Part shown: piece after piece, positions 1-64,000 of the stretch
How the letters are laid out: every line of letters begins with the position of its first letter
Numbering within the stretch: the first letter of the stretch is position 1
Assembly (NCBI GenBank): GCA_964016885.1
Contig: OZ024749.1
Coordinates: 3,906,001-3,970,000 of the forward strand
Reading direction: 5' to 3'
Length of the DNA: 64,000 nucleotides
Source of the DNA: Eledone cirrhosa
Lineage: Eukaryota
The notes under the pieces: generated by a model
Seen by the model: the letters and a program-made list of their open reading frames with translations, nothing else
Told to the model about the DNA's origin: nothing
Database searches by the model: none
Position numbers and translations under genes: made by a program

Positions 1-65
1 ACTGTCTGCTTTGGTTGTAAGCTTCAGGTATGAAGATCGAACACGGCAGTCATACTATACTTTTA

Positions 66-205
<140 letters not shown>

Positions 206-1109
206 TATCCCGTTTGTATATATATTTCAAGCTTCTTAATGTGAGATCGTGTTTACATCAATATTATAGATTATGCTGTGTTACTGTACATATAAAACAT
301 GCACCTGTGTTACTCTCTATCCTCCCTTCTATTCTTTCCCCTCTTACTTCCTTCTCTTCCCCTATCTCTTCTTAAAAAATTATATATTTCCCGCTTGCAA
401 CATTTTATCGATTTAAATAATGCTGAAGCTTGCTTTAGAATGTATTATTATTATCAGTAAATTCTATTTTTATTTCTGCAGTTTTCTAAATGTGAAATCC
501 TTTAAATATGTCTCCATTAAAACAAATATTTAGTTTATTAATTAATTAATTAATAAGATACTATTTTACCGGCAGATATACACATTTGTACACACACATA
601 TCCATAGATAGACAGGCAATCACATGTATACTGAGTGAGGCAAACACACGCGGGCTGCAAGATAATCATTGTGACCCAGTTCATAGTTATATCTTTTCCC
701 AATTTTAAGGTGTATTTACTTGTTATCTTCATGAGCAGCTTGTTTCGTTGATGAAACGACTGCGCATCATATTTATTTCTTCAATTTTAATAAAATCCAA
801 AAATGAAGTTGATTCTCAAATAATATGTTATCCATTTGCTTCTACTTCAGTGTAAACACTGGGTTATTATTTGTGTCATATCACATTACATTTCAAACCT
901 GACATATTAATTATGTCTGGGAAATATCAACCACAATTGTATTTAGTTAACCTTCTTGTTATCAAATTAATTAGTAGAATTATTATAATGTTTACATCAT
1001 TTATATCATGTATATATAATTGAATCACAAAATACTATTAGAGATTTTATTGTGAATATATTCAATAATTTCTATTGAGTTGAATGTATCTACTCTAACG
1101 CACGTACAG

Positions 1110-1140
<31 letters not shown>

Positions 1141-1439
1141 TAATATATATATATTACTGCACTCTAAAATAGTCATGTCCATATTTGGGGAAATGCGTAT
1201 AAATTTCTATAGATTGAAATATACCTACTCTAATGTACATATACTATATTCTAATATAGGTATGTCTACATTTGGGGGAATGAGTATAGATGTAATCAGC
1301 CCAAATCGGTAACTAGGATTATTTCTACAGATTTTGGATGTATGAATGTAATATTGTGGTTTTCAACTTATATATATATATGCATACATATACATCGGTG
1401 TGAAAATTAATCATAAACAATCTCAATTATATTTACCGC

Positions 1440-2240
1440 AGTACATCAAGGACAAAAGCCAAGCTAAAAATGATATCATCGTTAATATGATTGCAAGAGT
1501 TTATTAAAAAAAACATCTAGGATGAGAATCACATTAAGCTAGAAATTTCGAATGTGACTATTATTTTAACAATGGGAATAGTTAAAGAATTATAATCGAT
1601 AGAATATTTTGTTATATAGAATATAACGGTATACACTCCCAAAGTTTAAAATGAAATAATTAAGAAAAAATACAAAGAATATATTCGCAGACAATCTGAA
1701 CTAACACAGACTTAATGGAAACAGATGCGAAAATCAATATCAAAAGAATGAATCAAATAGTCTTTGCTACAACTGCCATGCTTACGATAGAATTTGGGAA
1801 CTGGTGGTTTTTATATTTAATTTTTTTATTTTTAGAAGCATGTAGTTCCACAAAGATAATGAGGGAAATAAGAAAAGAAAAAATGTGTATAAACACCGAA
1901 CGTAATACTAAGGAATTCCTCCTTTATTAATGAAATTCTCAATAAGACGACATGAATCATTGAGAAATGGAGAAGAATAAGAAAGACCATCTTTCGGAAA
2001 TCTGTGTATAAAAACAATATAGAAACCAGACCGAAGTAATGCAAATACTAAGAGAGAAGGTTTCTCTATGTAATGAGGATAGGAAGTGGATGGGTGTTAA
2101 TTCTGGTGTAAAACAGAAAGAAGAGCGTCATTGGGTTTAAATCATTGACCGCATATTGTATGCCAGGAAAACTGAGTGACAGCCTAAGCCAAAAGCAACA
2201 CATCTTAATCTTCAAAGAAGATAAAACATCAAATTTGATC
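1440..2240 (+). mobile_element. Possible highly decayed R4/Dong-like LINE ORF remnant
   Basis: A-rich coding-like strand. MNQIVFATTA resembles LNHLYYASA in the Dong-like ORF at 59680+. Many stops. Confidence 0.25.
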
Positions 2241-5200
2241 TTAGTCTACTTTTCTCGAGCCACAGATATTTGGAAAATGGAATGATAGAGAGAAATTTAT
2301 ATTTTAAAAAGCTGGTTGATTCGAATACTTGTAATATAATGAACCCTGCTACGGACCAGATAGTATTGCTGAACCAAATGAATGATATCCTCTACTTCCG
2401 ATTCAGTAGTCCATAGAAGGATCAGAACTGAGAATGCTTAGAATCAAAACAAATACCACAAGTCATATATTTCGAAGCATTAAGAATTCTACCACTCAAA
2501 ACTGGTACTTTATTTCCTAAAGATCGAAGGTTGAAAGTCAAAGTTAAGCTGCGGTTATTTAGAACTCGAAGATCAGAGAAATGTAGTAGATAATGCAAGT
2601 GTTTTGGCCCACAGAATAAAGAAGCTTCCTCATTCTCCTCGTCATTAGTTGGTACACTGATTTTTCGACGCTACAACATTCATTCGTCTAATCTAATACG
2701 AAAGAGTATGAGCGACTGCTATAATTTTGATCATAGGGGATTAGAACTCGCAGAGCCAATCCGACACTCATACTACCTTGACAGTTGGCAGTGTGCTCAG
2801 TGCATTACATGTCGATAGTTCTGGATTGATAATTAAACCCCGACTCGAAAATGAAATGATATCAACAGCTACAATAATTCTGATCATATGCATGCGTGAG
2901 ATTACCATGGGTTAAACGACAGCAACAACAATAATAACCACTCAACATATTAGTTCACCAAAATTGTCAATGGATTTGTCCAATCAATCACGGGTAACTT
3001 TCATCATAAAAGATCAAGCAGATAACATCATTTTAGTGCATGAATGTGTGGAATAAATATAGATTCTTCTTACTACCAAGGGGGCGTTATAACTGATAGA
3101 GCAAAAAGGAGAGAAACCATTGAGGTTCATTTTACTTTTTTATGTTTCGTAGAATGGACAATGGAAAATGTAGTTTTGAAAGGTATATAGAGGATTAAAA
3201 ACAACCGCATTGAAAGCATCAATCGCTATTTCAACTAAGTGTATCGTTATTTGATCGAGCATTGGGAGTATGATCAGAAAAATATACCCAGAAATGATTT
3301 TAGTGCGGAAGATAAAGAGCAAAATAAGATCATAAACTATAATGGATTTCCTACTCACCCCCGTCAATCTTGTAATGTTTCTTTCAATTGTATACATTGC
3401 ACACTATAAAGAACATTGTCCTATGTAGGAGCTTTATTTATTTTTTCTTATCGAGTCCATTTTATATATTGTATATTCAGCTACACTGTTTTGCAGCACA
3501 AACTGAACACAGTTCATTGTATCTCCATTGTATTTTGCAAGGTCAGCAGAATTGCATGGGGAGTTCACAACATGCACTGTGTAATGAAAAGTAAAAACCA
3601 GCAATAATAGCTGTAATAATAGTAATACTAATGATAATAACAATAATATTAATAAAAATAATATTAATGGCAACTACAACAATGATAACAATAATGATTT
3701 GTTTATTTATATATTTATTTGTTATATTATGAATGGTGGGAAGTCGTTTGAATCCACCCTAGTATTTGATAGGTACTATATTCCATCTACCCTCCAATGA
3801 GGATAGGCAAATTTAGAATATAAAGAGCCGGGGTATATAACTTAGGTTATTTCATTGGCACAAGCCCAATTATTTGCTGTAGGGAAAAATTCATTTATAT
3901 TGAACACTCTATATAACTAGTGATATAATTGATCAATCCTTGGAGAGATGAGAGACTAAATTGACCCCAACGTGAAGCACTGAAACAAATACTGCCAATC
4001 CGTCAACCTAACGGGAAGCACATAGACGTTTCACTTTATGAAGTAACCACTGATTGTGGGCTTGCAAGTATGTGATTGATTTAGGGATGATACTATATCT
4101 GCATGGTTTATTGGTGAAGGCGCTCGTGGTTTGAAATACTTAGATTAGTTACTTATGTAAAGAAATGTAACGTACCTAATTTATTTTAATTAGCTTTTCA
4201 TGTGAAGGGTCAACACTCCATGTATCATTTTCTACAAAGTCTTTTACGATAGGGTTCCTTTAGATTAGGTGTGATTGAGTCATGCATGAGGTGGTGATGT
4301 TTGGTCATTCTCTCAAATATACACATATATACACCAGGTCCGAATAGAATAGAACCAAACTCCCACTGTCACTACCTCAGTCTCTCCCGTTCTCTCTATA
4401 TCTCAATATTGTCAGCAAATGCGGCCCACGCTCTGTATGCCCTGCGGACAGAATACATAAAGCGTTTCCAGAAAGGATGTTGACGGAGACTCGTTTGAAG
4501 AGCCATTCTAGTTTGTGAGGCTCATACCTTCGGGTAGCCAACTCTGTGCCTATGGTGGTGAATAGGGAGTTGGTCCTAGAGCCAAGTTTAATTACGTACA
4601 TGTAACTGATTTCTGGGGTCAGAGTCGAATCTATTAAGTGTGGATAGGGTAATGGATTGGCGGACACACTAGAAGGTCGGAAAAGACAGTTGCATCATTT
4701 GCTTCTGCTCTTAATGTTCTGAGTTTAAATCGCAAACACAACAACTTTGCCGTTCATCCTTTCAAGGGGTGATAGATTTGCATATAAAACACCCGGTATC
4801 TTAATAACATTACTAGTCATATATTCCAACTCATTCAATTACTTAGAATTAGTACTGAATGTGTCGTTTGCGCCTATGTTAAATCTCGGTAGTATTGATG
4901 TTCCAAACAATGACGGCTTTACATATTTCACCACCAGTGTGTGTATGGTTAATAAGGGTATCGGGAAGGGAGCAAGCTGGCATTGTTTTCTACATAATTC
5001 TCTAGTGTGATGCTAAGGAGAATGAGGGAGGAAAAATAATACCCAAGCACGTATAATTAAGTATTTAGCGGTTATTGATTTCTAATTTAAGCATGAAGTG
5101 GCAGATTTATAGAGAAATAAGCTATGGTATACTATGAATATTGCTGTAATGGTTCCACTCATCGGAGACCGGAAATAATGATGCGCAGCAACCAACCACC

Positions 5201-5355
5201 ACCTACCCCAACACCACCAGCACCACCACCGCAGATTTAGCGAAATGGGATACACTCTGTACAATTAGAAATCTCTTCAAGCATGATACTATGTAGACTG
5301 CAAACACACTCACACACGCACACACACTCACAGACAAACACACACATACAGACAG

Positions 5356-5400
<45 letters not shown>

Positions 5401-5519
5401 CGTGTGCGTGTATTTGTATATATTCATATATGTATATGCATATATATATATATATATATTATGGAATTCTGTTGGCTTCTTGCTACAATAATTTCTATAC
5501 TTTTCATTTATATATATAT

Positions 5520-5599
<80 letters not shown>

Positions 5600-5655
5600 C
5601 ATATACATATATATAGATATAGATGTACACATGTATTTATGTATATATATATAAA

Positions 5656-5727
<72 letters not shown>

Positions 5728-5791
5728 CATACATATATATATAGATATAGATGTACACATGTGTTTATGTATATATATATAAATATATATA

Positions 5792-5952
<161 letters not shown>

Positions 5953-7621
5953 CCCAAATTAAGAAAATCCCCTGTGATTGTTTCATATGTTTATTTATAT
6001 GTTAATCAATTTCTAGTTGTTATATATATATATATGTATATAATTTCTTCTAAGATGTGCAACATTTAATCAGTGTTCTGTCATCTAATTAACACCACGC
6101 CGTTAATGAATTGGTGTACACATTGCTGTGCTTATACAAACTCTTCTGCGCAGGATGCATACAGACAAATGCACATTACACAAGGCATTGTAATAAGGTT
6201 TAAATATAAGGCTATTGTATAGGTAATTATGCAAGCAATGCGTATAATGCAAGCATATAATCCATTTGATTCTCTAAGATATGTCGGTGTTATTCAGAAT
6301 CGTGATGGAATACCTTTCGATTATAATAATTTGTTTCCGCAAGCACAAATCTATTATATAACACTAAGTAATATACCGTGATCGATTGAATGAATTGAAG
6401 TGCAATACGTCCTACGTATTTATCGATATCGGTCATATGAATGGAAACAGAGACTGCCCAGGTTGCTTTTTAACTCTTAGAAGAGGATGATGTAACTTAT
6501 TATTGCAATGAATTCTCAATAGGCCGACGACACGTTTGTAATGTCATACGTTCTCATTTAATTTAAATTTAGCGTGATCGTAATAGAATTAGTTCACGAA
6601 TGTTCGAAGTTGGAATGATTCAGTCACGACCACTATCCCATGAGAAACCCTTGACTCAGAAGACTAACTTAACAAAACGCACGCAAGTTATAGCCATAAG
6701 TACATTGTTCAGTAATAAATTACTTTACATTATGTTCAATATTATCACTTATAGACTTTAGAATATGTTTGTTTCCCGAAAGAATACGGGCGATGATAAA
6801 AGCATGCGATGTGCTGATATCTGTTGCCATATTTTAAACTTGATACTTAACACATGGAATCGAACCAACGAGGTGTCATCTACATGGCTGAACAACGAGA
6901 TGGAATTAGCAGCGTTATATTGCTCAAGTGAAGACATATATCTAACACATATATGTTGATACAATACATAATTTACTATTTAAGAAATATAAAAGTATTC
7001 AATAGTTAGGGGTGAAATACTTCTAATTAGTCGTGTGTGGTGGCTTAAACATAAGGTGTTGGCGGTAGAAGGCTCATTCTTCTGGTTCCTAGTAGGAAAG
7101 ATACGAAAAAGAGTAAAGTAATTTCAGATATAATACATGTGATATCAGCCCTTTTACAGAAGACGATTTTCGCTAGACATGTTGGTGTCGACAATAGAAG
7201 GGACTCAAGTTTAATCTAAGAAACACCACCGTTATATTTTTATCTAGTAATTTTTTTTACCACTCAAACAACCAAGCAGTCATTGGAGCTCTACCGACTC
7301 ATACGGTATCTGTTACCGCTTGCCGGTATTTATTTGTGTCGATATGATAGAGATCCAGCCTGGTCGCAGGTTAATGAATTAAAACTGCAAACAAATAAAA
7401 AAATAAATCAATATGAGAGGGAAAGAGAGGGAGTTAGTTAAGGAACGTAAATTAAATAATGTTTAACTCTGTAAACATTGAAACGTAGTGTGATACACAA
7501 CGATTGTTGTTTTTAGAAGTAGTAACGTCAGAGAGTTGATTGAAAGGATCAAATATGTCTGAATCTCTGGTCTGTCTTGAGAAGATCAACAATGATATCC
7601 TTGTCTCAATACCTAAAGTGG

Positions 7622-9216
7622 TTGTATGACTGTGTCACAGCTGCTAGTGTGACTGTGTAACATCTGCTAGTATGATTGTGTCACAGCTGATTGTATGACT
7701 GTGTAACAGCTGCTAGTATGACGGTGTCACATCTGCTAGTATGACTGTGTCACAACTGCTAGTATGACTGTTTAACAGCTGCTAGTATGAGTGTGTAACA
7801 TCTGCTAGTATGACTGAGTCACAGCTGTTAGTATGATTGTGTAGCAGCTGCTAGTATGACTGTGTCACAGCAGATGGTATGACTGTCACATCTGCTAGTA
7901 TGACTGTCACAGATGATAGTATGACTATCACAGCTGCTAGTATGAATGTGTCACAGCTGCTAGTATGACTGTGTAACAGATGATAGTATGGCTGTCACAG
8001 TTACTAGTATGACTGTCACAACTGCTAGTGTGACTGTGTAACAGTTGCTAGTATGACTGTGTCACAATTGCTACTATGACTGTGTAAAAGCTGCTAATAC
8101 GACTGCGTCACAACTGCTAGTATGACTGTGTAACAGCTGCTAGCATGACTGCGTAACAGTTGCTATTATGACTGTCACAGTTGCTAGTATGACTGTGTAA
8201 CATCTGCTAGTATGAATGTGTCACATCTGCTAGTATGACAGTTTAACAGCTGCTAGTATGACTGTGTAAAATATGCTAGTATGACTGTTTCACAGCTTCT
8301 AGTATCACTGTGTGACAGGTGCAATTATCACTGTGTCACAGCTGCTAGTATCACTATGTCACAGGTGCAATTATCACTGTGTCACAGCTGCTAGTATCAC
8401 TGTGTCACAGGTGCAATTATCACTGTGTCACAGCTGCTAGTATCACTGTGTCACAGGTGCAATTATCACTGTGTCACAGCTGCTAGTATCACTGTGTCAC
8501 AGCTGCTAGTATGGCTGTGTAACAGCTTATAGTATGCGTGTGTCAAAGCTGCTAGTATGACTGTAGCACAGCTGCTAGTATGACTGTGTCACAGCTGCTA
8601 GTATGGCTGTGTAACAGCTGATAGTATGACTGGGTCACAGCTGGTAGTATGACTGTGTCACAACTGGTAGTATGACTGTGTCACAGCTGATAGTATGACT
8701 GTTTAACAGCTGCTAGTATGACTGTGTCACGGCTGCTAGTATGACTGTGCCACAGCTGGTAGTATGACTGTATCACAGCTGCTAGTATGACTGTGTCACA
8801 GCTGCTAGTATGACTGTGTAACAGCTGCTAGTATGACTGTGTCACAGCTGGTAGTATGACTGTGTAACAGCTGGTAGTATGATTGTGTCACAGCTGCTAG
8901 TATGACTGTGTAACATCTGGTAGTTTGACTGTGTCACCGCTGCTAGGATGATTGTGTAACTGCTGCTAGTATCACTGTGTAACACCTCATAGTATGACTG
9001 TAACATCTGCTAGTATAACTGCGTCACAGCTGCTAGTATGACTGTGTCACAGCTGCTAGTATGACTGTGCCACAGCTGCTAGTATGACTGTGTCACCGCT
9101 GCTATTATGACTGTGTAACATCTGGTAGTATGACTGTGTCACAGCTACTAGGATAACTGCGTAACTGCTGCTAGTATGATTGTGTCACAGCTGCTAGTAT
9201 GACTGTGTCACAGCTG
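7622..9216. repeat. 23-bp tandem satellite (GTATGACTGTGTCACAGCTGCTA)n, about 70 units, with 21-bp deletion variants
   Basis: Direct reading. The unit contains the inverted repeat CTGTG-T-CACAG. Confidence 0.97.
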
Positions 9217-9245
9217 TAATCCTTTGTTTGAAGCTGTGTGTGAGT

Positions 9246-9295
<50 letters not shown>

Positions 9296-9704
9296 ATTTG
9301 TATATGCGTGTATGTGTATGTGTGTGTGCGTGTGTGAGAGATCGAGTGTGTGAGTGTGTGTAAGTGCGTATAGACACATAGACACGTATGTGTACAAATC
9401 ATTTTTCCTATACTCGTTCCTTTCACTGCAAACGAAGTCCTGGCATTTCGCTATTTCTGTAAAGTCACAAAAATAATTTACATTGAAAATAAGCAAGAAA
9501 ATAAATTAAAACTACAGCACAATTTAACTGAAGCCAAAATACTACAGAAAAAGCAATGTATACGTTCACAAAATATCTTGCAAAAGTGATAGCATAAACA
9601 TTGGTTCGAAAATACCTGAAAAACTAAATTCGCGTCTTAATTTTTTTATAAAAAAAAATACTGCCAAAACATTATATATATATATATATAGATAGAGAGA
9701 GAGA

Positions 9705-9780
<76 letters not shown>

Positions 9781-9899
9781 CTAAAACAAACAACCTCTAC
9801 TGTAATGCTTAAGCAGCCGTGAAGCTTCTAATTAGTAGAATGATTAATATTTCTTGAAATAATTAGAATATTCCTTGTTAATGAATTCTCTCTCTGTAT

Positions 9900-9937
<38 letters not shown>

Positions 9938-9995
9938 ACTCTTTGTCTCCCAGGCACACGTACATAGAAGTATGTACACATATATGTTACAAACG

Positions 9996-10082
<87 letters not shown>

Positions 10083-10083
10083 T

Positions 10084-10148
<65 letters not shown>

Positions 10149-10149
10149 T

Positions 10150-10198
<49 letters not shown>

Positions 10199-10199
10199 T

Positions 10200-10231
<32 letters not shown>

Positions 10232-10253
10232 TAAATTTATATATATATATGTA

Positions 10254-10292
<39 letters not shown>

Positions 10293-11555
10293 GTGTATGT
10301 GTGTGTGTGTGTATGTGTATGTTGTATTTTGGGAGTGATTTTCTTGTTGCATTCTAGGTAAGATTGAAGTATTTTTCCTTTACCTTCTCTCCTCGCAATT
10401 AGTGATTCTTCTAACAATCTATTTTGTTGGAGCTGCTATTATTGTTCTGAAATTAGCAATTAATAAATCAGTGAGAAAAAGAAAGTTATGTCTTCTGTCT
10501 CTCACTTTACTTCTCACTCTCTCACTCTGTCCATCTCTTTCTCTCCCCCTCTCCCTCTATCTCTCTCCCTGTGTCCCGTTCTCTCTCTCCCACTCTCTCT
10601 CTCACTCTTTCCATTCCCTCCGTATCCCTCTCTCCTCTCTCTCTCTCTCTCGCTCACGCTGTCCCTGTCTCATTCTCTCATTTTACCTCTCTCTCCCTCT
10701 CTTTCGGACTTACTCTCTCTTTATGTCTCTCTCTCTCTCTATCTATCTCTCTCTCTCTCTCTCTCTGTCACTATCTATATCTGCCTCTCTCTCTCTGTCA
10801 CTATCTCTCTCCCTCTCTCTCTATGTCACTAACTCTCTCTCTCTGTCTGTCATTATATATCTCCCTCTCTTTGTCACTATATATCTATCACCCTCCCCCT
10901 CTTTCTCTCATCCTATAACTCCTAACCATTCCCTCTCTCTCTCTCTCTCTCACTCATTCTACTTGTTGTTCGACGGGTGTATGTTTGCTATTTGTTCCTT
11001 CTTCTTTTATGACTTCCTCCATTTCTCCATACCTACTCGTCTATAATTTATTTTCTTGCTAAGTTTATTTGTTTTAGCTAACAATATCACAACAAACATC
11101 AATTTCGCAAAGTTAAACAATAACAAATAAAAAAATAAAAAAAAAACAATCAGAAGAAAACACCTTCAAAAAATCTAAACAAACGAAAAGCGTTTTTGTT
11201 TTTGTTGTTGTTGTACTTTATTTCCAATTGTAGTCTAGAAAACAAAATAGAATAATTGAAATGAGAAGAAAACTAAAGACGTTTGCCGGAGGGGAAATTC
11301 ATTTTAGACTTTTCCTACTCAGTTATGTTAACTATTACCGCGATCACCATGTAAAGTGTTTACCTACTATCTACTATTCGGCCACATGATTACAATGTAA
11401 ATGCTTAAAAACAAACAAAAAATAATGCATTGTATGACACGAAAATACATGTATCTACTTTATATACACATAGACACACAGACAGACACAAACACACACA
11501 CTCAGATAGACACAAACACACACACACACACATACACACACGCATATATATATAA

Positions 11556-11638
<83 letters not shown>

Positions 11639-11824
11639 TAAACGGAATAGAAAATGCTGACAAATTGTTCACAGTGAAAAATAGTTTAATTAGGAATAAA
11701 TGAGAATTAGTAATTGTATTGGTTAGTATTCAGTTTTGGTTTTAAGTTTTACCGGATGCGCATTTCTAAATGCTTTTCAAAAATAATTTTGAGATAGAGC
11801 GTCCGTGATGTTTGCTCTGATCTG

Positions 11825-11877
<53 letters not shown>

Positions 11878-11933
11878 GCATATATACGCATATATATACG
11901 CATATATATATGTCATATCTGTACATATATGTG

Positions 11934-11984
<51 letters not shown>

Positions 11985-12050
11985 AATATTGACATACCCG
12001 AAAAAAAAGACACCCTTAACGGTTGGAGCTTCCTGTATAGTCATATTTAA

Positions 12051-12142
<92 letters not shown>

Positions 12143-12224
12143 GTTAAACAAGGTTCAATGAATAAATCAAAGAATTAGTTTTATAATAGATTGGATCCTT
12201 GTCAGGGTATGTCATGCATCATCT

Positions 12225-12291
12225 TATTTTATCGGATGAGGACGTACTGTTGAAGTTAGCTCAGTAGCTCTGAAATATGTATAATAAAATA
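12225..12291 (+). ncRNA. Degenerate type I hammerhead ribozyme (core CGGATGA)
   Basis: TATTTTAT-cggatga-stem II-GAAA-TATGTA-TA-ATAAAATA: 8-bp stem I and one core substitution. It lies in a ~200-bp island between (TA)n tracts. Confidence 0.7.
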
Positions 12292-12337
12292 TACTTGATC
12301 ACAAGAGTTCTATTTTTGTTAATATGTTGAATTCATA

Positions 12338-12410
<73 letters not shown>

Positions 12411-12978
12411 TCGAATTGGTGCTCTGAAATACCGATATATGAATGTATATAGAGTGTATTTTGCAATACACCCCATGTTTAATTAAAAGCATTTCGAAGA
12501 CTATACGCTATTGTTTTAAAGTAGTGACAGTTTCACTTACTTTAAATGTTCAGCAAACAGGGGAGATAAAGCTGACAGTGCTCCGTTTCGTACTTGTTGG
12601 TACTTATCAAAGCTAAATACTCCACCTGTTTGCAGAAAATCATGTCATGAATGTTTGACTGTTATAGAAATCTAGTAATAATCAGGAACTGATTATATAG
12701 AGCGGTTGCCGGTCAAGCAGAAATTGAAAATTAGAATTGGTGCTCTGAAATAGCGATATATATATATGAATGTATATATAGTGTATTTTGGAATACACTG
12801 TATGCTTAATTAAAAGCATTTCGAAGACCTTACGCTATTGTTTTAGAGTAGTGACAGTCTCACTCACTTTAAATGTTCAGCACACAGGGGAGATAAAGCT
12901 GACAGAGCTCTGTCAATTTTATCTCCCCTGTTTGCTGAAAATTGAAGTAAGTGAGATTGTCACTACTCTAAAACAATA
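12411..12978 (-). mobile_element. Non-coding retrozyme/PLE-like unit: partial tandem (~327-nt period) plus terminal fold-back
   Basis: 12413-12579 repeats at 12734-12905. 12836-12978 is a palindrome centred on GACAGAG|CTCTGTC. A related copy lies at ~19415-19670. Confidence 0.75.
12570..12614 (-). ncRNA. Type I hammerhead ribozyme, U3:A8 variant core
   Basis: Minus strand: AGCT-TTGATAA-GTAC caacaa GTAC-GAAAC-GGagcaCT-GTC^AGCT. Stem I extends further (GCAAACAGG/CCTGTTTGC). Confidence 0.85.
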
Positions 12979-13728
12979 TTTATAAAGAGAGCCAAAAGTT
13001 GAGCAATTAATTGAAATGTAATTGTAAAAAAAAGTTTAACAAAATGGGTGTACAGTGACATGATTGAGTGAAATAAACGGCAACATAAAAACAATTCTTG
13101 GGGTAGCTTGAGTTAATTGACGTAAATGATTTCAGGTCAGCCTTGCTGTAGTAGGTATGAGTAAGGGGATAAAGATGGAATAGACGCACCGTATGTCCTT
13201 CAGTAGACTAAACCCTATGCGTAAGATGGCGCTGCCACTACCACGTTGACCTTGTAGTGGACATAGAAATATCATTCCTTGAAGCAACTATTCCCCCTCG
13301 ACGCCTGATAATGAGCAAAAAGTTTAAGTTAATCAAAACGAAGACACTGTTGCCGAGAATGTTGCTGCACGATTTTCAGAGGCCATAGCGAGTCAGACTG
13401 CTAGGTTAGGGGCCATATCAAGTCAAACTGCTAGGCTAAGGGCCAAATTGCAAGTAAGCGATGACATAGAATGCATTTTAAGGCAATCATTTTCGCAATG
13501 GTCATTGTTGTAACATAAAAAGGTGTTATATAATGAACTAAGAAGCAGAAAGAAGAACTCTGCCTGCCCTAACTGGTTATTCCAACCGGTTTCATGTTAA
13601 TAACATGGTAATTGTGACATGCCTAAAATGCTATCCGGTTCTATCCGTTCATGTACGTGTGCTAGTCATGAGTGGCTGGGTGTGTTTATTGTGAGTATGA
13701 AGAACGAAAACCAAACAAACGGCATGAA

Positions 13729-16500
13729 TCAGTTCCTATAGAACGATGTTCTTTGATTTACCCTTGGGAAGAAAGGCAAAGATAGTGTCCCGACTCTGGA
13801 GCATGCAACGTATAATTGGCCATGTGAGAAACATGGCTCTTCCTGGTGAAGATGTGCCAACGAAAGTGTCTGGCCCTGGGGCTTATTGACGGACATTGCA
13901 AAGCACACACGAAGCGGATTTTGTGATCGCCTGAAAGTGAAAGGAATGTCCGCCCCTGATGTAGTCAGGTGGAGCCTGGTTATTAGTGCATCCTCTCCCT
14001 TTCCACACCCAGTGATAATTGTGGCCTCTATCAGGCGCGGAGACATCTTTTACAGATGTTGTGGTGGGGTTTGATTCCCCAAAAGCATCACGGGGGTTCC
14101 CTCTTTCAGCTTTAATATGTGAGGAGCTAGTCCTGGAGGATTCAAGGAGTTAAGAAATTCAGTGCGGTAATTCACTGCCTCCTGCGGATCTGGAACAATA
14201 TCAACGGATTTGATGTTCACCAGGAAGGCACTACAGTCACTGGTCGTTGATACCCCTGAGTTTTCCTGTAGATTGGGGAAAACTCTTGCCTTGAGGTTAG
14301 CCACAGTTGTAACAGTAGTGCAAAGGTGATCGATGAGTATGTCGCCATGTGCATCCATATGAATCCTGCTATCGCCCAGTGCAAGGATGTCCTGAGCAAA
14401 TTTTTCTGAAAAAGGTTCGCCGTGCTGCTGTGCCCGTAGACAGCCGCAAAGTTTTTACATGCTGCCAAAGTGAAGAAGACTTTAGGCAGGCGCGTACCTC
14501 ATCGGCTCCCTTTCCTTTGGGTATGACGGGAAGAGTTTGTCTGAAGTCTCCTGACAGTAGCAGAGTAACACCTCCCATGGGATCTTCACAATCCTTGATA
14601 TCTCGTAAGGTCCTATCAACTGCCTCGAGAGCCCTTTCTGTGCTATTCTGCATTCATCCCACACAATGAAGTCGCACCTCCTCAGCAGTTGTCCTCTATT
14701 AGAGTTTTAGCAATGTTGCATGATGGAGTTTCTGAGGAGTCTAAATTGAGGGGAAGTTTAAAACAGGAGTGTGCTGTCCTGCCACCAGGCAGCAATGTTG
14801 CAGCAATACCAGACGATGCTACTGCTAGCGCGATTTTTTTCTGCTGCCTTAATTTAGCGAGCAGTAGTTTAATAACAAACGTTTTTCCAGTCCCTCCGGG
14901 AGCATCCAGGAAGAAGATGCCCCCTTTCCGAAGAAGTACGGCATAGTATCATGGACGTATTTTGCGAGGGCGACAACGTCATATGACGTTTCTCGGATGA
15001 TGTCAGTGGGGAGTTTATTTGGATCCGATCGTAGGGTTTGCGGCAGGCAATATGTCGGTAAAATATCCCCCCCCCCCCCATGCATATTAATCGGTCTTCT
15101 AAACTAATAAGTGCCGTATTGTAGACATCATCGCAAAAGCCTACGTGAACATTTGGAAGCAGTAGCTGGGCCTGGTATCTGAAGTCCTCAGACATGTCGT
15201 TTCTATATTTTAACCACCAATAATCAGGATCAGGCAAATCGCACGCGTGCAGCATAAGTGCGTATAACTTTCTGAGACAGCCAGCTCTATGTGATACAGC
15301 CGCCTCGTCCACATTTCATCCCATTGAGCGCCGTCCTCAAGTAGGCTGTATTTCAAACATGCTTCCGTGTATGTAGTGCATAATTGGCCATCAACAGTTC
15401 TAAGGCTGAGGAAACTTGTAGGCCCTCTCACCTCATGTAAAAGCAGGCGCAGGTAGAAGCACTCGTGCTGGTTGGGATGAACCATATAAACTCTCCCCAG
15501 GCAAGAGTCAAATCAGATGCCGGGGTGTCCATCAACATGCTGGCCTGCCTTTCTCCGTGTCCATGACTTTTTGTTCCAGGTGTAATAATATGATGGCACA
15601 TGTGGATACAGCAGCATTCGAGCGAATGGTCTTGTTGGCAGAGCCTAAAAAAACGCCGTGAGTGCTGTTTCCTTCGGCTCATCTGCAAGTTGAAAATCAT
15701 TGTTGTTGTTAAAATAAACACGTTGGCCATTCTCGAGGTGAACCGCAAGCTTTTCAATGAACTTTCTGGGGTATCTTTTGGTGCACCCATTGTCCTTCAT
15801 ACATGGGGAGGACAAATTGAAGCCACGCCCACACGGACCATGCACCATGTGTGTCATAACCTGAACGTAGAGTTCCCTATCAGTTGATTGGTCGGGAAAC
15901 TCTGCCGATATAATGCTGTCGATGTCATTAGATGTAATCTTTGTCGTTGACCAAATCAAAATGTGTGCATGTGGCAGACCTTTTTTTTGCCATTCAATTG
16001 TATACATGTCACACTGTGTATGTTCAAATACATGGCCTGTTTTAATAAGGTACATGAGTTTAATTACTCGAAGCCTAAATACTCTTCTTGTGAGACCATG
16101 CCTGTCTTTGGCCTTTTGACCAGGAAAAAGTTCATTCTCGATCTCCGGCCACTTGGGGTTGCAAGTAAAATTAATAAATAAATCCGGCCTGCCATAATGC
16201 CGTACATATGTCATGGCGTCCTGCCTTCTTTCATGCATATATGTGGGGCTCCCGGTGAAAGATGAGGGCAGTATGCACACTTGACCTAGGCTTCCCGGAT
16301 CTGCATCACCGTTGGTTCCATCACGGAGGTGGATGTAACTCACAACGAAGCTGATTTTGATTCAGTCTGATGAAACACAACCTTTCCGACTTCATTTTTG
16401 CACACATGTCAACAGCGAATTGGTTGAAGAGATCTTGTGAACAGGTGAAGGTGATTGAGGGAGGATTCTCGGATCATGAGGCGGAATGTGTAGAAGTCCA
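13729..16500 (-). mobile_element. Helitron RepHel pseudogene fragment (HUH Rep + Pif1 helicase), frameshifted
   Basis: Rep motifs HYGRPDLFINFTCNPKWPEI and YTIEWQKKGLPHAHILIW. Helicase motifs WDEC, GGVTLLLSGDFRQTLPVI, FAMSVNKPQGQTL and CFSHGQLYVACSRV. Split across many short ORFs. Confidence 0.95.
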
Positions 16501-16527
16501 TGGACGGGTGCTCAGCCTGATTGTTAG

Positions 16528-16656
16528 TATTTACGATCTGAGTTCAAATCCCGCCGAGGTTGACTTTGCCTTTCATCCTTACGGGGTCGATAAAATAAAG
16601 TACCAGTAATTCACTGGGTAATTGCTGGCCTTGTGCCTAAAGTAGAAACAATTATT
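16528..16656 (+). mobile_element. tRNA-derived SINE, 5'-truncated
   Basis: B-box GAGTTCAAATCCC, core GCCTTTCATCCTTACGGGGTCGATAAAATAAAGTACCAG, tail GAAACAATTATT. Matches other copies in the window. Confidence 0.9.
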
Positions 16657-17640
16657 GATTAGTAATAGTGTGTACCCTCTTTCGAGTAGAATTTCCTTTA
16701 ATTCTTGAAGTCTTTTATTTCGGGTTTCATAATTGGAGACAGTTGTGCAAATTCTTCTTGGTAGGTTAAAAGAAATATTCGTCTTCGTGTGCTTTGGATG
16801 GTTTGAGGTGAATACCAGGTATTGTTTGGAATCTGTTGGTTTGTAGTGTATGTCAGTTTCAATATTTGTGTCCTTTTTTAAGATTAAGATATACAGAAAT
16901 GGAAGTTGATCTTGGCTGTATTCCATTGTGAATTGGATGTGGTTATTGATGCCGTTTATTAAGTTTTTGAACTCATTCAGCTGGTCTAGTGTGTGGGACC
17001 AAAGAATGAGACAATCATCCAAGTAGCGTTTCCAATTCTCTGATAAATATTTGTGGAAGTTCAATCCGTATTTTGATTGGACTGTTCATATATCTGGACT
17101 TCTAAGTATGCCATGACTAAGTTGGCATAAGTTGGAGCGGCTTTTGTACCCATCGCAGTCGGCGATATTTGCTTGTAAGTACTGCCATCGAAATAAAAAA
17201 AAGTTGTTCTGTGAGATGAATTTTAATCCTTCGGTGATGAAGCTTTTTTCTATTCTGTCTGGTATCTCATTGGGATATTTCTCTAGCCAGAATCCTATTG
17301 TTTCTAGTCCGTATTGGTGTGGGATCGTTGTATAGATATTCACTACATCGAAAGACACAATAATAGTGTCGTTGTTGACATGTTTGGGGAGGTGGCTTAA
17401 GAGTCCAGATCGTCTCTTACAAGGTTTGGTATGTGTTTGAGAATTGGTTTTAGTACATTGTCTATAAAGTTGCTCAGTCTGTGTGTTTCACGTTGTGGGC
17501 CCGCTACAATTGGTCTTAATTTAAGGTCTGTGGGGTATTGTGTGTTCACGCAGGCTGAGGTGGATTGTTTACAGGCATCGTTGATTATTTTACACTTGTG
17601 GATCTTCGGAAGTCACTAAAGGTTGCTGGTTTTGTATACA
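16657..17640 (-). mobile_element. Penelope-like element reverse transcriptase fragment (pseudogene)
   Basis: RPIVAGP, SFDVVNIYTTIPH, WKRYLDDC, IQFTMEYSQDQLPFL, IHYKPTDSKQYL..SNHPKHTK: PLE RT core and thumb motifs, frameshifted. Confidence 0.92.
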
Positions 17641-17829
17641 AAATGTGTTAAATAAACCTTAACAGCCGTTTGCACACACAATACAATAGAACAGATACGA
17701 ATAAGTAAGGAAAATATGTTCATTCAAAAATATTCCTACTAAATGAATGATTTTCCTACACACACACACACACAGACACAGACACACACACACACACAAT
17801 ATACATATATATTCTCCTCATCTTAACAT

Positions 17830-19065
17830 GCTAACCATACTCCCACACACATAACACCCATACACACACATAACAACCCCCACACCCAGACACACAAAAC
17901 CCCTCTCCCATTTCTACTAATAGAATCACTTTCCTACACACACAAAATATATATTCTCTCCATCTTAACATACTCCCACACACACACACACACACACAGC
18001 TCCCTCCCCCTTTTCTACTAATAGAATCATCTTCCAATACACACACGCACACACACACATACACACAAGCACACAAATAAACATACTTATCTTTACTTTC
18101 TTTATTCAATAGAAAATCTGAATTCTGACACCCCAGCGAACTAACCATATTCACTGAACCAGAACAATTCTCCCATCCCATTTCTCTTGACCATTATCTT
18201 TTGCTTGTCATAAAATTCTCTAAATAGGCTACAGACTATATTTCCAAATAAGGGCGCGAACATTTAATGGAAACTTGTTCACGTGACAGCAATAATTTCA
18301 TTTATAACCAATCAAATTACGTTTATAAAAAAAAAGCCTTCGTGAGCCCCCGTTTTTAAGTAAAAGGACATTCAAACACACACACACAACACACACGCAC
18401 ACACACACACACACAAGCACACAAATAAACATACTTATCTTTACTTTCTTTATTCAATAGAAAATCTGAATTTTGACACCCCAGCGAACTAACCATATTC
18501 ACTGAACCAGAACAATTCTCCCATCCTATTTCTCTTGACCATTATCTTTTGCTTGTCATAACATTCTCTAAATAGGCTACAGAATAGATTTCCAAATGAG
18601 GGCACGAAAATTTAATGAAAACTTGTTCACGTGACAGCCATAATTTAATTTATAACCAATCATATTGCGTTTATTAAAAAAAAGCCTTCGTGAGCCCCTT
18701 TTTTAAGTAAAAAGAAATTCAAACACCCACACACAACACACACACACACAACCTCACAAATAAACATACATATCTTTACTTCTTTATTCAATAGAAAATC
18801 TGAATTCTGACACCCCAGCGAACTAACCATATTCACTGAACCAGAACAATTATCCCATCCCATTTCTCTTGACCATTATCTTTTACTTATCATAAACATC
18901 TCTAAAAAGGCTACAGAATGGATTTCCAAATAAGGGCGCGAAAATTTAATGAAAACTTGTTCACGTGACGGCCATAATTTCATTTATAACCAATCAAATT
19001 ACGTTTATTAAAAAAAAGACTTTGTGAGCCCCTTTTTTTAAATAAAAAGAAATTCAAACACTCAT
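17830..19065 (+). repeat. About 340-350-bp tandem repeat (3 units plus partials) in a PLE-like 3' region
   Basis: ACAAATAAACATAC..CTTTACTTTCTTTATTCAATAGAAAATCTGAATT recurs near 18072, 18421 and 18756. Confidence 0.92.
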
Positions 19066-19275
19066 ATATGAAAAATACAACCTGTGACCCCCCCTTCCCC
19101 CCTTGTTTGAAGAACTTTGTAACGCGAACTGGCGCGAAATTTATTATAATTATTGACCAACCAATCAAATTGCTTCTCGAAAAACCTGGCATTTCGAGCC
19201 ACTTTTTCCATATAAAACAAGTAACATTCAGAGACCAACCAGATGTGAGAAAAACCACAGACCCTCCATCTCAAC

Positions 19276-19317
19276 TCTACTTTTGAAAAGCAGAAGAACT
19301 GCGAAACCGGTAAAAGA
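19276..19317 (+). ncRNA. Minimal type I hammerhead ribozyme, U3:A8 variant (TTGAAAA)
   Basis: TCTacTT-TTGAAAA-GCAG aagaa CTGC-GAAAC-CG-GTA^AAAGA. It closes the PLE 3' region just before AT-rich/(TA)n sequence. Confidence 0.7.
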
Positions 19318-19531
19318 ACCAAATAAATATATATATTATTTTTTTAAATAAGACTCCAGTTGCATTTTCGATTTCATCTTTTTTTCTTTATATATATATA
19401 GATATATATGTATATATAATGTATTTTGCAATACACTTTATGCTTAATTAAAAGCATTTTGAAGACCGTAAGCTATTGTTTTAAAGTAGTGACAAATTCA
19501 CTCACTTTGATCTCAGCAAACAGGGGTGATA

Positions 19532-19575
19532 AGCCGACATGACATGTTTCGCTTTGGTTGAAGCTTATCAAGGCC
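19532..19575 (-). ncRNA. Type I hammerhead ribozyme, U3:A8 variant core
   Basis: Minus strand: GGCC-TTGATAA-GCTT caacca AAGC-GAAAC-ATgtcAT-GTC^GGCT. Paralog of 12570-12614. Confidence 0.85.
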
Positions 19576-19669
19576 AACTACCCCACCTGTCTACTGAGAT
19601 CAACCGCTCTGCATAATCAGCTCCTGATTATTTACTAGATTTCTATAAGAATATAACATCATTGATCTC

Positions 19670-20016
19670 AAATAAAAATAACAACACAAGAGAGAGTTAC
19701 CTTGGGAGAGATGTAATGGTCCCTATATATTTCGGATTCACATCCATCAACTGGGGTTTTTTTCCGGGGTGGGGGAAAAGTTTGTCTGTCGGACAAGTGC
19801 GGAACGCGTGCTTCGCTGTTTGTTGTTTTGAATATCGTGAATATTGTTTTGATATTCAAAACAACAAACAGCGAAGGACGCGTTCCGCATTTGTCCGACA
19901 GACAACCTTTTCCCCCGCCCCGGAAAAAACCCCAGTTGATGGATGTGAATCCGAAATATATAGGGACTATTAAATCTCTCCCAAGGTAACTCTCTCTTGT
20001 GTTGTTATTTTTATTT
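19670..20016. repeat. Fold-back palindrome (~166-bp arms, 14-nt loop) with a degenerate HHR in each arm (19930-19965 +, 19721-19756 -)
   Basis: Arms are reverse complements with a few mismatches. Motif CCC-cagttga-tGGATgtgaATCC-GAAA-TATA-TA-GGG. Confidence 0.9.
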
Positions 20017-20170
20017 TATCCTTTATACTCTTCCCTTCATTCTACACATCTTATACACACCACGCATCTCAACGTACACCCACTTACATCTCTCTCTCCA
20101 CCACCGGACGTTGTTACACGGAGATTTACCCATTTGCATTGTCGAGGCTTCCAAACGACTTAAAGATATT

Positions 20171-20213
<43 letters not shown>

Positions 20214-20257
20214 ATATACATATAATATGTGTGTGTGTGTGTGTGTATATATATGTA

Positions 20258-20392
<135 letters not shown>

Positions 20393-21832
20393 GTTGTTAT
20401 GGACGCTTTTAATAAAATATTTTCTTTTAAAATATACACCCGCAACTATTTCTAGACGTAATATCCTACTTTTGCTAGTTGAATTGTGTGTCTCTCTTTT
20501 AAGTGGCAAACCTATCTGCAATAATAATTTAAGCTGCAAATACCTCAATGTTTACCAATTCTAAAAGACACATTTTTTTCCGGCTTTCGGACGTATTTCT
20601 CTCTGAGGTTTTCAATTGATTTGAGGATGTGCCCTTGTTGAAATTATTATCTATATAATATAACGAGTTTATCTTAATTGAATTATTTGTTTTTATAATA
20701 CAATGATTTAATGTCTTGCGAAACTGGTGAGATCGACATCACCCAAGATAATGTCGAATCGTCATCAAATTGACGTCTATATGAAAATATGTCTGGAGAG
20801 GAATGTTATACAGTTCATGACTCAGAATGTTAGCATCTGAGAAACTTCAATTAATGTATATAACAATATGGTGATGTTGTTGTCATTTAGTAACAGGCCA
20901 GTTTTTTGGAGAGAGGAATTAATCATGTAGAACGATAGATAATGGGTTACATTTTATGGTAGTATACTGCGATTCGAGGATGAATATGGTGAATCAAACA
21001 TCATAGAGGGTCGCAGACAAGCCACTTTTCCAGAGAACTGGGAAGGGATTTCATATCGACAAGACATGATTTTTCTAAACCCTCTTAACAATGACATTTG
21101 ATATTTACAAAACATTTTATTATTCCTGAATTATTTTATAAACGCGGGCAAGTCAAAGGGTGGGCATGCACGTCAGAATTGTTCGAAAAACTAGAATAAT
21201 AGATTTATAATTGGTATATTTATATAAAATCTGCATGAAAATAATATAAGAAACAATAACAAAGTATGTATACAAAGTAAAATACATTAGCATACTTCAA
21301 AGCATTTCAATAATATTTTCCAATCTATTATGTTTTCTGTTTGATATCCCAACAATAGGGAACACACCCTTTGTTACATCAATAGCAAGATTATGCAGTT
21401 TACATAATTATGAGTATTTGCTAAAAAGACGTCAATTTCTCGCTCAAATCAGAGAAAGAATAAAATAAAAGCATTTCTTTAAAAAGTGTTCGCAAATGAT
21501 AACACCCATAATTTTAATATTCTATGTAAGCGAATTGATACACGTTTATCTATTTTAGTTATAAAGCGGTTATATAAATTTAGCCTTGTTAATTATGCAT
21601 TATGAGCAAAGTTTCGTTCATTTTTCTCCTTCCCATAGAACATTAGAAATGTGACTTTCATTAACGCGTGATATCAATTCAATGGTTATTTTATATTAAG
21701 GATAATTGGGAATGTATTGAAGAGATATCGCCATTTTGTTTCATAGGGATATTATGAGTATATTACAGCATATACGTATCCATGATTATACACACTCACA
21801 CACACACTACACATACACACACACACGTATAG

Positions 21833-21923
<91 letters not shown>

Positions 21924-22006
21924 TACATACATATATATACACAAGTATATGTACATATATATGCACAAGTATATGTATATATATACACGCACACAACTTG
22001 GATAAG

Positions 22007-22042
<36 letters not shown>

Positions 22043-22128
22043 TAACTATATATATATATATATATATATATAACTATATATATATATATATATATAACTA
22101 TATATATATATATATATAACTATATATA

Positions 22129-22240
<112 letters not shown>

Positions 22241-23189
22241 AAATAATTAATTTTATTCACGCATGCATGTGTGTCTGCATATAATGCGGTGAATCCTCAC
22301 AAACGCGTTGGATACAATGCTTTGAGTATAGTTCAGATTACACACTTGGTAAATATTCCTTTCATCATAATGAGTTATATATATATAAAGGATCAACACA
22401 GTACTGTGATCAATATCTCTCTCATTCACTATATATTTTCCCTCTCACTCTCCCTTTCTCTCTCTCTCCTTCCTTCTATACCCCCCCCCCTCTCTATATC
22501 AATCTCTCCCTAAACGCGAACAATATCAGGCGCATTCTTTGAAAAATTAATATGCCTCTAAAACCAACAAGGTAAGACTCAAGCTTCAGTAGAGAATATC
22601 ACGAAATAAAATATCCTACAAATATGTGAGGACCAGTCAAAAAGAAAAATACACAGGAGAAACTCTTCGTCACGAAATATATTCAGGACGTTGAAAGAAG
22701 AAATATGCAGATTTGAATTCCATATGAACAAAATAAAAAAAAGGAAGAATCAGTGTGATTCCATCTCACCCATAAATAATAGAGCAGGAAATGATAATTA
22801 TGAATATAATCTAATTCCTGGATGAAGCCACGAGAGAAATATATGATAAGGCAACATATTAAATGGACGTATGATGTATATATTGCAGTACAGCTAACAT
22901 AACGTAGAAGTGAAATTGGATGTGGACAAAAAACAACGAATATGAATTCAATTCAAATGACTAATAATGTTTGAAAGGTAATATTCTCATGCAGGACAGT
23001 AGGTTCGTTTACTTAGGTATTGTTAAAGAGAAGAGAATATCCTATTTAATACAAGGTACTATATTACAGAGTCCAACTGGTGTCCTCTGTTCTCTTTCTG
23101 AGTAAATATTTCCTTGTTCATTTACAATGACACTGTTTGAAGAAGTTGGTCCTCAGTAATAAGTAAACATACGTACACACATACACGCG

Positions 23190-23248
<59 letters not shown>

Positions 23249-23254
23249 ACACAT

Positions 23255-23329
<75 letters not shown>

Positions 23330-23331
<2 letters not shown>

Positions 23332-23445
23332 GAATAAAGGGAAACCCAACGGCTGAGCTAATGAGTTTCAACAGCTAGTTGCAATTTAGATCTAGTTGAT
23401 GAAACGGCAACAGCTCAGCTGTCGGCTTCCCGACCTTTTATAAAA
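23330..23445. repeat. Short imperfect palindrome built from the 3' half of an HHR
   Basis: GAAACGGCaacagctcaGCTGTC^GGCTTCCC and its inverted copy, between (TA)n tracts. Resembles the 47826-47939 palindrome. Confidence 0.6.
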
Positions 23446-23532
23446 TATATATATATGTGTGTGTGTGAGTCTGTGTATTATGTGTGTATGTATGTATGTA
23501 TGTATGTATGTATGTATGTATATATATATATG

Positions 23533-23945
23533 CAATAAGTCCCCACTTTACAGCATCTTAATTGCGAATTTTCCAAGATAAAAACAGCGTAACGAAGTAA
23601 ACATTTGTCTGAGTTTGAAATTGATATTTGTGTTGGCTCTCTCTGGTCCTGGGTTCCTTCTGTTGCAGAATAAAAACAATGGGGAAATCGTAACTAGGCT
23701 ATGGATAACTTTCTCCTTTCACAGAAAAAGTACTTTTATTTCTTTATCAATTTATTGCCATTAGCTTTACAGTATTTATATTCAATATTACAGATTATAC
23801 ACACCTCAATATAATGTTTATACATATTGCTCATTTGGAAACCAGCAGTATGAATGTAATATATATAAGGCCTTACTGGTACGAACAAATCAATTAACGA
23901 ACGGCCCTTTGGAGAGTAACTCGTTCGTAAGTTGTGGGCTTACTG
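23533..23945. mobile_element. Putative pogo/Tigger-type MITE
   Basis: Imperfect terminal inverted repeats CAATAAGTCCCCACTTTAC / GTAAGTTGTGGGCTTACTG, flanked by TA-rich sequence. Confidence 0.45.
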
Positions 23946-24023
<78 letters not shown>

Positions 24024-24169
24024 ATAACACACGAGATAGAATGTGCGTTTATCAACGTACAGGGGAAACTACCAGTGTATGGAATCTATAAACTAAGAAA
24101 GGTGAGGTAGAGCATAGTAATTAAAAATATAAATCAGAATGAATTTACCCACTTTTATAACTATATATC

Positions 24170-24250
24170 ACACACGTAGAAACTCAAAGAGATTTGTTTC
24201 GCCGAAAGATAAGTTTATGGAAAGAAATACCCAGGTTCATCAGCGTGTGT
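24170..24250 (-). ncRNA. Type I hammerhead-like motif with irregular stem III
   Basis: Minus strand: ACACACG-CTGATGA-acc...ggc-GAAAC-aaatctctttgagtttc-TA^CGTGTGT, with a 7-bp stem I. Confidence 0.6.
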
Positions 24251-24459
24251 CAAGTGAATACATTCCAGAGAACTCTAAGAGAACTTAAGATAACTGCCTT
24301 GCAACACGTGGTAGAGAGAAGGAAATGTGTGCATGAGAATGTAAACCAGTGGCCTGGGTGGGACTAACCGCAAGAAATCGAAGCCCAAAACCACACACAT
24401 AAGTGTGCTCTACAAAGCAGAGAGCAGAAAGAGATAGAAGACTGTTATTAGGAGCTATA

Positions 24460-24502
<43 letters not shown>

Positions 24503-24560
24503 AATGATAGTCAGCAGATCACTGATGATGGATAGTCCGCTTTCTCGGTCTATTTTCATT

Positions 24561-24624
<64 letters not shown>

Positions 24625-24632
<8 letters not shown>

Positions 24633-25023
24633 TAAGAGGAATTCCAACTTTGTCTGATTTACTCGTTTTATTTACAATCCTTTAAAATATATATAATATG
24701 GTATTATAATGAAATAGTATGATAGAATATTAAATTCTAAGTGTTAATTGAACAAGTACTTTCATGCTTTCGCAATCTTCAGGTCCATGATATGTGGTGA
24801 CAGTCGAGTTTGCAATTTTCCACAGTTGAAAATTGCAAACTCGACTGTCACCACATATCATGGACCTGAAGATTGCGAAAGCATGAAAGTATTTGTTCAA
24901 TTAACACTTAGAATTTAATATTCTATCATACTATTTCATTATAATACCATATTATATATATTTTAAAGGATTGTAAATAAAACGAGTAAATCAGACAAAG
25001 TTGGAATTCCTCTTATTAATATA
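24625..25023. repeat. Near-perfect fold-back palindrome (~196-bp arms, 7-nt loop CACAGTT)
   Basis: 24625-24820 is the reverse complement of 24828-25023. One mismatch seen (GTACTT vs GTATTT). Confidence 0.97.
24861..24899 (+). ncRNA. Minimal type I hammerhead ribozyme (mirror copy on the - strand at 24749-24787)
   Basis: TGGAC-CTGAAGA-tTGCgaaaGCAt-GAAA-GTA(C/T)-TT^GTTCA. Confidence 0.85.
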
Positions 25024-25071
25024 ATCTTCTATACACAATCATACACACCCGTGTATATTTACCTATCTATA

Positions 25072-25124
<53 letters not shown>

Positions 25125-25330
25125 GTAGGAGGTGAGTTTTATTGTAGTACAATAAAGCAATGCAGATATGTTGATTTAAAACAGCACTATCCACAAGTGT
25201 TTTTAACCTTCATATCATGTCCTCCTATATTATCTAATGAAAACACAAATGTTATTGCATGATGATATTTGTTTTTGAAATGCGCATAATAAAATACATG
25301 GAACTCATTTAACCATCTTTTGATCTTATA
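25125..25330 (+). mobile_element. Diverged copy of the 47987-48396 HHR element, with an inverted tail piece and a mutated core (CTAATGA, 25228-25294)
   Basis: Sequence matches 48143-48310. Its 5' part is the reverse complement of 48350-48396. Flanked by (TA)n. Confidence 0.85.
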
Positions 25331-25333
25331 TAT

Positions 25334-25409
<76 letters not shown>

Positions 25410-25571
25410 TATACATATATATAAATATATATATCAGGTTACATCCACTTTAAGACATGTGGAGTAAAGTGTGTCTATATTATATATAAATATATATATA
25501 TATATATTTGTGGGTGTATACGTGTGTGTATGTATGTATATCTATCTGCATATACAAATAGGAAACAAACA

Positions 25572-25765
25572 TAATAATAATTATTTCTAGTTTTGACGCA
25601 AGGCCAGCAATTATCCAGTACATTACAGGTACTTTATTTTATCGACCCCGTAAAGAAGAAAGGCAAAGTTAACCTCGGTCGGATTTGAACTCAGCCGGTA
25701 AAGGGACGTAACTCTGTGCTTTGAAGCATAGTGTCCGATCCTCTACTGATACTGCCAATCCATAA
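25572..25765 (-). mobile_element. tRNA-derived SINE
   Basis: Reverse complement of the SINE consensus with A-box (TGGCAGTATCAG) and B-box. Confidence 0.9.
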
Positions 25766-26319
25766 TAATAATAGAAACACTCAGAAAACTCAGAGAAATC
25801 TAATCGATGAAATACGAAATTAAGACGACAAACACGAAAATAAGATCACCAGTGAATGCTAAACATCAATGTAGAACCTATTATATTTTTGTATTCGTGT
25901 CTGATAATAGTATTTAGGAATACCATTTTCTAATGGTCCAGAATGAATGAGAATAATTAAATGAAAACATCATACATTGGTTAAGAAGAGTCGGAAGCAT
26001 AATCAAAGATCGATAAACGCTCTAATAATATCAAATAGGTGAGCAAACCCAAGCTATGCGATCTTTATTAAAACATATTCATTGATGTAAAAATTGTCAC
26101 CATATTTGTTCAAAATAACTGACACTTCCTCAAACGTTGTCAAGCGCAATAATGGCATCCTAAACACAGTTGAGAATGGTAAAAACTAATAAGCCTAATG
26201 TTAAGGATAATCTGAGGTGGGGATAATATTCTAAGCGAGGTAAATATAAGGAGACAAAACATGACATAAAACATAGAATGTTCTTGCTTTAAAATAGAAA
26301 CAACCATCGAGTAATAATC

Positions 26320-26430
26320 ATAATAATAATTGTTTCTACGTTTGGCACACGGCCAGCAATTATCCCAGTGTATTACTAGTACTTTATTTTATCGACCCCG
26401 TAAGGATGAAAGGTAAAGTTAACATCTTTG
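26320..26430 (-). mobile_element. SINE 3' fragment
   Basis: Core and tail match the other copies. Confidence 0.85.
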
Positions 26431-27103
26431 GCTTAAGCAATTAATAATTATAGAAAGAAGGTTATTGATTACAACCTGTGTAGGATATGCTCCCAAGAAC
26501 TATTTGAAATCATGAAATCTAATGATATCCTATTAAATAAGCGACAGGAATTAATTATATCATGCAATCATAGAATTAGAAAAAGCTTCAAATATTATAA
26601 ATTTAATTAATATATACCTCACTCTTATGTTTTACAAATTATTATAATTATTTCAAAAACATGTTAAATTTAGTTAACCTATAATTAAATACTTACTACA
26701 AAGAACTTCATAACTTTATTTCCCTCTTGCAGCTCACTTTACCTAAAGCTATCTTTAACCTCACTACTTCTTTTAACCGCATCCCCTATCTATCACATTT
26801 AATACCTAGGAGAGTAAATATAATTAATATCTTTAATATTATGGGTGTTTAAATAGATACACTACTTTTTATAAAATGTTATCTATTTCAGTCTTTCTAT
26901 ATATATATATATATATAATTAATACAATAACAGAGATAGTTTAAAGCTAAACTCTGACTGGTAACCATCTCACTCAACAAACATTAGGTTATATTAAAAT
27001 ATAAACCCAATTTAAGTGTTTGGGGTGCTAACAATATGTATAATGTGGAAAAACCAGTTGTATTATTTTATGAGATATAATTAAAGTTAAAGTATATCTC
27101 TCT

Positions 27104-27229
27104 TTCCAAACAATTGTTTCATTATAAGTTTTCTACAAGTTTGGGAGAATGTTTCCAGTTTATGTAGAAGCCTAATATATATTCATGTAAGAATATATTT
27201 AGGTGGGTACTTATAAATCATCAGTGGAA
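27104..27229 (-). ncRNA. Type I hammerhead ribozyme with 97-nt branched stem II
   Basis: Minus strand: TTCCA-CTGATGA-tTTATAAGT...ACTTATAAt-GAAAC-AATT-GTT^TGGAA. Confidence 0.88.
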
Positions 27230-28112
27230 GCCCATTAAACATTGATATAAGAAAACAATTTCTTACCGCTGTCAAAAAACATGTACGTAAAGTTAGTCTC
27301 TCCCACCTCGAATGACCGCTAAATTTGAAATTCCAGCAGTTTTTGACTGAGGAAGTATCATAGCGACACGAAGCGGGAAGGGGAGACAACCCACGAAATG
27401 AGGAAAAAAATAATAATATACACGCGGGTTAATTATTTTTTTTGAAAACATTATCAATCCAACGTGTTTAAGAACTCAATTGAAAATAAAAAAATAAATA
27501 TATGCTTGTATAAATTACACACGCATATAGGTATTTTCTTAGGCTAAATCAGAAGTTGTACCCGAATAAGAACCGCTTCTCATAACCGCAGTAAATGCAG
27601 AAAGTTATGCTATAAAGGGCAAATGGGAATATAATTCTCCGGCCGAATTATTAAGAGTAAAATATAAAACACACGCGGGTTAATTAGTTATTTCAAAACC
27701 AATATTAATTCCTCGTGTAAAGAACTCAATTAATAAAATAAAATAAATACATATATGCATGTAATTATATACGTAGGCATATATATATATATATATTTTC
27801 CTAGGCTAAAAATCAGAGAAGTTACAACCAAAAAAAGCCACAATATTTCACAACAGTAATAAATACGGAAAGTCAAATTCATAAGGTACCTGGAAATAAA
27901 CCCCTCTGGCCATTCAAGAGAAAATATTTAATACAATAACAGAGATAGTTTAAAGCTAAACTCTGACTGGTAACCATCTCACTCAACAAACATTAGGTTA
28001 TATTAAAATATAAACCCAATTTAAGTGTTTGGGGTGCTAACAATATGTATAATGTGGAAAAACCAGTTGTATTATTTTATGAGATATAATTAAAGTTAAA
28101 GTATATCTCTCT

Positions 28113-28238
28113 TTCCAAACAATTGTTTCATTATAAGTTTTCTAGAAGTTTAGGAGAATGTTTCCAGTTTATGTAGAAGCCTAATATATATTCTTGTAAG
28201 AATATATTTAGGTGGGCACTTATAAATCATCAGTGGAA
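28113..28238 (-). ncRNA. Type I hammerhead ribozyme, second copy in the direct repeat
   Basis: Same motif as 27104-27229, offset by 1009 bp. Confidence 0.88.
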
Positions 28239-28699
28239 AATATATATATATTTTTATTTATTTATTTTACTTCTTTATTTATCACATCCATAATAATTAA
28301 TATATTTTTAACTCTGTAAGTATACCTAACAATTAATTAAATTTCTCTTTATGTATCTAGGTTCCTTAAAATTTAAACTGAGTAGTATTTCTCACTAACA
28401 CTGCATAAAATTATTTACCCTATGCTTTTAACAACATTCTTTAATAACATCAATTTTTTTTTTGGGGGGTGGGGGGGATCTTTTACTATCTCATTAACTT
28501 GACCTCATTTTAACCCCTACCTTTCTCTTCCCCATTCTTTTCATTCAAAGCATAAATTTACATTCCTCCACTCCTAGCATAAAATTTCAACTCCGGTTAT
28601 TCTATCAACTTGACCTTTAACTTTTCTATTGGTCAATTCACAACCTGTTCCCTAACAGACTTTTTGTATTAATACTTTGCTTCTTTCAATAAACATACT

Positions 28700-28842
28700 T
28701 CATCATTTCTGAAGATGGCATATATAAGTGTAGGTATGTATATCTCCTCTGATAATTTGTAATATTTTTTTACATAGATCTTTAATATGATATACATACC
28801 AACTTACACATATATATCCCAGAAACGATCGTAAAATGATGA
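28700..28842 (+). ncRNA. Type I hammerhead ribozyme with 106-nt stem II
   Basis: TCATCATTT-CTGAAGA-TGG..GGTATGTATATC...GATATACATACC..CCA-GAAAC-GATC-GTA^AAATGATGA, with a 9-bp stem I. Confidence 0.9.
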
Positions 28843-28924
28843 TTTTTTTAATATAAGAAACCTGTTCTTTGTTTTTATTTTATTGTATAGGAAGCTCATG
28901 CCAAATTAGTTTTATTTTAAGTAA

Positions 28925-29160
28925 AACAGTCAAAAATAAATATATTTGAAAACTAAAATGTGACATTTATTAAAACAATCAAAAGAGAAAGTTCATTCAA
29001 ATAGGGCCACAATTAGCATCCACTAGGGCCTCGTTCAAGCTCTGGAATCTGGCATATCCAGCTTTAATGGTGTCCGGAGAGAGAGCCTCAAATGCTTCCA
29101 TAACCCTGTCGATCAGCTGATGTCTTTCTCAACTGTGCTACACACATAACAATCCATAAA
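28925..29160 (-). mobile_element. Tc1/mariner transposase C-terminal remnant
   Basis: Minus frame [37 protein letters not shown] resembles mariner/maT C-terminal helices. Confidence 0.4.
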
Positions 29161-29217
29161 ATTGCAATCAGGGGTTTTATACACACACATTAACACACGC
29201 ACACACACACATACAAA

Positions 29218-29378
<161 letters not shown>

Positions 29379-29587
29379 TATAAGTGTATATATATATATA
29401 TATAAATATATGTATATATATATATATATGCTTTTCAGCCCCATGGATTTTGTCTATTATATTCCTTTGTTAGATTTCGAATATCTGATCTTGTCACCGG
29501 ATCCATACTGAACCCGGTCACTGAAATGAACCTAGTATAATAAACCTTTCAAGGAATTACACCAGTCCAGCCTCCTGTTATTTTATA

Positions 29588-29620
<33 letters not shown>

Positions 29621-30491
29621 ACGGCGATGAAATTGTTTTGCGAGGTTTTTGATATGAAATTGTGTGTCGAAGCAGATATTGTTATATTCGGGGAGGGTTA
29701 TATTGTTGTAATAATATATACATAATGTGTGTATACATATAATCATATATACATATGTAAATATACACACATATATACATATATGTGCACACAAACACAC
29801 ATAACTATGCATAAATACGCATGTGTTCAACATACGCACGCAGACCAAATACATACATATACATATACACATTCATACATGCGTGCGAATCACACATACA
29901 TACACATACATACACATGTATACACTTATACATACAAACATATATGTGTATATATATAAAAATATAAACATATATATATATACACACATATGCGCCTATA
30001 CGCCTGACTACAATTACACCATAAACGTTGTTTTGTTTTTGTCATTGCGTGAAATTGTTCTCATCGATCCACATAACGACGTATTGTCTTCAATTTTTCT
30101 GTTCATTGCCAAGGAACGTCTTCAGGAACCAAAGTATCTTTATCCCGTTTTCCTTCAGTTGCAACGTTTTCCGAAATATTTACTTCTGCGTCCAAAGATT
30201 TATTTATTTTTAAGTTTCAGAAGATCCCAATTAAGGGTGAAAACAGCGATTATTTGCTTAAACATTAATCTGTTATTTTAATATATATATATTGTTGTAC
30301 TTGGGGCGGGTCATATTGTTGTAATAATATTGCCAGAAATAATAACAGAACACACTCACCGTTTGGTTGGTGTTTGCTTCTGTGTCTGTTATATCTCCAC
30401 AGTTAATTAATTTGGTCCTCAATATTTATCACTTACTGACCAAGGTCAAAAATACAGATATAATATAGATATAAACACATATATATAGTCT

Positions 30492-30533
30492 AACAAAGTT
30501 CTTTCGTTGCACATCTGCAACATCATCAGTGGT
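30492..30533 (-). ncRNA. Minimal type I hammerhead, partly decayed
   Basis: Minus strand: ACCA-CTGATGA-tGTTGCAgatgTGCAAC-GAAA-GAAC-TT^TGTT. Strong stem II, one stem I mismatch. Confidence 0.7.
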
Positions 30534-30674
30534 ACTATTATGTTCCTCATGTTGTATTGTATGTCTCATGTCATTTTTATTTCATCTGTTTATTTATTTA
30601 TATACAATAACAAAGTCACCCAAATCAAACACTATACACACACGGAAACGCACGCGCAGAGAAGATGGTGCCAA

Positions 30675-30862
30675 ATAATAATAATTGTTTCTACGAACAA
30701 GGCCAGCAAATAGCCAGTGTATTACTGGTACTATATTTTATCTACCCCGTAAGGATGAAAGGCAAAGTTAACCTCGGCGGGATTTGCACGCCGAATGGCA
30801 AGGACCGTAACTATATGCGTCAAAGCAAGGCGACCGACCGTCTACCAATACTGCCAATCCAC
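30675..30862 (-). mobile_element. tRNA-derived SINE
   Basis: Matches the SINE consensus in reverse complement. Confidence 0.88.
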
Positions 30863-31109
30863 AATCATATCAATTATGCAGTTAAAAGGATTATTATTGA
30901 CGTAGGAAATATGAAATGTTGTGTATACCAGCTGAATTCCTGAATGTTCTCTACATTTTGGGCTTTGTTCTATATTTAATTATTTTGCCGGTTATTATTG
31001 TTTTTCGATATTATAGGGATTCCAATATATTCTGAAATCATTGAAAATATTCAATAATTGTTTCTATGGGAGTACATTCAACAAAAAGTAAAACACAGAT
31101 GAATGTATG

Positions 31110-31197
<88 letters not shown>

Positions 31198-31198
31198 T

Positions 31199-31247
<49 letters not shown>

Positions 31248-31349
31248 TTTACACACACGCACACACACATATATATATCTATGTGTGTATATGTATAGGT
31301 TTTTATTTGAATGCATGTAAATAGATATGCGTGTGTTTGTATGTATATA

Positions 31350-31394
<45 letters not shown>

Positions 31395-31436
31395 TTTAAT
31401 AAATATTTATATATATATATATATATATTTATTTTA

Positions 31437-31508
<72 letters not shown>

Positions 31509-32005
31509 ATGTGTATATATATATATTTGAATGCATGTGTATATATATATATTTGGTTCCAGTGACTCCATGAAGCATGCAAACATCTTGGACATTTTGA
31601 TGGTTAACTACATTAGGCAAGTTATTGGTTTTTGAAATTAAATTATATTTAATGTGTGTTAAGCTAAAGTAAACACTATACTAATGTAACTAACGTATTT
31701 TGAAGAATTGCAATATTCTATTGCTTGATAGAAACACTTTTGAATTATCAGATATAGAATATGATATGGACGTAGCTAGCCTGTATGTGTAGGACATGTA
31801 CTTTGTATTCATTAGGTCTTAGTTTCGACAACTACTGCTAGGCTATTTGTGTATGTTTAGTTTACCGTAGCTTCGCATAGACTTAAGCAGATTGAGGGAA
31901 CGTTAAAAGGCAGAATTTCTTTAAATTTTTGGGGTTTTTTTTAAAAACGAAATTTGCAATTTGATATTGCTTGCAAAAACCGAGTATTAAGATTATTATT
32001 ATTAT

Positions 32006-32724
32006 ATGTTTTTCTTGATGTCAGCCCTTGTGGCCAATAAACAAATCATTATTATATTAAACTTTTTCAAATTTCATTTGAAAAGGAAAATCAGGGTAGA
32101 GAGGGAAGTGCTCTCTTCCCAGCATTTTGTTGAAAGATGGGTGAGAGAAGCAAGTATGGCCCGAATGAATGGGCCTTCTCTGAGTATGTGTCTGTAAATT
32201 AAAGGTGGAAAACTGGGAGAGGGCACTTGCCCTGGTGGTCAGGGCCACTGTGGTCTTTTAATGGGCTTTCTCCACAAATGTCCCTCGGAAGTCTCCCCCT
32301 ATTGGGGAATTTGTCTTTGTTATTTTATTTCAACCTCTGTTTTTTTTACACGCAGAAATGCCCTTTTGTACCGTCCTGTATTGTCCTGTACTGTCCTTAA
32401 TGTCTACTTTATGTAAACCCTTGTGGTTAATAAAGAAAACATTATTATATTATTATATATTATTATTATTAATATTATTATTATTATATTATTATTATAT
32501 TATTATCAATTTTCATTTTTATTGTTTATATATATATATATGTTTCTATGTCCTTTTATTTTTATTTTCTTATATAAATAATAAAAATATTTACGCGCAC
32601 AAAACCCACATCGTACCGTCCTGTACCGTCCTGTGCCGTCTGTAATGTGTTTTCTTTATGTCAGCCCTTGTGGCCAATAAAGAAATCATTATAGTATTAT
32701 TATATTATTATTATTATATTATTA
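32006..32724 (+). mobile_element. Tx1/L1-like LINE 3' end(s): ORF2 C-terminus plus three copies of the 3' terminus with (ATT)n tails
   Basis: FFKFHLKRKIRVEREVLSSQHFVERW..* followed by a UTR. CCCTTGTGG(CC/TT)AATAAA + (ATT)n at ~32025, ~32418 and ~32665. Confidence 0.6.
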
Positions 32725-32922
32725 TGGGCGGTTGATTGGCAGTATCGGTAGAGGTTCGGACGCCATGCTTTGCAGCACAGTTACGTCCCTTTACGGACTG
32801 AGTTCATATTCCCGCCGAGGTTAACTTTGCCTTTCATCCTTACGGGGTCGATAAAATAAAGTACCAGTAATGTACTGGGATATTTGCTGGCCTTGTACCA
32901 AATAGTGGAAACAATTATTATT
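32725..32922 (+). mobile_element. tRNA-derived SINE, full length
   Basis: A-box TGGCAGTATCGG, B-box GAGTTCATATTCC, core and ATT tail. Confidence 0.92.
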
Positions 32923-33299
32923 ATATTATTGTTAACTCACGAATGCATTTAAGTGGAAATATATTTATAATTTCCAAGAATGTCCTGTAACACAATCTAT
33001 GAGGTTGAGACGCTCGGAGGATTTTGTTAAAAGTACACGTGCTTATGATATCCTTAGCCTGATATAATTTGATTACGTGAATAGACTACTTTGTTAATAC
33101 AGCAATTGTGATATTCGCCGTCAAATATGTGTAAGTGGCTCTTTAGAAACCATGGAAATCAAATATATTTCAAACATTACATGCAATTAAGCGTAGTGGT
33201 AAAAATCTCCGTGCTACACACACACACACACACACACGCACATACACACTGACACACACACACGCATTCACACACACACACAGACACACACACGAAAGT

Positions 33300-36200
33300 G
33301 TGGTGGCGGTTCTGATAGTGTTTGTGGTGATGTCGGCGGTGGTGTTGTTGACGGTGGTGATGTTGGTGGTGGTGGTGTTGGCGGTGGGATGTTGGTGGTG
33401 GTGGTGTTGGCGGTGGGGATGTTGGTGGTGGTGATGTTGGTGGTGGTGGTGTTGGCGGTGGGGATGTTGGTGGTGGTGATGTTGGTGGTGGTGATGTTGG
33501 TGGTGGTGATGTTGGTGGTGGTGGTGTTGGTGGTGGTGATGTTGGTGGTGGTGATGTTGGTGGTGGTGATGTTGGTGGTGGTGATGTTGGTGGTGGTGGT
33601 GTTGGTGGTGGTGGTGTTGGTGGTGGTGATGTTGGTGGTGGTGGTGTTGGTGGTGGTGATGTTGGTGGTGGTGATGTTGGTGGTGGTGATGTTGGTGGTG
33701 GTGATGTTGGTGGTGGTGGTGTTGGTGGTGGTGGTGTTGATGGTGGTGGTGTTGGTGGTGGTGATGTTGGTGGTGGTGATGTTGGTGGTGGTGGTGTTGG
33801 TGGTGGTGATGTTGGTGGTGGTGATGTTGGTGGTGGTGATGTTGGTGGTGGTGATGTTGGTGGTGGTGGTGTTGGTGGTGGTGGTGTTGGTGGTGGTGGT
33901 GTTGGTTGTGGTGGTGTTGGTGGTAGTGGTGTTGGTAGTGGTGATGTTGGTGGTGGTAGTGTTGGTGGGGGTGGTATTGGTGGTGGTGATGTTGGTGGTG
34001 GTGGTGTTGGTGGTGGTGGTGGTGGTGATGTTGGTGGTGGTGATGTTCGTGGTGGTGGTGTTGGTGGTGGTGGTTTTGGTGGTGGTGATGTTGGTGGTGG
34101 TGGTGTTGGTGGTGGTGATGTTGGTGGTGGTGATGTTGGTGGTGGTGGTGTTGGTGGTGGTGATGTTGGTGGTGGTGGTGATGTTGGTGGTGATGTTGGT
34201 GGTGGTGGTGGTGTTGGTGGTGGTGGTGTTGGTGGTGGTGATGTTGGTGGTGATGTTGGTGGTGGTGGTGATGTTGGTGGTGATGTTGGTGGTGGTGGTG
34301 TTGGTGGTGGTGATGTTGGCGGTGGTGATGTTGGTGGTGGTGGTGTTGGTGGTGGTGGTGTTGGTGGTGGTGATGTTGGCGGTGGTGATGTTGGTGGTGG
34401 TGGTGATGGTGGTGGTGATGCTGGTGGTGGTGGTGTTGGTGGTGGTGATGTTGGCGGTGGTGATGTTGGTGGTGGTGGTGTTGGTGGTGGTGATGTTGGT
34501 AGTGGTGATGTTGGTGGTGGTGGTGTTGGTGGTGGTGGTGTTGGCGGTGGTGATGTTGGTGGTGGTGGTGTTGTCGGTGGTGATGTTGGTGGTGGTGGTG
34601 TTGGTGGTGGTGTTGTTGGTGGTGGTGGTGTTGGTGGTGGTGATGTTTGTGGTGGTGGTGTTGGTGGTGGTGGTGTTGGTGGTGGTGGTGTTGGTGGTGG
34701 TGGTGTTGGTGGTGGTGATGTTGGAGGTGGTGGTGTTGGTGGTGGTGGTGTTGGTGGTGGTGGTGTTGGTGGTGGTGGTGTTGTCGGTGGTGATGTTGGT
34801 GGTGGTGGTGTTGGTGGTGGTGTTGTTGGTGGTGGTGTTGGTGGTGGTGATGTTTGTGGTGGTGGTGTTGGTGGTGGTGGTGTTGGTGGTGGTGGTGTTG
34901 GTGGTGGTGATGTTGGAGGTGGTGGTGTTGGTGGTGGTGGTGTTGGTGGTGGTGGTGTTGGTGGTGGTGGTGTTGGTGGTGGTGGTGTTGGTGGTGGTGA
35001 TGTTGGTGGTGGTGGTGTTGGTGGTGGTGGTGTTGGTGGTGGTGGTGTTGGTGGTGGGGATGTTGGTGGTGGTGGTGTTGGTGGAGGTGGTGTTGGTGGT
35101 GGTGGTGTTGGTCGTGGTGGTGTTGGTGGTGGTGATGTTGGTGGTGGTGGTGTTGATGGTGGGGATGTTGGTGGTGGTGGTGTTGGTGGTGGTGGCGTTG
35201 GTGATGGTGGTGTTGGTGGTGGTGATGTTGGAGGTGGTGGTGTTGATGGTGGGGATGTTGGTGGTGGTGGTGTTGGTGGTGGTGGTGTTGGTGGTGGTGA
35301 CGTTGGTGGTGGTGATGTTGGTGGTGGTGGTGTTGGTGGTGGTGGTGTTGGTGGTGGTGATGTTGGCGGTGGTGATGTTGGTGGTGGTGATGTTGGTGGT
35401 GGTGGTGTTGGTGGTGGTGATGTTGGCGGTGGTGATGTTGGTGGTGGTGATGTTGGTGGTGGGGATGTTGGTGGTGGTGATGTTGGTAGTGGTGATGTTG
35501 GCGGTGGTGATGTTGGTGGTGGTGGTGTTGGTGGTGGTGATGTTTACGGTGGTGATGTTGGTGGTGGTGATGTTGGTGGTGGTGGTGTTGGTGGTGGTGG
35601 TGTTTGTGGTGGTGATATTGGTGGTGGTGGTGTTGGTGGTGGTGATGTTTGTGGTGGTGATGTTGGTGGTGGTGATGTTGGCGGTGGTGATGTTGGTGGT
35701 GGTGTTGTTGGTGGTGGTGATGTTGCCGGTGGTGATGTTGGTGGTGGTGATGTTGGTGGTGGTGATGTTGGTGGTGGTGGTGTTGGTGGTGGTGACGTTG
35801 GTGGTGGTGATGTTGGTAGTGGTAATGTTGGCGGTGGTGATGTTGGTGGTGGTGGTGTTGGTGGTGGTGATGTTGGTGGTGGTGATGTTGGTGGTGGTGG
35901 TGTTGGTGGTGGTGATGTTTGTCGTGGTGATGTTGGTGGTGGTGATGTTGGTGGTGGTGATGTTCGCGGTGGTGATGTTGGTGGTGGTGACGTTCGTGGT
36001 GGTGATGTTGGTAGTGGTGATGTTGGCGGTGGTGATGTTGGTGGTGGTGGTGTTGGTGGTGGTGATGTTGGCGGTGGTGATGTTGGTGGTGGTGACGTTG
36101 GTGGTGGGGATGTTGGTAGTGGTGATGTTGGCGGTGGTGATGTTGGTGGTGGTGGTGTTGGTGGTGGTGATGTTGGCGGTGGTGATGTTGGTGGTGGTGA

Positions 36201-36478
36201 TGTTGGTGGTGGTGGTGTTGGTGGTGGTGGTGTTTGTGGTGGTGATGTTGGTGGTGGTGGTGTTGGTGGTGGTGATGTTTGTGGTGGTGATGTTGGTGAT
36301 GGTGATGTTGGTGGTGGTGGTGGTGTTGGTGGTGGTGATGTTGGTGGTGTTGATGTTGGTGGTGGTGATGTTGGTGGTGGTGATGTTGGTGGTGGTGATG
36401 TTGGTGGTGGTGATGTTTGTGGTGGTGATGTTGGTGGTGGTGATGTTGGCGTTGTTTTTGTTTGTGATGATGATGTTG
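33300..36478. repeat. 15-bp minisatellite (GTTGGTGGTGGTG[A/G]T)n, about 210 units
   Basis: Direct reading. It produces the QHHHH, NITTT and MLVVV ORFs. Confidence 0.97.
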
Positions 36479-36479
36479 G

Positions 36480-37170
36480 AACCAGGTGGACCATAACTCA
36501 CCAGAGTACACTATACTTAGGGTAGTAGAGTGGGTAATAGGAAAATGTAAGTCCCCGACGCCAGAGCCTAAGTCTTTTCGACCGTTATTTCTGGACTAAA
36601 TTAGAATGTTTAGCCTGGTAAATAAATAGCCGAACTTTTCAAGGTATATATCCTTATATGGGAAGATTGTAGTTGTCAAAAGGATTGGTCAAAATTTTTC
36701 GTAAACACAATTAAGTCTATCATGGTAGTGGGTGGAATGTAGGGGTGGCTGAATATGCCTGCAGAGCAATGAGTGAGTGGGTGGAGCCGGCCGAACGTTG
36801 AAAGTGAAATCTATACAGCAAATTCTAAGGATTGTGTATGAAACTAGTCCAGAGGAGGTAGGGGAATAAGGTTTCTGGAGAAAATAGAGGAGTGACGTTT
36901 TAGAATAGGTAAATCAATTAAGATTTGGAGACAATAAAACAAATAAGACAAAGATATATAAAAATATAAAATTGTATAGTGTAGAACTGATAGAAAGCAA
37001 AGACTGTAGAGTCCAAAACAGCTTCTATAATTAGTCGGTGTTGCTTTTTCGGCCACTGCTATAGAATGAGTTGAGAATAGAAGATACTAAATAATAATGT
37101 TTGAAGTTATAGAATTGTGAAGTAAAATGTAATACAAAATATCTGTATTAAAAAGTAATACAAAACAGCT
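36480..37170 (-). mobile_element. PLE-like 3' UTR/pLTR fragment (same family as 47745-47940)
   Basis: ACCAGGTGGACCATAAC..TAGTAGAGTGGGTAATAGGAA is shared with 47768-47830. Contains an HHR. Confidence 0.7.
36553..36646 (-). ncRNA. Type I hammerhead-like motif, U3:A8 variant (TTGAAAA), long stems II/III, decayed
   Basis: Minus strand: ACC-TTGAAAA-gttcggCTATTT...AAATAAcggtc-GAAA-agacttaggctctggc-GTC^GGGG. The paralog at 47840-47865 has intact stem III ACGGCT..AGCCGT. Confidence 0.6.
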
Positions 37171-37179
37171 GCTATTATT

Positions 37180-37560
37180 AGTTGGATTGGCAGTATCGGT
37201 AGAGGGTCGGACGCCATGCTTTCCAGCATAGTTACGTCCCTTTATGATCTGAGTTCAAATCCCGCCGAGGTTGACTTTGCCTTTCATCCTTACGGGGTCG
37301 ATAAAATAAAGTACCAGTAATGCACTGGGTAATTTGCTGGCCTTGTGCCTAAAGTAGAAACAATTATTAGTTGGATTGGCAGTATCGGTAGAGGGTCGGA
37401 CGCCATGCTTTGACGCATAAAGTTACGGCCCTTGCCATTCTGAGTTCAAATCCCGACGAGGTTAACTTTGCCTTTCATCCTTACGGGGTCGATAAAATAA
37501 AGTACCAGTAATGTACTGGAATAATTGCTGGCCTTGTGCCAAAAGTAGAAACAATTATTA
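37180..37560 (+). mobile_element. Two head-to-tail full-length tRNA-derived SINEs (37180-37368, 37369-37560)
   Basis: Two consecutive copies with A/B boxes, core and ATT tail. They differ in the head (GTCCCTTTATGATCT vs GGCCCTTGCCATTCT). Confidence 0.93.
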
Positions 37561-37859
37561 GTTAGTATTGCGTTTTCGGCCAATGCTATCTTTAATTTAC
37601 TGGGTGGGAGTACTTAGGCTACAGAGGTCCCTTTGGGCTGCCTCGGAGTAGGGTAAAGGGGAAAAAAGAGGAAGAAGATCGGGGGTGGAAGGAAAAGATA
37701 GGGGGAGACAGAGGTAAGAATGGAAACAGAGAGGAAAAGAAAAGATGTACATCTATCTATGTCAGCTGGAGTTTCCCTATCTTATTCGGCAAGTGGGATG
37801 TTTCAGGAAGTGTCTACCCCCCGGGTTGTTAGGGGTTTTAGGGTGAGGTAAGTCCTACG

Positions 37860-40758
37860 CAATCGGTGTTTGCATGCCGTTACAAGCTCGTCTTTTTTTT
37901 AGGAGTTGGCCCTTCGTAAACAGCATTTGTAATGTTTCCTCCGAGCATAAGCTACAGGGACGGCGTCCTCCTGTTTTACCATGCTACACAGGTATCAGAC
38001 TATTGGTCCTAGAGATGATTCATCATATTCTAGAGTTCAAAAGCTAGCTAAACTAAAGAGGTGCTGGCCAGCCCGCCCAGCTAGTGGGATGGCGTCATCT
38101 TATGGTTAAAACAGAACGAAGAAAAGGGCCTCAGTACCCCGCGCGTCAATCGGGCCACGCCAAGACGGCGGAGTGCAACCCGCCAGATCGGTCGGAGGTA
38201 TAGGGTTCATCGTAAGCAAGGAATGGGCTTCGAAGGTCGCTTCTTGCCAGTACATATCGTCACGGATTGGTGTACTGAACGTGAACCTCTCAGGCAAGGC
38301 CACCCACAAGATCGTCCTGACCTACTCTCCCACAAGTGCCAGCGACGACGATGAGGTGGAATAATTCTATCGCCAGCTAGACAAAGTGCTAGCTGTGAAG
38401 TCTACTCACACCGTCGTGATGGGAGACTTCAACACAAAGGTCGGACAGGGACGGCAAGGGGAAGAGTATGTCTGAAGATTTGGCCTAGGAGACCGAAATA
38501 AGATAGGAGAGCGTCTGGTCACCATGGCGGAGGCGAGACGGCTCTACATCCGAAACAGCCTATTCAGGAAGAAAAAGGAGAAGAGATGGACCTGAGTATC
38601 GCCAAATTCTGAACACAGAAACGAGATTGACTACATCTTGGTCGACAAGCGACGCATAATACAGGACGTCTACTTCATAACGCAATTCAACACTGGCAGT
38701 GATCATCGTCTGGTGAGGGCGAGGGTCGTCATCGAACGGACGAGGGAGAAGAAGGCTCTGCATTTGGCGTCGAAGGGAGAATGCGCCCGTGTCTTCAACT
38801 AGGCGCAGCTGCAGGAAGCCATTATGCAGGAAAAGTGGCGTCAAGGAGACGGCATTTAACGCTGACTACGGCTCACTGATAAGGAAACTGAAGGAGTGCT
38901 TGAGGAAGGCTAATGGTGTGTGCCCGAGGGAGAGGAAGGGAAGAGTCTCGGAGGAAACTATGAAGTTTCTTAAGAAGAGGAACAATAGGAGGAGGACACC
39001 TGAAGATTACATCGAATATTCCCTTCTCAGCAGAGCGATACGTCAACAACTGAAGAGAGACTTCGAGGCATACCGGATGGAGAAGCTCCTGAAGGTCGCA
39101 GAGGAAAAGAAGAGCCTCAAGAAATGCGAGAGGGACATGGCAATGTACAGATCAGAGGTGGTAACGACCCTGAAAAACACAGCTGGAGTAACGGTCAGCG
39201 ACAAGAGTGAGGTGGAAAATGTTTGCGAAGACTTCTACACCAAGCTCTTCAAGTCTGCCGGGAATGTGCAGCCGTTGCCGTCACTCCAAAAGGAAGAAAA
39301 TGTGCCACCCGTCCTTGTCGTTGAGGTCGAAAGAGCCGTCGGCTTGATGAAAACCGGAGAGGCGCCAGGGAAAGACGGCATAACATCGGAGGTGTTGAAG
39401 TCAGGCGGAGAGCAGCTCTGGAAAATCCTCGCCGAGCGATTCACATACTATCTGGACAAGGGAAGAATACCCTCACAGTTGAAAGAGTCGAATACCATCC
39501 TGCTATACAAGAAGGGTGATAGAGAAGATCTGAAGAACTACCGACCCATATGCCTGCTGTCTCACGTGTACAAGCTGTTCACGAAGATAATCCTGCACAG
39601 CTTATCACGTCATCTGGACGAAGAGTAACCGAGAGAGCAAGCCGGCTTCCGGAGAAACTACAGCACGATGGATCACATATTTACTCTGACACAACTGCTT
39701 GAGAGAGAAAAAGTGTACAAGATACTCTTTGCCTCGCGTTCGTAGACTACGAGAAGGTCTTCCACTGCTGAACTCGCTGCAGAGGCAAGTAGTCGAGGCG
39801 CAATATGTTAAACTGCTCAGGGAGGCGAGTTTCGGATGCACCACCGACATTTGCTCTGATGTCATCACCGTACGAGTGTCGGTCGAGAAGGGAGTGAAGC
39901 AAGGAGAGACGATCTCTCCAAAACTTTTCACCGCGTGTCTCGAGCAGATTATCAGAGGCATTGACGGGCAAGGTGGTGTCAACATCAACGCGAGATACTT
40001 ACCCACCTCCGTCTCGCTGATGACATCGTACTCATCGCTGAAACCACGCATCAGCTTCAGACCATGGTGACGGAGCTCGACATCAAAAGCTCTGCACTAG
40101 GCCTCAAGATAAACCGCATGAAAACGAAGTGCATGCGGTCCGACAACATACCAACAGGTCGAATGGTGGTTGGCGGTGATGAAATAGAGGAGGTGGAGGA
40201 ATACGTCTACGTGGGAGAAGAAGTGAACATGTGCCAAGACATTGAGAGGGAGATCTCGTGGAGAGTAAGGGCTGGATGGAAGGCGTTCAACGGCATAACA
40301 GATGTGCTCAAGTAAATGTTGGACAAGACCACCCGCGCCAAACTCTTCAATAGCACAGTTTTACCTGGCAGTGAAACTTGGGCTACAACGAAGAGAGAAG
40401 AGCAGAGGCTGGTAACGGCTCAAAGAGCCATGGAGAGATCAATGCTAGGAATCTGGAGAGAGCACATCAGGAGCGAAGTCATCAGACAGAAGTCCGGCGT
40501 GAGGGACGTCATCACGGAATATATGCTCAGCAAGTTCAGATGGGCTGGACACGTCGCCCGGTTAACCGATATTCGGTGGACCCACGCATTTGCCGCGAGC
40601 GGAAACGACCAATCAGAAGGCCTCCGGGAGGGTGGAGTTACGATTTTAAAAATACGATTGGGACTACGTGGATGAGGAAAGCACGATTCAGAGAGGAATG
40701 GACGGCGTGCTGTGACCAGTGGCGCTGAATGGACACCCGACAGACTGGTTTTCAAGGT
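37860..40758 (+). mobile_element. RTE-clade non-LTR retrotransposon (APE endonuclease + RT), pseudogenised
   Basis: APE motifs GGIGFIV, YSPTS, MGDFNTKVG, NEIDYIL, SDHRLV. RT motifs APGKDGI, KNYRPICLL, EQAGFR, GVKQGETISPKLF, LADDIV. C-terminal KFRWAGHVARLTD. Stops and frameshifts. Confidence 0.95.
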
Positions 40759-40788
40759 GATATATATATATATATATATACATATATT

Positions 40789-40879
<91 letters not shown>

Positions 40880-41830
40880 AAGGCCCAACTGTGGCATATG
40901 CATAAATCTAATAGAAGGTTCAACATTCCATTTTAAACAAGGACAACATTTCAGTGTTAAACACAACTTTACATGTACATCTGAAAACCTAATCTATGTG
41001 TTGACTTCCTCAGGTTGTTAAGAGCACTACATAGGACAGACAAAAAACAGCCTCCGACAACGTATGACCGTCCATAAATCACGTTTTAAAATACAGGAAT
41101 ACAGAAACATTTCGCTTAGTGAACATATCGCCAATTGAGCACCCAACCGACTTCCAAACTTTAAAAGTTTCCCCATTTACAGACCACGCTACTTTCATTC
41201 ATCGTACCAATAATGAAACGTATTTCATTAACAAATTCCAACCTCTACTTAATGCACTAAACTTCGGATTAAACTAAAACTGGAATGAACAATGAAACAT
41301 TTACAAATACCTATGTCTCTCTATAGAATAACCTCCCATACACCCTACATAATCATTTTTCTTAAATAAATTAAATATCATCCAGCATTTCTCTCCCACA
41401 CTGAATTACCTCCCCCTGCATATTAACTCACTAAAAAGGGAAATCATATCAAACCCCAGTCCACCATTTGCCTCCACCATGGATCGACTAAGCACTCTTG
41501 CTATGTTAACACATTTTGATCTGCATATCTCCAAGAACTATACCTGTAAATAACATTATTTTTTCTTCCGCATTGCCTTATTATGCTCCACATTACGATA
41601 CTATTTTTTTTCTTTTTTTTTTCACTTCATAAACCTTGTTTATAAATAACATTATTCTCTCTGCACCATTTCTTTAACCTGTCCAACACCACCATTCTAC
41701 ACCAATACATATTATTCTCATTTGATAATGCATAAAAATGCTGAATCGGGTAATAGACAATTATTAAATATATAAATAAATAAATAAATGCCATTGTTAA
41801 TTAATAAATAAATCAACTAATGCCTTAACA
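40880..41830 (+). mobile_element. Penelope-like element 3' fragment: GIY-YIG endonuclease remnant + C-rich UTR + decayed U3:A8 HHR (41716-41757)
   Basis: [34 protein letters not shown]...ETYFINKFQPLLN, followed by TCTcAT-TTGATAA-tGCATaaaaATGCt-GAAtcgggTA^ATAGA. Confidence 0.8.
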
Positions 41831-44800
41831 CTTCACACAAAGTAAAATATTTCGTTTTAATCATGTTCTAACCCACAAAAAAAGAGAGAAAAAAATAAAA
41901 AGGGAAAAAGTGTATTGTTCTTCATTATAATCGTCTTTTTCCCCTGTTTTCATATATATAAATATATATAATATAACTTAGAGTTTACACTCAATGGGGT
42001 CATTTACAATTATTTCAGCTCTAAGAATCGCTTGTATTTGAATTAAGATATTTCAATCTAACGATTTTATTAGTTATTTGCAACTTAAACATGTAAATCT
42101 TTATCAAATATTAATATATATATATATATATATGTGTGTACGTATATATATATATATATATGCATATATATATATATTGTTATACTCTGGGAGGGTCATG
42201 CTGCTAAGAAAAATTCACGCACCTGCTGGATTTTCGCTTCAATTTATTATAAATTCCCGGTTGGCTGGTTCGATAACCGAATGGTTGGTTATATACTGTC
42301 GAAGCTCTTTTGTCACACATTCTCTGACCTCCTAAGTGGCTGGGTTTTATATTTTCTATCTCTCCTTTGTTAAGTTCTACACCATCTTATTTTTGGAACA
42401 AACAATTAAGCAGATTAGGAAAATTAATTATCATAATGCTCCTTGGTGGAACGACATTTATTTATTGTATTCTTTGAAAACGTTAAAATCTATGGGGAAA
42501 TTATCGACGATAAAGATTTTCAACTCTTGATGGATTTTAACTAATGCTTGCCATGAAGTTGAATCGCTATTTATGTTCATCTCCCTTGCAATCCCTAGGG
42601 GTTACATATTTGGTATATGGTCCAGCGAGCCCACTAAAATATATGCCTCACTCGCACTGGTTTTATAGGAAAATATGTGAAAAAATAAAATGCTGAGGAT
42701 TTTTTTACTGTAATGTTCATTCGTTTATATCTCTGTAAAACTGTAGTGGAGTGGAACGAAGCGAATTGAAATGCAATGGGAGAGGGTGTGGTATGTTTAT
42801 ATGATAGAAAGATACCTAGTTTAGATATGTTGCAGGAAAATATTCCCGATACCTGATTATGAATCTCCATAATCCAAATATTTTCGTTATTTTCGTTTTT
42901 ACTTCTTCTCTGCAGGAATTTTGTAATAAACTCGAAATATCACTTTCGTTAGCAATCCAGTACTAAAACCGACATCCGCTGCAATATTTATAGCTAAATA
43001 CTCATGATCTGCTGTGGATAGAATGTATAATAATTTCACACAATATAAGACGCCCCTATACCTTACATCGACATATTTCCGTTTCAACAACAAAAGCACT
43101 AGCTGCTTGCTAATGAAGCAACTAAACTGCCATCTCATATAAATAAATAATTAAAGGATTTATTCCAAGACATTCTGCGATAGGAGAATCAAAGCAGTTG
43201 GAGAGGGGGATATGTCAGAGTACACCGCCGTTGCTATTTTATGCAGAAATTCCGACAATGATTGATGTTTGATCATGGTAGTTTTGAAAGATGAAAATTT
43301 AGCATATGAATAGCATCAAACCTGAATCGATCTATCTAATACTAATTTATGCTTAGTTCATCTCACCTCTTATTATTCCCTGATATAATTTTCTCTTTTT
43401 CTGTTTATTACCATCGGAATATCACTACGTTGTGAGTATAAAAGCGTATTCTTTAATGTTAACAGCTGCAGGTTTGACATTAACGATATCACGCAATTAT
43501 GCATCCACGAAGACACGGAGAGAGGAAACTGCAAATGAATGCATCGAACAGGAATATTATCATAAAACCTTAAGTTAGTTGTTGCAGATTATCAATAATT
43601 TTACGACCTGCCAATATGCTCTGAACATGTGAACTTTGGAAAGAGTGATTTTTTTTTGTATATATACGCTGCATTGAATTGTGAGAATCAACCAGCTATT
43701 AACAAAGCGATCAATCTGGTTTGTTAAGAACCTGTTATTCGTGTCACAAAAGGACGCTTTTTATTCGAAAGCTAATAAATACACATCTGTATGTAAATTA
43801 GCTAATTATTTATCTTAGGATTTCATTATCAACATCTGACGACTTATTAATGCTCACATATGAAGTTTCATGATAATGCCTTGTTTCTAAAATATTTCTA
43901 TCTGAATCTGCAATATATTATATATAATAATATCATCGGTTAAGTAATACGTGGCATTTGCAGGTTAATACATAATGAAAGTATTAACCCAAATGTAAAG
44001 CATTGAACTTTGAACAATAAACGAGAGAGAATCCACTGTCACTCTTTTTGCGCAAGCTACCAGCCTCATGTCTTTCATAGGCTATCTTGTTATTCAAAGC
44101 AAGAGGAAAAGCACACAGTTAATAGAGGCCTAGAAGTAGAATATATGGAATGTTTTTTTGTGGTTATTTTCAGTTAAAGCTTACATTGGACTAAATAATG
44201 TCCCCCCCGCCCTCCAAATTTAAAGAACCCGTGCTGACGTAGGTAGGTAAAACCCAGCTCAATATACATATGGGGTCACATTTATGAGCCGTGTGACAAA
44301 GTTAATTTTATTGTTTTGGCAAGTTATTGGGAAATATTTTCTCATAGAACAGCGTATTTGCGTGAATGGAATAATGCCTAACAGAGAAGAATGTTGATCA
44401 ACTTTAGATAGAATAGATCCTTCTTTGCGAATGAACAAGGAGATTTTCGTCATTAAAGCGTTTGTGATGCATTCACTATAGAAACAGGATCTCTCAAAAT
44501 GTAAATATTTTGTGCAACCAACATTTTATGAATGTTTTCTCGACATCAACAGATAATTTAGTAAATATTTGCTTGTTTAATTGTTACTTGTGAAAAAGCT
44601 TTCGTCACACACATCCCGTGTGTTGTACATCCCTCTTCCTCTGTGTTTCCCCCGCTTCTATTTTCTCCATCTTTTTTTTATGTGCGTTGTTATCAGTTTT
44701 AGGTAATGAATAACTGTTATAAAACTAGGGGACCGTAATGTAACGTGAATACTTTAATGGTGGAGCCGTTAATCCTGCAATCGCAACCGCCACGTAACAC

Positions 44801-45383
44801 ACATGGGTATCTGGAAAGTTATATGGAGATTAACATGTGATGGATACCACGCAATGATTGCATGTGTAGTCACTGGAACTCTTCACTTCAAGAATACTTT
44901 AGACATAGGTAAACATACCATTGACTTAGTATTAATTATAATTTAGATCAATTGCAATACGTCGGTTATTTTAACATGATTATTTTGGACAAGCTACGTT
45001 CACATCTATGATGTTGTACTTAATAACATAAAGAAGAAATACTCCAAAAGTTTGATGTAGTACACATGATATAGTTTGAAATGTGACAGCATCGTATCAT
45101 AATATCCTGTTCTGTAATTTCACTTGTTAATCGTTGTCGATTTTACTCAACTTATAAATGCATTCAGCCAAACATAAATTTCAGAATAAAAAACTAAGAT
45201 AAACCTGGTTATCACATATACATATTCTGTGTTATTTGTTTTTCATTTTAGAATTAGATGCATTTGGAAATGACTTAAACGACGCTGTATGTTTAAAGAG
45301 ATCACTTCACAATCAACATTTTCTTGGATCAATCTCATCTTGCGCCTCATGTGCAAATTTTTCTTTTCATCATTTTATATATA

Positions 45384-45573
45384 ATAATTGTTTCTACAGT
45401 TGGCACAAGGCCAGCAATTACTCAGTGCATTACTGGTACTTTATTTTATCGACCCTGTACGGATGAAAGGCAAAGATAACGTCGACGGGTTTTGAACTCA
45501 GACCGTAAAAGGACGTAACAATGCTGGAAAGCATGGCGTCCGACCCTCTACCGATATTGCCAAATCACCGCCC
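45384..45573 (-). mobile_element. tRNA-derived SINE, full length
   Basis: Reverse complement of the consensus. Confidence 0.92.
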
Positions 45574-45664
45574 TATGTTATATATAATAATGGAGGGAAA
45601 ATGTGGGACTATGTAGAATTGACACTTCCACCTCTCATTCAATATATATATATATATATATATA

Positions 45665-45775
<111 letters not shown>

Positions 45776-45819
45776 AAGTTAAATAAAAGTCAAATGATTA
45801 AAATTCAGCTTCGTTTGTT

Positions 45820-45874
45820 ACTGCTATATATATTTCAGCGACAGCCATCTTTGGCTGTGACCTCTTCAGGCAGT
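45820..45874 (-). ncRNA. Type I hammerhead ribozyme
   Basis: Minus strand: ACTGC-CTGAAGA-ggtcACAGCCAaagaTGGCTGTcgct-GAAA-TATATA-TA^GCAGT, ~50 nt from a (TA)n tract. Confidence 0.9.
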
Positions 45875-45984
45875 TTCAATTAGTATGGTATAGACAAGTA
45901 CATATGTTATTTAGGTGTATAATATTGTCAATACTCTGATATGCCCAGTACCTTGTTGGGTTGTTAATTCACTGATATATATAT

Positions 45985-46172
45985 TAAGCTATCGCCGTAA
46001 TTTGACTAAAGAAATTAAAGAAATGATTTAGCTTGATAGAAAAAGATGAGTATTGACGTACATATACGTCAATACTCACCCTCTTCCATTTCTCCGAGGG
46101 TTCTTAACCCCAATATCAGGCTAAATAAATAATTTCTTTAATTTCTTCAGTCAAAATACGGCGATAGCTTAC
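45985..46172. repeat. Imperfect inverted repeat with inner hairpin GAGTATTGACGTA..TACGTCAATACTC
   Basis: AAGCTATCGCCGTA..AAGAAATTAAAGAAAT and its reverse complement. A related sequence occurs at ~58260-58325. Confidence 0.75.
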
Positions 46173-46221
46173 ATTTCTAATAATTTGCAAACCACTCGCT
46201 GTTTCGAAAATATTCTTACTT

Positions 46222-46270
<49 letters not shown>

Positions 46271-46641
46271 GGGGTAACAAATAATAGATAAATGCAGTCC
46301 ACTTAGGTATAGTCCAGTTATGGTATTCCAGGTAGTGGATGATATCAACGCTTGGCTTGGTTTGACTCAACAAGGCGTTTTCATAGTGATGCTGCGGGTA
46401 TGCTGTAATTCCTATGTTGTAAACACTTGGAGTAATAATAAATCAGGAAAGAAGGTTGACATGGTTTGCTATACAAAAAAGATTTTTAATCTCATAGCTG
46501 ACAATTGTTTCTCTGATATTTATCGTCATCCGTACGCCCGGCCGACTAACTCACTCGATATGCAAATTAGGCTACTCACCCGTTAATATGCATAAGTAAA
46601 GTATATACTTTCAAACGTTCAATCATCTGACAGTAAGGTAT

Positions 46642-46684
46642 ACGATGCTGAAGATAGCTAATAAGCCTGAAACAAGTTCATCGT
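46642..46684 (+). ncRNA. Minimal type I hammerhead (family X, copy 1; element ~46525-46870)
   Basis: ACGATG-CTGAAGA-tagctaataagcct-GAAAC-AA-GTT^CATCGT. Confidence 0.85.
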
Positions 46685-46870
46685 TCCCTTGTCAGTCTTG
46701 AACAAAAGGGCAACGATGGTTGCCGAACACTGTACTGGTTAATTCGGGATGTTTGTTTACAAACAAACCGAACATTATAATAAATGTTCGGTAAACCCAA
46801 AGGTACATATATATATATATATATGTGTGCATGTTTGTATTTATATACATACTACTTTACGTATGTACGT

Positions 46871-46928
<58 letters not shown>

Positions 46929-47071
46929 ATAATAATAAATTTGAAGACTAAAATCCAAAGAGGGCTCGATAAGGATAAATATATCAAATATATAAGAACG
47001 GTAGAGCAAATATTTATTAAAATATTTTATATATATATATATATCTGTGTGTGTGTCTATATATGTATATG

Positions 47072-47107
<36 letters not shown>

Positions 47108-47132
47108 TTAGTGTGTGTGTCTATATATATAG

Positions 47133-47288
47133 AGCAATTAGCCACTACATTACTGGTACTTTATTTTATCGACCCCGTAAAGATGAAAGGCAAAGTTAAC
47201 CTCGGCGGGATTTGAACTTAGATCGTAAAGGGACGTAACTATGCTAGAAATCATGGCGTCCAACCCTCTACCGATACTGCCAATTCAC
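47133..47288 (-). mobile_element. tRNA-derived SINE (a further 3' fragment lies at 47696-47744)
   Basis: Reverse complement of the consensus. Confidence 0.9.
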
Positions 47289-47340
47289 ATAGAATAATGA
47301 AATACAAAGTAGTTCAGATGTTAACATTCCTTTATTAAAA

Positions 47341-47420
47341 GACCTTTATATATATTTCGATAATAGAAGAAGCCACGTAATTCCGTGTTATATCCAGTGC
47401 CATGATCTCATCAGACAGCT
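47341..47420 (-). ncRNA. Type I hammerhead-like motif with weak stem I
   Basis: Minus strand: gctgt-CTGATGA-GAT...ATC-GAAA-TATATA-TA^aaggt. Confidence 0.55.
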
Positions 47421-47825
47421 TCTTACATAATAAAGTTACTTTTATTAGGCAATTCAAGTTCGAAGTGACAAAGGAACGGACTAACAGGATGTTTTTGAAG
47501 CGATTGTCCATTCTCCTATGAGCTTCAATCAGTTCTTATGGCTGTGCGCATGCGTAAAACAGCACATTCCCCAAACACCACAGCAGCTTTGAACCAGACT
47601 GAACCAGTATCAGAGTTAAAAATACATTATGAAGAGAGAAGAAACATTTAGATATAATTAGTAATAAAATGTATCATACCTAAACTATATATAACTGTTT
47701 CTACTTTAGGCACAAGGCCAGCAATTACCCAGTAAATTACTGGTAAACGGAAGAGATGTAGTAAGTACCAGGTGGACCATAACGCACCAAAGTACTCAAT
47801 ACTTAGTGTAGTAGAGTGGGTAATA

Positions 47826-47938
47826 GGAACGAGTAGGACCCGACGGCTGAGCTCAAGCCGTTTCGACGGCTAATTCTGGACAGTCCAGAATTAGCCGTCG
47901 AAACGGCTTCAGCTCAGCCGTGGGGGTTCTGCTCGTTC

Positions 47939-47939
<1 letters not shown>
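47826..47939. repeat. Fold-back palindrome (~56-bp arms, 1-nt loop) made from the 3' half of an HHR
   Basis: ...GACGGCTAATTCTGGAC-A-GTCCAGAATTAGCCGTC-GAAACGGCTtcAGCTCAGCCGT... Confidence 0.9.
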
Positions 47940-47986
<47 letters not shown>

Positions 47987-47994
<8 letters not shown>

Positions 47995-48310
47995 AGATCA
48001 AAAGATGGTTAAAGGAGTTCCATATATTTTATTATGCGCATTTCAAAAACAAACATCATCAAGCAATAATATTTGTGTTTTCATCAGATAAAACAGGAGA
48101 ACATGATATGAAGGCTAAAAAACACTTGTTGATAGTGCAGTTTTAAATCAACATAACTGCACTATCAACAAGTGTTTTTTAGCCTTCATATCATGTTCTC
48201 CTGTTTTATCTGATGAAAACACAAATATTATTGCTTGATGATGTTTGTTTTTGAAATGCGCATAATAAAATATATGGAACTCCTTTAACCATCTTTTGAT
48301 CTTATATTAT
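47987..48310. repeat. Perfect fold-back palindrome (~156-bp arms, 12-nt loop) plus an 86-bp tail to 48396
   Basis: 47987-48142 is the reverse complement of 48155-48310. Flanked by (TA)n. Confidence 0.97.
48204..48270 (+). ncRNA. Type I hammerhead ribozyme (mirror copy on the - strand at 48027-48093)
   Basis: TTTTAT-CTGATGA-AAACacAAATATTATT gctt GATGATGTTTGTTTtt-GAAA-TGCGCA-TA^ATAAAA. Confidence 0.9.
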
Positions 48311-48421
48311 GCATACTCCAGTCCCACAAACTGTAGAGTGCTTCTTATCCGATATCTGCATTGCTTTATTGTACTACAATAAAACTCACCTCCTACATAT
48401 ATATATATATATATATATATA

Positions 48422-49648
48422 CAGGGTGGGTCATTATTTCTGTTACACTGTCTGAAATCAATTTAAAAATACATTATGTTGCTAATATTACTAATAGGTT
48501 TGTATCAAATCCATGCACTATAACCATATTAACTATTTTTCAGAACATTACTCCATTAACAATGTGCAATGTCCATAGAATTGGAAAGAAAGTTCATAAT
48601 AGAGAAGCATGGAAAAGGCCTGACTCCACCCTAGATATTTAAACTGAGAAACATTCTCAAGATGAATAGAATGTTGATCAAACGGACAATCGATCGATTT
48701 AAGGAAACTTCCTCGACCAAAGACAGACCTCAATCCGGACGCCCTCGCCCCTCAAGAACGCCAAAACTCGTTAAAAGTGTGAGGGAAAAAATAAAGCGTA
48801 ATCAAAGAAGGTCCATGAGAAAACGGCAGAAGCAGAAACATCGCCGAGAACTATGCGGAGAATATGTCGAGATGATCTGGGGATGTCACCATATAAGTTT
48901 CAAAAGAGGCAGCTTCTTTCTCCTGCCACAATTGAAAATATTCTCTCCAGAAGTAAACTGTTATTGAACCGTATCATGGATGGCACCGAGTATTTGCAAA
49001 AAGTCTCAAATCAATTCCTTCAAGTGTAGGAAAAGTGTTCAGAACACAGAAACCAGTATCAGTGATGGTTTGGGCAGCCATTTCTGAAATAGAGAAGTCT
49101 CCTCTGATTGTTGTGCCTCAAGGAGTTAAAATTAACAAAGAACTTTGCATAAAGGATATTTTGGAAGGAACACTGATGCCATGGTGCACATCTGTTTATG
49201 GCGATGATATATGGACTCTCCAACAAGATGGAGCGACGAACCACACTGCTCGCGTAACACATCAGTGGTGTAGAGACCATTGTCCTGCATGGATCAGTAA
49301 GGAAGAGTGGCCGCCCACATCACCAGATCTCAATTCTCGATATTTATTTATGGTTAATTCTTGAGAGTGAAGATTGCTCTACTCCTAGCCAAAATATTGA
49401 AACTCTAAAATCAAAACTGATTAAAGTATGGGAGAATATACCCATGGAAACTGTTCGTGCAGCCATCGAAGACTTTCCTAGAAGACTTCGAGCAGTAGTG
49501 AGAGCTAGAAGAAAGCATTTCGAATACATTTGTGTGCAGTTGTTTAACAGTATATTACTTACTATTTGGTGATGTCAGATCTTGAAATAAATGTTTTTTC
49601 AAGAACTATTTGCATTTTATTTTGTATCAGTTTTTATGCTACACCCAG
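48422..49648 (+). mobile_element. Tc1/mariner DD37D (maT-type) DNA transposon, decayed and internally deleted
   Basis: TA-flanked diverged TIRs CAGGGTG../..CACCCAG. DRPQSGRPR AT-hook, SVMVWAAIS, QQDGATNH, WPPTSPDLN. Spacing from QQD to the post-SPDLN position is about 37 aa. Confidence 0.9.
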
Positions 49649-49744
49649 TATATATATAGTTGGTGTGGGATGCTTAACGCGTTCGTAAGCGGTTGACCGT
49701 TTGAGTATCGAGCTCTTACAGAGCAGAGTATGATATCACATAAG

Positions 49745-49806
49745 AAACGGAGAATCAGAGTTGCGACGAATAAAATGTATTCGTCGGAACACTGATTCTC
49801 CGTTTA
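49745..49806. repeat. Short imperfect palindrome
   Basis: AAACGGAGAATCAG..CGACGAATA aaatg TATTCGTCG..CTGATTCTCCGTTT. Confidence 0.8.
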
Positions 49807-50088
49807 GTATGTTATATATATATATCAATGGAAAAGAATGAAACGAAATTTCATTTCTCACTCTTAGTACGGTTGATACCTAAATATAAGTATGTATACG
49901 TACATACATATATGTGTACAGACGTACAGTAGTATGTATATTTATACATACATGCACACATATATATATGTATGTATTGGTTTACCGGACATTTATTATA
50001 ATGTTCGGTTTGCTTGTAAACAAACAGTCCGAATTACGCCATACAGTGGTTGGCAACCATCGCCCTTTTTTTCAACACTGACACAGGA

Positions 50089-50131
50089 ACGATGTACTAG
50101 TTTCAACCTTATTAGCTATCATCAGCATCGT
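50089..50131 (-). ncRNA. Minimal type I hammerhead (family X, copy 2; element ~49828-50375 with internal inversion)
   Basis: Minus strand: ACGATG-CTGATGA-tagctaataaggtt-GAAAC-TA-GTA^CATCGT. Confidence 0.87.
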
Positions 50132-50543
50132 ATACCTTTCTGTCAGATGATTGAACGTTTAAAAGTCTTTACTTTCCGTATGCATATTAACGGCTGAGCA
50201 GCCTAATTTGGCGTAATTCGGGCTGTTTGTTTACAAACAAACCGAGCATTATAATAAATGTTCGGTAACCCATACTTACATATATATATACGTGTGCATG
50301 TATGTATATATATATACATACTACTGTACGTCTGTACACATATATGTATGTACGTATACATACTTATATTTATATACATATATAGGGAGTGTAACGTGGA
50401 GTTACTAGAGATGTATGTAGGATGTATGCTGATGTAGGTATATATGATGACGTGTGTATGTTGTGGGTTCGTCTTAGCGAGAAGTGTTTAGACGGGGTCC
50501 GTATTTGTTAATAAAGTGAGATTCCTTGCTGGTGCAATAATAA

Positions 50544-50577
<34 letters not shown>

Positions 50578-50798
50578 ATATATATACATCTATATTGTTT
50601 TGCTAATAGACTATATAAATACATTAACTATATGGAGGTATGAAAGGCACAGGACTGAAAACCAACCCAAACCAAACATTGAGTATGTTCTGTTATTATT
50701 TTTGGCAATATTATAACAATATGACCCTCCCCAAGTAAACAATATGTATATATATATATATATATATATATGTACAGTGAGTGTGTGTGTGTCTGTGT

Positions 50799-50856
<58 letters not shown>

Positions 50857-51527
50857 TAGATAGATAGATAGATGGATAGATAGATAGATAGATACATAGA
50901 TAGATAGATAGATTGACTGATTGATTGATATGAGACTATTTCTTCTTGGTGGTGTTCAGTACGATTATTATTGGGTCGAATCTTCGAACATTTGTCGGGC
51001 CTCTTATTCCTGGATGTGTTCACGGTACCATACTAGCTTCAAGTAGGCCACCATATTATCTCTTCTAAGGAAATAAAGTTCTTATTCATAACGCCTCTAG
51101 CAAATGTACATCAACGAATAAGACAATGAAAATAACAGAATCATCCAATCAAAACGTAATGTCGATCTGAATGCTATACAAAGGAGATATTGAATTTTAG
51201 TTAATCTTATATTTCCAGTGTCCCCTTACTGATTTAACTTCAGAATATATGCCATATTATATATTTCTTTGCAAGTAAAAGTAGAACTCTGTGATATTAT
51301 TAAATAAACATTCGTATTATTAGATAAACATCCACGAACACAAAGATATGCAACATTGCTTGTACATACACAAGATAGTTTATCATATAGGTAGATATAT
51401 AGAAGAATCTGTAGAAACTGTCTATACATATTAAACGATGGAATATGATTTAACTATACCACCAGTCCATCTTGTCACTATACGTTTCGATTTAAAATGA
51501 ATTTGTTTCTAATCCCGAATACATCTT

Positions 51528-51595
<68 letters not shown>

Positions 51596-51609
51596 TCTCT
51601 CTCGCTTTC

Positions 51610-51644
<35 letters not shown>

Positions 51645-51704
51645 TTCCCTCTCTCTTACATATATATGTATATGTGTATGTATGTGTGTGTATACCTAAA
51701 CATA

Positions 51705-51740
<36 letters not shown>

Positions 51741-52462
51741 ATAAAGTATATATCCCTGTCGGGAACAATTATGAATAGCACCAGTTCATAATTTGAACTC
51801 GGGAATTTTATATAGAGAGTCCTATGATTATGGAATTATGAAAGACATCCGACGAGGCAAAGCAGTGCAACTCTAGCGTATGGGACATCGAACGAAATAG
51901 TAGTAGCTGCTTTGCAATTCTACAAAAGTGAAAAGACTAAATAGCAATCATCTAATAACGATGTCAATGCATGTGTGTTGTAATGTGATACTCTTACACC
52001 CTACTTGTTAATCGATTGACTGGATTAACTCTGCTTTAATTTAAGAAGATTCACGTCTCCAATCAATAATTATGCTGAAGATAAGGCTTGCTACTGAGGC
52101 AAAATAGCAGAGGCTACCAGCATTCTAGATATGCATGGAGAAAGGGCAAATGATGTCAATTTGTATGCCAACACGTGGAGAAACGGCAAATAGTGTCAAT
52201 TTATACGTCAACACGCCAAAGCCTTGCTGCATTCTCTTGAACATAAAATAAAAAATAAAATAAACTCATCTAACATATAATAACTCATTCGTAGAGTGAA
52301 GGTGAAACATCGTATCACTAATTCACTAACATTAGAAGATATTAAGACAATATTCCCTGGTCTTACAGTGGAATGTTGTACGGGCGTATGGGCTGGTTAC
52401 ACGAGGATTGGTGGTAATTACATCAGCATATCACGGTTCATCAGCATAAGCTGTACGAGATG

Positions 52463-52522
<60 letters not shown>

Positions 52523-52543
52523 TTATATTATATATATATATAT

Positions 52544-52607
<64 letters not shown>

Positions 52608-53463
52608 TTTTTTCCGTTGTGTTGTAATATAAATATTACACACAGTAGATTATCAGCTCACGTAGAGTTTGCTCGACGGTTCCAGTTGTAGTTCCAAAAG
52701 TAATCCGGAGAAAAATAGAAAGATTTGAATGGATACAGTTTAGTTGAAAGGAATTTATTGACACGTGTTTCTATAACAGTTACATAACCTAAAACAGCTA
52801 TCTACAAACTTTTAGTTATGCAGACATTCAATATTTCAATGTTATTGTTTACTGTCATTTCATCAGAATAATATTACTGAGGACCTATTTAGTTTTTATA
52901 GAGAATATTAGGAGGAAGGGGTGAAGTTGTTAGAAGAATAGTTGAAGGAGTGGTTTTTCGATAGCAGTGAGAATTCTTGGTGGCAGTGATTAATTAGATT
53001 CCCATCTGTTGTTTTGACATTTTTTATAGAATATATTATTGGTTATTTTTCTAAATCTATAGAAGGATTAGAGATAGTAAAGATATGCGTGGTTGGTTTT
53101 GTGTTTGCACTTAACATTCGGACTTAAATTTTTCTTTCAAGTGTACGTATTCTTTCACCCACGCATTCACACACAAATATATTTGCACACCTCTACAAAA
53201 TACATATACTCACAATTCACATATTCATACTTACATATATATACACATGCATACACATATATATACACACATGTATTCATGTACATACATACGCGCTCAT
53301 GTGTATACATTTTCATACTCAACTTATCTTTATATATACACACGTATAGACACACACATATATACATACATACTCTAGTCCATGTGTACACACATACACA
53401 TACATACACATCCATATACACATACATACATACACATATATATATATACATATATACATATAC

Positions 53464-53494
<31 letters not shown>

Positions 53495-53517
53495 CACATA
53501 CACATATACACACATAT

Positions 53518-53550
<33 letters not shown>

Positions 53551-53819
53551 AGCACTTTAATACATGAATACACTTACATCTAACTATACACATCAAACAT
53601 ATATATATATTTACTTATTTATATACATTTTCACATATATATACATACTTATGGACGTTTTTAGACACATTCATTATCGCATATTTGTACCTATTCTCAT
53701 CAGCATATCTTTTCATTATTAGTATGGTAATTTAAGGTTATTAATATATGTTGAGAAGAGATTGTTTTTATATTTTTCTAACTAGATTAAGGTTTATATA
53801 GTTGGGGGATGTCCCTCTT

Positions 53820-54240
53820 TTATGTAATATTCTGCTTGTAGTGGGAAAAAAGGGTTTTAGTTCTGTGACGGCAGAATAATGTTCGTTCAATTCTGTTATT
53901 CAGCAGTTTCTTCTTGTGTGTGATTATGTAATAAATCTCAAGATTACACAATTTGCAGAAATTTTGGCTCCTGGAAAAGCTCTGGGTTTTAGCTAATTTT
54001 TCCCATTTTAGGGTAAACTTTTGATTGCTATCCCTGAGCGTCCAAGCTTTTTCTGCTAAAGTTGTTACATTTCTTTGGCTCTGGTGTTTTATTGAGTAAG
54101 AATGCCTATACAATCGAGATTTAAACGATGTTGCCGTTGATCCCACGTAATACCACTCGTTGCCTCCGGATTTAATGGTACACTTATAAATAATATTTTT
54201 TTCCAGGCAGTTATTGCCGAGGGGGCAGTTGTCAGGATAG
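53820..54240 (-). pseudogene. 5'-truncated PLE GIY-YIG endonuclease coding fragment
   Basis: CPLGNNCLEKNIIYKCTI...YYVGSTATSFKSRLYRH...CKLCNLE...LLNNRIE...CRH: IIY/YVG motif, catalytic R, E and N. The frame is open but lacks its own start and RT. Confidence 0.88.
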
Positions 54241-54586
54241 GCAGTTGTCAGGACGCTCAGGGATAGCAATCAAAAGTTTACCCTAAAATGGGAAAAATTA
54301 GCTAAAACCCAGAGCTTTTCCAGGAGCCAAAATTTCTGCAAATTGTGTAATCTTGAGATTTATTACATAATCACACACAAGAAGAAACTGCTGAATAACA
54401 GAATTGAACGAACATTATTCTGCCGTCACAGAACTAAAACCCTTTTTTCCCACTACAAGCAGAATATTACATAAAAGAGGGACATCCCCCAACTATATAA
54501 ACCTTAATCTAGTTAGAAAAATATAAAAACAATCTCTTCTCAACATATATTAATAACCTTAAATTACCATACTAATAATGAAAAGA

Positions 54587-54644
54587 TATGCTGATGAGAA
54601 TAGGTACAAATATGCGATAATGAATGTGTCTAAAAACGTCCATA
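54587..54644 (+). ncRNA. Degenerate second HHR-like motif in the PLE UTR (mirror 53650-53707 -)
   Basis: TATG-CTGATGA-gaaTAGGTACA...TGTGTCTA-aaaac-GTC^CATA. G12 appears as A. Confidence 0.45.
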
Positions 54645-54743
54645 AGTATGTATATATATGTGAAAATGTATATAAATAAGTAAATATATATATATGTTTG
54701 ATGTGTATAGTTAGATGTAAGTGTATTCATGTATTAAAGTGCT

Positions 54744-54776
<33 letters not shown>

Positions 54777-54799
54777 ATATGTGTGTATATGTGTATGTG

Positions 54800-54830
<31 letters not shown>

Positions 54831-55422
54831 GTATATGTATATATGTATATATATATATGTGTATGTATGTATGTGTATATGGATGTGTATGTATGTGTAT
54901 GTGTGTACACATGGACTAGAGTATGTATGTATATATGTGTGTGTCTATACGTGTGTACATATAAAGATAAGTTGAGTATGAAAATGTATACACATGAGCG
55001 CGTATGTATGTACATGAATACATGTGTGTATATATATGTGTATGCATGTGTATATATATGTAAGTATGAATATGTGAATTGTGAGTATATGTATTTTGTA
55101 GAGGTGTGCAAATATATTTGTGTGTGAATGCGTGGGTGAAAGAATACGTACACTTGAAAGAAAAATTTAAGTCCGAATGTTAAGTGCAAACACAAAACCA
55201 ACCACGCATATCTTTACTATCTCTAATCCTTCTATAGATTTAGAAAAATAACCAATAATATATTCTATAAAAAATGTCAAAACAACAGATGGGAATCTAA
55301 TTAATCACTGCCACCAAGAATTCTCACTGCTATCGAAAAACCACTCCTTCAACTATTCTTCTAACAACTTCACCCCTTCCTCCTAATATTCTCTATAAAA
55401 ACTAAATAGGTCCTCAGTAATA

Positions 55423-55539
55423 TTATTCTGATGAAATGACAGTAAACAATAACATTGAAATATTGAATGTCTGCATAACTAAAAGTTTGTAGATAGCTGT
55501 TTTAGGTTATGTAACTGTTATAGAAACACGTGTCAATAA
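55423..55539 (+). ncRNA. Type I hammerhead ribozyme with 88-nt branched stem II (mirror copy on the - strand at 52755-52871)
   Basis: TTATT-CTGATGA-aATGACAGT...ACTGTTATa-GAAAC-ACGT-GTC^AATAA. Confidence 0.88.
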
Positions 55540-55573
55540 ATTCCTTTCAACTAAACTGTATCCATTCAAATCT

Positions 55574-55641
<68 letters not shown>

Positions 55642-55984
55642 GGTGTAGGTTTTATCTTGTGATTCTGTGGACATGTTTTATGATATATAACTCTGATTAT
55701 TTAATTTATTAAATGTTCATTGAACAACAAATTGACCCGTTGCAAAACCCGTATATGTATATATATGTATATATATATGTAAACTTTTATATGTAATAAT
55801 ATCCCATTAGGTTGAGATACAAATTTGGCTGCATTGTGCTGTGCTTTCTAGCAAAAAAGCCACCAGCCGTAAGCAACTACCACACCCCTTCCAACCTGAC
55901 CGCTACTACGTCACGATTCTTAGCCATTTTGAATGAATTCTTGGCGCGATCACTTTGGAAAATTTAGTGTCTAGATCAGAGCAA

Positions 55985-56071
55985 ATCTCCTGATGAATCC
56001 GATGCTCGAGTTACATAATTATTACATAATTATTGGAAATCTCAAAATGCGGACGAAACCATGGTAGAGAT
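55985..56071 (+). ncRNA. Type I hammerhead ribozyme
   Basis: ATCTC-CTGATGA-aTCCG...CGGAc-GAAAC-CATG-GTA^GAGAT. The stem II loop holds an 11-bp duplication (TTACATAATTA). Confidence 0.87.
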
Positions 56072-56223
56072 ATTTAAATGTATTCTATTTTCTCCTAGTT
56101 TATTTTACACATAATTCTGTTTAATTGACTGTATCTGGACGATTACGCTGTCGAAATATTCGATAAATATTCCACTGCGGCCGACGTGAAGGGCTAATTT
56201 CGGTTATTTGTTGGAGATTTCTT

Positions 56224-56948
56224 CATGTTAACGGCTGAGCAGCCCAATTTGCATATCGAGTGGATTAATCGGCCGGGTGCACCGTAAACGATAAACGGAA
56301 AAAATGAAACGAAATTTAATGTCCCACTCTTAGTACGGCTGTTACTTAAATATAAGTATGTACACGTACATACATATGTGTATAGAGACGTACAGAAGTA
56401 TGTATATATATATATATATATACATATATGCACATATATATATATATATGTACGTATGGAATCACCGAACATTTATTATAATGCTCGGTGTGTTTGTAAA
56501 CAATGAAATATCGTTTCATTTTTCCTGTTTATCGTTTTCGGTGCACCCGGCCGATTAACCCACTCGATATGCAAATTGTGCTACTCAGCCGTTAACATGC
56601 ATAAGGTAAGTATATACGTTCAACAATCTGGCAGGAAGGTATACGTTGCTGACGATAGCTAATACGCTTGAAACTAATACAGCGTTCCTTTGTCAGTGTT
56701 GAACAAACGAGCAACGATGGTTGCTGGACGCTACGGCTTAATACGGGATGTTTGTTTACAAACACACCGATCATTATAATAACTGTTCGGTGAATCCATA
56801 CGTACATATATATATGTGTGCATGTATGTATGTATATATATATACATACTACTGTACGTCTGTATACATATATGTATGTATGTGACCTACTTATATTTAA
56901 GTAACAGCCATACTAAGAGTGGGAAATGAAATTCCGTTTCATTTTTCC

Positions 56949-56955
<7 letters not shown>
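56224..56955. mobile_element. Family X retrozyme-like element: inverted part (56224-56502) plus a ~423-nt terminally redundant unit (56505-56955)
   Basis: CGTTTCATTTTTCC occurs at 56512 and 56935. The inverted part reads through the unit end into the unit start. Homologous to 46525-46870 and 49828-50375. Confidence 0.8.
56643..56685 (+). ncRNA. Minimal type I hammerhead (family X, copy 3)
   Basis: ACGTTG-CTGACGA-tAGCtaatacGCTt-GAAAC-TAA-TA^CAGCGT. Confidence 0.82.
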
Positions 56956-57002
<47 letters not shown>

Positions 57003-57144
57003 GTACGTACTTAGTATAAATATATAACTGAAATGGACACATATATTTACATTGTATGGTGACACTATCAACTAATAGTGTCTCCGTATAGTGTAAATAT
57101 ATTCTCTGTGTGCCCTTTCAGGTATATATTTCTACTAAGTACGT
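57003..57144. repeat. Imperfect palindrome (~65-bp arms)
   Basis: GTACTTAGTAtAAATATATA..GACACTAT caacta ATAGTGTC..TATATATTTcTACTAAGTAC. Confidence 0.8.
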
Positions 57145-58120
57145 CCTCGTAAATGAATCAATATGAATTATTTGGCATTATCGACATTAATTAATGAATG
57201 AATGAATAAATTAATTAATTAATTAAACCATGTAGTTATATAGCCACTGGTAATTAACTTTGAAATAGTACAGATTTGATATCTTCAGTAAATGTGTTTT
57301 GTCATATTTCCAACATACCGTACTAACCTTTATTTTTGTTTCTTTCTACTGGGTTTAAATCCATTTAAGTACATTATTGAAATGCATACTGGATGGTTAC
57401 TGTGAACTTGAGGCAGATACCATGGACCTCCGATGATCTCGAGGATGTGTTTTTCGGTTGTTCGATCACCAGACAGTCCCCGCTAGAAGGTAATGCAAAT
57501 ATGGATGAGCACTCTCCGAATATATGTCTTCTTAACATACTCCACAAAACCACACTGTGTAGGACAAGCCAGGGGCCATTTGGGTTACTGGAACAGTCTA
57601 TCTGACTGAGATTGAAGCTGTTTCTGCCTTCCAAATTTCACACAAACCGCATGAAACGACTCTAAAGTAAATAAACTTGCAGAAGATGTCACGCTATGGT
57701 CCCTAACCTGGCCTAATTATATCGTTATGAATTATTTAATCGTTCGGCAAGGCGAGCCACACTCAGTGTCATAAAAATCACTTTTGTATTTGTATACGCA
57801 ATAAAAAGCCACTGAAATCGAAACACCCCGATTAGACATTTAATATATGTGGTCGAAAACGACCACGTAAATAATTTCCGGCAAGTATCTTATATTTCTC
57901 TTCAATGTACCTTCAGATGAAATGCGCGTAGTTTTATATACGTCAAACTTCTAAAGTCGGCTTCTCTAAAATAAACAATAGTTTTGATAACAGCAATGGC
58001 AAGTGATTGCATGGTGGCATACTCAATACGATTGTGCTTTCTCTTTTGTTGTAGCTTGCAATATCAAAGTGATCAAGACAATAATAAAAAAGTCAATGAT
58101 TTTCTTAACTGAACCGTTTG

Positions 58121-58175
<55 letters not shown>

Positions 58176-58361
58176 AGCAAATTAATAACGTAAACATGCA
58201 AGTATGCTTTTGAAACGGTGCGTGAGTTTGAAATTAGAAATCAGAAATTATAAACTTCCACCGTATTTTTAGACTAAAAAAATGTTTAGCTTGATAGAGG
58301 TGTTTATAACCCTCGGAGAAATGGAAAAAAAAAAAAAAAAAAAATAAATATATATATATAA

Positions 58362-58453
<92 letters not shown>

Positions 58454-58461
58454 GTGTGTGT

Positions 58462-58508
<47 letters not shown>

Positions 58509-59195
58509 TGTGCGTGTGTGCGTGTTTGTATATACATATATATCTGTATAGATACATGCAAACATATGTATATAGATAGATATTTTTCTAGTTATTATAT
58601 ATATATATATATAGTCAAGACGCAGTTTCTACTGAGTGAAAAACGTCGCTAGTGGTATTATTTTAAAGGATTAGGATAACAGGTGGATTGAACCAAGTTG
58701 CTGTCTATTTTGTAGTTTTCATCGGTTTCGACGTGGAAGAAGTATTGGATATATTGACAAGTATGTATTGTGAACTTCATTTAAACCACTATATTGCTTT
58801 TGATGTTTGTGTCGAAACATTGAAATGGAAAGAAGGAAAGAGCGAACAAATATATTTGTAGTATTTAATTATATTGATTTAGTACACTGTGTTCAAACTC
58901 CACCCAGCTTAATTTTGAATTCTATTTCTTCCCTGTTCTATAAAGCTTAGAACCAGTGTAGTAATATAGCTGAATAAATTGTGTAAGTTGAAGCAAGCGA
59001 TGACTGGTGATCTATTTGTGCTAATGTTACTGTGAAAAGAAGAGTCTTCAATTTTTACTGAAATAAACTGTCACAGACACGATCAAAGAAGTCGCTGAGA
59101 ACCAGGAGAGAAAGAAACACAATCTGGAGTATTTGTGCCAGAAGATGAAAGAATGCGGATTAAACATGACAGAAACAACAACAATAATAATAATG

Positions 59196-59257
<62 letters not shown>

Positions 59258-59263
59258 AATAAT

Positions 59264-62200
59264 AAGAAGAAGTCCTTGAGGCTTTCTACACTGCCATGTA
59301 CTACCCATCAAATACATCGAATACAGAGCAAACATATATCAACTGGAAAAAGAAACATCCCGAAAACAGAGGCTATATTGACAGTAACAAACTAGCCAAT
59401 ATACGAAGAAATATTGTAAGAAAAAAGTTACTAACTGATATAGAAATTGATTAGATCAAGCTAGTAGCACAAAGTCAGCGAAGGGAAAATGAAGCATCTG
59501 TCAGTGAAAACGAGGTAAACTGTAACACTTCGAATCCCAGAGTTGGGGCGGAATCACTGGCAACAGAACAAATTAAAGAAAGGAGCGAAAAAGTGGAGGG
59601 AGTGCATGCTCAGGATGAAACTCCAAATGAAAATAATGAGATCGTAAATGATAAAGAAATGAATGATTAACTTGCCAACTTGAAGGATGAAATTATGATC
59701 GAATGGATGAAAATGAAAGAATCTGACATGGGGGAACGAGACACCCTCCCTAAGATCCAGAACTCCAAACAGAACCAAAAGATAATACACAAGACTAACA
59801 TAATTCTCAAAAACATTATCATCACAAACAAACTAAGCATTACTGACTTAAATCATCTCTATTATGCATCGGCTAAAGTCACCACTCACTTATGTGGAGT
59901 GAAGATGAAAAAACAAAGGAATTCCCACAAGAAATCTACTTGGCAAGATAACATCAATCGCCAAATAAACCTTCTCCGATCTGACATAGAAATTTTAACA
60001 AACTATAAAGTAGGTGAACATGTTAAACAAACTAAACTTAGAAAATTGAAAAAAAAGTACAGTATAAGATCAACATGTGACATAGACATGCTGATAGAAA
60101 CAATCAAGCAAAAAGTGTCGGCCAAAGCTGCTCGTATAAGGCGCTTTGAAAAACGATCTAGATTCTATAAGGACAATAATATGTTCAAAAACAACCAAAG
60201 AAACTTCTACAGAAAAATTGGTAAGTCAACAATAACTGCTAAATCAATACCACCCAAGGAGGAAGTGCAAGAATTCTGGGAAAAGATCTGGGCCGAAGAA
60301 AAAGTTCATAACATACATGCCCCATGGATAGACAGGCAAATGAAAGAAACAGCTCACCTTGAAGAACAAACATGGGAAAATATAACAGTTGAACAGCTGC
60401 GCTTGGCTCTAAGAAAAACCAGCAAATGGAAATCCCCAGGAAAAGACAAAATACAAAACTTTTGGATAAATGCCTTCACAGAGTCTCATGAGCTGTTAGC
60501 CCAACTTTACAATGAAATAGTTAAGGAGCCAGAAAAGATACCATCATGGCTAGTTAACGGCATTACATTCCTGCTACCGAAGAATGATGAGACAAACAAT
60601 CCCAAAAATTACAGACCGATAACCTGCTTGACCACAATGTATAAAATTTTAACATCAGTCCTAACTCAATACACATATGACCACCTGATAACAAATGACC
60701 TATTTCCCATTGAGCAGAAAGGGTGTAAACGAGGCTCATATGGCTGTAAGTATCAGCTTCTGGTTAACAAAATGATACTGGAAGATTGTCATAATAGACA
60801 CAAAAATCTATCGATTGCTTGGATAGATTATAAAAAAGCATTTGATAGTTTGCCACACAGTTGGATTGAAAAATGTTTAGAGATTTTCAAAATATCCCCC
60901 GTTATCAGGAGGTTTTTGTCATTCAGTATGAGGACATGGAGAACGACACTCCTTTTGAATAGTGAAACAAAATTACTGGAAGCTGGAGAAGTTAACATTA
61001 ATTGTGGAATTTTTCAGGGTGACTCTTTATCACCGCTTTTATTCTGCATCGCACTTATACCATTAAGTAAAATGCTCAATGAAACAAAACATGGATATAG
61101 AGTCGATGACAAAACCATTAATCACCTGTTCTACATGGATGACCTGAAACTATTTGCAAAAAATGATGAACAATTGCAAGGGCTATTATCCACTGTAAAG
61201 CAGTTCAGTGATGACATTAAAATGGAGTTTGGACTGGATAAATGCGCCAAAGCAACGTTCACCAGAGGAAAGCTGCTGAAGAGTTCAGACATTAATCTTG
61301 ATCGGGGGAACGTGATAAGAGAGCTTGATCAAGAACAAACTTACAAATATCTAGGTGTTTGTGAAGGAGACGGAATCAAGCACTCGACAATGAGGGAAAG
61401 GATAAGGAAGGAATGTTACCGCAGAGTCAGAGCAATCTTAAGAACGGAATTGAATGCAAGGAATAGGATCGATGCCATAAACACACTTGCCATACCAGTA
61501 GTAACCTACAGTTACAATATCATCAACTGGTCAAGCACAGAGATCCGTAGGCTCGATACAAAAATCCGAAAATTCTTAACCATGCACAGAATGCATCACC
61601 CTAAGGCAGACATAGATAGAATATATCTCCCTAGGAAAGAAGGAGGACGTGGGTTAATCCAGTTAGACATTGCGTTGAAAACTGCAACAATTGGATTATC
61701 CACATATCTAAGGGAATCACATGATTGGATGATCAAACTCGTTTTGAAACACGAAAGCACCAAAAGATCATATTCCATTACAAAAGATGCACAAAGATAC
61801 AGTAATGGACTACAAATTTCAGAAGTCCCATTTACTGCTGAAATGGAAAACACAGAAAAAGCAAAGCAGGTAAAAGTAACTGCAAAGAAAGAACTGCTAC
61901 AGAAACTGGCTAAGAAATGGCAAGAAAAGCCTCTGTATGGAAAATACCCAGAGCGAGCTAACAATCCTGATGTTGACAAAACTTTAACCCATCAGTGGTT
62001 GGCATCCTCTGGACTGAAATCGGAGACTGAAGGACTGATTATATCCGCACAAGATCAGTGTCTGCCAACAAAAAATTACCAAGCCAACATAATAAAAAAT
62101 GGGTGCAGCCCATTATGCCGTGTATGCAAAAAACAACCAGAGACCATTGACCATATAATTTGAATGTGCAGTCCTATAGCTCCAACCGAATACCTAAACA

Positions 62201-62848
62201 GGCATGACAGAGCTGCACAATACATACATTGGATAATGTGTAAGCATTTTGACCTGCCCCATCAAAAGAATTGGTGGGAGCATCAACCACCTCCCATACT
62301 TGAAAAAGATCACATCTCAATCTTGTGGAACTTTAGCATCCAAACAGACCGAAAAATAGATGCAAATAGACCTGATATAATATTGAAGGACTTTCAAAGG
62401 AGGGTATGCCTGCTAATTGATATGTCTGTTCCAATAGACAAGAATGTATCTATAAAAACATTTGAAAAATTGAGCAAGTATAAGGACCTGGAGATAGAAA
62501 TTGGAAAAATGTGGAAATTGAGAACTAAAACAATACCAGTGGTTGTAGGCGCTCTGGGAATGATACCTAAGGGGTCTAACGACTACTTATCGCAAATCCC
62601 AGGAAACCCGCGTATAGGAGAAATACAAAAGATAGTACTAATGGGAACTGCCCATATACTAAGGAAGATCATGTCAATATAAGTACATCACAAGTCTAAA
62701 CACTAAGGATGCATGTGTGAATATGTGTGTTCTTTCTTGAACATGGCGGACCTTGTTGTCTCTTGAGGTCACTGGTTGTGACTTGGTGATAACTCGTATA
62801 AACATAAAGCAAGATAAATGCAAATAATAATAATAATAATAATAATAA
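59264..62848 (+). mobile_element. R4/Dong-clade non-LTR retrotransposon (RT + CCHC knuckle + restriction-like endonuclease), 5'-truncated, in (TAA)n
   Basis: One frame from 59269 to 62682 with three in-frame stops (59452, 59668, 62161). Motifs KNYRPITCL, WIDYKKAFDS, GIFQGDSLSPLLF, YMDDLKL, CRVC..ETIDHII*MC, RHD, NRPDII..LIDMSVP..KYKDL. (TAA)n on both sides, the known Dong target. Confidence 0.96.
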
Positions 62849-64000
62849 AAACTGAATGGGCCACTACAAATCATAGACACTAAAAATAAACTGGAAATAA
62901 AGTACAAAACTAGGAGGAAAAAGCTAAATAGTATCATAGAGGAACTGAAGCAACGCATTGTAGCAAAAAGCGCAAAGATTAGGCGATAGGAGAGCAGAGT
63001 CAGTCAGTATAGACAGAACCGCATGTTTGACAACAACCAGAAGATACTGTTTGGACAGACTGAAGGGAAAGAAAGAGGCAACGACTTGATCCCTGAGGCG
63101 GAAAAAACTAGGATATTCTGGAGAGGAATACGGGAGCAGGATGTTGAACATAATAACCAGGCAGTGTGGTTTGAGACAGTACAAAAGGAGATAGTGAACA
63201 GGTACACCAACAAACTGATTTGAGTATCACAGTTGAAATTCTTACTGGGAAGGCCAGAAAACTAACCAACTGGAAATCACTAGGCCCAGATGATGTGCAG
63301 GGGTATTGGATAAAAAATACAACATCCCTCCACCCGAAACTGACAACCATGTTCAATGACTGCTTGATGCCAGGTGAGGTACCAGAGTGGTACACAAAAG
63401 GTACCACATTTCTGGTAATGAAAGACCGAAACAAGGGTAATGATGTTACCATCTATAGACCTGTCACATGCCTGTCCATAATGTGGAAACTGTTAACAAG
63501 CATTGTGTCTGAGGAAATCTACCATCACCTACACATAAACAACTTGTTAACGGACGAACAAAAAGGATGCCGAAGGAAGTCCCGTGGTACAAAGGACCAG
63601 TTACTTATTGATAAGATGGTAATGGGGAATTGCAGGAGGAGACACACTGGTCTTGCCGTGAGATGGATAGACTACAACAAGTCATTCGACATGGTACCTC
63701 ATTCTTGGATAACCAAAAGCCTAGAGATCTTCAGGGTGGCAGATAACATCAGACAGTTGGTGAGCAACAGTATGAAGTCCTGGAAAACATAGGGCGGAGA
63801 ATCTTTGGGAGGCGTGAGGATCAAGAGAGGTATCTTCCAGCGAGATAGTTTGTCCCCTATGTTGTTTGTCCTTGCCCTGATCCCCCTGACCATTATACTG
63901 CAAAACGTGAAAGCAGGATACAAGTTGGGAAAGGGAGTGCTTGCCATCAATATGTTCCTCTTCATGGACGATCTTGAGCTCTTCGGGAAGAGTGAGAAGG
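62849..64000 (+). mobile_element. Second, older R4/Dong-like LINE fragment, running off the window end
   Basis: YRPVTCLSIMWKLLTS, EQKGCRRKSRGTKDQLLIDK, WIDYNKSFDMVPHSW, GIFQRDSLSPMLF, FMDDL. Frameshifts and stops. It starts right after the (TAA)n tail of the first element. Confidence 0.93.

Follow-up and report, generated by a model that had tools for sequence, protein, structure and literature searches.

Animal non-LTR retrozymes have been described as low-GC, non-coding tandem units of 150–450 bp, each with one canonical type I hammerhead and co-occurring with Penelope-like elements (PLEs) (Cervera and de la Pena 2020, PMC7229834; PMC7761336; Li, Clavereau and Pollet 2026, 10.64898/2026.07.22.740005). 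The Eledone cirrhosa family reported here has these features in common with them and differs in its U3:A8 core and in a palindromic helix III of 11–13 nt. Its core is predicted to be tied up in local self-pairing, whereas most animal retrozyme circles were predicted to have an unobstructed ribozyme, some mussel circles excepted (PMC7229834). The Eledone family also forms two-armed (TA)n insertions with a PLE tail, which are not described for animal retrozymes in the available text of these sources.

EN+ PLEs of the Neptune/Nematis type (PMC8557442, PMC11167929) are reported to have several of the same traits, namely 5′-truncated tandem and inverted copies, a tail at one end, a (TA)n bias and a hammerhead in the terminal repeat; the Eledone unit, in contrast, is without an ORF and its tail is about 26 nt long. 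A palindromic helix III able to pair between copies is also a feature of the double hammerheads in amphibian satellite 2 and in PLEs, where it is described as too short to form alone (PMC7229834, PMC6765202); in Eledone helix III is 4–5 bp long and, by prediction, loses out to an alternative helix. The compensatory exchange at core pair 3:8, pointed out in an earlier note on this DNA, is not new either: a study of 2011 described natural U3:A8 covariation (Perreault et al., PMC3088659), about 1,300 PLE hammerheads with U3:A8 were reported from Schistosoma in 2014 (PMC4209133), and in vitro activity of the covaried pair is cited in these sources as already shown. Compared with those cases, which include the minimal hammerheads of Schistosoma Cercyon PLEs, the Eledone motifs are full-size with tertiary loops, lie inside a retrozyme and occur in both 3:8 states as sister subfamilies of one unit.

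The window, that is, the whole stretch of 64,000 nt analysed (Eledone cirrhosa contig OZ024749.1, GCA_964016885.1, positions 3,906,001–3,970,000 of the forward strand), contains two such motifs, and their coordinates and stems agreed with those first given for them:

12570..12614, minus strand: copy 1, type I hammerhead of subfamily A with helix II GUAC/GUAC (z −3.36); U3 at 12610, A8 at 12605, predicted cut after C17 at 12574.
19532..19575, minus strand: copy 2, type I hammerhead of subfamily B with helix II GCUU/AAGC (z −1.81); U3 at 19571, A8 at 19566, predicted cut after C17 at 19536.

Both have the type I architecture (three helices round the core, an open helix I and an NUH cut site) and likely encode a self-cutting RNA, with cleavage predicted after GUC. 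The predicted minimum-energy fold of copy 2 is not the hammerhead. A descriptor search with positions 3, 7 and 8 left free and 4-bp helices I and II returned exactly two type I matches in the 64 kb, copies 1 and 2. Genome-wide, the U3-U7-A8 core pattern gave 2,996 matches versus 3 for the reversed control, so the pattern is not due to chance.

All stems had been said to change compensatorily between the two copies. This holds for five pairs (2.1:1.1 in helix I, three of the four in helix II and 15.4:16.4 in helix III), and fails for 2.4:1.4 of helix I, where the difference is a one-sided A-U/G-U. Helix III of copy 1 also carries private substitutions, among them G at 15.3, a position occupied by A in 241 of 248 parsed family copies; in two sequencing runs of unstated kind the family was present as contigs, and two helix III letters of copy 1 differed from the family. 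Covariation in all three helices was borne out at the level of the family: among 21 subfamily representatives both partners differ in 7 of 14 pairs, and the four versions of helix II differ by whole pairs. In these representatives 98.3% of cells were paired in the active fold, with a covariation of 0.505 versus 0.240 after shuffling, a control which ignores the relatedness of the sequences. The hammerhead fold is real, as the earlier note held, and these changes are what selection acting on the folded RNA would produce.

The loop 1–loop 2 tertiary motif is present at the level of sequence, with a hexaloop and a UAC/UAG bulge in helix I that align with Rfam HH9, and the last base of loop 2 is A in 245 of 248 parsed copies. 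The expectation that standard searches would miss U3:A8 hammerheads was fair, as the HH9 score (21.5 bits) stays below the gathering threshold of 52, and an Rfam scan of the whole window returned no hammerhead, and only microsatellite-driven miRNA matches, among the 150 of 258 matches listed. A C3:G8 copy of the same family fell below threshold too (Hammerhead_1, 14 of 34 bits), and thus the miss is not caused by U3:A8 alone. The sub-threshold score and the private substitutions in copy 1 lend something to the view that the locus is a satellite or decayed repeat whose likeness to a hammerhead is accidental or a dead relic. We regard this as highly improbable because the subfamilies differ by whole-pair changes in their stems; the 2,996 versus 3 matches and the existence of young dispersed copies with PLE ends also speak against it.

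Rather than a lone pair of paralogs, the two motifs are members of two subfamilies of one repeat, a non-LTR retrozyme family with a non-coding unit of 316–327 nt. This context, including the insertion marks of PLEs and a third U3:A8 hammerhead at 19283–19312, had been overlooked. Around copies 1 and 2 the family is represented by the following pieces:

12413..12913, minus strand: retrozyme arm with a full 327-nt unit (12574–12900, cut site to cut site) and a partial unit which ends near the long (tail) end, followed by (TA)n.
12902..12978, plus strand: opposite arm; it begins within the helix III palindrome and breaks off near unit position 65.
19396..19602, minus strand: subfamily B retrozyme arm whose short end, at unit position 140, lies in (TA)n.
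19601..19670, plus strand: inverted retrozyme piece, unit positions 188–257, joined to a different element.

The family has about 3,000 copies in the genome (2,996 core matches), dispersed over many loci. In three representative units GC content was 34–35%, the longest ATG frame was 45 aa and no ORF for a reverse transcriptase (RT) with GIY-YIG was found. Thirty tandem pairs have two intact cores. Insertions lie in (TA)n, where any target-site duplication would be masked, and consist of two head-to-head arms, one ending at each of two fixed sites. Across 158 loci we identified 111 head-to-head arm pairs, of which 84 had both ends classifiable; a short end was paired with a long one in 79 of these (binomial p = 3e-18), and the long end ran into (TA)n in 75 of the 79. 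One short and one long fixed 3′ end is the tail signature of PLEs, and the architecture is that of a PLE-mobilised element: the tail has been reported to equal the distance from one RT start site to the other (PMC11167929) and to be usually confined to one end (10.1101/2021.04.23.441226).

Our preferred reading, to which we assign a probability of roughly 80%, is that the hammerheads serve a retrozyme whose transcript is likely cut, after GUC, by its own ribozymes into unit-length RNAs, that these RNAs likely circularise, and that a PLE enzyme likely writes them into (TA)n from both sides of the break. The cut site is crossed freely by 5′ truncations, which a template with no covalent break would lead one to expect. 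In 26 cases subfamily alleles were fixed across both arms. Speaking against the reading, private variants common to all units of an insertion numbered 3, versus 78 confined to a single unit; no A-to-G editing scars were shared within insertions (0 A>G among the 3 shared private variants). One A9G allele was fixed in both arms of two insertions. L1-type twin priming from a single RNA, in which one arm stops where the other starts, is a poor fit to the scattered 5′ ends as judged by eye.

The 5′ ends of 333 arms did not accumulate at the cut site (2 at +1; 6–17 per 10-nt bin across the unit), and genomic copies therefore bear no direct mark of cutting. The surplus of 5′ ends between −150 and −131 sits at the edge of the permuted reference and is probably an artefact. 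An uncut multimer template would leave the same distribution, and insertion by one PLE tested in vitro is reported not to have needed cleavage (PMC11167929). The family could then be a non-autonomous derivative of a PLE terminal repeat, copied from uncut multimers with no need of a circle, in which the hammerhead fold persists because it binds protein or cleaves slowly with a protein's help. Besides the lack of excess at the cut site, this account draws on the sequestered core in predicted monomer folds, on the 281 of 289 arms that touch just 1–3 units, and on the anole PLE, where insertion by the protein was reportedly unaffected by hammerhead mutants and the ribozyme needed protein (PMC11167929). 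We nevertheless judge it improbable: subfamilies 8–23% apart keep both their core positions and the 3:8 pair in register, which fits catalysis better than binding alone, the longest arms touch up to 15 and 18 units, and retrozyme circles are reported as abundant in coral, mussel and axolotl (PMC7229834). A point against the retrozyme reading is that cleavage in vitro was not seen for eight of nine Xenopus retrozyme dimers (10.64898/2026.07.22.740005).

Under the retrozyme reading, the enzyme would be supplied by a PLE, and copies of such elements adjoin copy 2:

16651..19390: truncated two-armed copy of an abundant autonomous PLE, with RT pieces in the minus arm (17655–16651), and three 348-nt repeats and a minimal hammerhead in the plus arm (17649–19390).
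19279..19316, plus strand: third hammerhead, a minimal U3:A8 motif in the terminal repeat of this PLE (U3 at 19283, A17 at 19312).
19670..20165, plus strand: 3′ terminus of a second family of repeats; the piece contains a fold-back and stops at (TA)n.

The last of these is fused to the inverted retrozyme piece beside copy 2, and other copies of it have PLE-like RT and endonuclease motifs upstream (by eye). The abundant autonomous PLE is a candidate mobiliser; an abundant RT/GIY-YIG family and the retrozyme have in common their target, architecture, U3:A8 and seven terminal letters, but show no homology over the unit as a whole. Between the unit and the sampled terminal repeat of the autonomous PLE, BLAST found no similarity beyond AT-rich words, and alignment was weak and AT-rich. 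RT matches occurred near 6 of the 158 retrozyme loci and look like neighbouring insertions.

Copies 1 and 2, both with U3 and A8, depart from the strict consensus C3-U4-G5-A6-N7-G8-A9, which is matched by a C3:G8 sister subfamily of about 100 matches. With N7 left free, C3:G8 was matched 116 times genome-wide, and 27 of 30 loci fetched were the same retrozyme unit, about 85% identical and with the same two ends. Among genome-wide core matches with U7, U3:A8 accounted for 2,996, C3:A8 for 24, U3:G8 for 29 and C3:G8 for 40, of which 18, 16 and 1 of the latter three classes, respectively, were family-like by eye. Where N7 was not U, the first 100 of 148 matches comprised 74 C3:G8, 23 U3:A8, 3 C3:A8 and 0 U3:G8. 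No intermediate U3:G8 or C3:A8 subfamily was seen in either set, and every amplified subfamily has a Watson-Crick pair (U-A or C-G) at 3:8. Single changes at 3 or 8 (about 0.6% each) are in line with the private substitutions of copies in general (1.3–2.3% per site, the C3:G8 group being highest, though the groups are small and unevenly sampled). U3 and A8 thus do not vary independently, as the earlier note had anticipated: with C3:G8 and U3:A8 as subfamilies and singles only as rare decay, 3:8 covaries, in what amounts to one change on an unrooted tree. We would read U3:A8 as a pairing-neutral swap fixed once, its register kept by selection on source RNAs; the decay of genomic copies once they are inserted would be random. 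The swap itself is common in this genome, where a pattern related to the U3:A8 hammerhead matches about 21,000 places.

The active fold was predicted at 0.18 or less in all 27 circular units, which could alternatively reflect a weak ribozyme. The competing structure predicted is an off-helix formed by core bases 3–5 and helix I with the 5′ half of helix III, itself a palindrome. Tentatively, and at somewhat less than even odds, this helix may block the ribozyme in the unit RNA, while in multimers base pairing between two helix III palindromes would activate the ribozyme. A fuller version strikes us as more doubtful still: a single palindrome would have two roles, covering core bases 3–5 as an antisense strand when the RNA is a monomer circle and exposing the core, as a dimer interface, when it is a multimeric transcript; the step from C3:G8 to U3:A8 would be tied to base 15.4, the C3:G8 sister would be a natural control, and the youngest subfamily would have re-invented the block in a new register.

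A reading we find fairly probable is that the off-helix is a by-product of short palindromes in helices I and III, and that the hammerhead cleaves well as a monomer, as most invertebrate retrozyme hammerheads are reported to do (PMC7761336). Three-way junctions are scored too low by folding programs, which also leave the loop 1–loop 2 contact out of account; by chance, an off-run of at least 6 bp arises with 8 of all 256 palindromes possible at 12 nt, hence odds of about 3% for one lucky origin; and the helix slid by 1–2 columns still scores 0.21–0.22 versus 0.32. Positions 3 and 15.4 of the off-helix fail to pair in 42 locus counts (U-U in 37, U-C in 5), the C3:G8 subfamily is unremarkable against the palindrome null, and of the 27 tandem pairs just 5 favoured the double hammerhead, none of them among the 17 of the 11-nt type. 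Set against the by-product reading are pair 2.1:15.5, which by locus is U-A in 94, U-G in 13, C-G in 45 and mismatched in 3, the position of all seven U3:A8 representatives within the most core-sequestering 0.4–14% of possible palindromes, and the youngest subfamily, which has lost this helix and is yet predicted to hide U4-A8 in another register.

The rule of one short and one long end supports the mobilisation of retrozymes by PLEs, which published accounts have proposed from co-occurrence and phylogeny. With two amplified sister lineages about 16% apart, one C3:G8 and the other U3:A8, and with four versions of helix II, the family constitutes a natural experiment. How animal retrozyme circles avoid cutting themselves is a question left open in PMC7229834, and the off-helix, if real, would answer it for one lineage.

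A relaxed type I descriptor returned two hits in the 64-kb window and no others. These confirmed both of the hammerheads reported in the earlier note, with their stems and with U and A at core positions 3 and 8 (U3:A8). They are listed here with other features of the window:

12570–12614, minus strand: U3:A8 hammerhead with helix II GUAC/GUAC (copy 1)
19532–19575, minus strand: U3:A8 hammerhead with helix II GCUU/AAGC (copy 2)
13729–16361, minus strand: broken Helitron lying between copies 1 and 2, with matches to Helitron_like_N and PIF1 helicase; unrelated to the hammerheads
7624–9216: 23-bp minisatellite, 70 copies
33324–36479: 15-bp G/T-rich array, 211 copies

The predicted minimum-energy structure was the hammerhead for copy 1 (z = −3.36) and a different fold for copy 2 (z = −1.81). 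The claim that all stems compensate between the two copies held for five pairs with two-sided change; the G-U at 15.3 is private to copy 1 (the family base there is A in 241/248 parsed copies). Helix II occurs in four versions (GUAC, GCAC, GCAU, GCUU) differing as whole pairs. Across 21 representatives, 98.3% of cells in the active structure were paired and 7 of 14 pairs changed on both sides, judged against controls that ignore relatedness. The Rfam match was to HH9 at 21.5 bits, below the cut-off of 52, and a C3:G8 relative was likewise under the Rfam cut-off. The hammerheads are real and well supported, within a retrozyme of known kind.

Copy 1 forms the end of a 327-nt unit spanning cut site to cut site. 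Such units are 316–327 nt long, non-coding, 34–35% GC and arranged in tandem, with a longest run of 18; in DNA searches of the species' own 3.0-Gb genome, first-look candidates numbered 2,243 and 1,010. Judged by sequence, the hammerhead-bearing unit corresponds to an animal non-LTR retrozyme as defined in the available text of PMC7229834.

With U7 fixed, the core pattern gave 2,996 U:A matches genome-wide (versus 3 in controls), 24 C:A, 29 U:G and 40 C:G, of which 18/24, 16/29 and 1/40 of the last three classes were family-like by eye. The single family-like C:G locus carried G8 on both arms (the two head-to-head stretches of units at an insertion), and thus pointed to a C3:G8 subfamily. Freeing position 7 yielded 116 C3:G8 matches genome-wide, and 27 of 30 fetched loci contained the same retrozyme unit with the same two ends. 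Where position 7 was a base other than U there were 148 matches, and the first 100 of them comprised 74 C:G, 23 U:A, 3 C:A and 0 U:G. These core-state counts place one-sided changes at the frequency expected from post-insertion decay and limit amplification to paired states; independent variation of U3 and A8, named beforehand as one refuting outcome, was therefore not borne out. In an unrooted tree of 56 of 139 copies, built with positions 3, 7 and 8 excluded, the 12 C3:G8 rows formed one side of a single branch (support 100/100). The swap is one event, to which the unrooted tree gives no direction. The U3:A8 swap itself is already known: the available text of PMC3088659 describes it in several natural hammerheads, citing in vitro activity, and that of PMC4209133 reports ~1,300 in Schistosoma Penelope-like elements (PLEs).

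Insertions were surveyed at 199 loci (220 minus 19 overlapping and 2 window loci), the unit being present in 158. Among 289 arm 3′ ends, 133 lay at about unit position 145 (short end), 119 at about 171 (long end, carrying a tail) and 37 elsewhere. Both ends fell at these sites in 84 of 111 head-to-head pairs, with one of each in 79/84, and (TA)n adjoined 75/79 long ends. According to the parts available of 10.1101/2021.04.23.441226 and PMC8557442, PLE insertions comprise inverted 5′-truncated copies, with the tail mostly at one end only and a microsatellite bias; in PMC11167929, likewise available in part, the tail is the span between two reverse transcriptase (RT) start sites in vitro. Since the paired short and long ends and the (TA)n match these published marks, we strongly infer that the retrozyme was mobilised by a PLE.

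In 333 arms, 5′ ends were scattered across the unit and did not cluster at the cut site. The template therefore ran unbroken through C17, the base 5′ of the predicted cut, and is either a circle or a multimer left uncut. In 26 cases both arms were fixed for the subfamily alleles; in 44 the alleles were mixed, mostly through one unit among several. This agrees with a single source per insertion and is no proof of a circle. In two separate insertions (L218 and L220), every overlapping unit of both arms carried an A9G core change, which would be expected to impair catalysis (2/2 and 4/4); a defective or edited template was thus copied at least twice. At the copy 1 insertion (12902–12913), the arms join within the helix III palindrome, as if cDNA had folded back, and the arm end at −13 is unique to this locus among 333 ends.

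Candidate PLE partners were also present in the window:

16651–19390, both arms: truncated copy, with two arms, of an abundant PLE family in which many 775-aa frames are intact
19279–19316 (core 19283–19312), plus strand: minimal hammerhead with U3:A8, the third in the window, within the terminal repeat of this abundant PLE, which is young and has two ORFs
19670–20165: 3′ terminal part of a second PLE-like family (1,977 first-look candidates), carrying a fold-back of 170 bp and joined to a piece of retrozyme

The abundant PLE encodes RT with a C-terminal GIY-YIG and a C-x4-C-x2-C linker of Neptune/Nematis type (by eye, against the available text of PMC8557442); its upstream frame of ~400 aa had no Pfam match. 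It targets (TA)n, and short and long ends were paired in 6/6 two-armed loci among 10 inspected. At the long end this PLE and the retrozyme have their last 7 letters in common; the two lack unit-wide homology. PLE and retrozyme ends frequently lie in one common (TA)n tract (L042, L150, L162, L181, L200 and window 19390–19400). The element fused to copy 2 is the end of the different, PLE-like family; the join may have arisen by a template switch between two RNAs or by nested insertion. The U3:A8 pattern with short helix III had 21,444 genome matches versus 134 in controls and, among the matches listed, mostly one PLE family. Another U3:A8 family, with G7 and very short helix III, was seen at L282 and elsewhere. 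L269, L272, L276 and L278 hold further hammerhead-like motifs with C3:G8, in which helix II is long and helix III runs into TA repeats.

In all common versions helix III and its loop form a near-perfect palindrome of 11–13 nt, and in most subfamilies its 5′ half could pair with G5, U4, N3 and the helix I 5′ strand in an alternative "off-helix". For off-helix pair 2.1:15.5, the locus counts over 152 loci were 94 U-A, 13 U-G, 45 C-G and 3 mismatches; for pair 3:15.4 they were 63 U-G, 27 U-A, 23 C-G, 37 U-U and 5 U-C. Covariation support was modest, and a single origin by chance has odds of ~3%. Predicted folding of 27 circular units (from 30 tandem pairs, maximum two per locus) gave a G5 paired probability of at least 0.80 and active helix III at no more than 0.18 in 27/27; in tandem pairs, the double hammerhead dominated in 5/10 with a 12-nt palindrome and 0/17 with an 11-nt one. 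When ranked among all possible palindromes, the U3:A8 type fell in the most core-sequestering 0.4–14% in seven representatives, and the C3:G8 representative at 33%. The sequences folded and compared are related, and the folding model has no tertiary contacts. A switch in which the off-helix hides the core in the monomer is possible, though less likely than not.

The openly readable main texts of the literature searched held no earlier report of a local off-helix. The available text of PMC7229834 describes most animal retrozyme circles as predicted to have a free ribozyme, needing a block other than self-pairing. The present analysis adds a naturally occurring sister lineage with C3:G8, and it adds the predicted off-helix, which may bear on the question set by that paper of how animal retrozyme circles are blocked.

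Follow-up and report, generated by a model that had tools for sequence, protein, structure and literature searches.

A hammerhead retrozyme family of Eledone cirrhosa with units joined to a Penelope-like element at predicted ribozyme cut sites

In a 64,000-nt stretch of the Eledone cirrhosa genome (the window; contig OZ024749.1), a noncoding element bounded by two hammerhead-bearing repeats is probably a 5′-truncated, 1.3-unit insertion of a repeat of ∼1005 nt with >2000 relatives, its ribozyme-cut RNA copied into (TA)n by the RT and nuclease of a Penelope-like element (PLE). Taken by itself, the window copy is an ordinary representative of a kind already known. What its family adds is three chimeric loci, above all L325, in which whole retrozyme units are joined to an autonomous PLE at the predicted cut sites of both elements, an arrangement for which we found no prior description in the literature searched.

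Results

Structure of the Window Copy

The element lies on the minus strand and consists of a 5′ repeat (28238–27924), a noncoding interior of 694 nt (27230–27923), and a 3′ repeat (27229–26915). The direct repeats are 315 nt long and 98.4% identical, with five mismatches and a spacing of 1009 nt. Each carries a type I hammerhead, at 28113–28238 and 27104–27229 (both minus), with a 5-bp stem I, CUGAUGA at 28233 and 27224, GAAA at 28129 and 27120, a stem II of 8 bp enclosing a long branched insert, and a palindromic stem III. Cleavage is predicted after H17 at 28118 (triplet GUU) and 27109, delimiting a cut-to-cut monomer of 1009 nt (27109–28117, minus) with a GC content of 30.5%, that is, below 45%. 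The interior holds two units with approximate ends, 27650–27923 and 27398–27660 (minus), that are 77% identical over 254 columns; single-unit monomers of ∼700–750 nt occur in older subfamilies. The longest stop-to-stop frame is 81 aa and the longest ATG frame 52 aa. The original prediction from this sequence had described nearly identical ∼310-bp repeats each with a minus-strand hammerhead, these cut positions and this monomer, no coding capacity, and two diverged interior units of ∼250 bp, and all of these descriptions agree with our measurements. No Pol III A or B box, exact octamer, or AATAAA (motifs taken from general knowledge) was found in the retrozyme unit, and no tRNA head was found on the retrozyme. 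Folded as a circle, the unit lies 5.5 SD below 20 shuffles; stems I and II form in that fold with probabilities of only ∼0.13 and 0.3, the active fold being a minority.

The retrozyme sits antisense in a short TA tract within the 3′ untranslated region (UTR) of a plus-strand PLE remnant, family C. The left part of this host (26478–26914, plus) comprises the end of a GIY-YIG ORF, with a stop near 26610, and the start of the 3′ UTR; the right part (28239–28900, plus) is the remaining 3′ UTR with its own long-stem-II hammerhead at 28709–28833. Both insertion flanks match in 13 of 14 other family C copies, and the junctions examined show an empty short TA site, in accordance with the predicted (TA)n location inside the 3′ UTR of another hammerhead-bearing PLE. 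The TA tract is longer in the filled site than in the empty one, and a TSD, including one of 4 bp, cannot be delimited there. Family C encodes a terminal GIY-YIG ORF, and its CxCX5C linker agrees with the definition of the Hydra clade given by Craig et al. 2021 (10.1101/2021.04.23.441226); we call the host Hydra-type on this ground, clade names for this family and for family B (below) being motif-based.

A Multicopy Family with a Fixed 3′ End and Variable 5′ Ends

In the 3.0-Gb genome, the interior gave 40 scored matches at 95–100% identity out of 2271 candidates, the exact ribozyme junction occurred 2275 times, and the exact 3′ end followed by TA occurred 801 times; controls for the two exact searches gave 0. 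We sampled the first 100 of the 801 3′ ends, all on contig C1, and dropped two neighbor duplicates, leaving 98 copies. Their lengths range between 45 nt and about 3 kb and decay without a visible ceiling up to about three units, the 5′ end varying and the 3′ end being fixed. Ribozyme cores numbered none in 28 copies, one in 61, two in 7, and three in 2, so that 9/98 copies have at least two. A TA run borders the 5′ flank of 75/98. All sampled copies that exceed one unit in length run on into a further unit, and tandem arrays of units are present at L258 and L236. Among 36 distinct unit spacings, 26 fall at 980–1019 nt and 8 at 700–759 nt; the 1-kb unit likely arose by internal duplication, to judge from the short units, which have one internal unit. 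Older subfamilies at 74–81% identity keep noncoding units of 700–1010 nt. Inverted copies are also seen at L012 and L046, and the chimera L327 has an inverted 5′ copy with the partner's tail; in PLEs such inverted 5′ copies have a tail of 30–40 bp.

Only 1 of the 98 sampled copies has the 5′ end of the window copy. The original prediction had named dispersed copies with the same boundaries as a check and had noted that the 5′ boundary coincides with the first base of stem I: the family is indeed multicopy with a fixed 3′ end (at ∼26915–26919 in the window, followed by (TA)n, and the putative RT priming site), and the position on stem I is correct, but the start is no element boundary. Because it is common to a single copy in the sample, the 5′ end is a chance truncation point. 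With lengths and 5′ ends varying, multimers occurring, and one start in common with the window copy, the direct repeats are PLE-type pseudo-LTRs produced by 5′ truncation of a 1.3-mer of the ∼1005-nt unit, the 5′ repeat being the overlap of the tandem copy and its left end the truncation point. Four of the five differences between the repeats precede the cut; we considered a second-template origin of the 5′ ribozyme and rejected it, those variants being private or rare.

None of the 100 sampled copies reached an RT ORF by continuing 5′. PLE ORFs lie near 21/100 5′ flanks, 13 in sense and 8 in antisense orientation, at least 249 nt away and mostly behind TA tracts. An autonomous PLE with the 3′ end of the retrozyme was not found; families B and C were compared and have no 3′-end similarity to it. 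Neither a single-copy local duplication nor a truncated autonomous PLE continuing into an RT ORF, the two outcomes that the original prediction had named as fatal to it, is what the sampled copies show: the retrozyme call stands for a noncoding, multicopy, hammerhead-bearing family in which the predicted cuts define a unit of ∼1 kb. The window element is an animal non-LTR retrozyme or, in other terms, a nonautonomous PLE.

Two further observations concern neighboring hammerhead repeats and junctions. Family D (L023:800–930 minus; L275–L294) is an abundant (TA)n-inserted hammerhead repeat with a 79-nt stem II; it has the stem III palindrome in common with the retrozyme family and nothing else, and no ORF was attached to it in 20 loci. 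At L259:2522–4620, an old retrozyme copy directly borders a 597-aa Hydra-type ORF, which is inverted and meets the copy with its 5′ end, no TA tract lying between them; this one case is ambiguous, and the junction is possibly a template switch.

5′ Ends Accumulate at the Predicted Cut

Directly 3′ of the predicted cut (121/122), unit positions 122–140 contain 17/98 5′ ends where 2.2 are expected (P about 2e-10), an interval picked after the initial 30 loci had been inspected, a few of them also present in the sample. Stops there account for 12/88 first passes and 5/16 second passes, the cut junction being crossed in the other 76/88 and 11/16. Per pass, the stop rate is 16% at the cut-adjacent site, 0–5% at other short TA motifs, and 18% (7/39) at the long internal TA tract. 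Position 133, with TA microhomology at its start, is the commonest stop. Because the long internal TA tract stops 18% of passes, microhomology explains part of the pile-up. A search for a nonfamily base before the cut gave 38 pattern matches, and 16 of the 30 examined start at positions 120–122 straight after foreign DNA.

Conservation of the Ribozyme

The cleavage triplet GUU and the U-U first pair of stem II are weak points of the window hammerheads, and an Rfam search returned nothing at gathering score. Across 68–75 copies, the 14 core positions differ at 2 of 1007 bases, compared with a rate of rare differences of ∼0.76% elsewhere (P 0.018), N7 taking four states. In an alignment of 12 of 14 cluster representatives, drawn from 137 distinct ribozymes, plus the two window copies, five stem pairs change on both sides, a number reached in 4/500 shuffles that do not control for relatedness. 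With older subfamilies included, stem III takes three different sequences, all of them self-complementary, and C, A, or U occupies H17. On these comparisons the retrozyme ribozyme is under selection. A palindromic stem III has been described as a dimer design in PLE hammerheads. Minimal hammerheads of PLEs are described as weak in vitro (PMC4209133), and eight of nine Xenopus retrozymes did not cut (bioRxiv 10.64898/2026.07.22.740005).

In the most diverged subfamilies (L202:1081–1205, L341:1394–1517, and L362:1893–2018), the triplet is GUC or GUA and the first pair of stem II mostly G-C; young abundant subfamilies such as that of window 28113–28238 have GUU and U-U, and families B and D likewise have U-U. 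Speculatively, the most amplified retrozyme forms may possibly have drifted to weaker cutting.

Chimeras Join Retrozyme Units to a Neptune-Type PLE

A search for a non-T base after H17 gave 17 matches, four of which, at three loci, enter the same foreign sequence. At L325, L326, and L327 this sequence is what the predicted cut of family B would leave on its 3′ side. Family B is an autonomous PLE with about 2958 junctions in the genome and copies that are 99% alike; its ORF of 775 aa scores above the Pfam cut-off for GIY-YIG and just below it for RT, and from its linker motif we infer that it is Neptune-type. Each locus holds one exact cut-to-cut retrozyme unit, the three being 1003, 995, and 1003 nt long. 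Because these monomers are only 92–97% alike, the three loci are separate events; they lie on two large contigs and contain monomers of different subfamilies. The 5′ sides of the units differ. L326 has (TA)n there, and in L327 the sequence turns back on itself at precisely the cut. At L325 (G000:C2:377.42 Mb) the 1003-nt unit continues 5′ into the 5′ cut product of family B itself, in a near full-length B copy at 96%; both junctions are exact, so the retrozyme unit stands inside the cut site of B with no base gained or lost. The same chimeric junction is present a second time in the inverted 5′ copies at L327 and L325. Between the retrozyme family (A) and family B, only TT is common at the joints, and no other similarity was found. 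With 3 loci against 2275 normal junctions, chimeras make up about 0.1% of junctions.

Among 60 loci examined, 7 places also show family B turning back at the cut of its own ribozyme. In the window, an inverted 3′-end fragment of family B with its tail occupies 24551–25097, with a hammerhead at 24782–24754 (minus) and a predicted cut after 24754. Many family B copies turn ∼75 nt 5′ of the ribozyme cut, a hot spot of inversion and truncation.

No further ribozyme partner appeared among 30 of 39 matches of one search and 30 of 194 of another, whose list includes L325, and no new chimera partner among 60 of 267 loci examined; 30 of 304 matches of another search were all older subfamilies. Two smaller partner searches gave 2 matches, with a pattern of unsuitable length, and 6 matches, one of them the 5′ joint of L325. 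In four public contig sets searched with the L325 junctions, the pieces listed contained normal A-A and B-B joints and none bridged the chimeric joint. Junctions of retrozymes with PLEs at ribozyme cuts were not found described in the titles and abstracts searched, mostly outside subscription journals.

The exactness of these joints points to cleavage in vivo, followed by RNA ligation or end-to-end template jumps. Taken as genomic joints, they show that the predicted cut junction is at least sometimes truly broken and then rejoined or jumped, and by the same token family B has demonstrably carried three retrozyme units. The chimeras thus likely record ribozyme cutting in living cells, the cut RNAs having been rejoined and copied into DNA.

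Other Features of the Window

Hammerhead candidates of other families lie at 48033–48264, 45825–45869, 52760–52866, 55428–55534, and ∼55990, some as inverted pairs. An 830-aa RT ORF (Pfam RVT_1) at 59671–62682 (plus) ends in one stop followed by a 172-aa frame that resembles a restriction-like endonuclease region, and the whole would be an R2/R4-type non-LTR element; a second, broken copy of it starts near 62850. The degraded remains of a PLE RT (about 45% identity to family B) are found at 16582–17700 (minus), next to frames at 13700–16500 (minus) that by eye resemble a Helitron Rep/helicase remnant. Large tandem arrays occupy 33324–36479 (15-nt unit ×211), 7624–9216 (23-nt unit ×70), and 18039–19061 (348-nt unit ×3), and a long, perfect-looking inverted repeat lies at 19668–19970 with its center near 19830.

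Discussion

The pattern of copies suggests a route from RNA to insertion. Copies with two ribozymes, such as the window copy (9/98), would give rise to transcripts, probably as read-through products, that are cut to unit length by ribozymes that may act as dimers, as the palindromic stem III suggests. In the DNA, copying ends at an invariant point ∼190 nt beyond the cut on its 3′ side, plausibly where RT is primed at nicked (TA)n. After ∼190 nt, RT would reach the cut 5′ end of the RNA, where it may either stop, in keeping with the pile-up seen, or cross the rejoined junction; because ordinary copies end ∼190 nt 3′ of the cut, RT must cross that junction to copy more. Crossing would nearly always stay within one molecule, as it would on a circle, and yield partial tandems and multimers. 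Rarely, as seen in the DNA of the retrozyme–Neptune chimeras, the junction is crossed into the cut end of another element, presumably by RNA ligation or an end-to-end RT jump.

Linkage is undiminished across the cut, tandem units have minor alleles in common by 26 to 1, and divergence is 1.4% within tandems against 2.9–6.1% between loci. Junction crossing is therefore mostly on one molecule, which may be a circle, a transcript left uncut, or an RNA on which RT jumps to the molecule's own end. We also considered frequent joining in trans between members of the family and rejected it, since linkage does not fall across the cut. L325 is most simply read as one turn of a Neptune-plus-retrozyme circle; two end-to-end RT jumps would yield the same DNA, and we hold the choice to be near even. 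The broader proposal, that PLEs and retrozymes transpose via religated ribozyme-cut RNAs and that L325 is a copy of a circle of Neptune (∼4.2 kb) and a 1003-nt retrozyme, is offered as tentative, with slightly less than an even chance of being right. If it is true, retrozymes ride by RNA ligation, and ribozyme cut sites are points of RNA-level recombination between unrelated elements. Our best explanation matches the model put forward in PMC4209133 and PMC7229834, the latter also treating retrozyme circularization, and the end types left by hammerheads are those joined by RtcB (PMC6789731). In the oldest retrozyme subfamily, stem III and the long stem II are in common with Hydra-type family C; the likeness may bear on the source of RT as a hint only.

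The closest competitor holds that RT copies mainly linear read-through transcripts of tandem sources that have not been cut, that cutting is occasional and no circle is required, and that the chimeras are RT jumps between linear cut ends. It overlaps with our explanation and differs only in the third step, the crossing of the junction. The weak-looking core (GUU, U-U) and the intact linkage across the junction speak for it, same-molecule crossing fits uncut transcripts as well as circles, and the 5′-end pile-up together with the fold-backs at cuts in L327 and family B shows linear cut RNA as template. It accounts poorly for copy lengths without a visible ceiling up to about three units, and for the full turn at L325 it needs two exact jumps or one two-part circle; we regard it as less likely than not. 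That the chimeras might be assembly errors or products of DNA-level recombination, silent on RNA cleavage, is improbable. In its favor, there are only three of them, and the TT at the end of both cut sites offers 2 nt of microhomology; against it stand their distribution over two large contigs with monomers of different subfamilies, the recurrence of the junction in the inverted copies of two loci, the want of homology between families A and B beyond TT, and the four exact ends without duplication that L325 would need.

Two readings of the copies themselves fare worse. If they were 5′-truncated 3′ UTRs of an autonomous PLE, their truncation pattern and target would be explained, as would the stem III that the oldest subfamily has in common with the Hydra-type host, and upstream sequence was followed for 100 of the 801 young 3′ ends, all on one contig. 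Yet all sampled copies beyond one unit run into another unit, the ORFs near their 5′ flanks stand in both orientations at a distance and mostly behind TA tracts, and subfamilies down to 74% identity keep noncoding units, so this reading is quite unlikely. Least probable of all, to the point of being negligible, is a plant-type (TRIM-like) LTR retrozyme with true LTRs mobilized by an LTR retrotransposon, the likeness that the original prediction had favored. Two repeats of ∼310 nt around a 694-nt noncoding middle do match the sizes given in PMC4918200. The ribozyme is type I rather than type III, no TGG follows the 5′ repeat as a PBS, the longest purine run before the 3′ repeat is 6 nt, GC is 30.5%, multimers occur, and the target is (TA)n; because 5′ ends vary and PBS, PPT, and TG...CA ends are lacking, we reject the plant LTR reading, which the absence of a fixed 5′ boundary in 97/98 copies refutes. 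Among the readings weighed, we retain copying of ribozyme-cut retrozyme RNA by PLE machinery.

Comparison with Known Systems

Plant LTR retrozymes, as characterized in PMC4918200, resemble the window copy in overall size and in two ribozyme-bearing repeats around a noncoding middle. They have type III hammerheads, PBS, PPT, fixed LTR ends, a 4-bp TSD, and GC above 55%, whereas the window family has type I hammerheads, GC of 30%, no fixed LTR ends, and no 4-bp TSD seen. PLEs, as described in 10.1101/2021.04.23.441226 and PMC4209133, have in common with the window family 5′ truncation, pseudo-LTRs from partial tandems, inverted 5′ copies, (TA)n targeting, the minimal hammerhead, and palindromic stem III, and the nonautonomous Chlamys element MRC1 discussed there was likewise first mistaken for an LTR element. 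In contrast to the autonomous families B and C, the window family has no ORF and no detectable 3′-end similarity to them.

The nearest relatives are the metazoan non-LTR retrozymes (PMC7229834; bioRxiv 10.64898/2026.07.22.740005), which have one type I hammerhead per noncoding unit, partial to multimeric tandems, low GC, and a proposed mobilization by PLEs. Their reported consensus lengths of 51–972 bp, and units of 150 to >1000 nt, put the window unit at the top of the range. The window family differs from them in its minimal-type ribozyme with a branched stem II of ∼97 nt and in consisting mostly of dispersed, 5′-truncated single insertions. The PLE link is drawn in those sources from shared motifs, co-occurrence, and trees, whereas in the window family entire units stand physically attached to a PLE, with the joints at both cut sites. 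PLE mobilization of animal retrozymes having so far been inferred, exact units at the cut ends of Neptune would document in the genome itself both the cutting of the two ribozymes in the germ line and the copying of an entire retrozyme unit by Neptune RT.

Chimeras of U6 with LINE-1 formed by RtcB ligation, as reported in PMC6789731, likewise join a cyclic-phosphate 3′ end to a 5′-OH end and are then retrotransposed. In the present family both partners would be ribozyme products, and at L325 two joints enclose a whole unit; the chimeras thereby name a young pair of elements suited to testing ligation against template jumping.

Follow-up and report, generated by a model that had tools for sequence, protein, structure and literature searches.

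Animal retrozymes are already known, and it has been proposed that Penelope-like elements (PLEs) mobilise them. In the non-LTR retrozymes of coral, mussel and axolotl (Rtz353/HHR_Amex2), circles are abundant or dominant RNA forms and have been proposed as templates for reverse transcription (PMC7229834). A preprint that treats retrozymes as non-autonomous PLE derivatives describes solo monomers and proposes PLE machinery as the mobiliser, arguing from co-occurrence with PLEs and from pLTR homology, mainly in vertebrates (bioRxiv 10.64898/2026.07.22.740005). The repeat analysed here, family X, lies in a 64-kb stretch of Eledone cirrhosa DNA (the window) and is likely a cephalopod member of this non-LTR retrozyme or non-autonomous PLE kind. 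Like the retrozymes of PMC7229834, it is a non-coding unit within the 150–450 bp range with a GC content of 38%, has a canonical type I hammerhead with a weak helix III, and may, by prediction, form a self-paired circle with helix I formed; the U.U at the base of helix II is shared with HHR_Amex2. By contrast, family X consists of dispersed arms of 0.9–1.1 units, with no array in the window and pair-breaking changes in each copy; the likeness is drawn from DNA, and expression, cleavage and circles are putative. Its link to PLEs, unlike that argued in the preprint, is an insertion footprint. This footprint resembles that of Hydra-clade and other EN+ PLEs (PMC8557442; Poseidon PAc, PMC11167929): an inverted 5'-truncated arm at the 5' end, a tail on one side only, 3' ends at two sites downstream of the hammerhead, (TA)n targets and no clear target-site duplication. 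Family X differs from these elements in having no ORF, in closing on itself, and in a tail of 55 nt rather than 30–40. With the minimal PLE hammerheads (PMC4209133), for which motif pairs on opposite strands have already been noted, it shares a palindromic helix III for which a dimer is predicted to be necessary, but it lacks their helix II of 7–8 bp, their short helix I and G10.1-C11.1.

Three decayed copies are present in the window, A at 46519 (+), B at 50210 (-) and C at 56505 (+), and a type I hammerhead motif is present in all of them (Table 1). A first-pass annotation had recognised these three copies, and every motif that it listed is found where it was placed, but it had overlooked the inverted arm of B. 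At locus B the inverted and main arms are joined 5'-to-5' with one base common to both, and the final 55 nt of the main arm, the 'tail', are missing from the inverted arm. The inverted arm of C crosses the unit junction, not the cleavage site. At loci B and C the arms group by locus at 6/6 two-versus-two informative sites, with arm–arm differences of 8/108 and 6/109 within a locus against 11–15/108–109 between loci; each locus therefore looks like the product of one event.

Table 1. Family X copies, their hammerhead motifs, and the neighbouring Hydra-like PLE remnant (positions in the window).
Feature	Position	Strand	Remarks
Copy A, single arm	46519..46887	+	unit ~17 to 378-388; (TA)n takes over at 3' end
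Copy B, main arm	49824..50210	-	unit 61-443; ends 3' in (TA)n at the nucleotide where C main also ends
Copy B, inverted arm	50210..50372	+	unit 224-388; outer end in TA-rich DNA
Copy C, inverted arm	56224..56503	-	unit 241-511 (= 241-423, then 1-88)
Copy C, main arm	56505..56954	+	450 nt = 1.06 units (unit -6 to 443), then (AT)24
Copy C, terminal redundancy, 5' copy	56505..56532	+	
Copy C, terminal redundancy, 3' copy	56928..56954	+	2 substitutions and 1 indel relative to 5' copy
Hammerhead of A	46642..46684	+	predicted cut 46678/46679; triplet GUU, A.C mismatch in stem II, helix III no longer palindromic
Hammerhead of B	50089..50131	-	predicted cut 50095/50094; helix III palindromic and intact, triplet GUA, stem II G.G mismatch
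Hammerhead of C	56643..56685	+	predicted cut 56679/56680 (unit 168/169); stem II U.C, helix III C.A mismatch, triplet AUA
Core box of A, CTGAAGA	46648	+	
Core box of B, CTGATGA	50119-50125	-	
Core box of C, CTGACGA	56649	+	
Hydra-like PLE remnant (not family X)	52607..55579		head-to-head arms, 1 mismatch in 1329 nt
GIY-YIG-type frame in Hydra-like remnant	53820-54269	-	

The hammerhead has the canonical type I layout, with all 11 core positions intact in all three copies, a 6-bp helix I with an extension, a helix II of 4 bp resting on a U.U mismatch, and a helix III that is palindromic. Stem I had been described as paired throughout, and it is: 6/6 pairs form in each copy (ACGATG/CATCGT in A and B, ACGTTG/CAGCGT in C), a single pair in C being altered on both sides, from A-U to U.G, by a double change. 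A 22-nt degenerate ribozyme pattern allowing up to three mismatches matches exactly the three family X sites and nothing in any of 100 shuffles; it has no exact match in prokaryotic genomes. A strict hammerhead descriptor detected seven motifs in the window, where 30 shuffles averaged 0.03; it caught C, and a relaxed descriptor was needed for A and B. Rfam gave no match at gathering thresholds, the best being a sub-threshold Hammerhead_HH9 match on copy B (16.8 bits, E 0.072; threshold 52), and in an E-value scan of 45.5–57.5 kb no ribozyme appeared among the best 150 of 156 matches listed, nearly all of these being microRNA matches below threshold that fell on TA repeats and palindromes. A hairpin alternative that would block the ribozyme has a probability of 0.35 in A and 0 in B and C and, not being conserved, was set aside.

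Variation had been described as confined to neutral positions. This is correct inside the 7-nt box, where only N7 varies, but 9 of 43 ribozyme columns vary overall, which is the background rate (47/220), and five of them break pairs. None of the 11 core positions varies, against 47 of 209 others, a difference that with three copies is not significant (one-sided Fisher p 0.066). With one ribozyme each, bearing pair-breaking changes, the three copies are likely dead, to judge from their sequences.

The family X unit is ~430 nt long; the ~423 nt given earlier for the family holds for copy C, because C is without the 8-nt and 2-nt blocks found in A and B. The terminal redundancy of C was confirmed (CGTTTCATTTTTCC at 56512 and 56935, spacing 423) and is 27–28 nt long, as was the continuity of its inverted segment, which from 56503 to 56224 aligns across unit 241-423-88 with 253 of 276 aligned bases identical. 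The arms combine into one circular map in which no ORF body lies between units; contiguous arms cover every link of the unit, closure itself being seen at locus C alone. Since the unit closes on itself, the template would have exceeded one unit, and locus C implies at least 1.2 units, or a circle. Within the 64-kb window there is no tandem array, the longest arm being 1.06 units. An absence of coding capacity had also been claimed rightly: the C unit is short (423 nt) and low in GC (0.381), and, when it is circularised, the longest ATG ORF of the ribozyme strand has 45 codons and that of the opposite strand 71. An RT plus GIY-YIG endonuclease ORF is absent from the unit, and read-through beyond the tail leads back to where the unit starts. 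The octamer-like promoter motif at 56569-56576, so named after newt satellite 2, occurs 10 times in the window, where 6.6 occurrences are expected and 15 of 100 shuffles reach 10; no supporting paper was found, and the motif was set aside.

The insertions share a geometry, a PLE footprint, which tells more than any other feature of the loci and which the first-pass annotation had overlooked. Their 3' ends fall at two recurring unit sites, ~388 (A and B-inverted) and ~443 (B main and C main), 220 and 275 nt downstream of the cut site, and together these define the one-sided tail. The ends of B main and C main coincide to the nucleotide and those of A and B-inverted lie within ~10 nt (rough joint chance 8e-4, reckoned post hoc). 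Four of the five arm 3' ends abut (TA)n; the exception, the outer end of C-inverted at unit 88, fits neither site and is not in (TA)n. An inverted 5'-truncated arm adjoins the 5' end head-to-head at two of the three loci (B and C). Flanking repeats of at least 6 nt are absent at A and C, and at B are limited to microsatellite-like 6-mers distant from the ends. Classical L1-type twin priming on one RNA fits poorly, the arms overlapping or being offset by ~95 nt; it is also disfavoured by the full overlap of arms in other local elements.

Two further hammerhead families of the window show the same geometry, and so does the Hydra-like PLE remnant, whose one-sided tail measures 108 nt and which has (TA)n at either end. 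Palindromes are numerous in the window, one having arms 99.9% identical. The GIY-YIG-type frame of the remnant aligns with the C-terminal end of RT proteins that carry Hydra motifs (36% over 139 aa, pairwise E 1e-27), the matched protein showing RWK and DKT; a full HMMER search with this endonuclease frame returned 3231 matches and a word-indexed search none. Pfam found nothing in the three PLE-like frames and named RT or GIY-YIG in none of six long Hydra-like matches, and the clade assignment is therefore based on visual reading of the motifs. At ~16579-17711 there is a PLE RT remnant (best named match Octopus bimaculoides, 80%). Family X has no sequence similarity, pLTR homology included, to either PLE remnant within the window, so it is from geometry only that we infer a PLE partner.

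We consider that family X is probably a non-coding hammerhead repeat, likely a non-autonomous retrozyme, copied into (TA)n by a PLE RT/endonuclease from RNA of more than one unit; a tandem transcript that had not been cleaved is the most likely template. On this sequence-based model, a source locus of 1.2 units or more would be transcribed, and a PLE protein, for which the Hydra-like element is the best local candidate, would bind the RNA and cut both strands of an AT-rich target. Each broken end would prime reverse transcription, which would begin at fixed internal sites, and the two cDNAs would stop variably and be joined 5'-to-5' at 1–2 nt of microhomology, yielding main arm, inverted arm and one-sided tail. 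The ribozyme, presumably active mainly as a dimer, would process multimers to monomers, possibly ligated into circles; the cut linear monomer would not have been the template at these loci. The 55-nt tail, against 30–40 nt reported for PLEs, counts against this explanation, although that of the local Hydra-like remnant reaches 108 nt.

The template would have been either an uncleaved tandem RNA or a ligated circle, because all three main arms cross the cleavage site and none of the five arms stops there; a cut linear monomer could not supply such arms without a template jump. The earlier proposal of a circular or multimeric template thus stands as a disjunction, given the closed map and the read-through of the cut site, and not for the circle specifically. 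Its argument from the inverted arm of C fails, as that arm (unit 241-511) lies wholly inside a cleavage-to-cleavage monomer (169-591). Nor do permuted ends, the sign of a circle that it had suggested, discriminate: the 3' ends are fixed, clustered at ~388 and ~443, and PLE internal initiation gives clustered 3' ends on either template. That the same enzyme copied a covalently closed ~430-nt circle, made from a ribozyme-cut monomer by a host ligase, is a tentative reading. Coverage of every unit link, the crossing of the cut site and the slightly more than one round of C main all suit it, as does the prominence of circles in coral, mussel and axolotl; yet nothing in the loci separates a circle from uncleaved tandem RNA, the longest arm barely exceeds one unit, and uncut RNA is the main substrate in the one reconstituted PLE. 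The fold of the circularised C unit (65% paired, helix I formed, z -4.6) was discarded as a sign of circularity, the reverse strand scoring equally and lower values being found in 3 of 16 control windows.

Family X could instead be a linear, non-autonomous pLTR-only PLE spanning unit ~17–21 to 443, without a retrozyme RNA cycle, the closure at C reflecting a partial tandem or template jump. The start of copy A, at unit 17, is less than 4 nt from the end of B and C (20), as at a natural boundary; an element of 17-443 fits A and B alone, and partial tandems are a standard PLE product. However, the inverted arm of C starts 68 nt past this boundary and reads back across it, so that the template already had the junction or an extra jump is needed, and the ribozyme layout is that of a canonical retrozyme, not of a minimal PLE. 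We regard this account as rather unlikely. Much less probable still is a longer autonomous PLE of which the copies would be 3' fragments (pLTR plus tail): 5'-truncated PLE inserts do look like this, and the nearby Hydra-like remnant is such a fragment, but the sole arm extending past the tail enters the unit's own start and no ORF, the ribozyme strand has no ORF above 45 codons, and tblastn of 87 PLE-type matches against the window listed only the remnants at ~16.6-17.7 kb and 40.9-41.3 kb. The local palindromes and the lack of an Rfam match at threshold would suit assembly or amplification fold-back artefacts with a chance hammerhead resemblance, a reading made barely credible by arms that are asymmetric and 5.5–7.4% different and by the excess of descriptor motifs over shuffles.

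A literature search found no report of a cephalopod retrozyme; the supplements of PMC7229834 and of the bioRxiv preprint lay outside the search and could list one, or inverted insertions. The word 'inverted' is absent from the main text of PMC7229834, and the preprint contains neither 'tail' nor 'mollus-', with 'inverted' only within a reference. Beyond a likely cephalopod example, family X adds another kind of evidence, a closed retrozyme-like unit that bears the PLE integration signature next to a PLE remnant with a matching one; it shows neither a new mechanism nor a host function. With head-to-head arms and a PLE tail on a closed unit that codes for nothing, and with all long arms crossing the scissile bond, the loci are conceivably, though doubtfully, fossils of a Penelope-type enzyme that reverse-transcribed a ligated retrozyme circle. 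Family X offers a cheap genome-wide test of circles versus uncut multimers as template and, if the ligated-circle reading were true, genome-wide mapping of ends would provide direct footprint evidence of the retrozyme mobiliser and of the RNA form that it uses.

A BLAST search of 56505-56955 against the window places family X, a non-coding repeat with a hammerhead motif, at three loci (copies A, B and C). With unit position 1 set at 56512, copy C, the reference, has the 423-nt unit proposed in the first-pass annotation; two blocks, of 8 nt and 2 nt, occur in A and B but are missing from C, so the unit of the family as a whole is closer to 430 nt. Pairwise, the main arms show 25–37 differences per 220 gap-free unique columns. 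Every motif quoted in that annotation was found in the copies, and its statement that the repeat lacks coding capacity is borne out by a search of the unit for a long ORF, which found none.

Family X copies and other PLE or hammerhead elements (unit positions above 423 run into the next unit round)
Feature	Position	Strand	Unit positions or remarks
Copy A	46519-46887	+	about 17-388
Copy B, main arm	49824-50210	-	61-443
Copy B, inverted arm	50210-50372		224-388
Copy C, main arm	56505-56954	+	-6 to 443
Copy C, inverted arm	56224-56503	-	241-511
Likely Hydra-like Penelope-like element (PLE) remnant, young, head-to-head arms	52607-55579		arms differ at 1/1329 bases (99.9% identical)
Hammerhead family, head-to-head pair	24631-25070		palindromic helix III, one-sided tail, (TA)n ends
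Another hammerhead family, head-to-head pair	47995-48396; second copy 25128-25331		palindromic helix III, one-sided tail, (TA)n ends
Broken PLE RT remnant	16579-17711	-	RT frame 16582-17085 (-)
PLE endonuclease-end remnant, separate, other clade	about 40878-41253	+	

All three main arms have a type I hammerhead layout: a 6-bp helix I extending beyond an internal loop, then CUGANGA, a U.U mismatch (likewise present in axolotl HHR_Amex2; PMC7229834, available text), a 4-bp helix II, GAAA, a 6-nt helix III and U16.1-H17. Helix I appears in the predicted folds of A, B and C (pair probabilities 0.46–1.0), and the Rfam score lies below threshold. In copy B helix III is a perfect palindrome; a short palindromic helix III has been linked to dimeric cleavage (PMC4209133, available text), and that of family X points to the same mode. 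The neutral-position variation described in the first pass is not confined to neutral sites: 9/43 ribozyme columns vary, the same rate as in the surroundings (47/220), comprising N7, two in a helix I double change, H17 and five that break pairs. The helix II mismatch differs in each copy, and helix III is broken in A and C. None of the 11 core columns varies, against 47 of the 209 others (p = 0.066). Sister arms diverge by 5.5–7.4%, which we read as decay of about 3–4% per arm since insertion; this would suffice to explain the pair-breaking changes.

Two features of locus C, both noted in the first pass and both upheld, bear on the form of the template: the inverted arm spans unit 241 to the end of the unit and continues to 88, while the main arm has a 27–28-nt redundancy. 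What follows the 3' end site is therefore the beginning of the unit itself rather than an ORF, and the template was a circle or an RNA holding at least about 1.2 units. By themselves, A and B are compatible with a linear 17-443 element; on the unit map, the 5' end of A (46519) lies no more than 4 nt from the shared end of B (49824) and C (56954), which may mark a natural unit boundary. The predicted cut at unit 168/169 is crossed by all three main arms and is the end of none of the five arms, which excludes a cut linear monomer as template, barring a template jump each time, and leaves two candidates, a ligated circle and a tandem RNA that stayed uncut. The earlier proposal of a circular or multimeric template thus holds as an either-or; the inverted arm that it cites does not favour a circle, because the inverted arms stay within the cut monomer without crossing the cut. 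The redundant stretches of C show roughly the same divergence as the arms, compatible with a circle or a tandem RNA alike. The circular fold scores z = -4.6 on either strand (50 shuffles per strand); of 16 control windows, 3 score lower still. That the insertions were actually copied from a circle seems rather doubtful.

In B and C the arms are joined 5'-to-5' with 1–2 nt in common, as read from the junctions, and each locus seems to stem from one event, since all six informative sites (TA-rich columns excluded) group the arms by locus. The B and C main arms share an identical terminal base, the A and B-inverted ends lie about 55 nt before it, and TA repeats abut four of the five arm ends; no target-site duplication was found at the family X loci. 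In Hydra and Naiad PLEs, according to the available text of PMC8557442, the 5' end carries an inverted copy that is 5'-truncated, a tail of 30–40 bp is often confined to one end, and the targets are (TA)n. The outer end of the C inverted arm, at unit 88, is not in TA and adjoins another hammerhead element at 55990; the mechanism proposed below leaves it unexplained.

The remnant at 52607-55579 has a one-sided tail of 108 nt and ends in (TA)n on each side; it serves as an internal control for the family X footprint and is likely Hydra-like, its motifs being judged by eye. A search with its GIY-YIG-type frame (53820-54269, -) gave 3231 relatives (E up to 0.001), and the frame matches the C-terminal end of a 720-aa protein bearing RT motifs, RWK and DKT, the latter two described as Hydra hallmarks (PMC8557442, available text). 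Hammerhead-like motifs with G at position 17 occur in it at 52866 (-) and 55428 (+). For the RT frame of the broken remnant, the best named match among 87 is from Octopus bimaculoides (80%, E = 7e-69), many of the matches being annotated with RT and GIY-YIG domains; going by this one search, the host is likely an octopod. Family X has no detectable sequence similarity to the Hydra-like remnant or to the two other head-to-head hammerhead families. Single hammerhead motifs with a perfect palindromic helix III lie at 55990 (+), in an element extending to the outer end of the C inverted arm, and at 45869 (-); the 64 kb hold at least six mutually unrelated hammerhead families. Six fold-back palindromes, in which no hammerhead was detected (19670-20016, 12836-12978, 47826-47939, 45985-46171, 49733-49817 and 57005-57144), are possibly further PLE-type insertions.

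The setting is AT-rich animal DNA, rich in dinucleotide microsatellites and transposon remnants. An array of about 211 copies with a 15-nt period (33324-36479), open in several frames and Pro/Thr-rich on the minus strand, is either a mucin-like exon or a minisatellite; a 23-nt minisatellite (7624-9216, about 70 copies) and three tandem copies of a 348-nt unit (18039-19061) were also seen. Broken frames at 13729-16361, 38717-40675, 48635-49572 and 59671-62682 presumably resemble Helitron, RTE-type LINEs and Tc1/mariner transposase, to go by motif labels. A SINE-like dispersed repeat of about 190 nt has at least nine copies (16530, 25570, 26320, 30680, 32730, 37180-37560, 45380 and 47130).

Family X has a closed non-coding unit, a hammerhead layout and PLE-type geometry. 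It would work like the non-LTR retrozymes and agrees with them in the sequence features that can be tested; the tandem array expected of a retrozyme is absent from the 64-kb window, family X being known here from dispersed copies. It is not of the autonomous PLE type, nor is its ribozyme the minimal PLE hammerhead. Our literature search found no report of a cephalopod retrozyme, though subscription papers, Repbase and supplements may contain one, and the available text of an Octopus vulgaris repeat annotation (PMC13282606) makes no mention of ribozymes.

In the mechanism we propose, a multi-unit source would be transcribed and its RNA bound by a putative PLE protein partner; a double-strand cut at a (TA)n target would let both broken ends prime at two set positions inside the RNA, 220 and 275 nt downstream of the predicted ribozyme cut, and the cDNAs would stop prematurely and be joined 5'-5'. 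A PLE link of retrozymes has already been argued (bioRxiv 10.64898/2026.07.22.740005) and suggested (PMC7229834), both as far as their available text goes. On its sequence, family X is probably a retrozyme-type unit inserted by PLE machinery.
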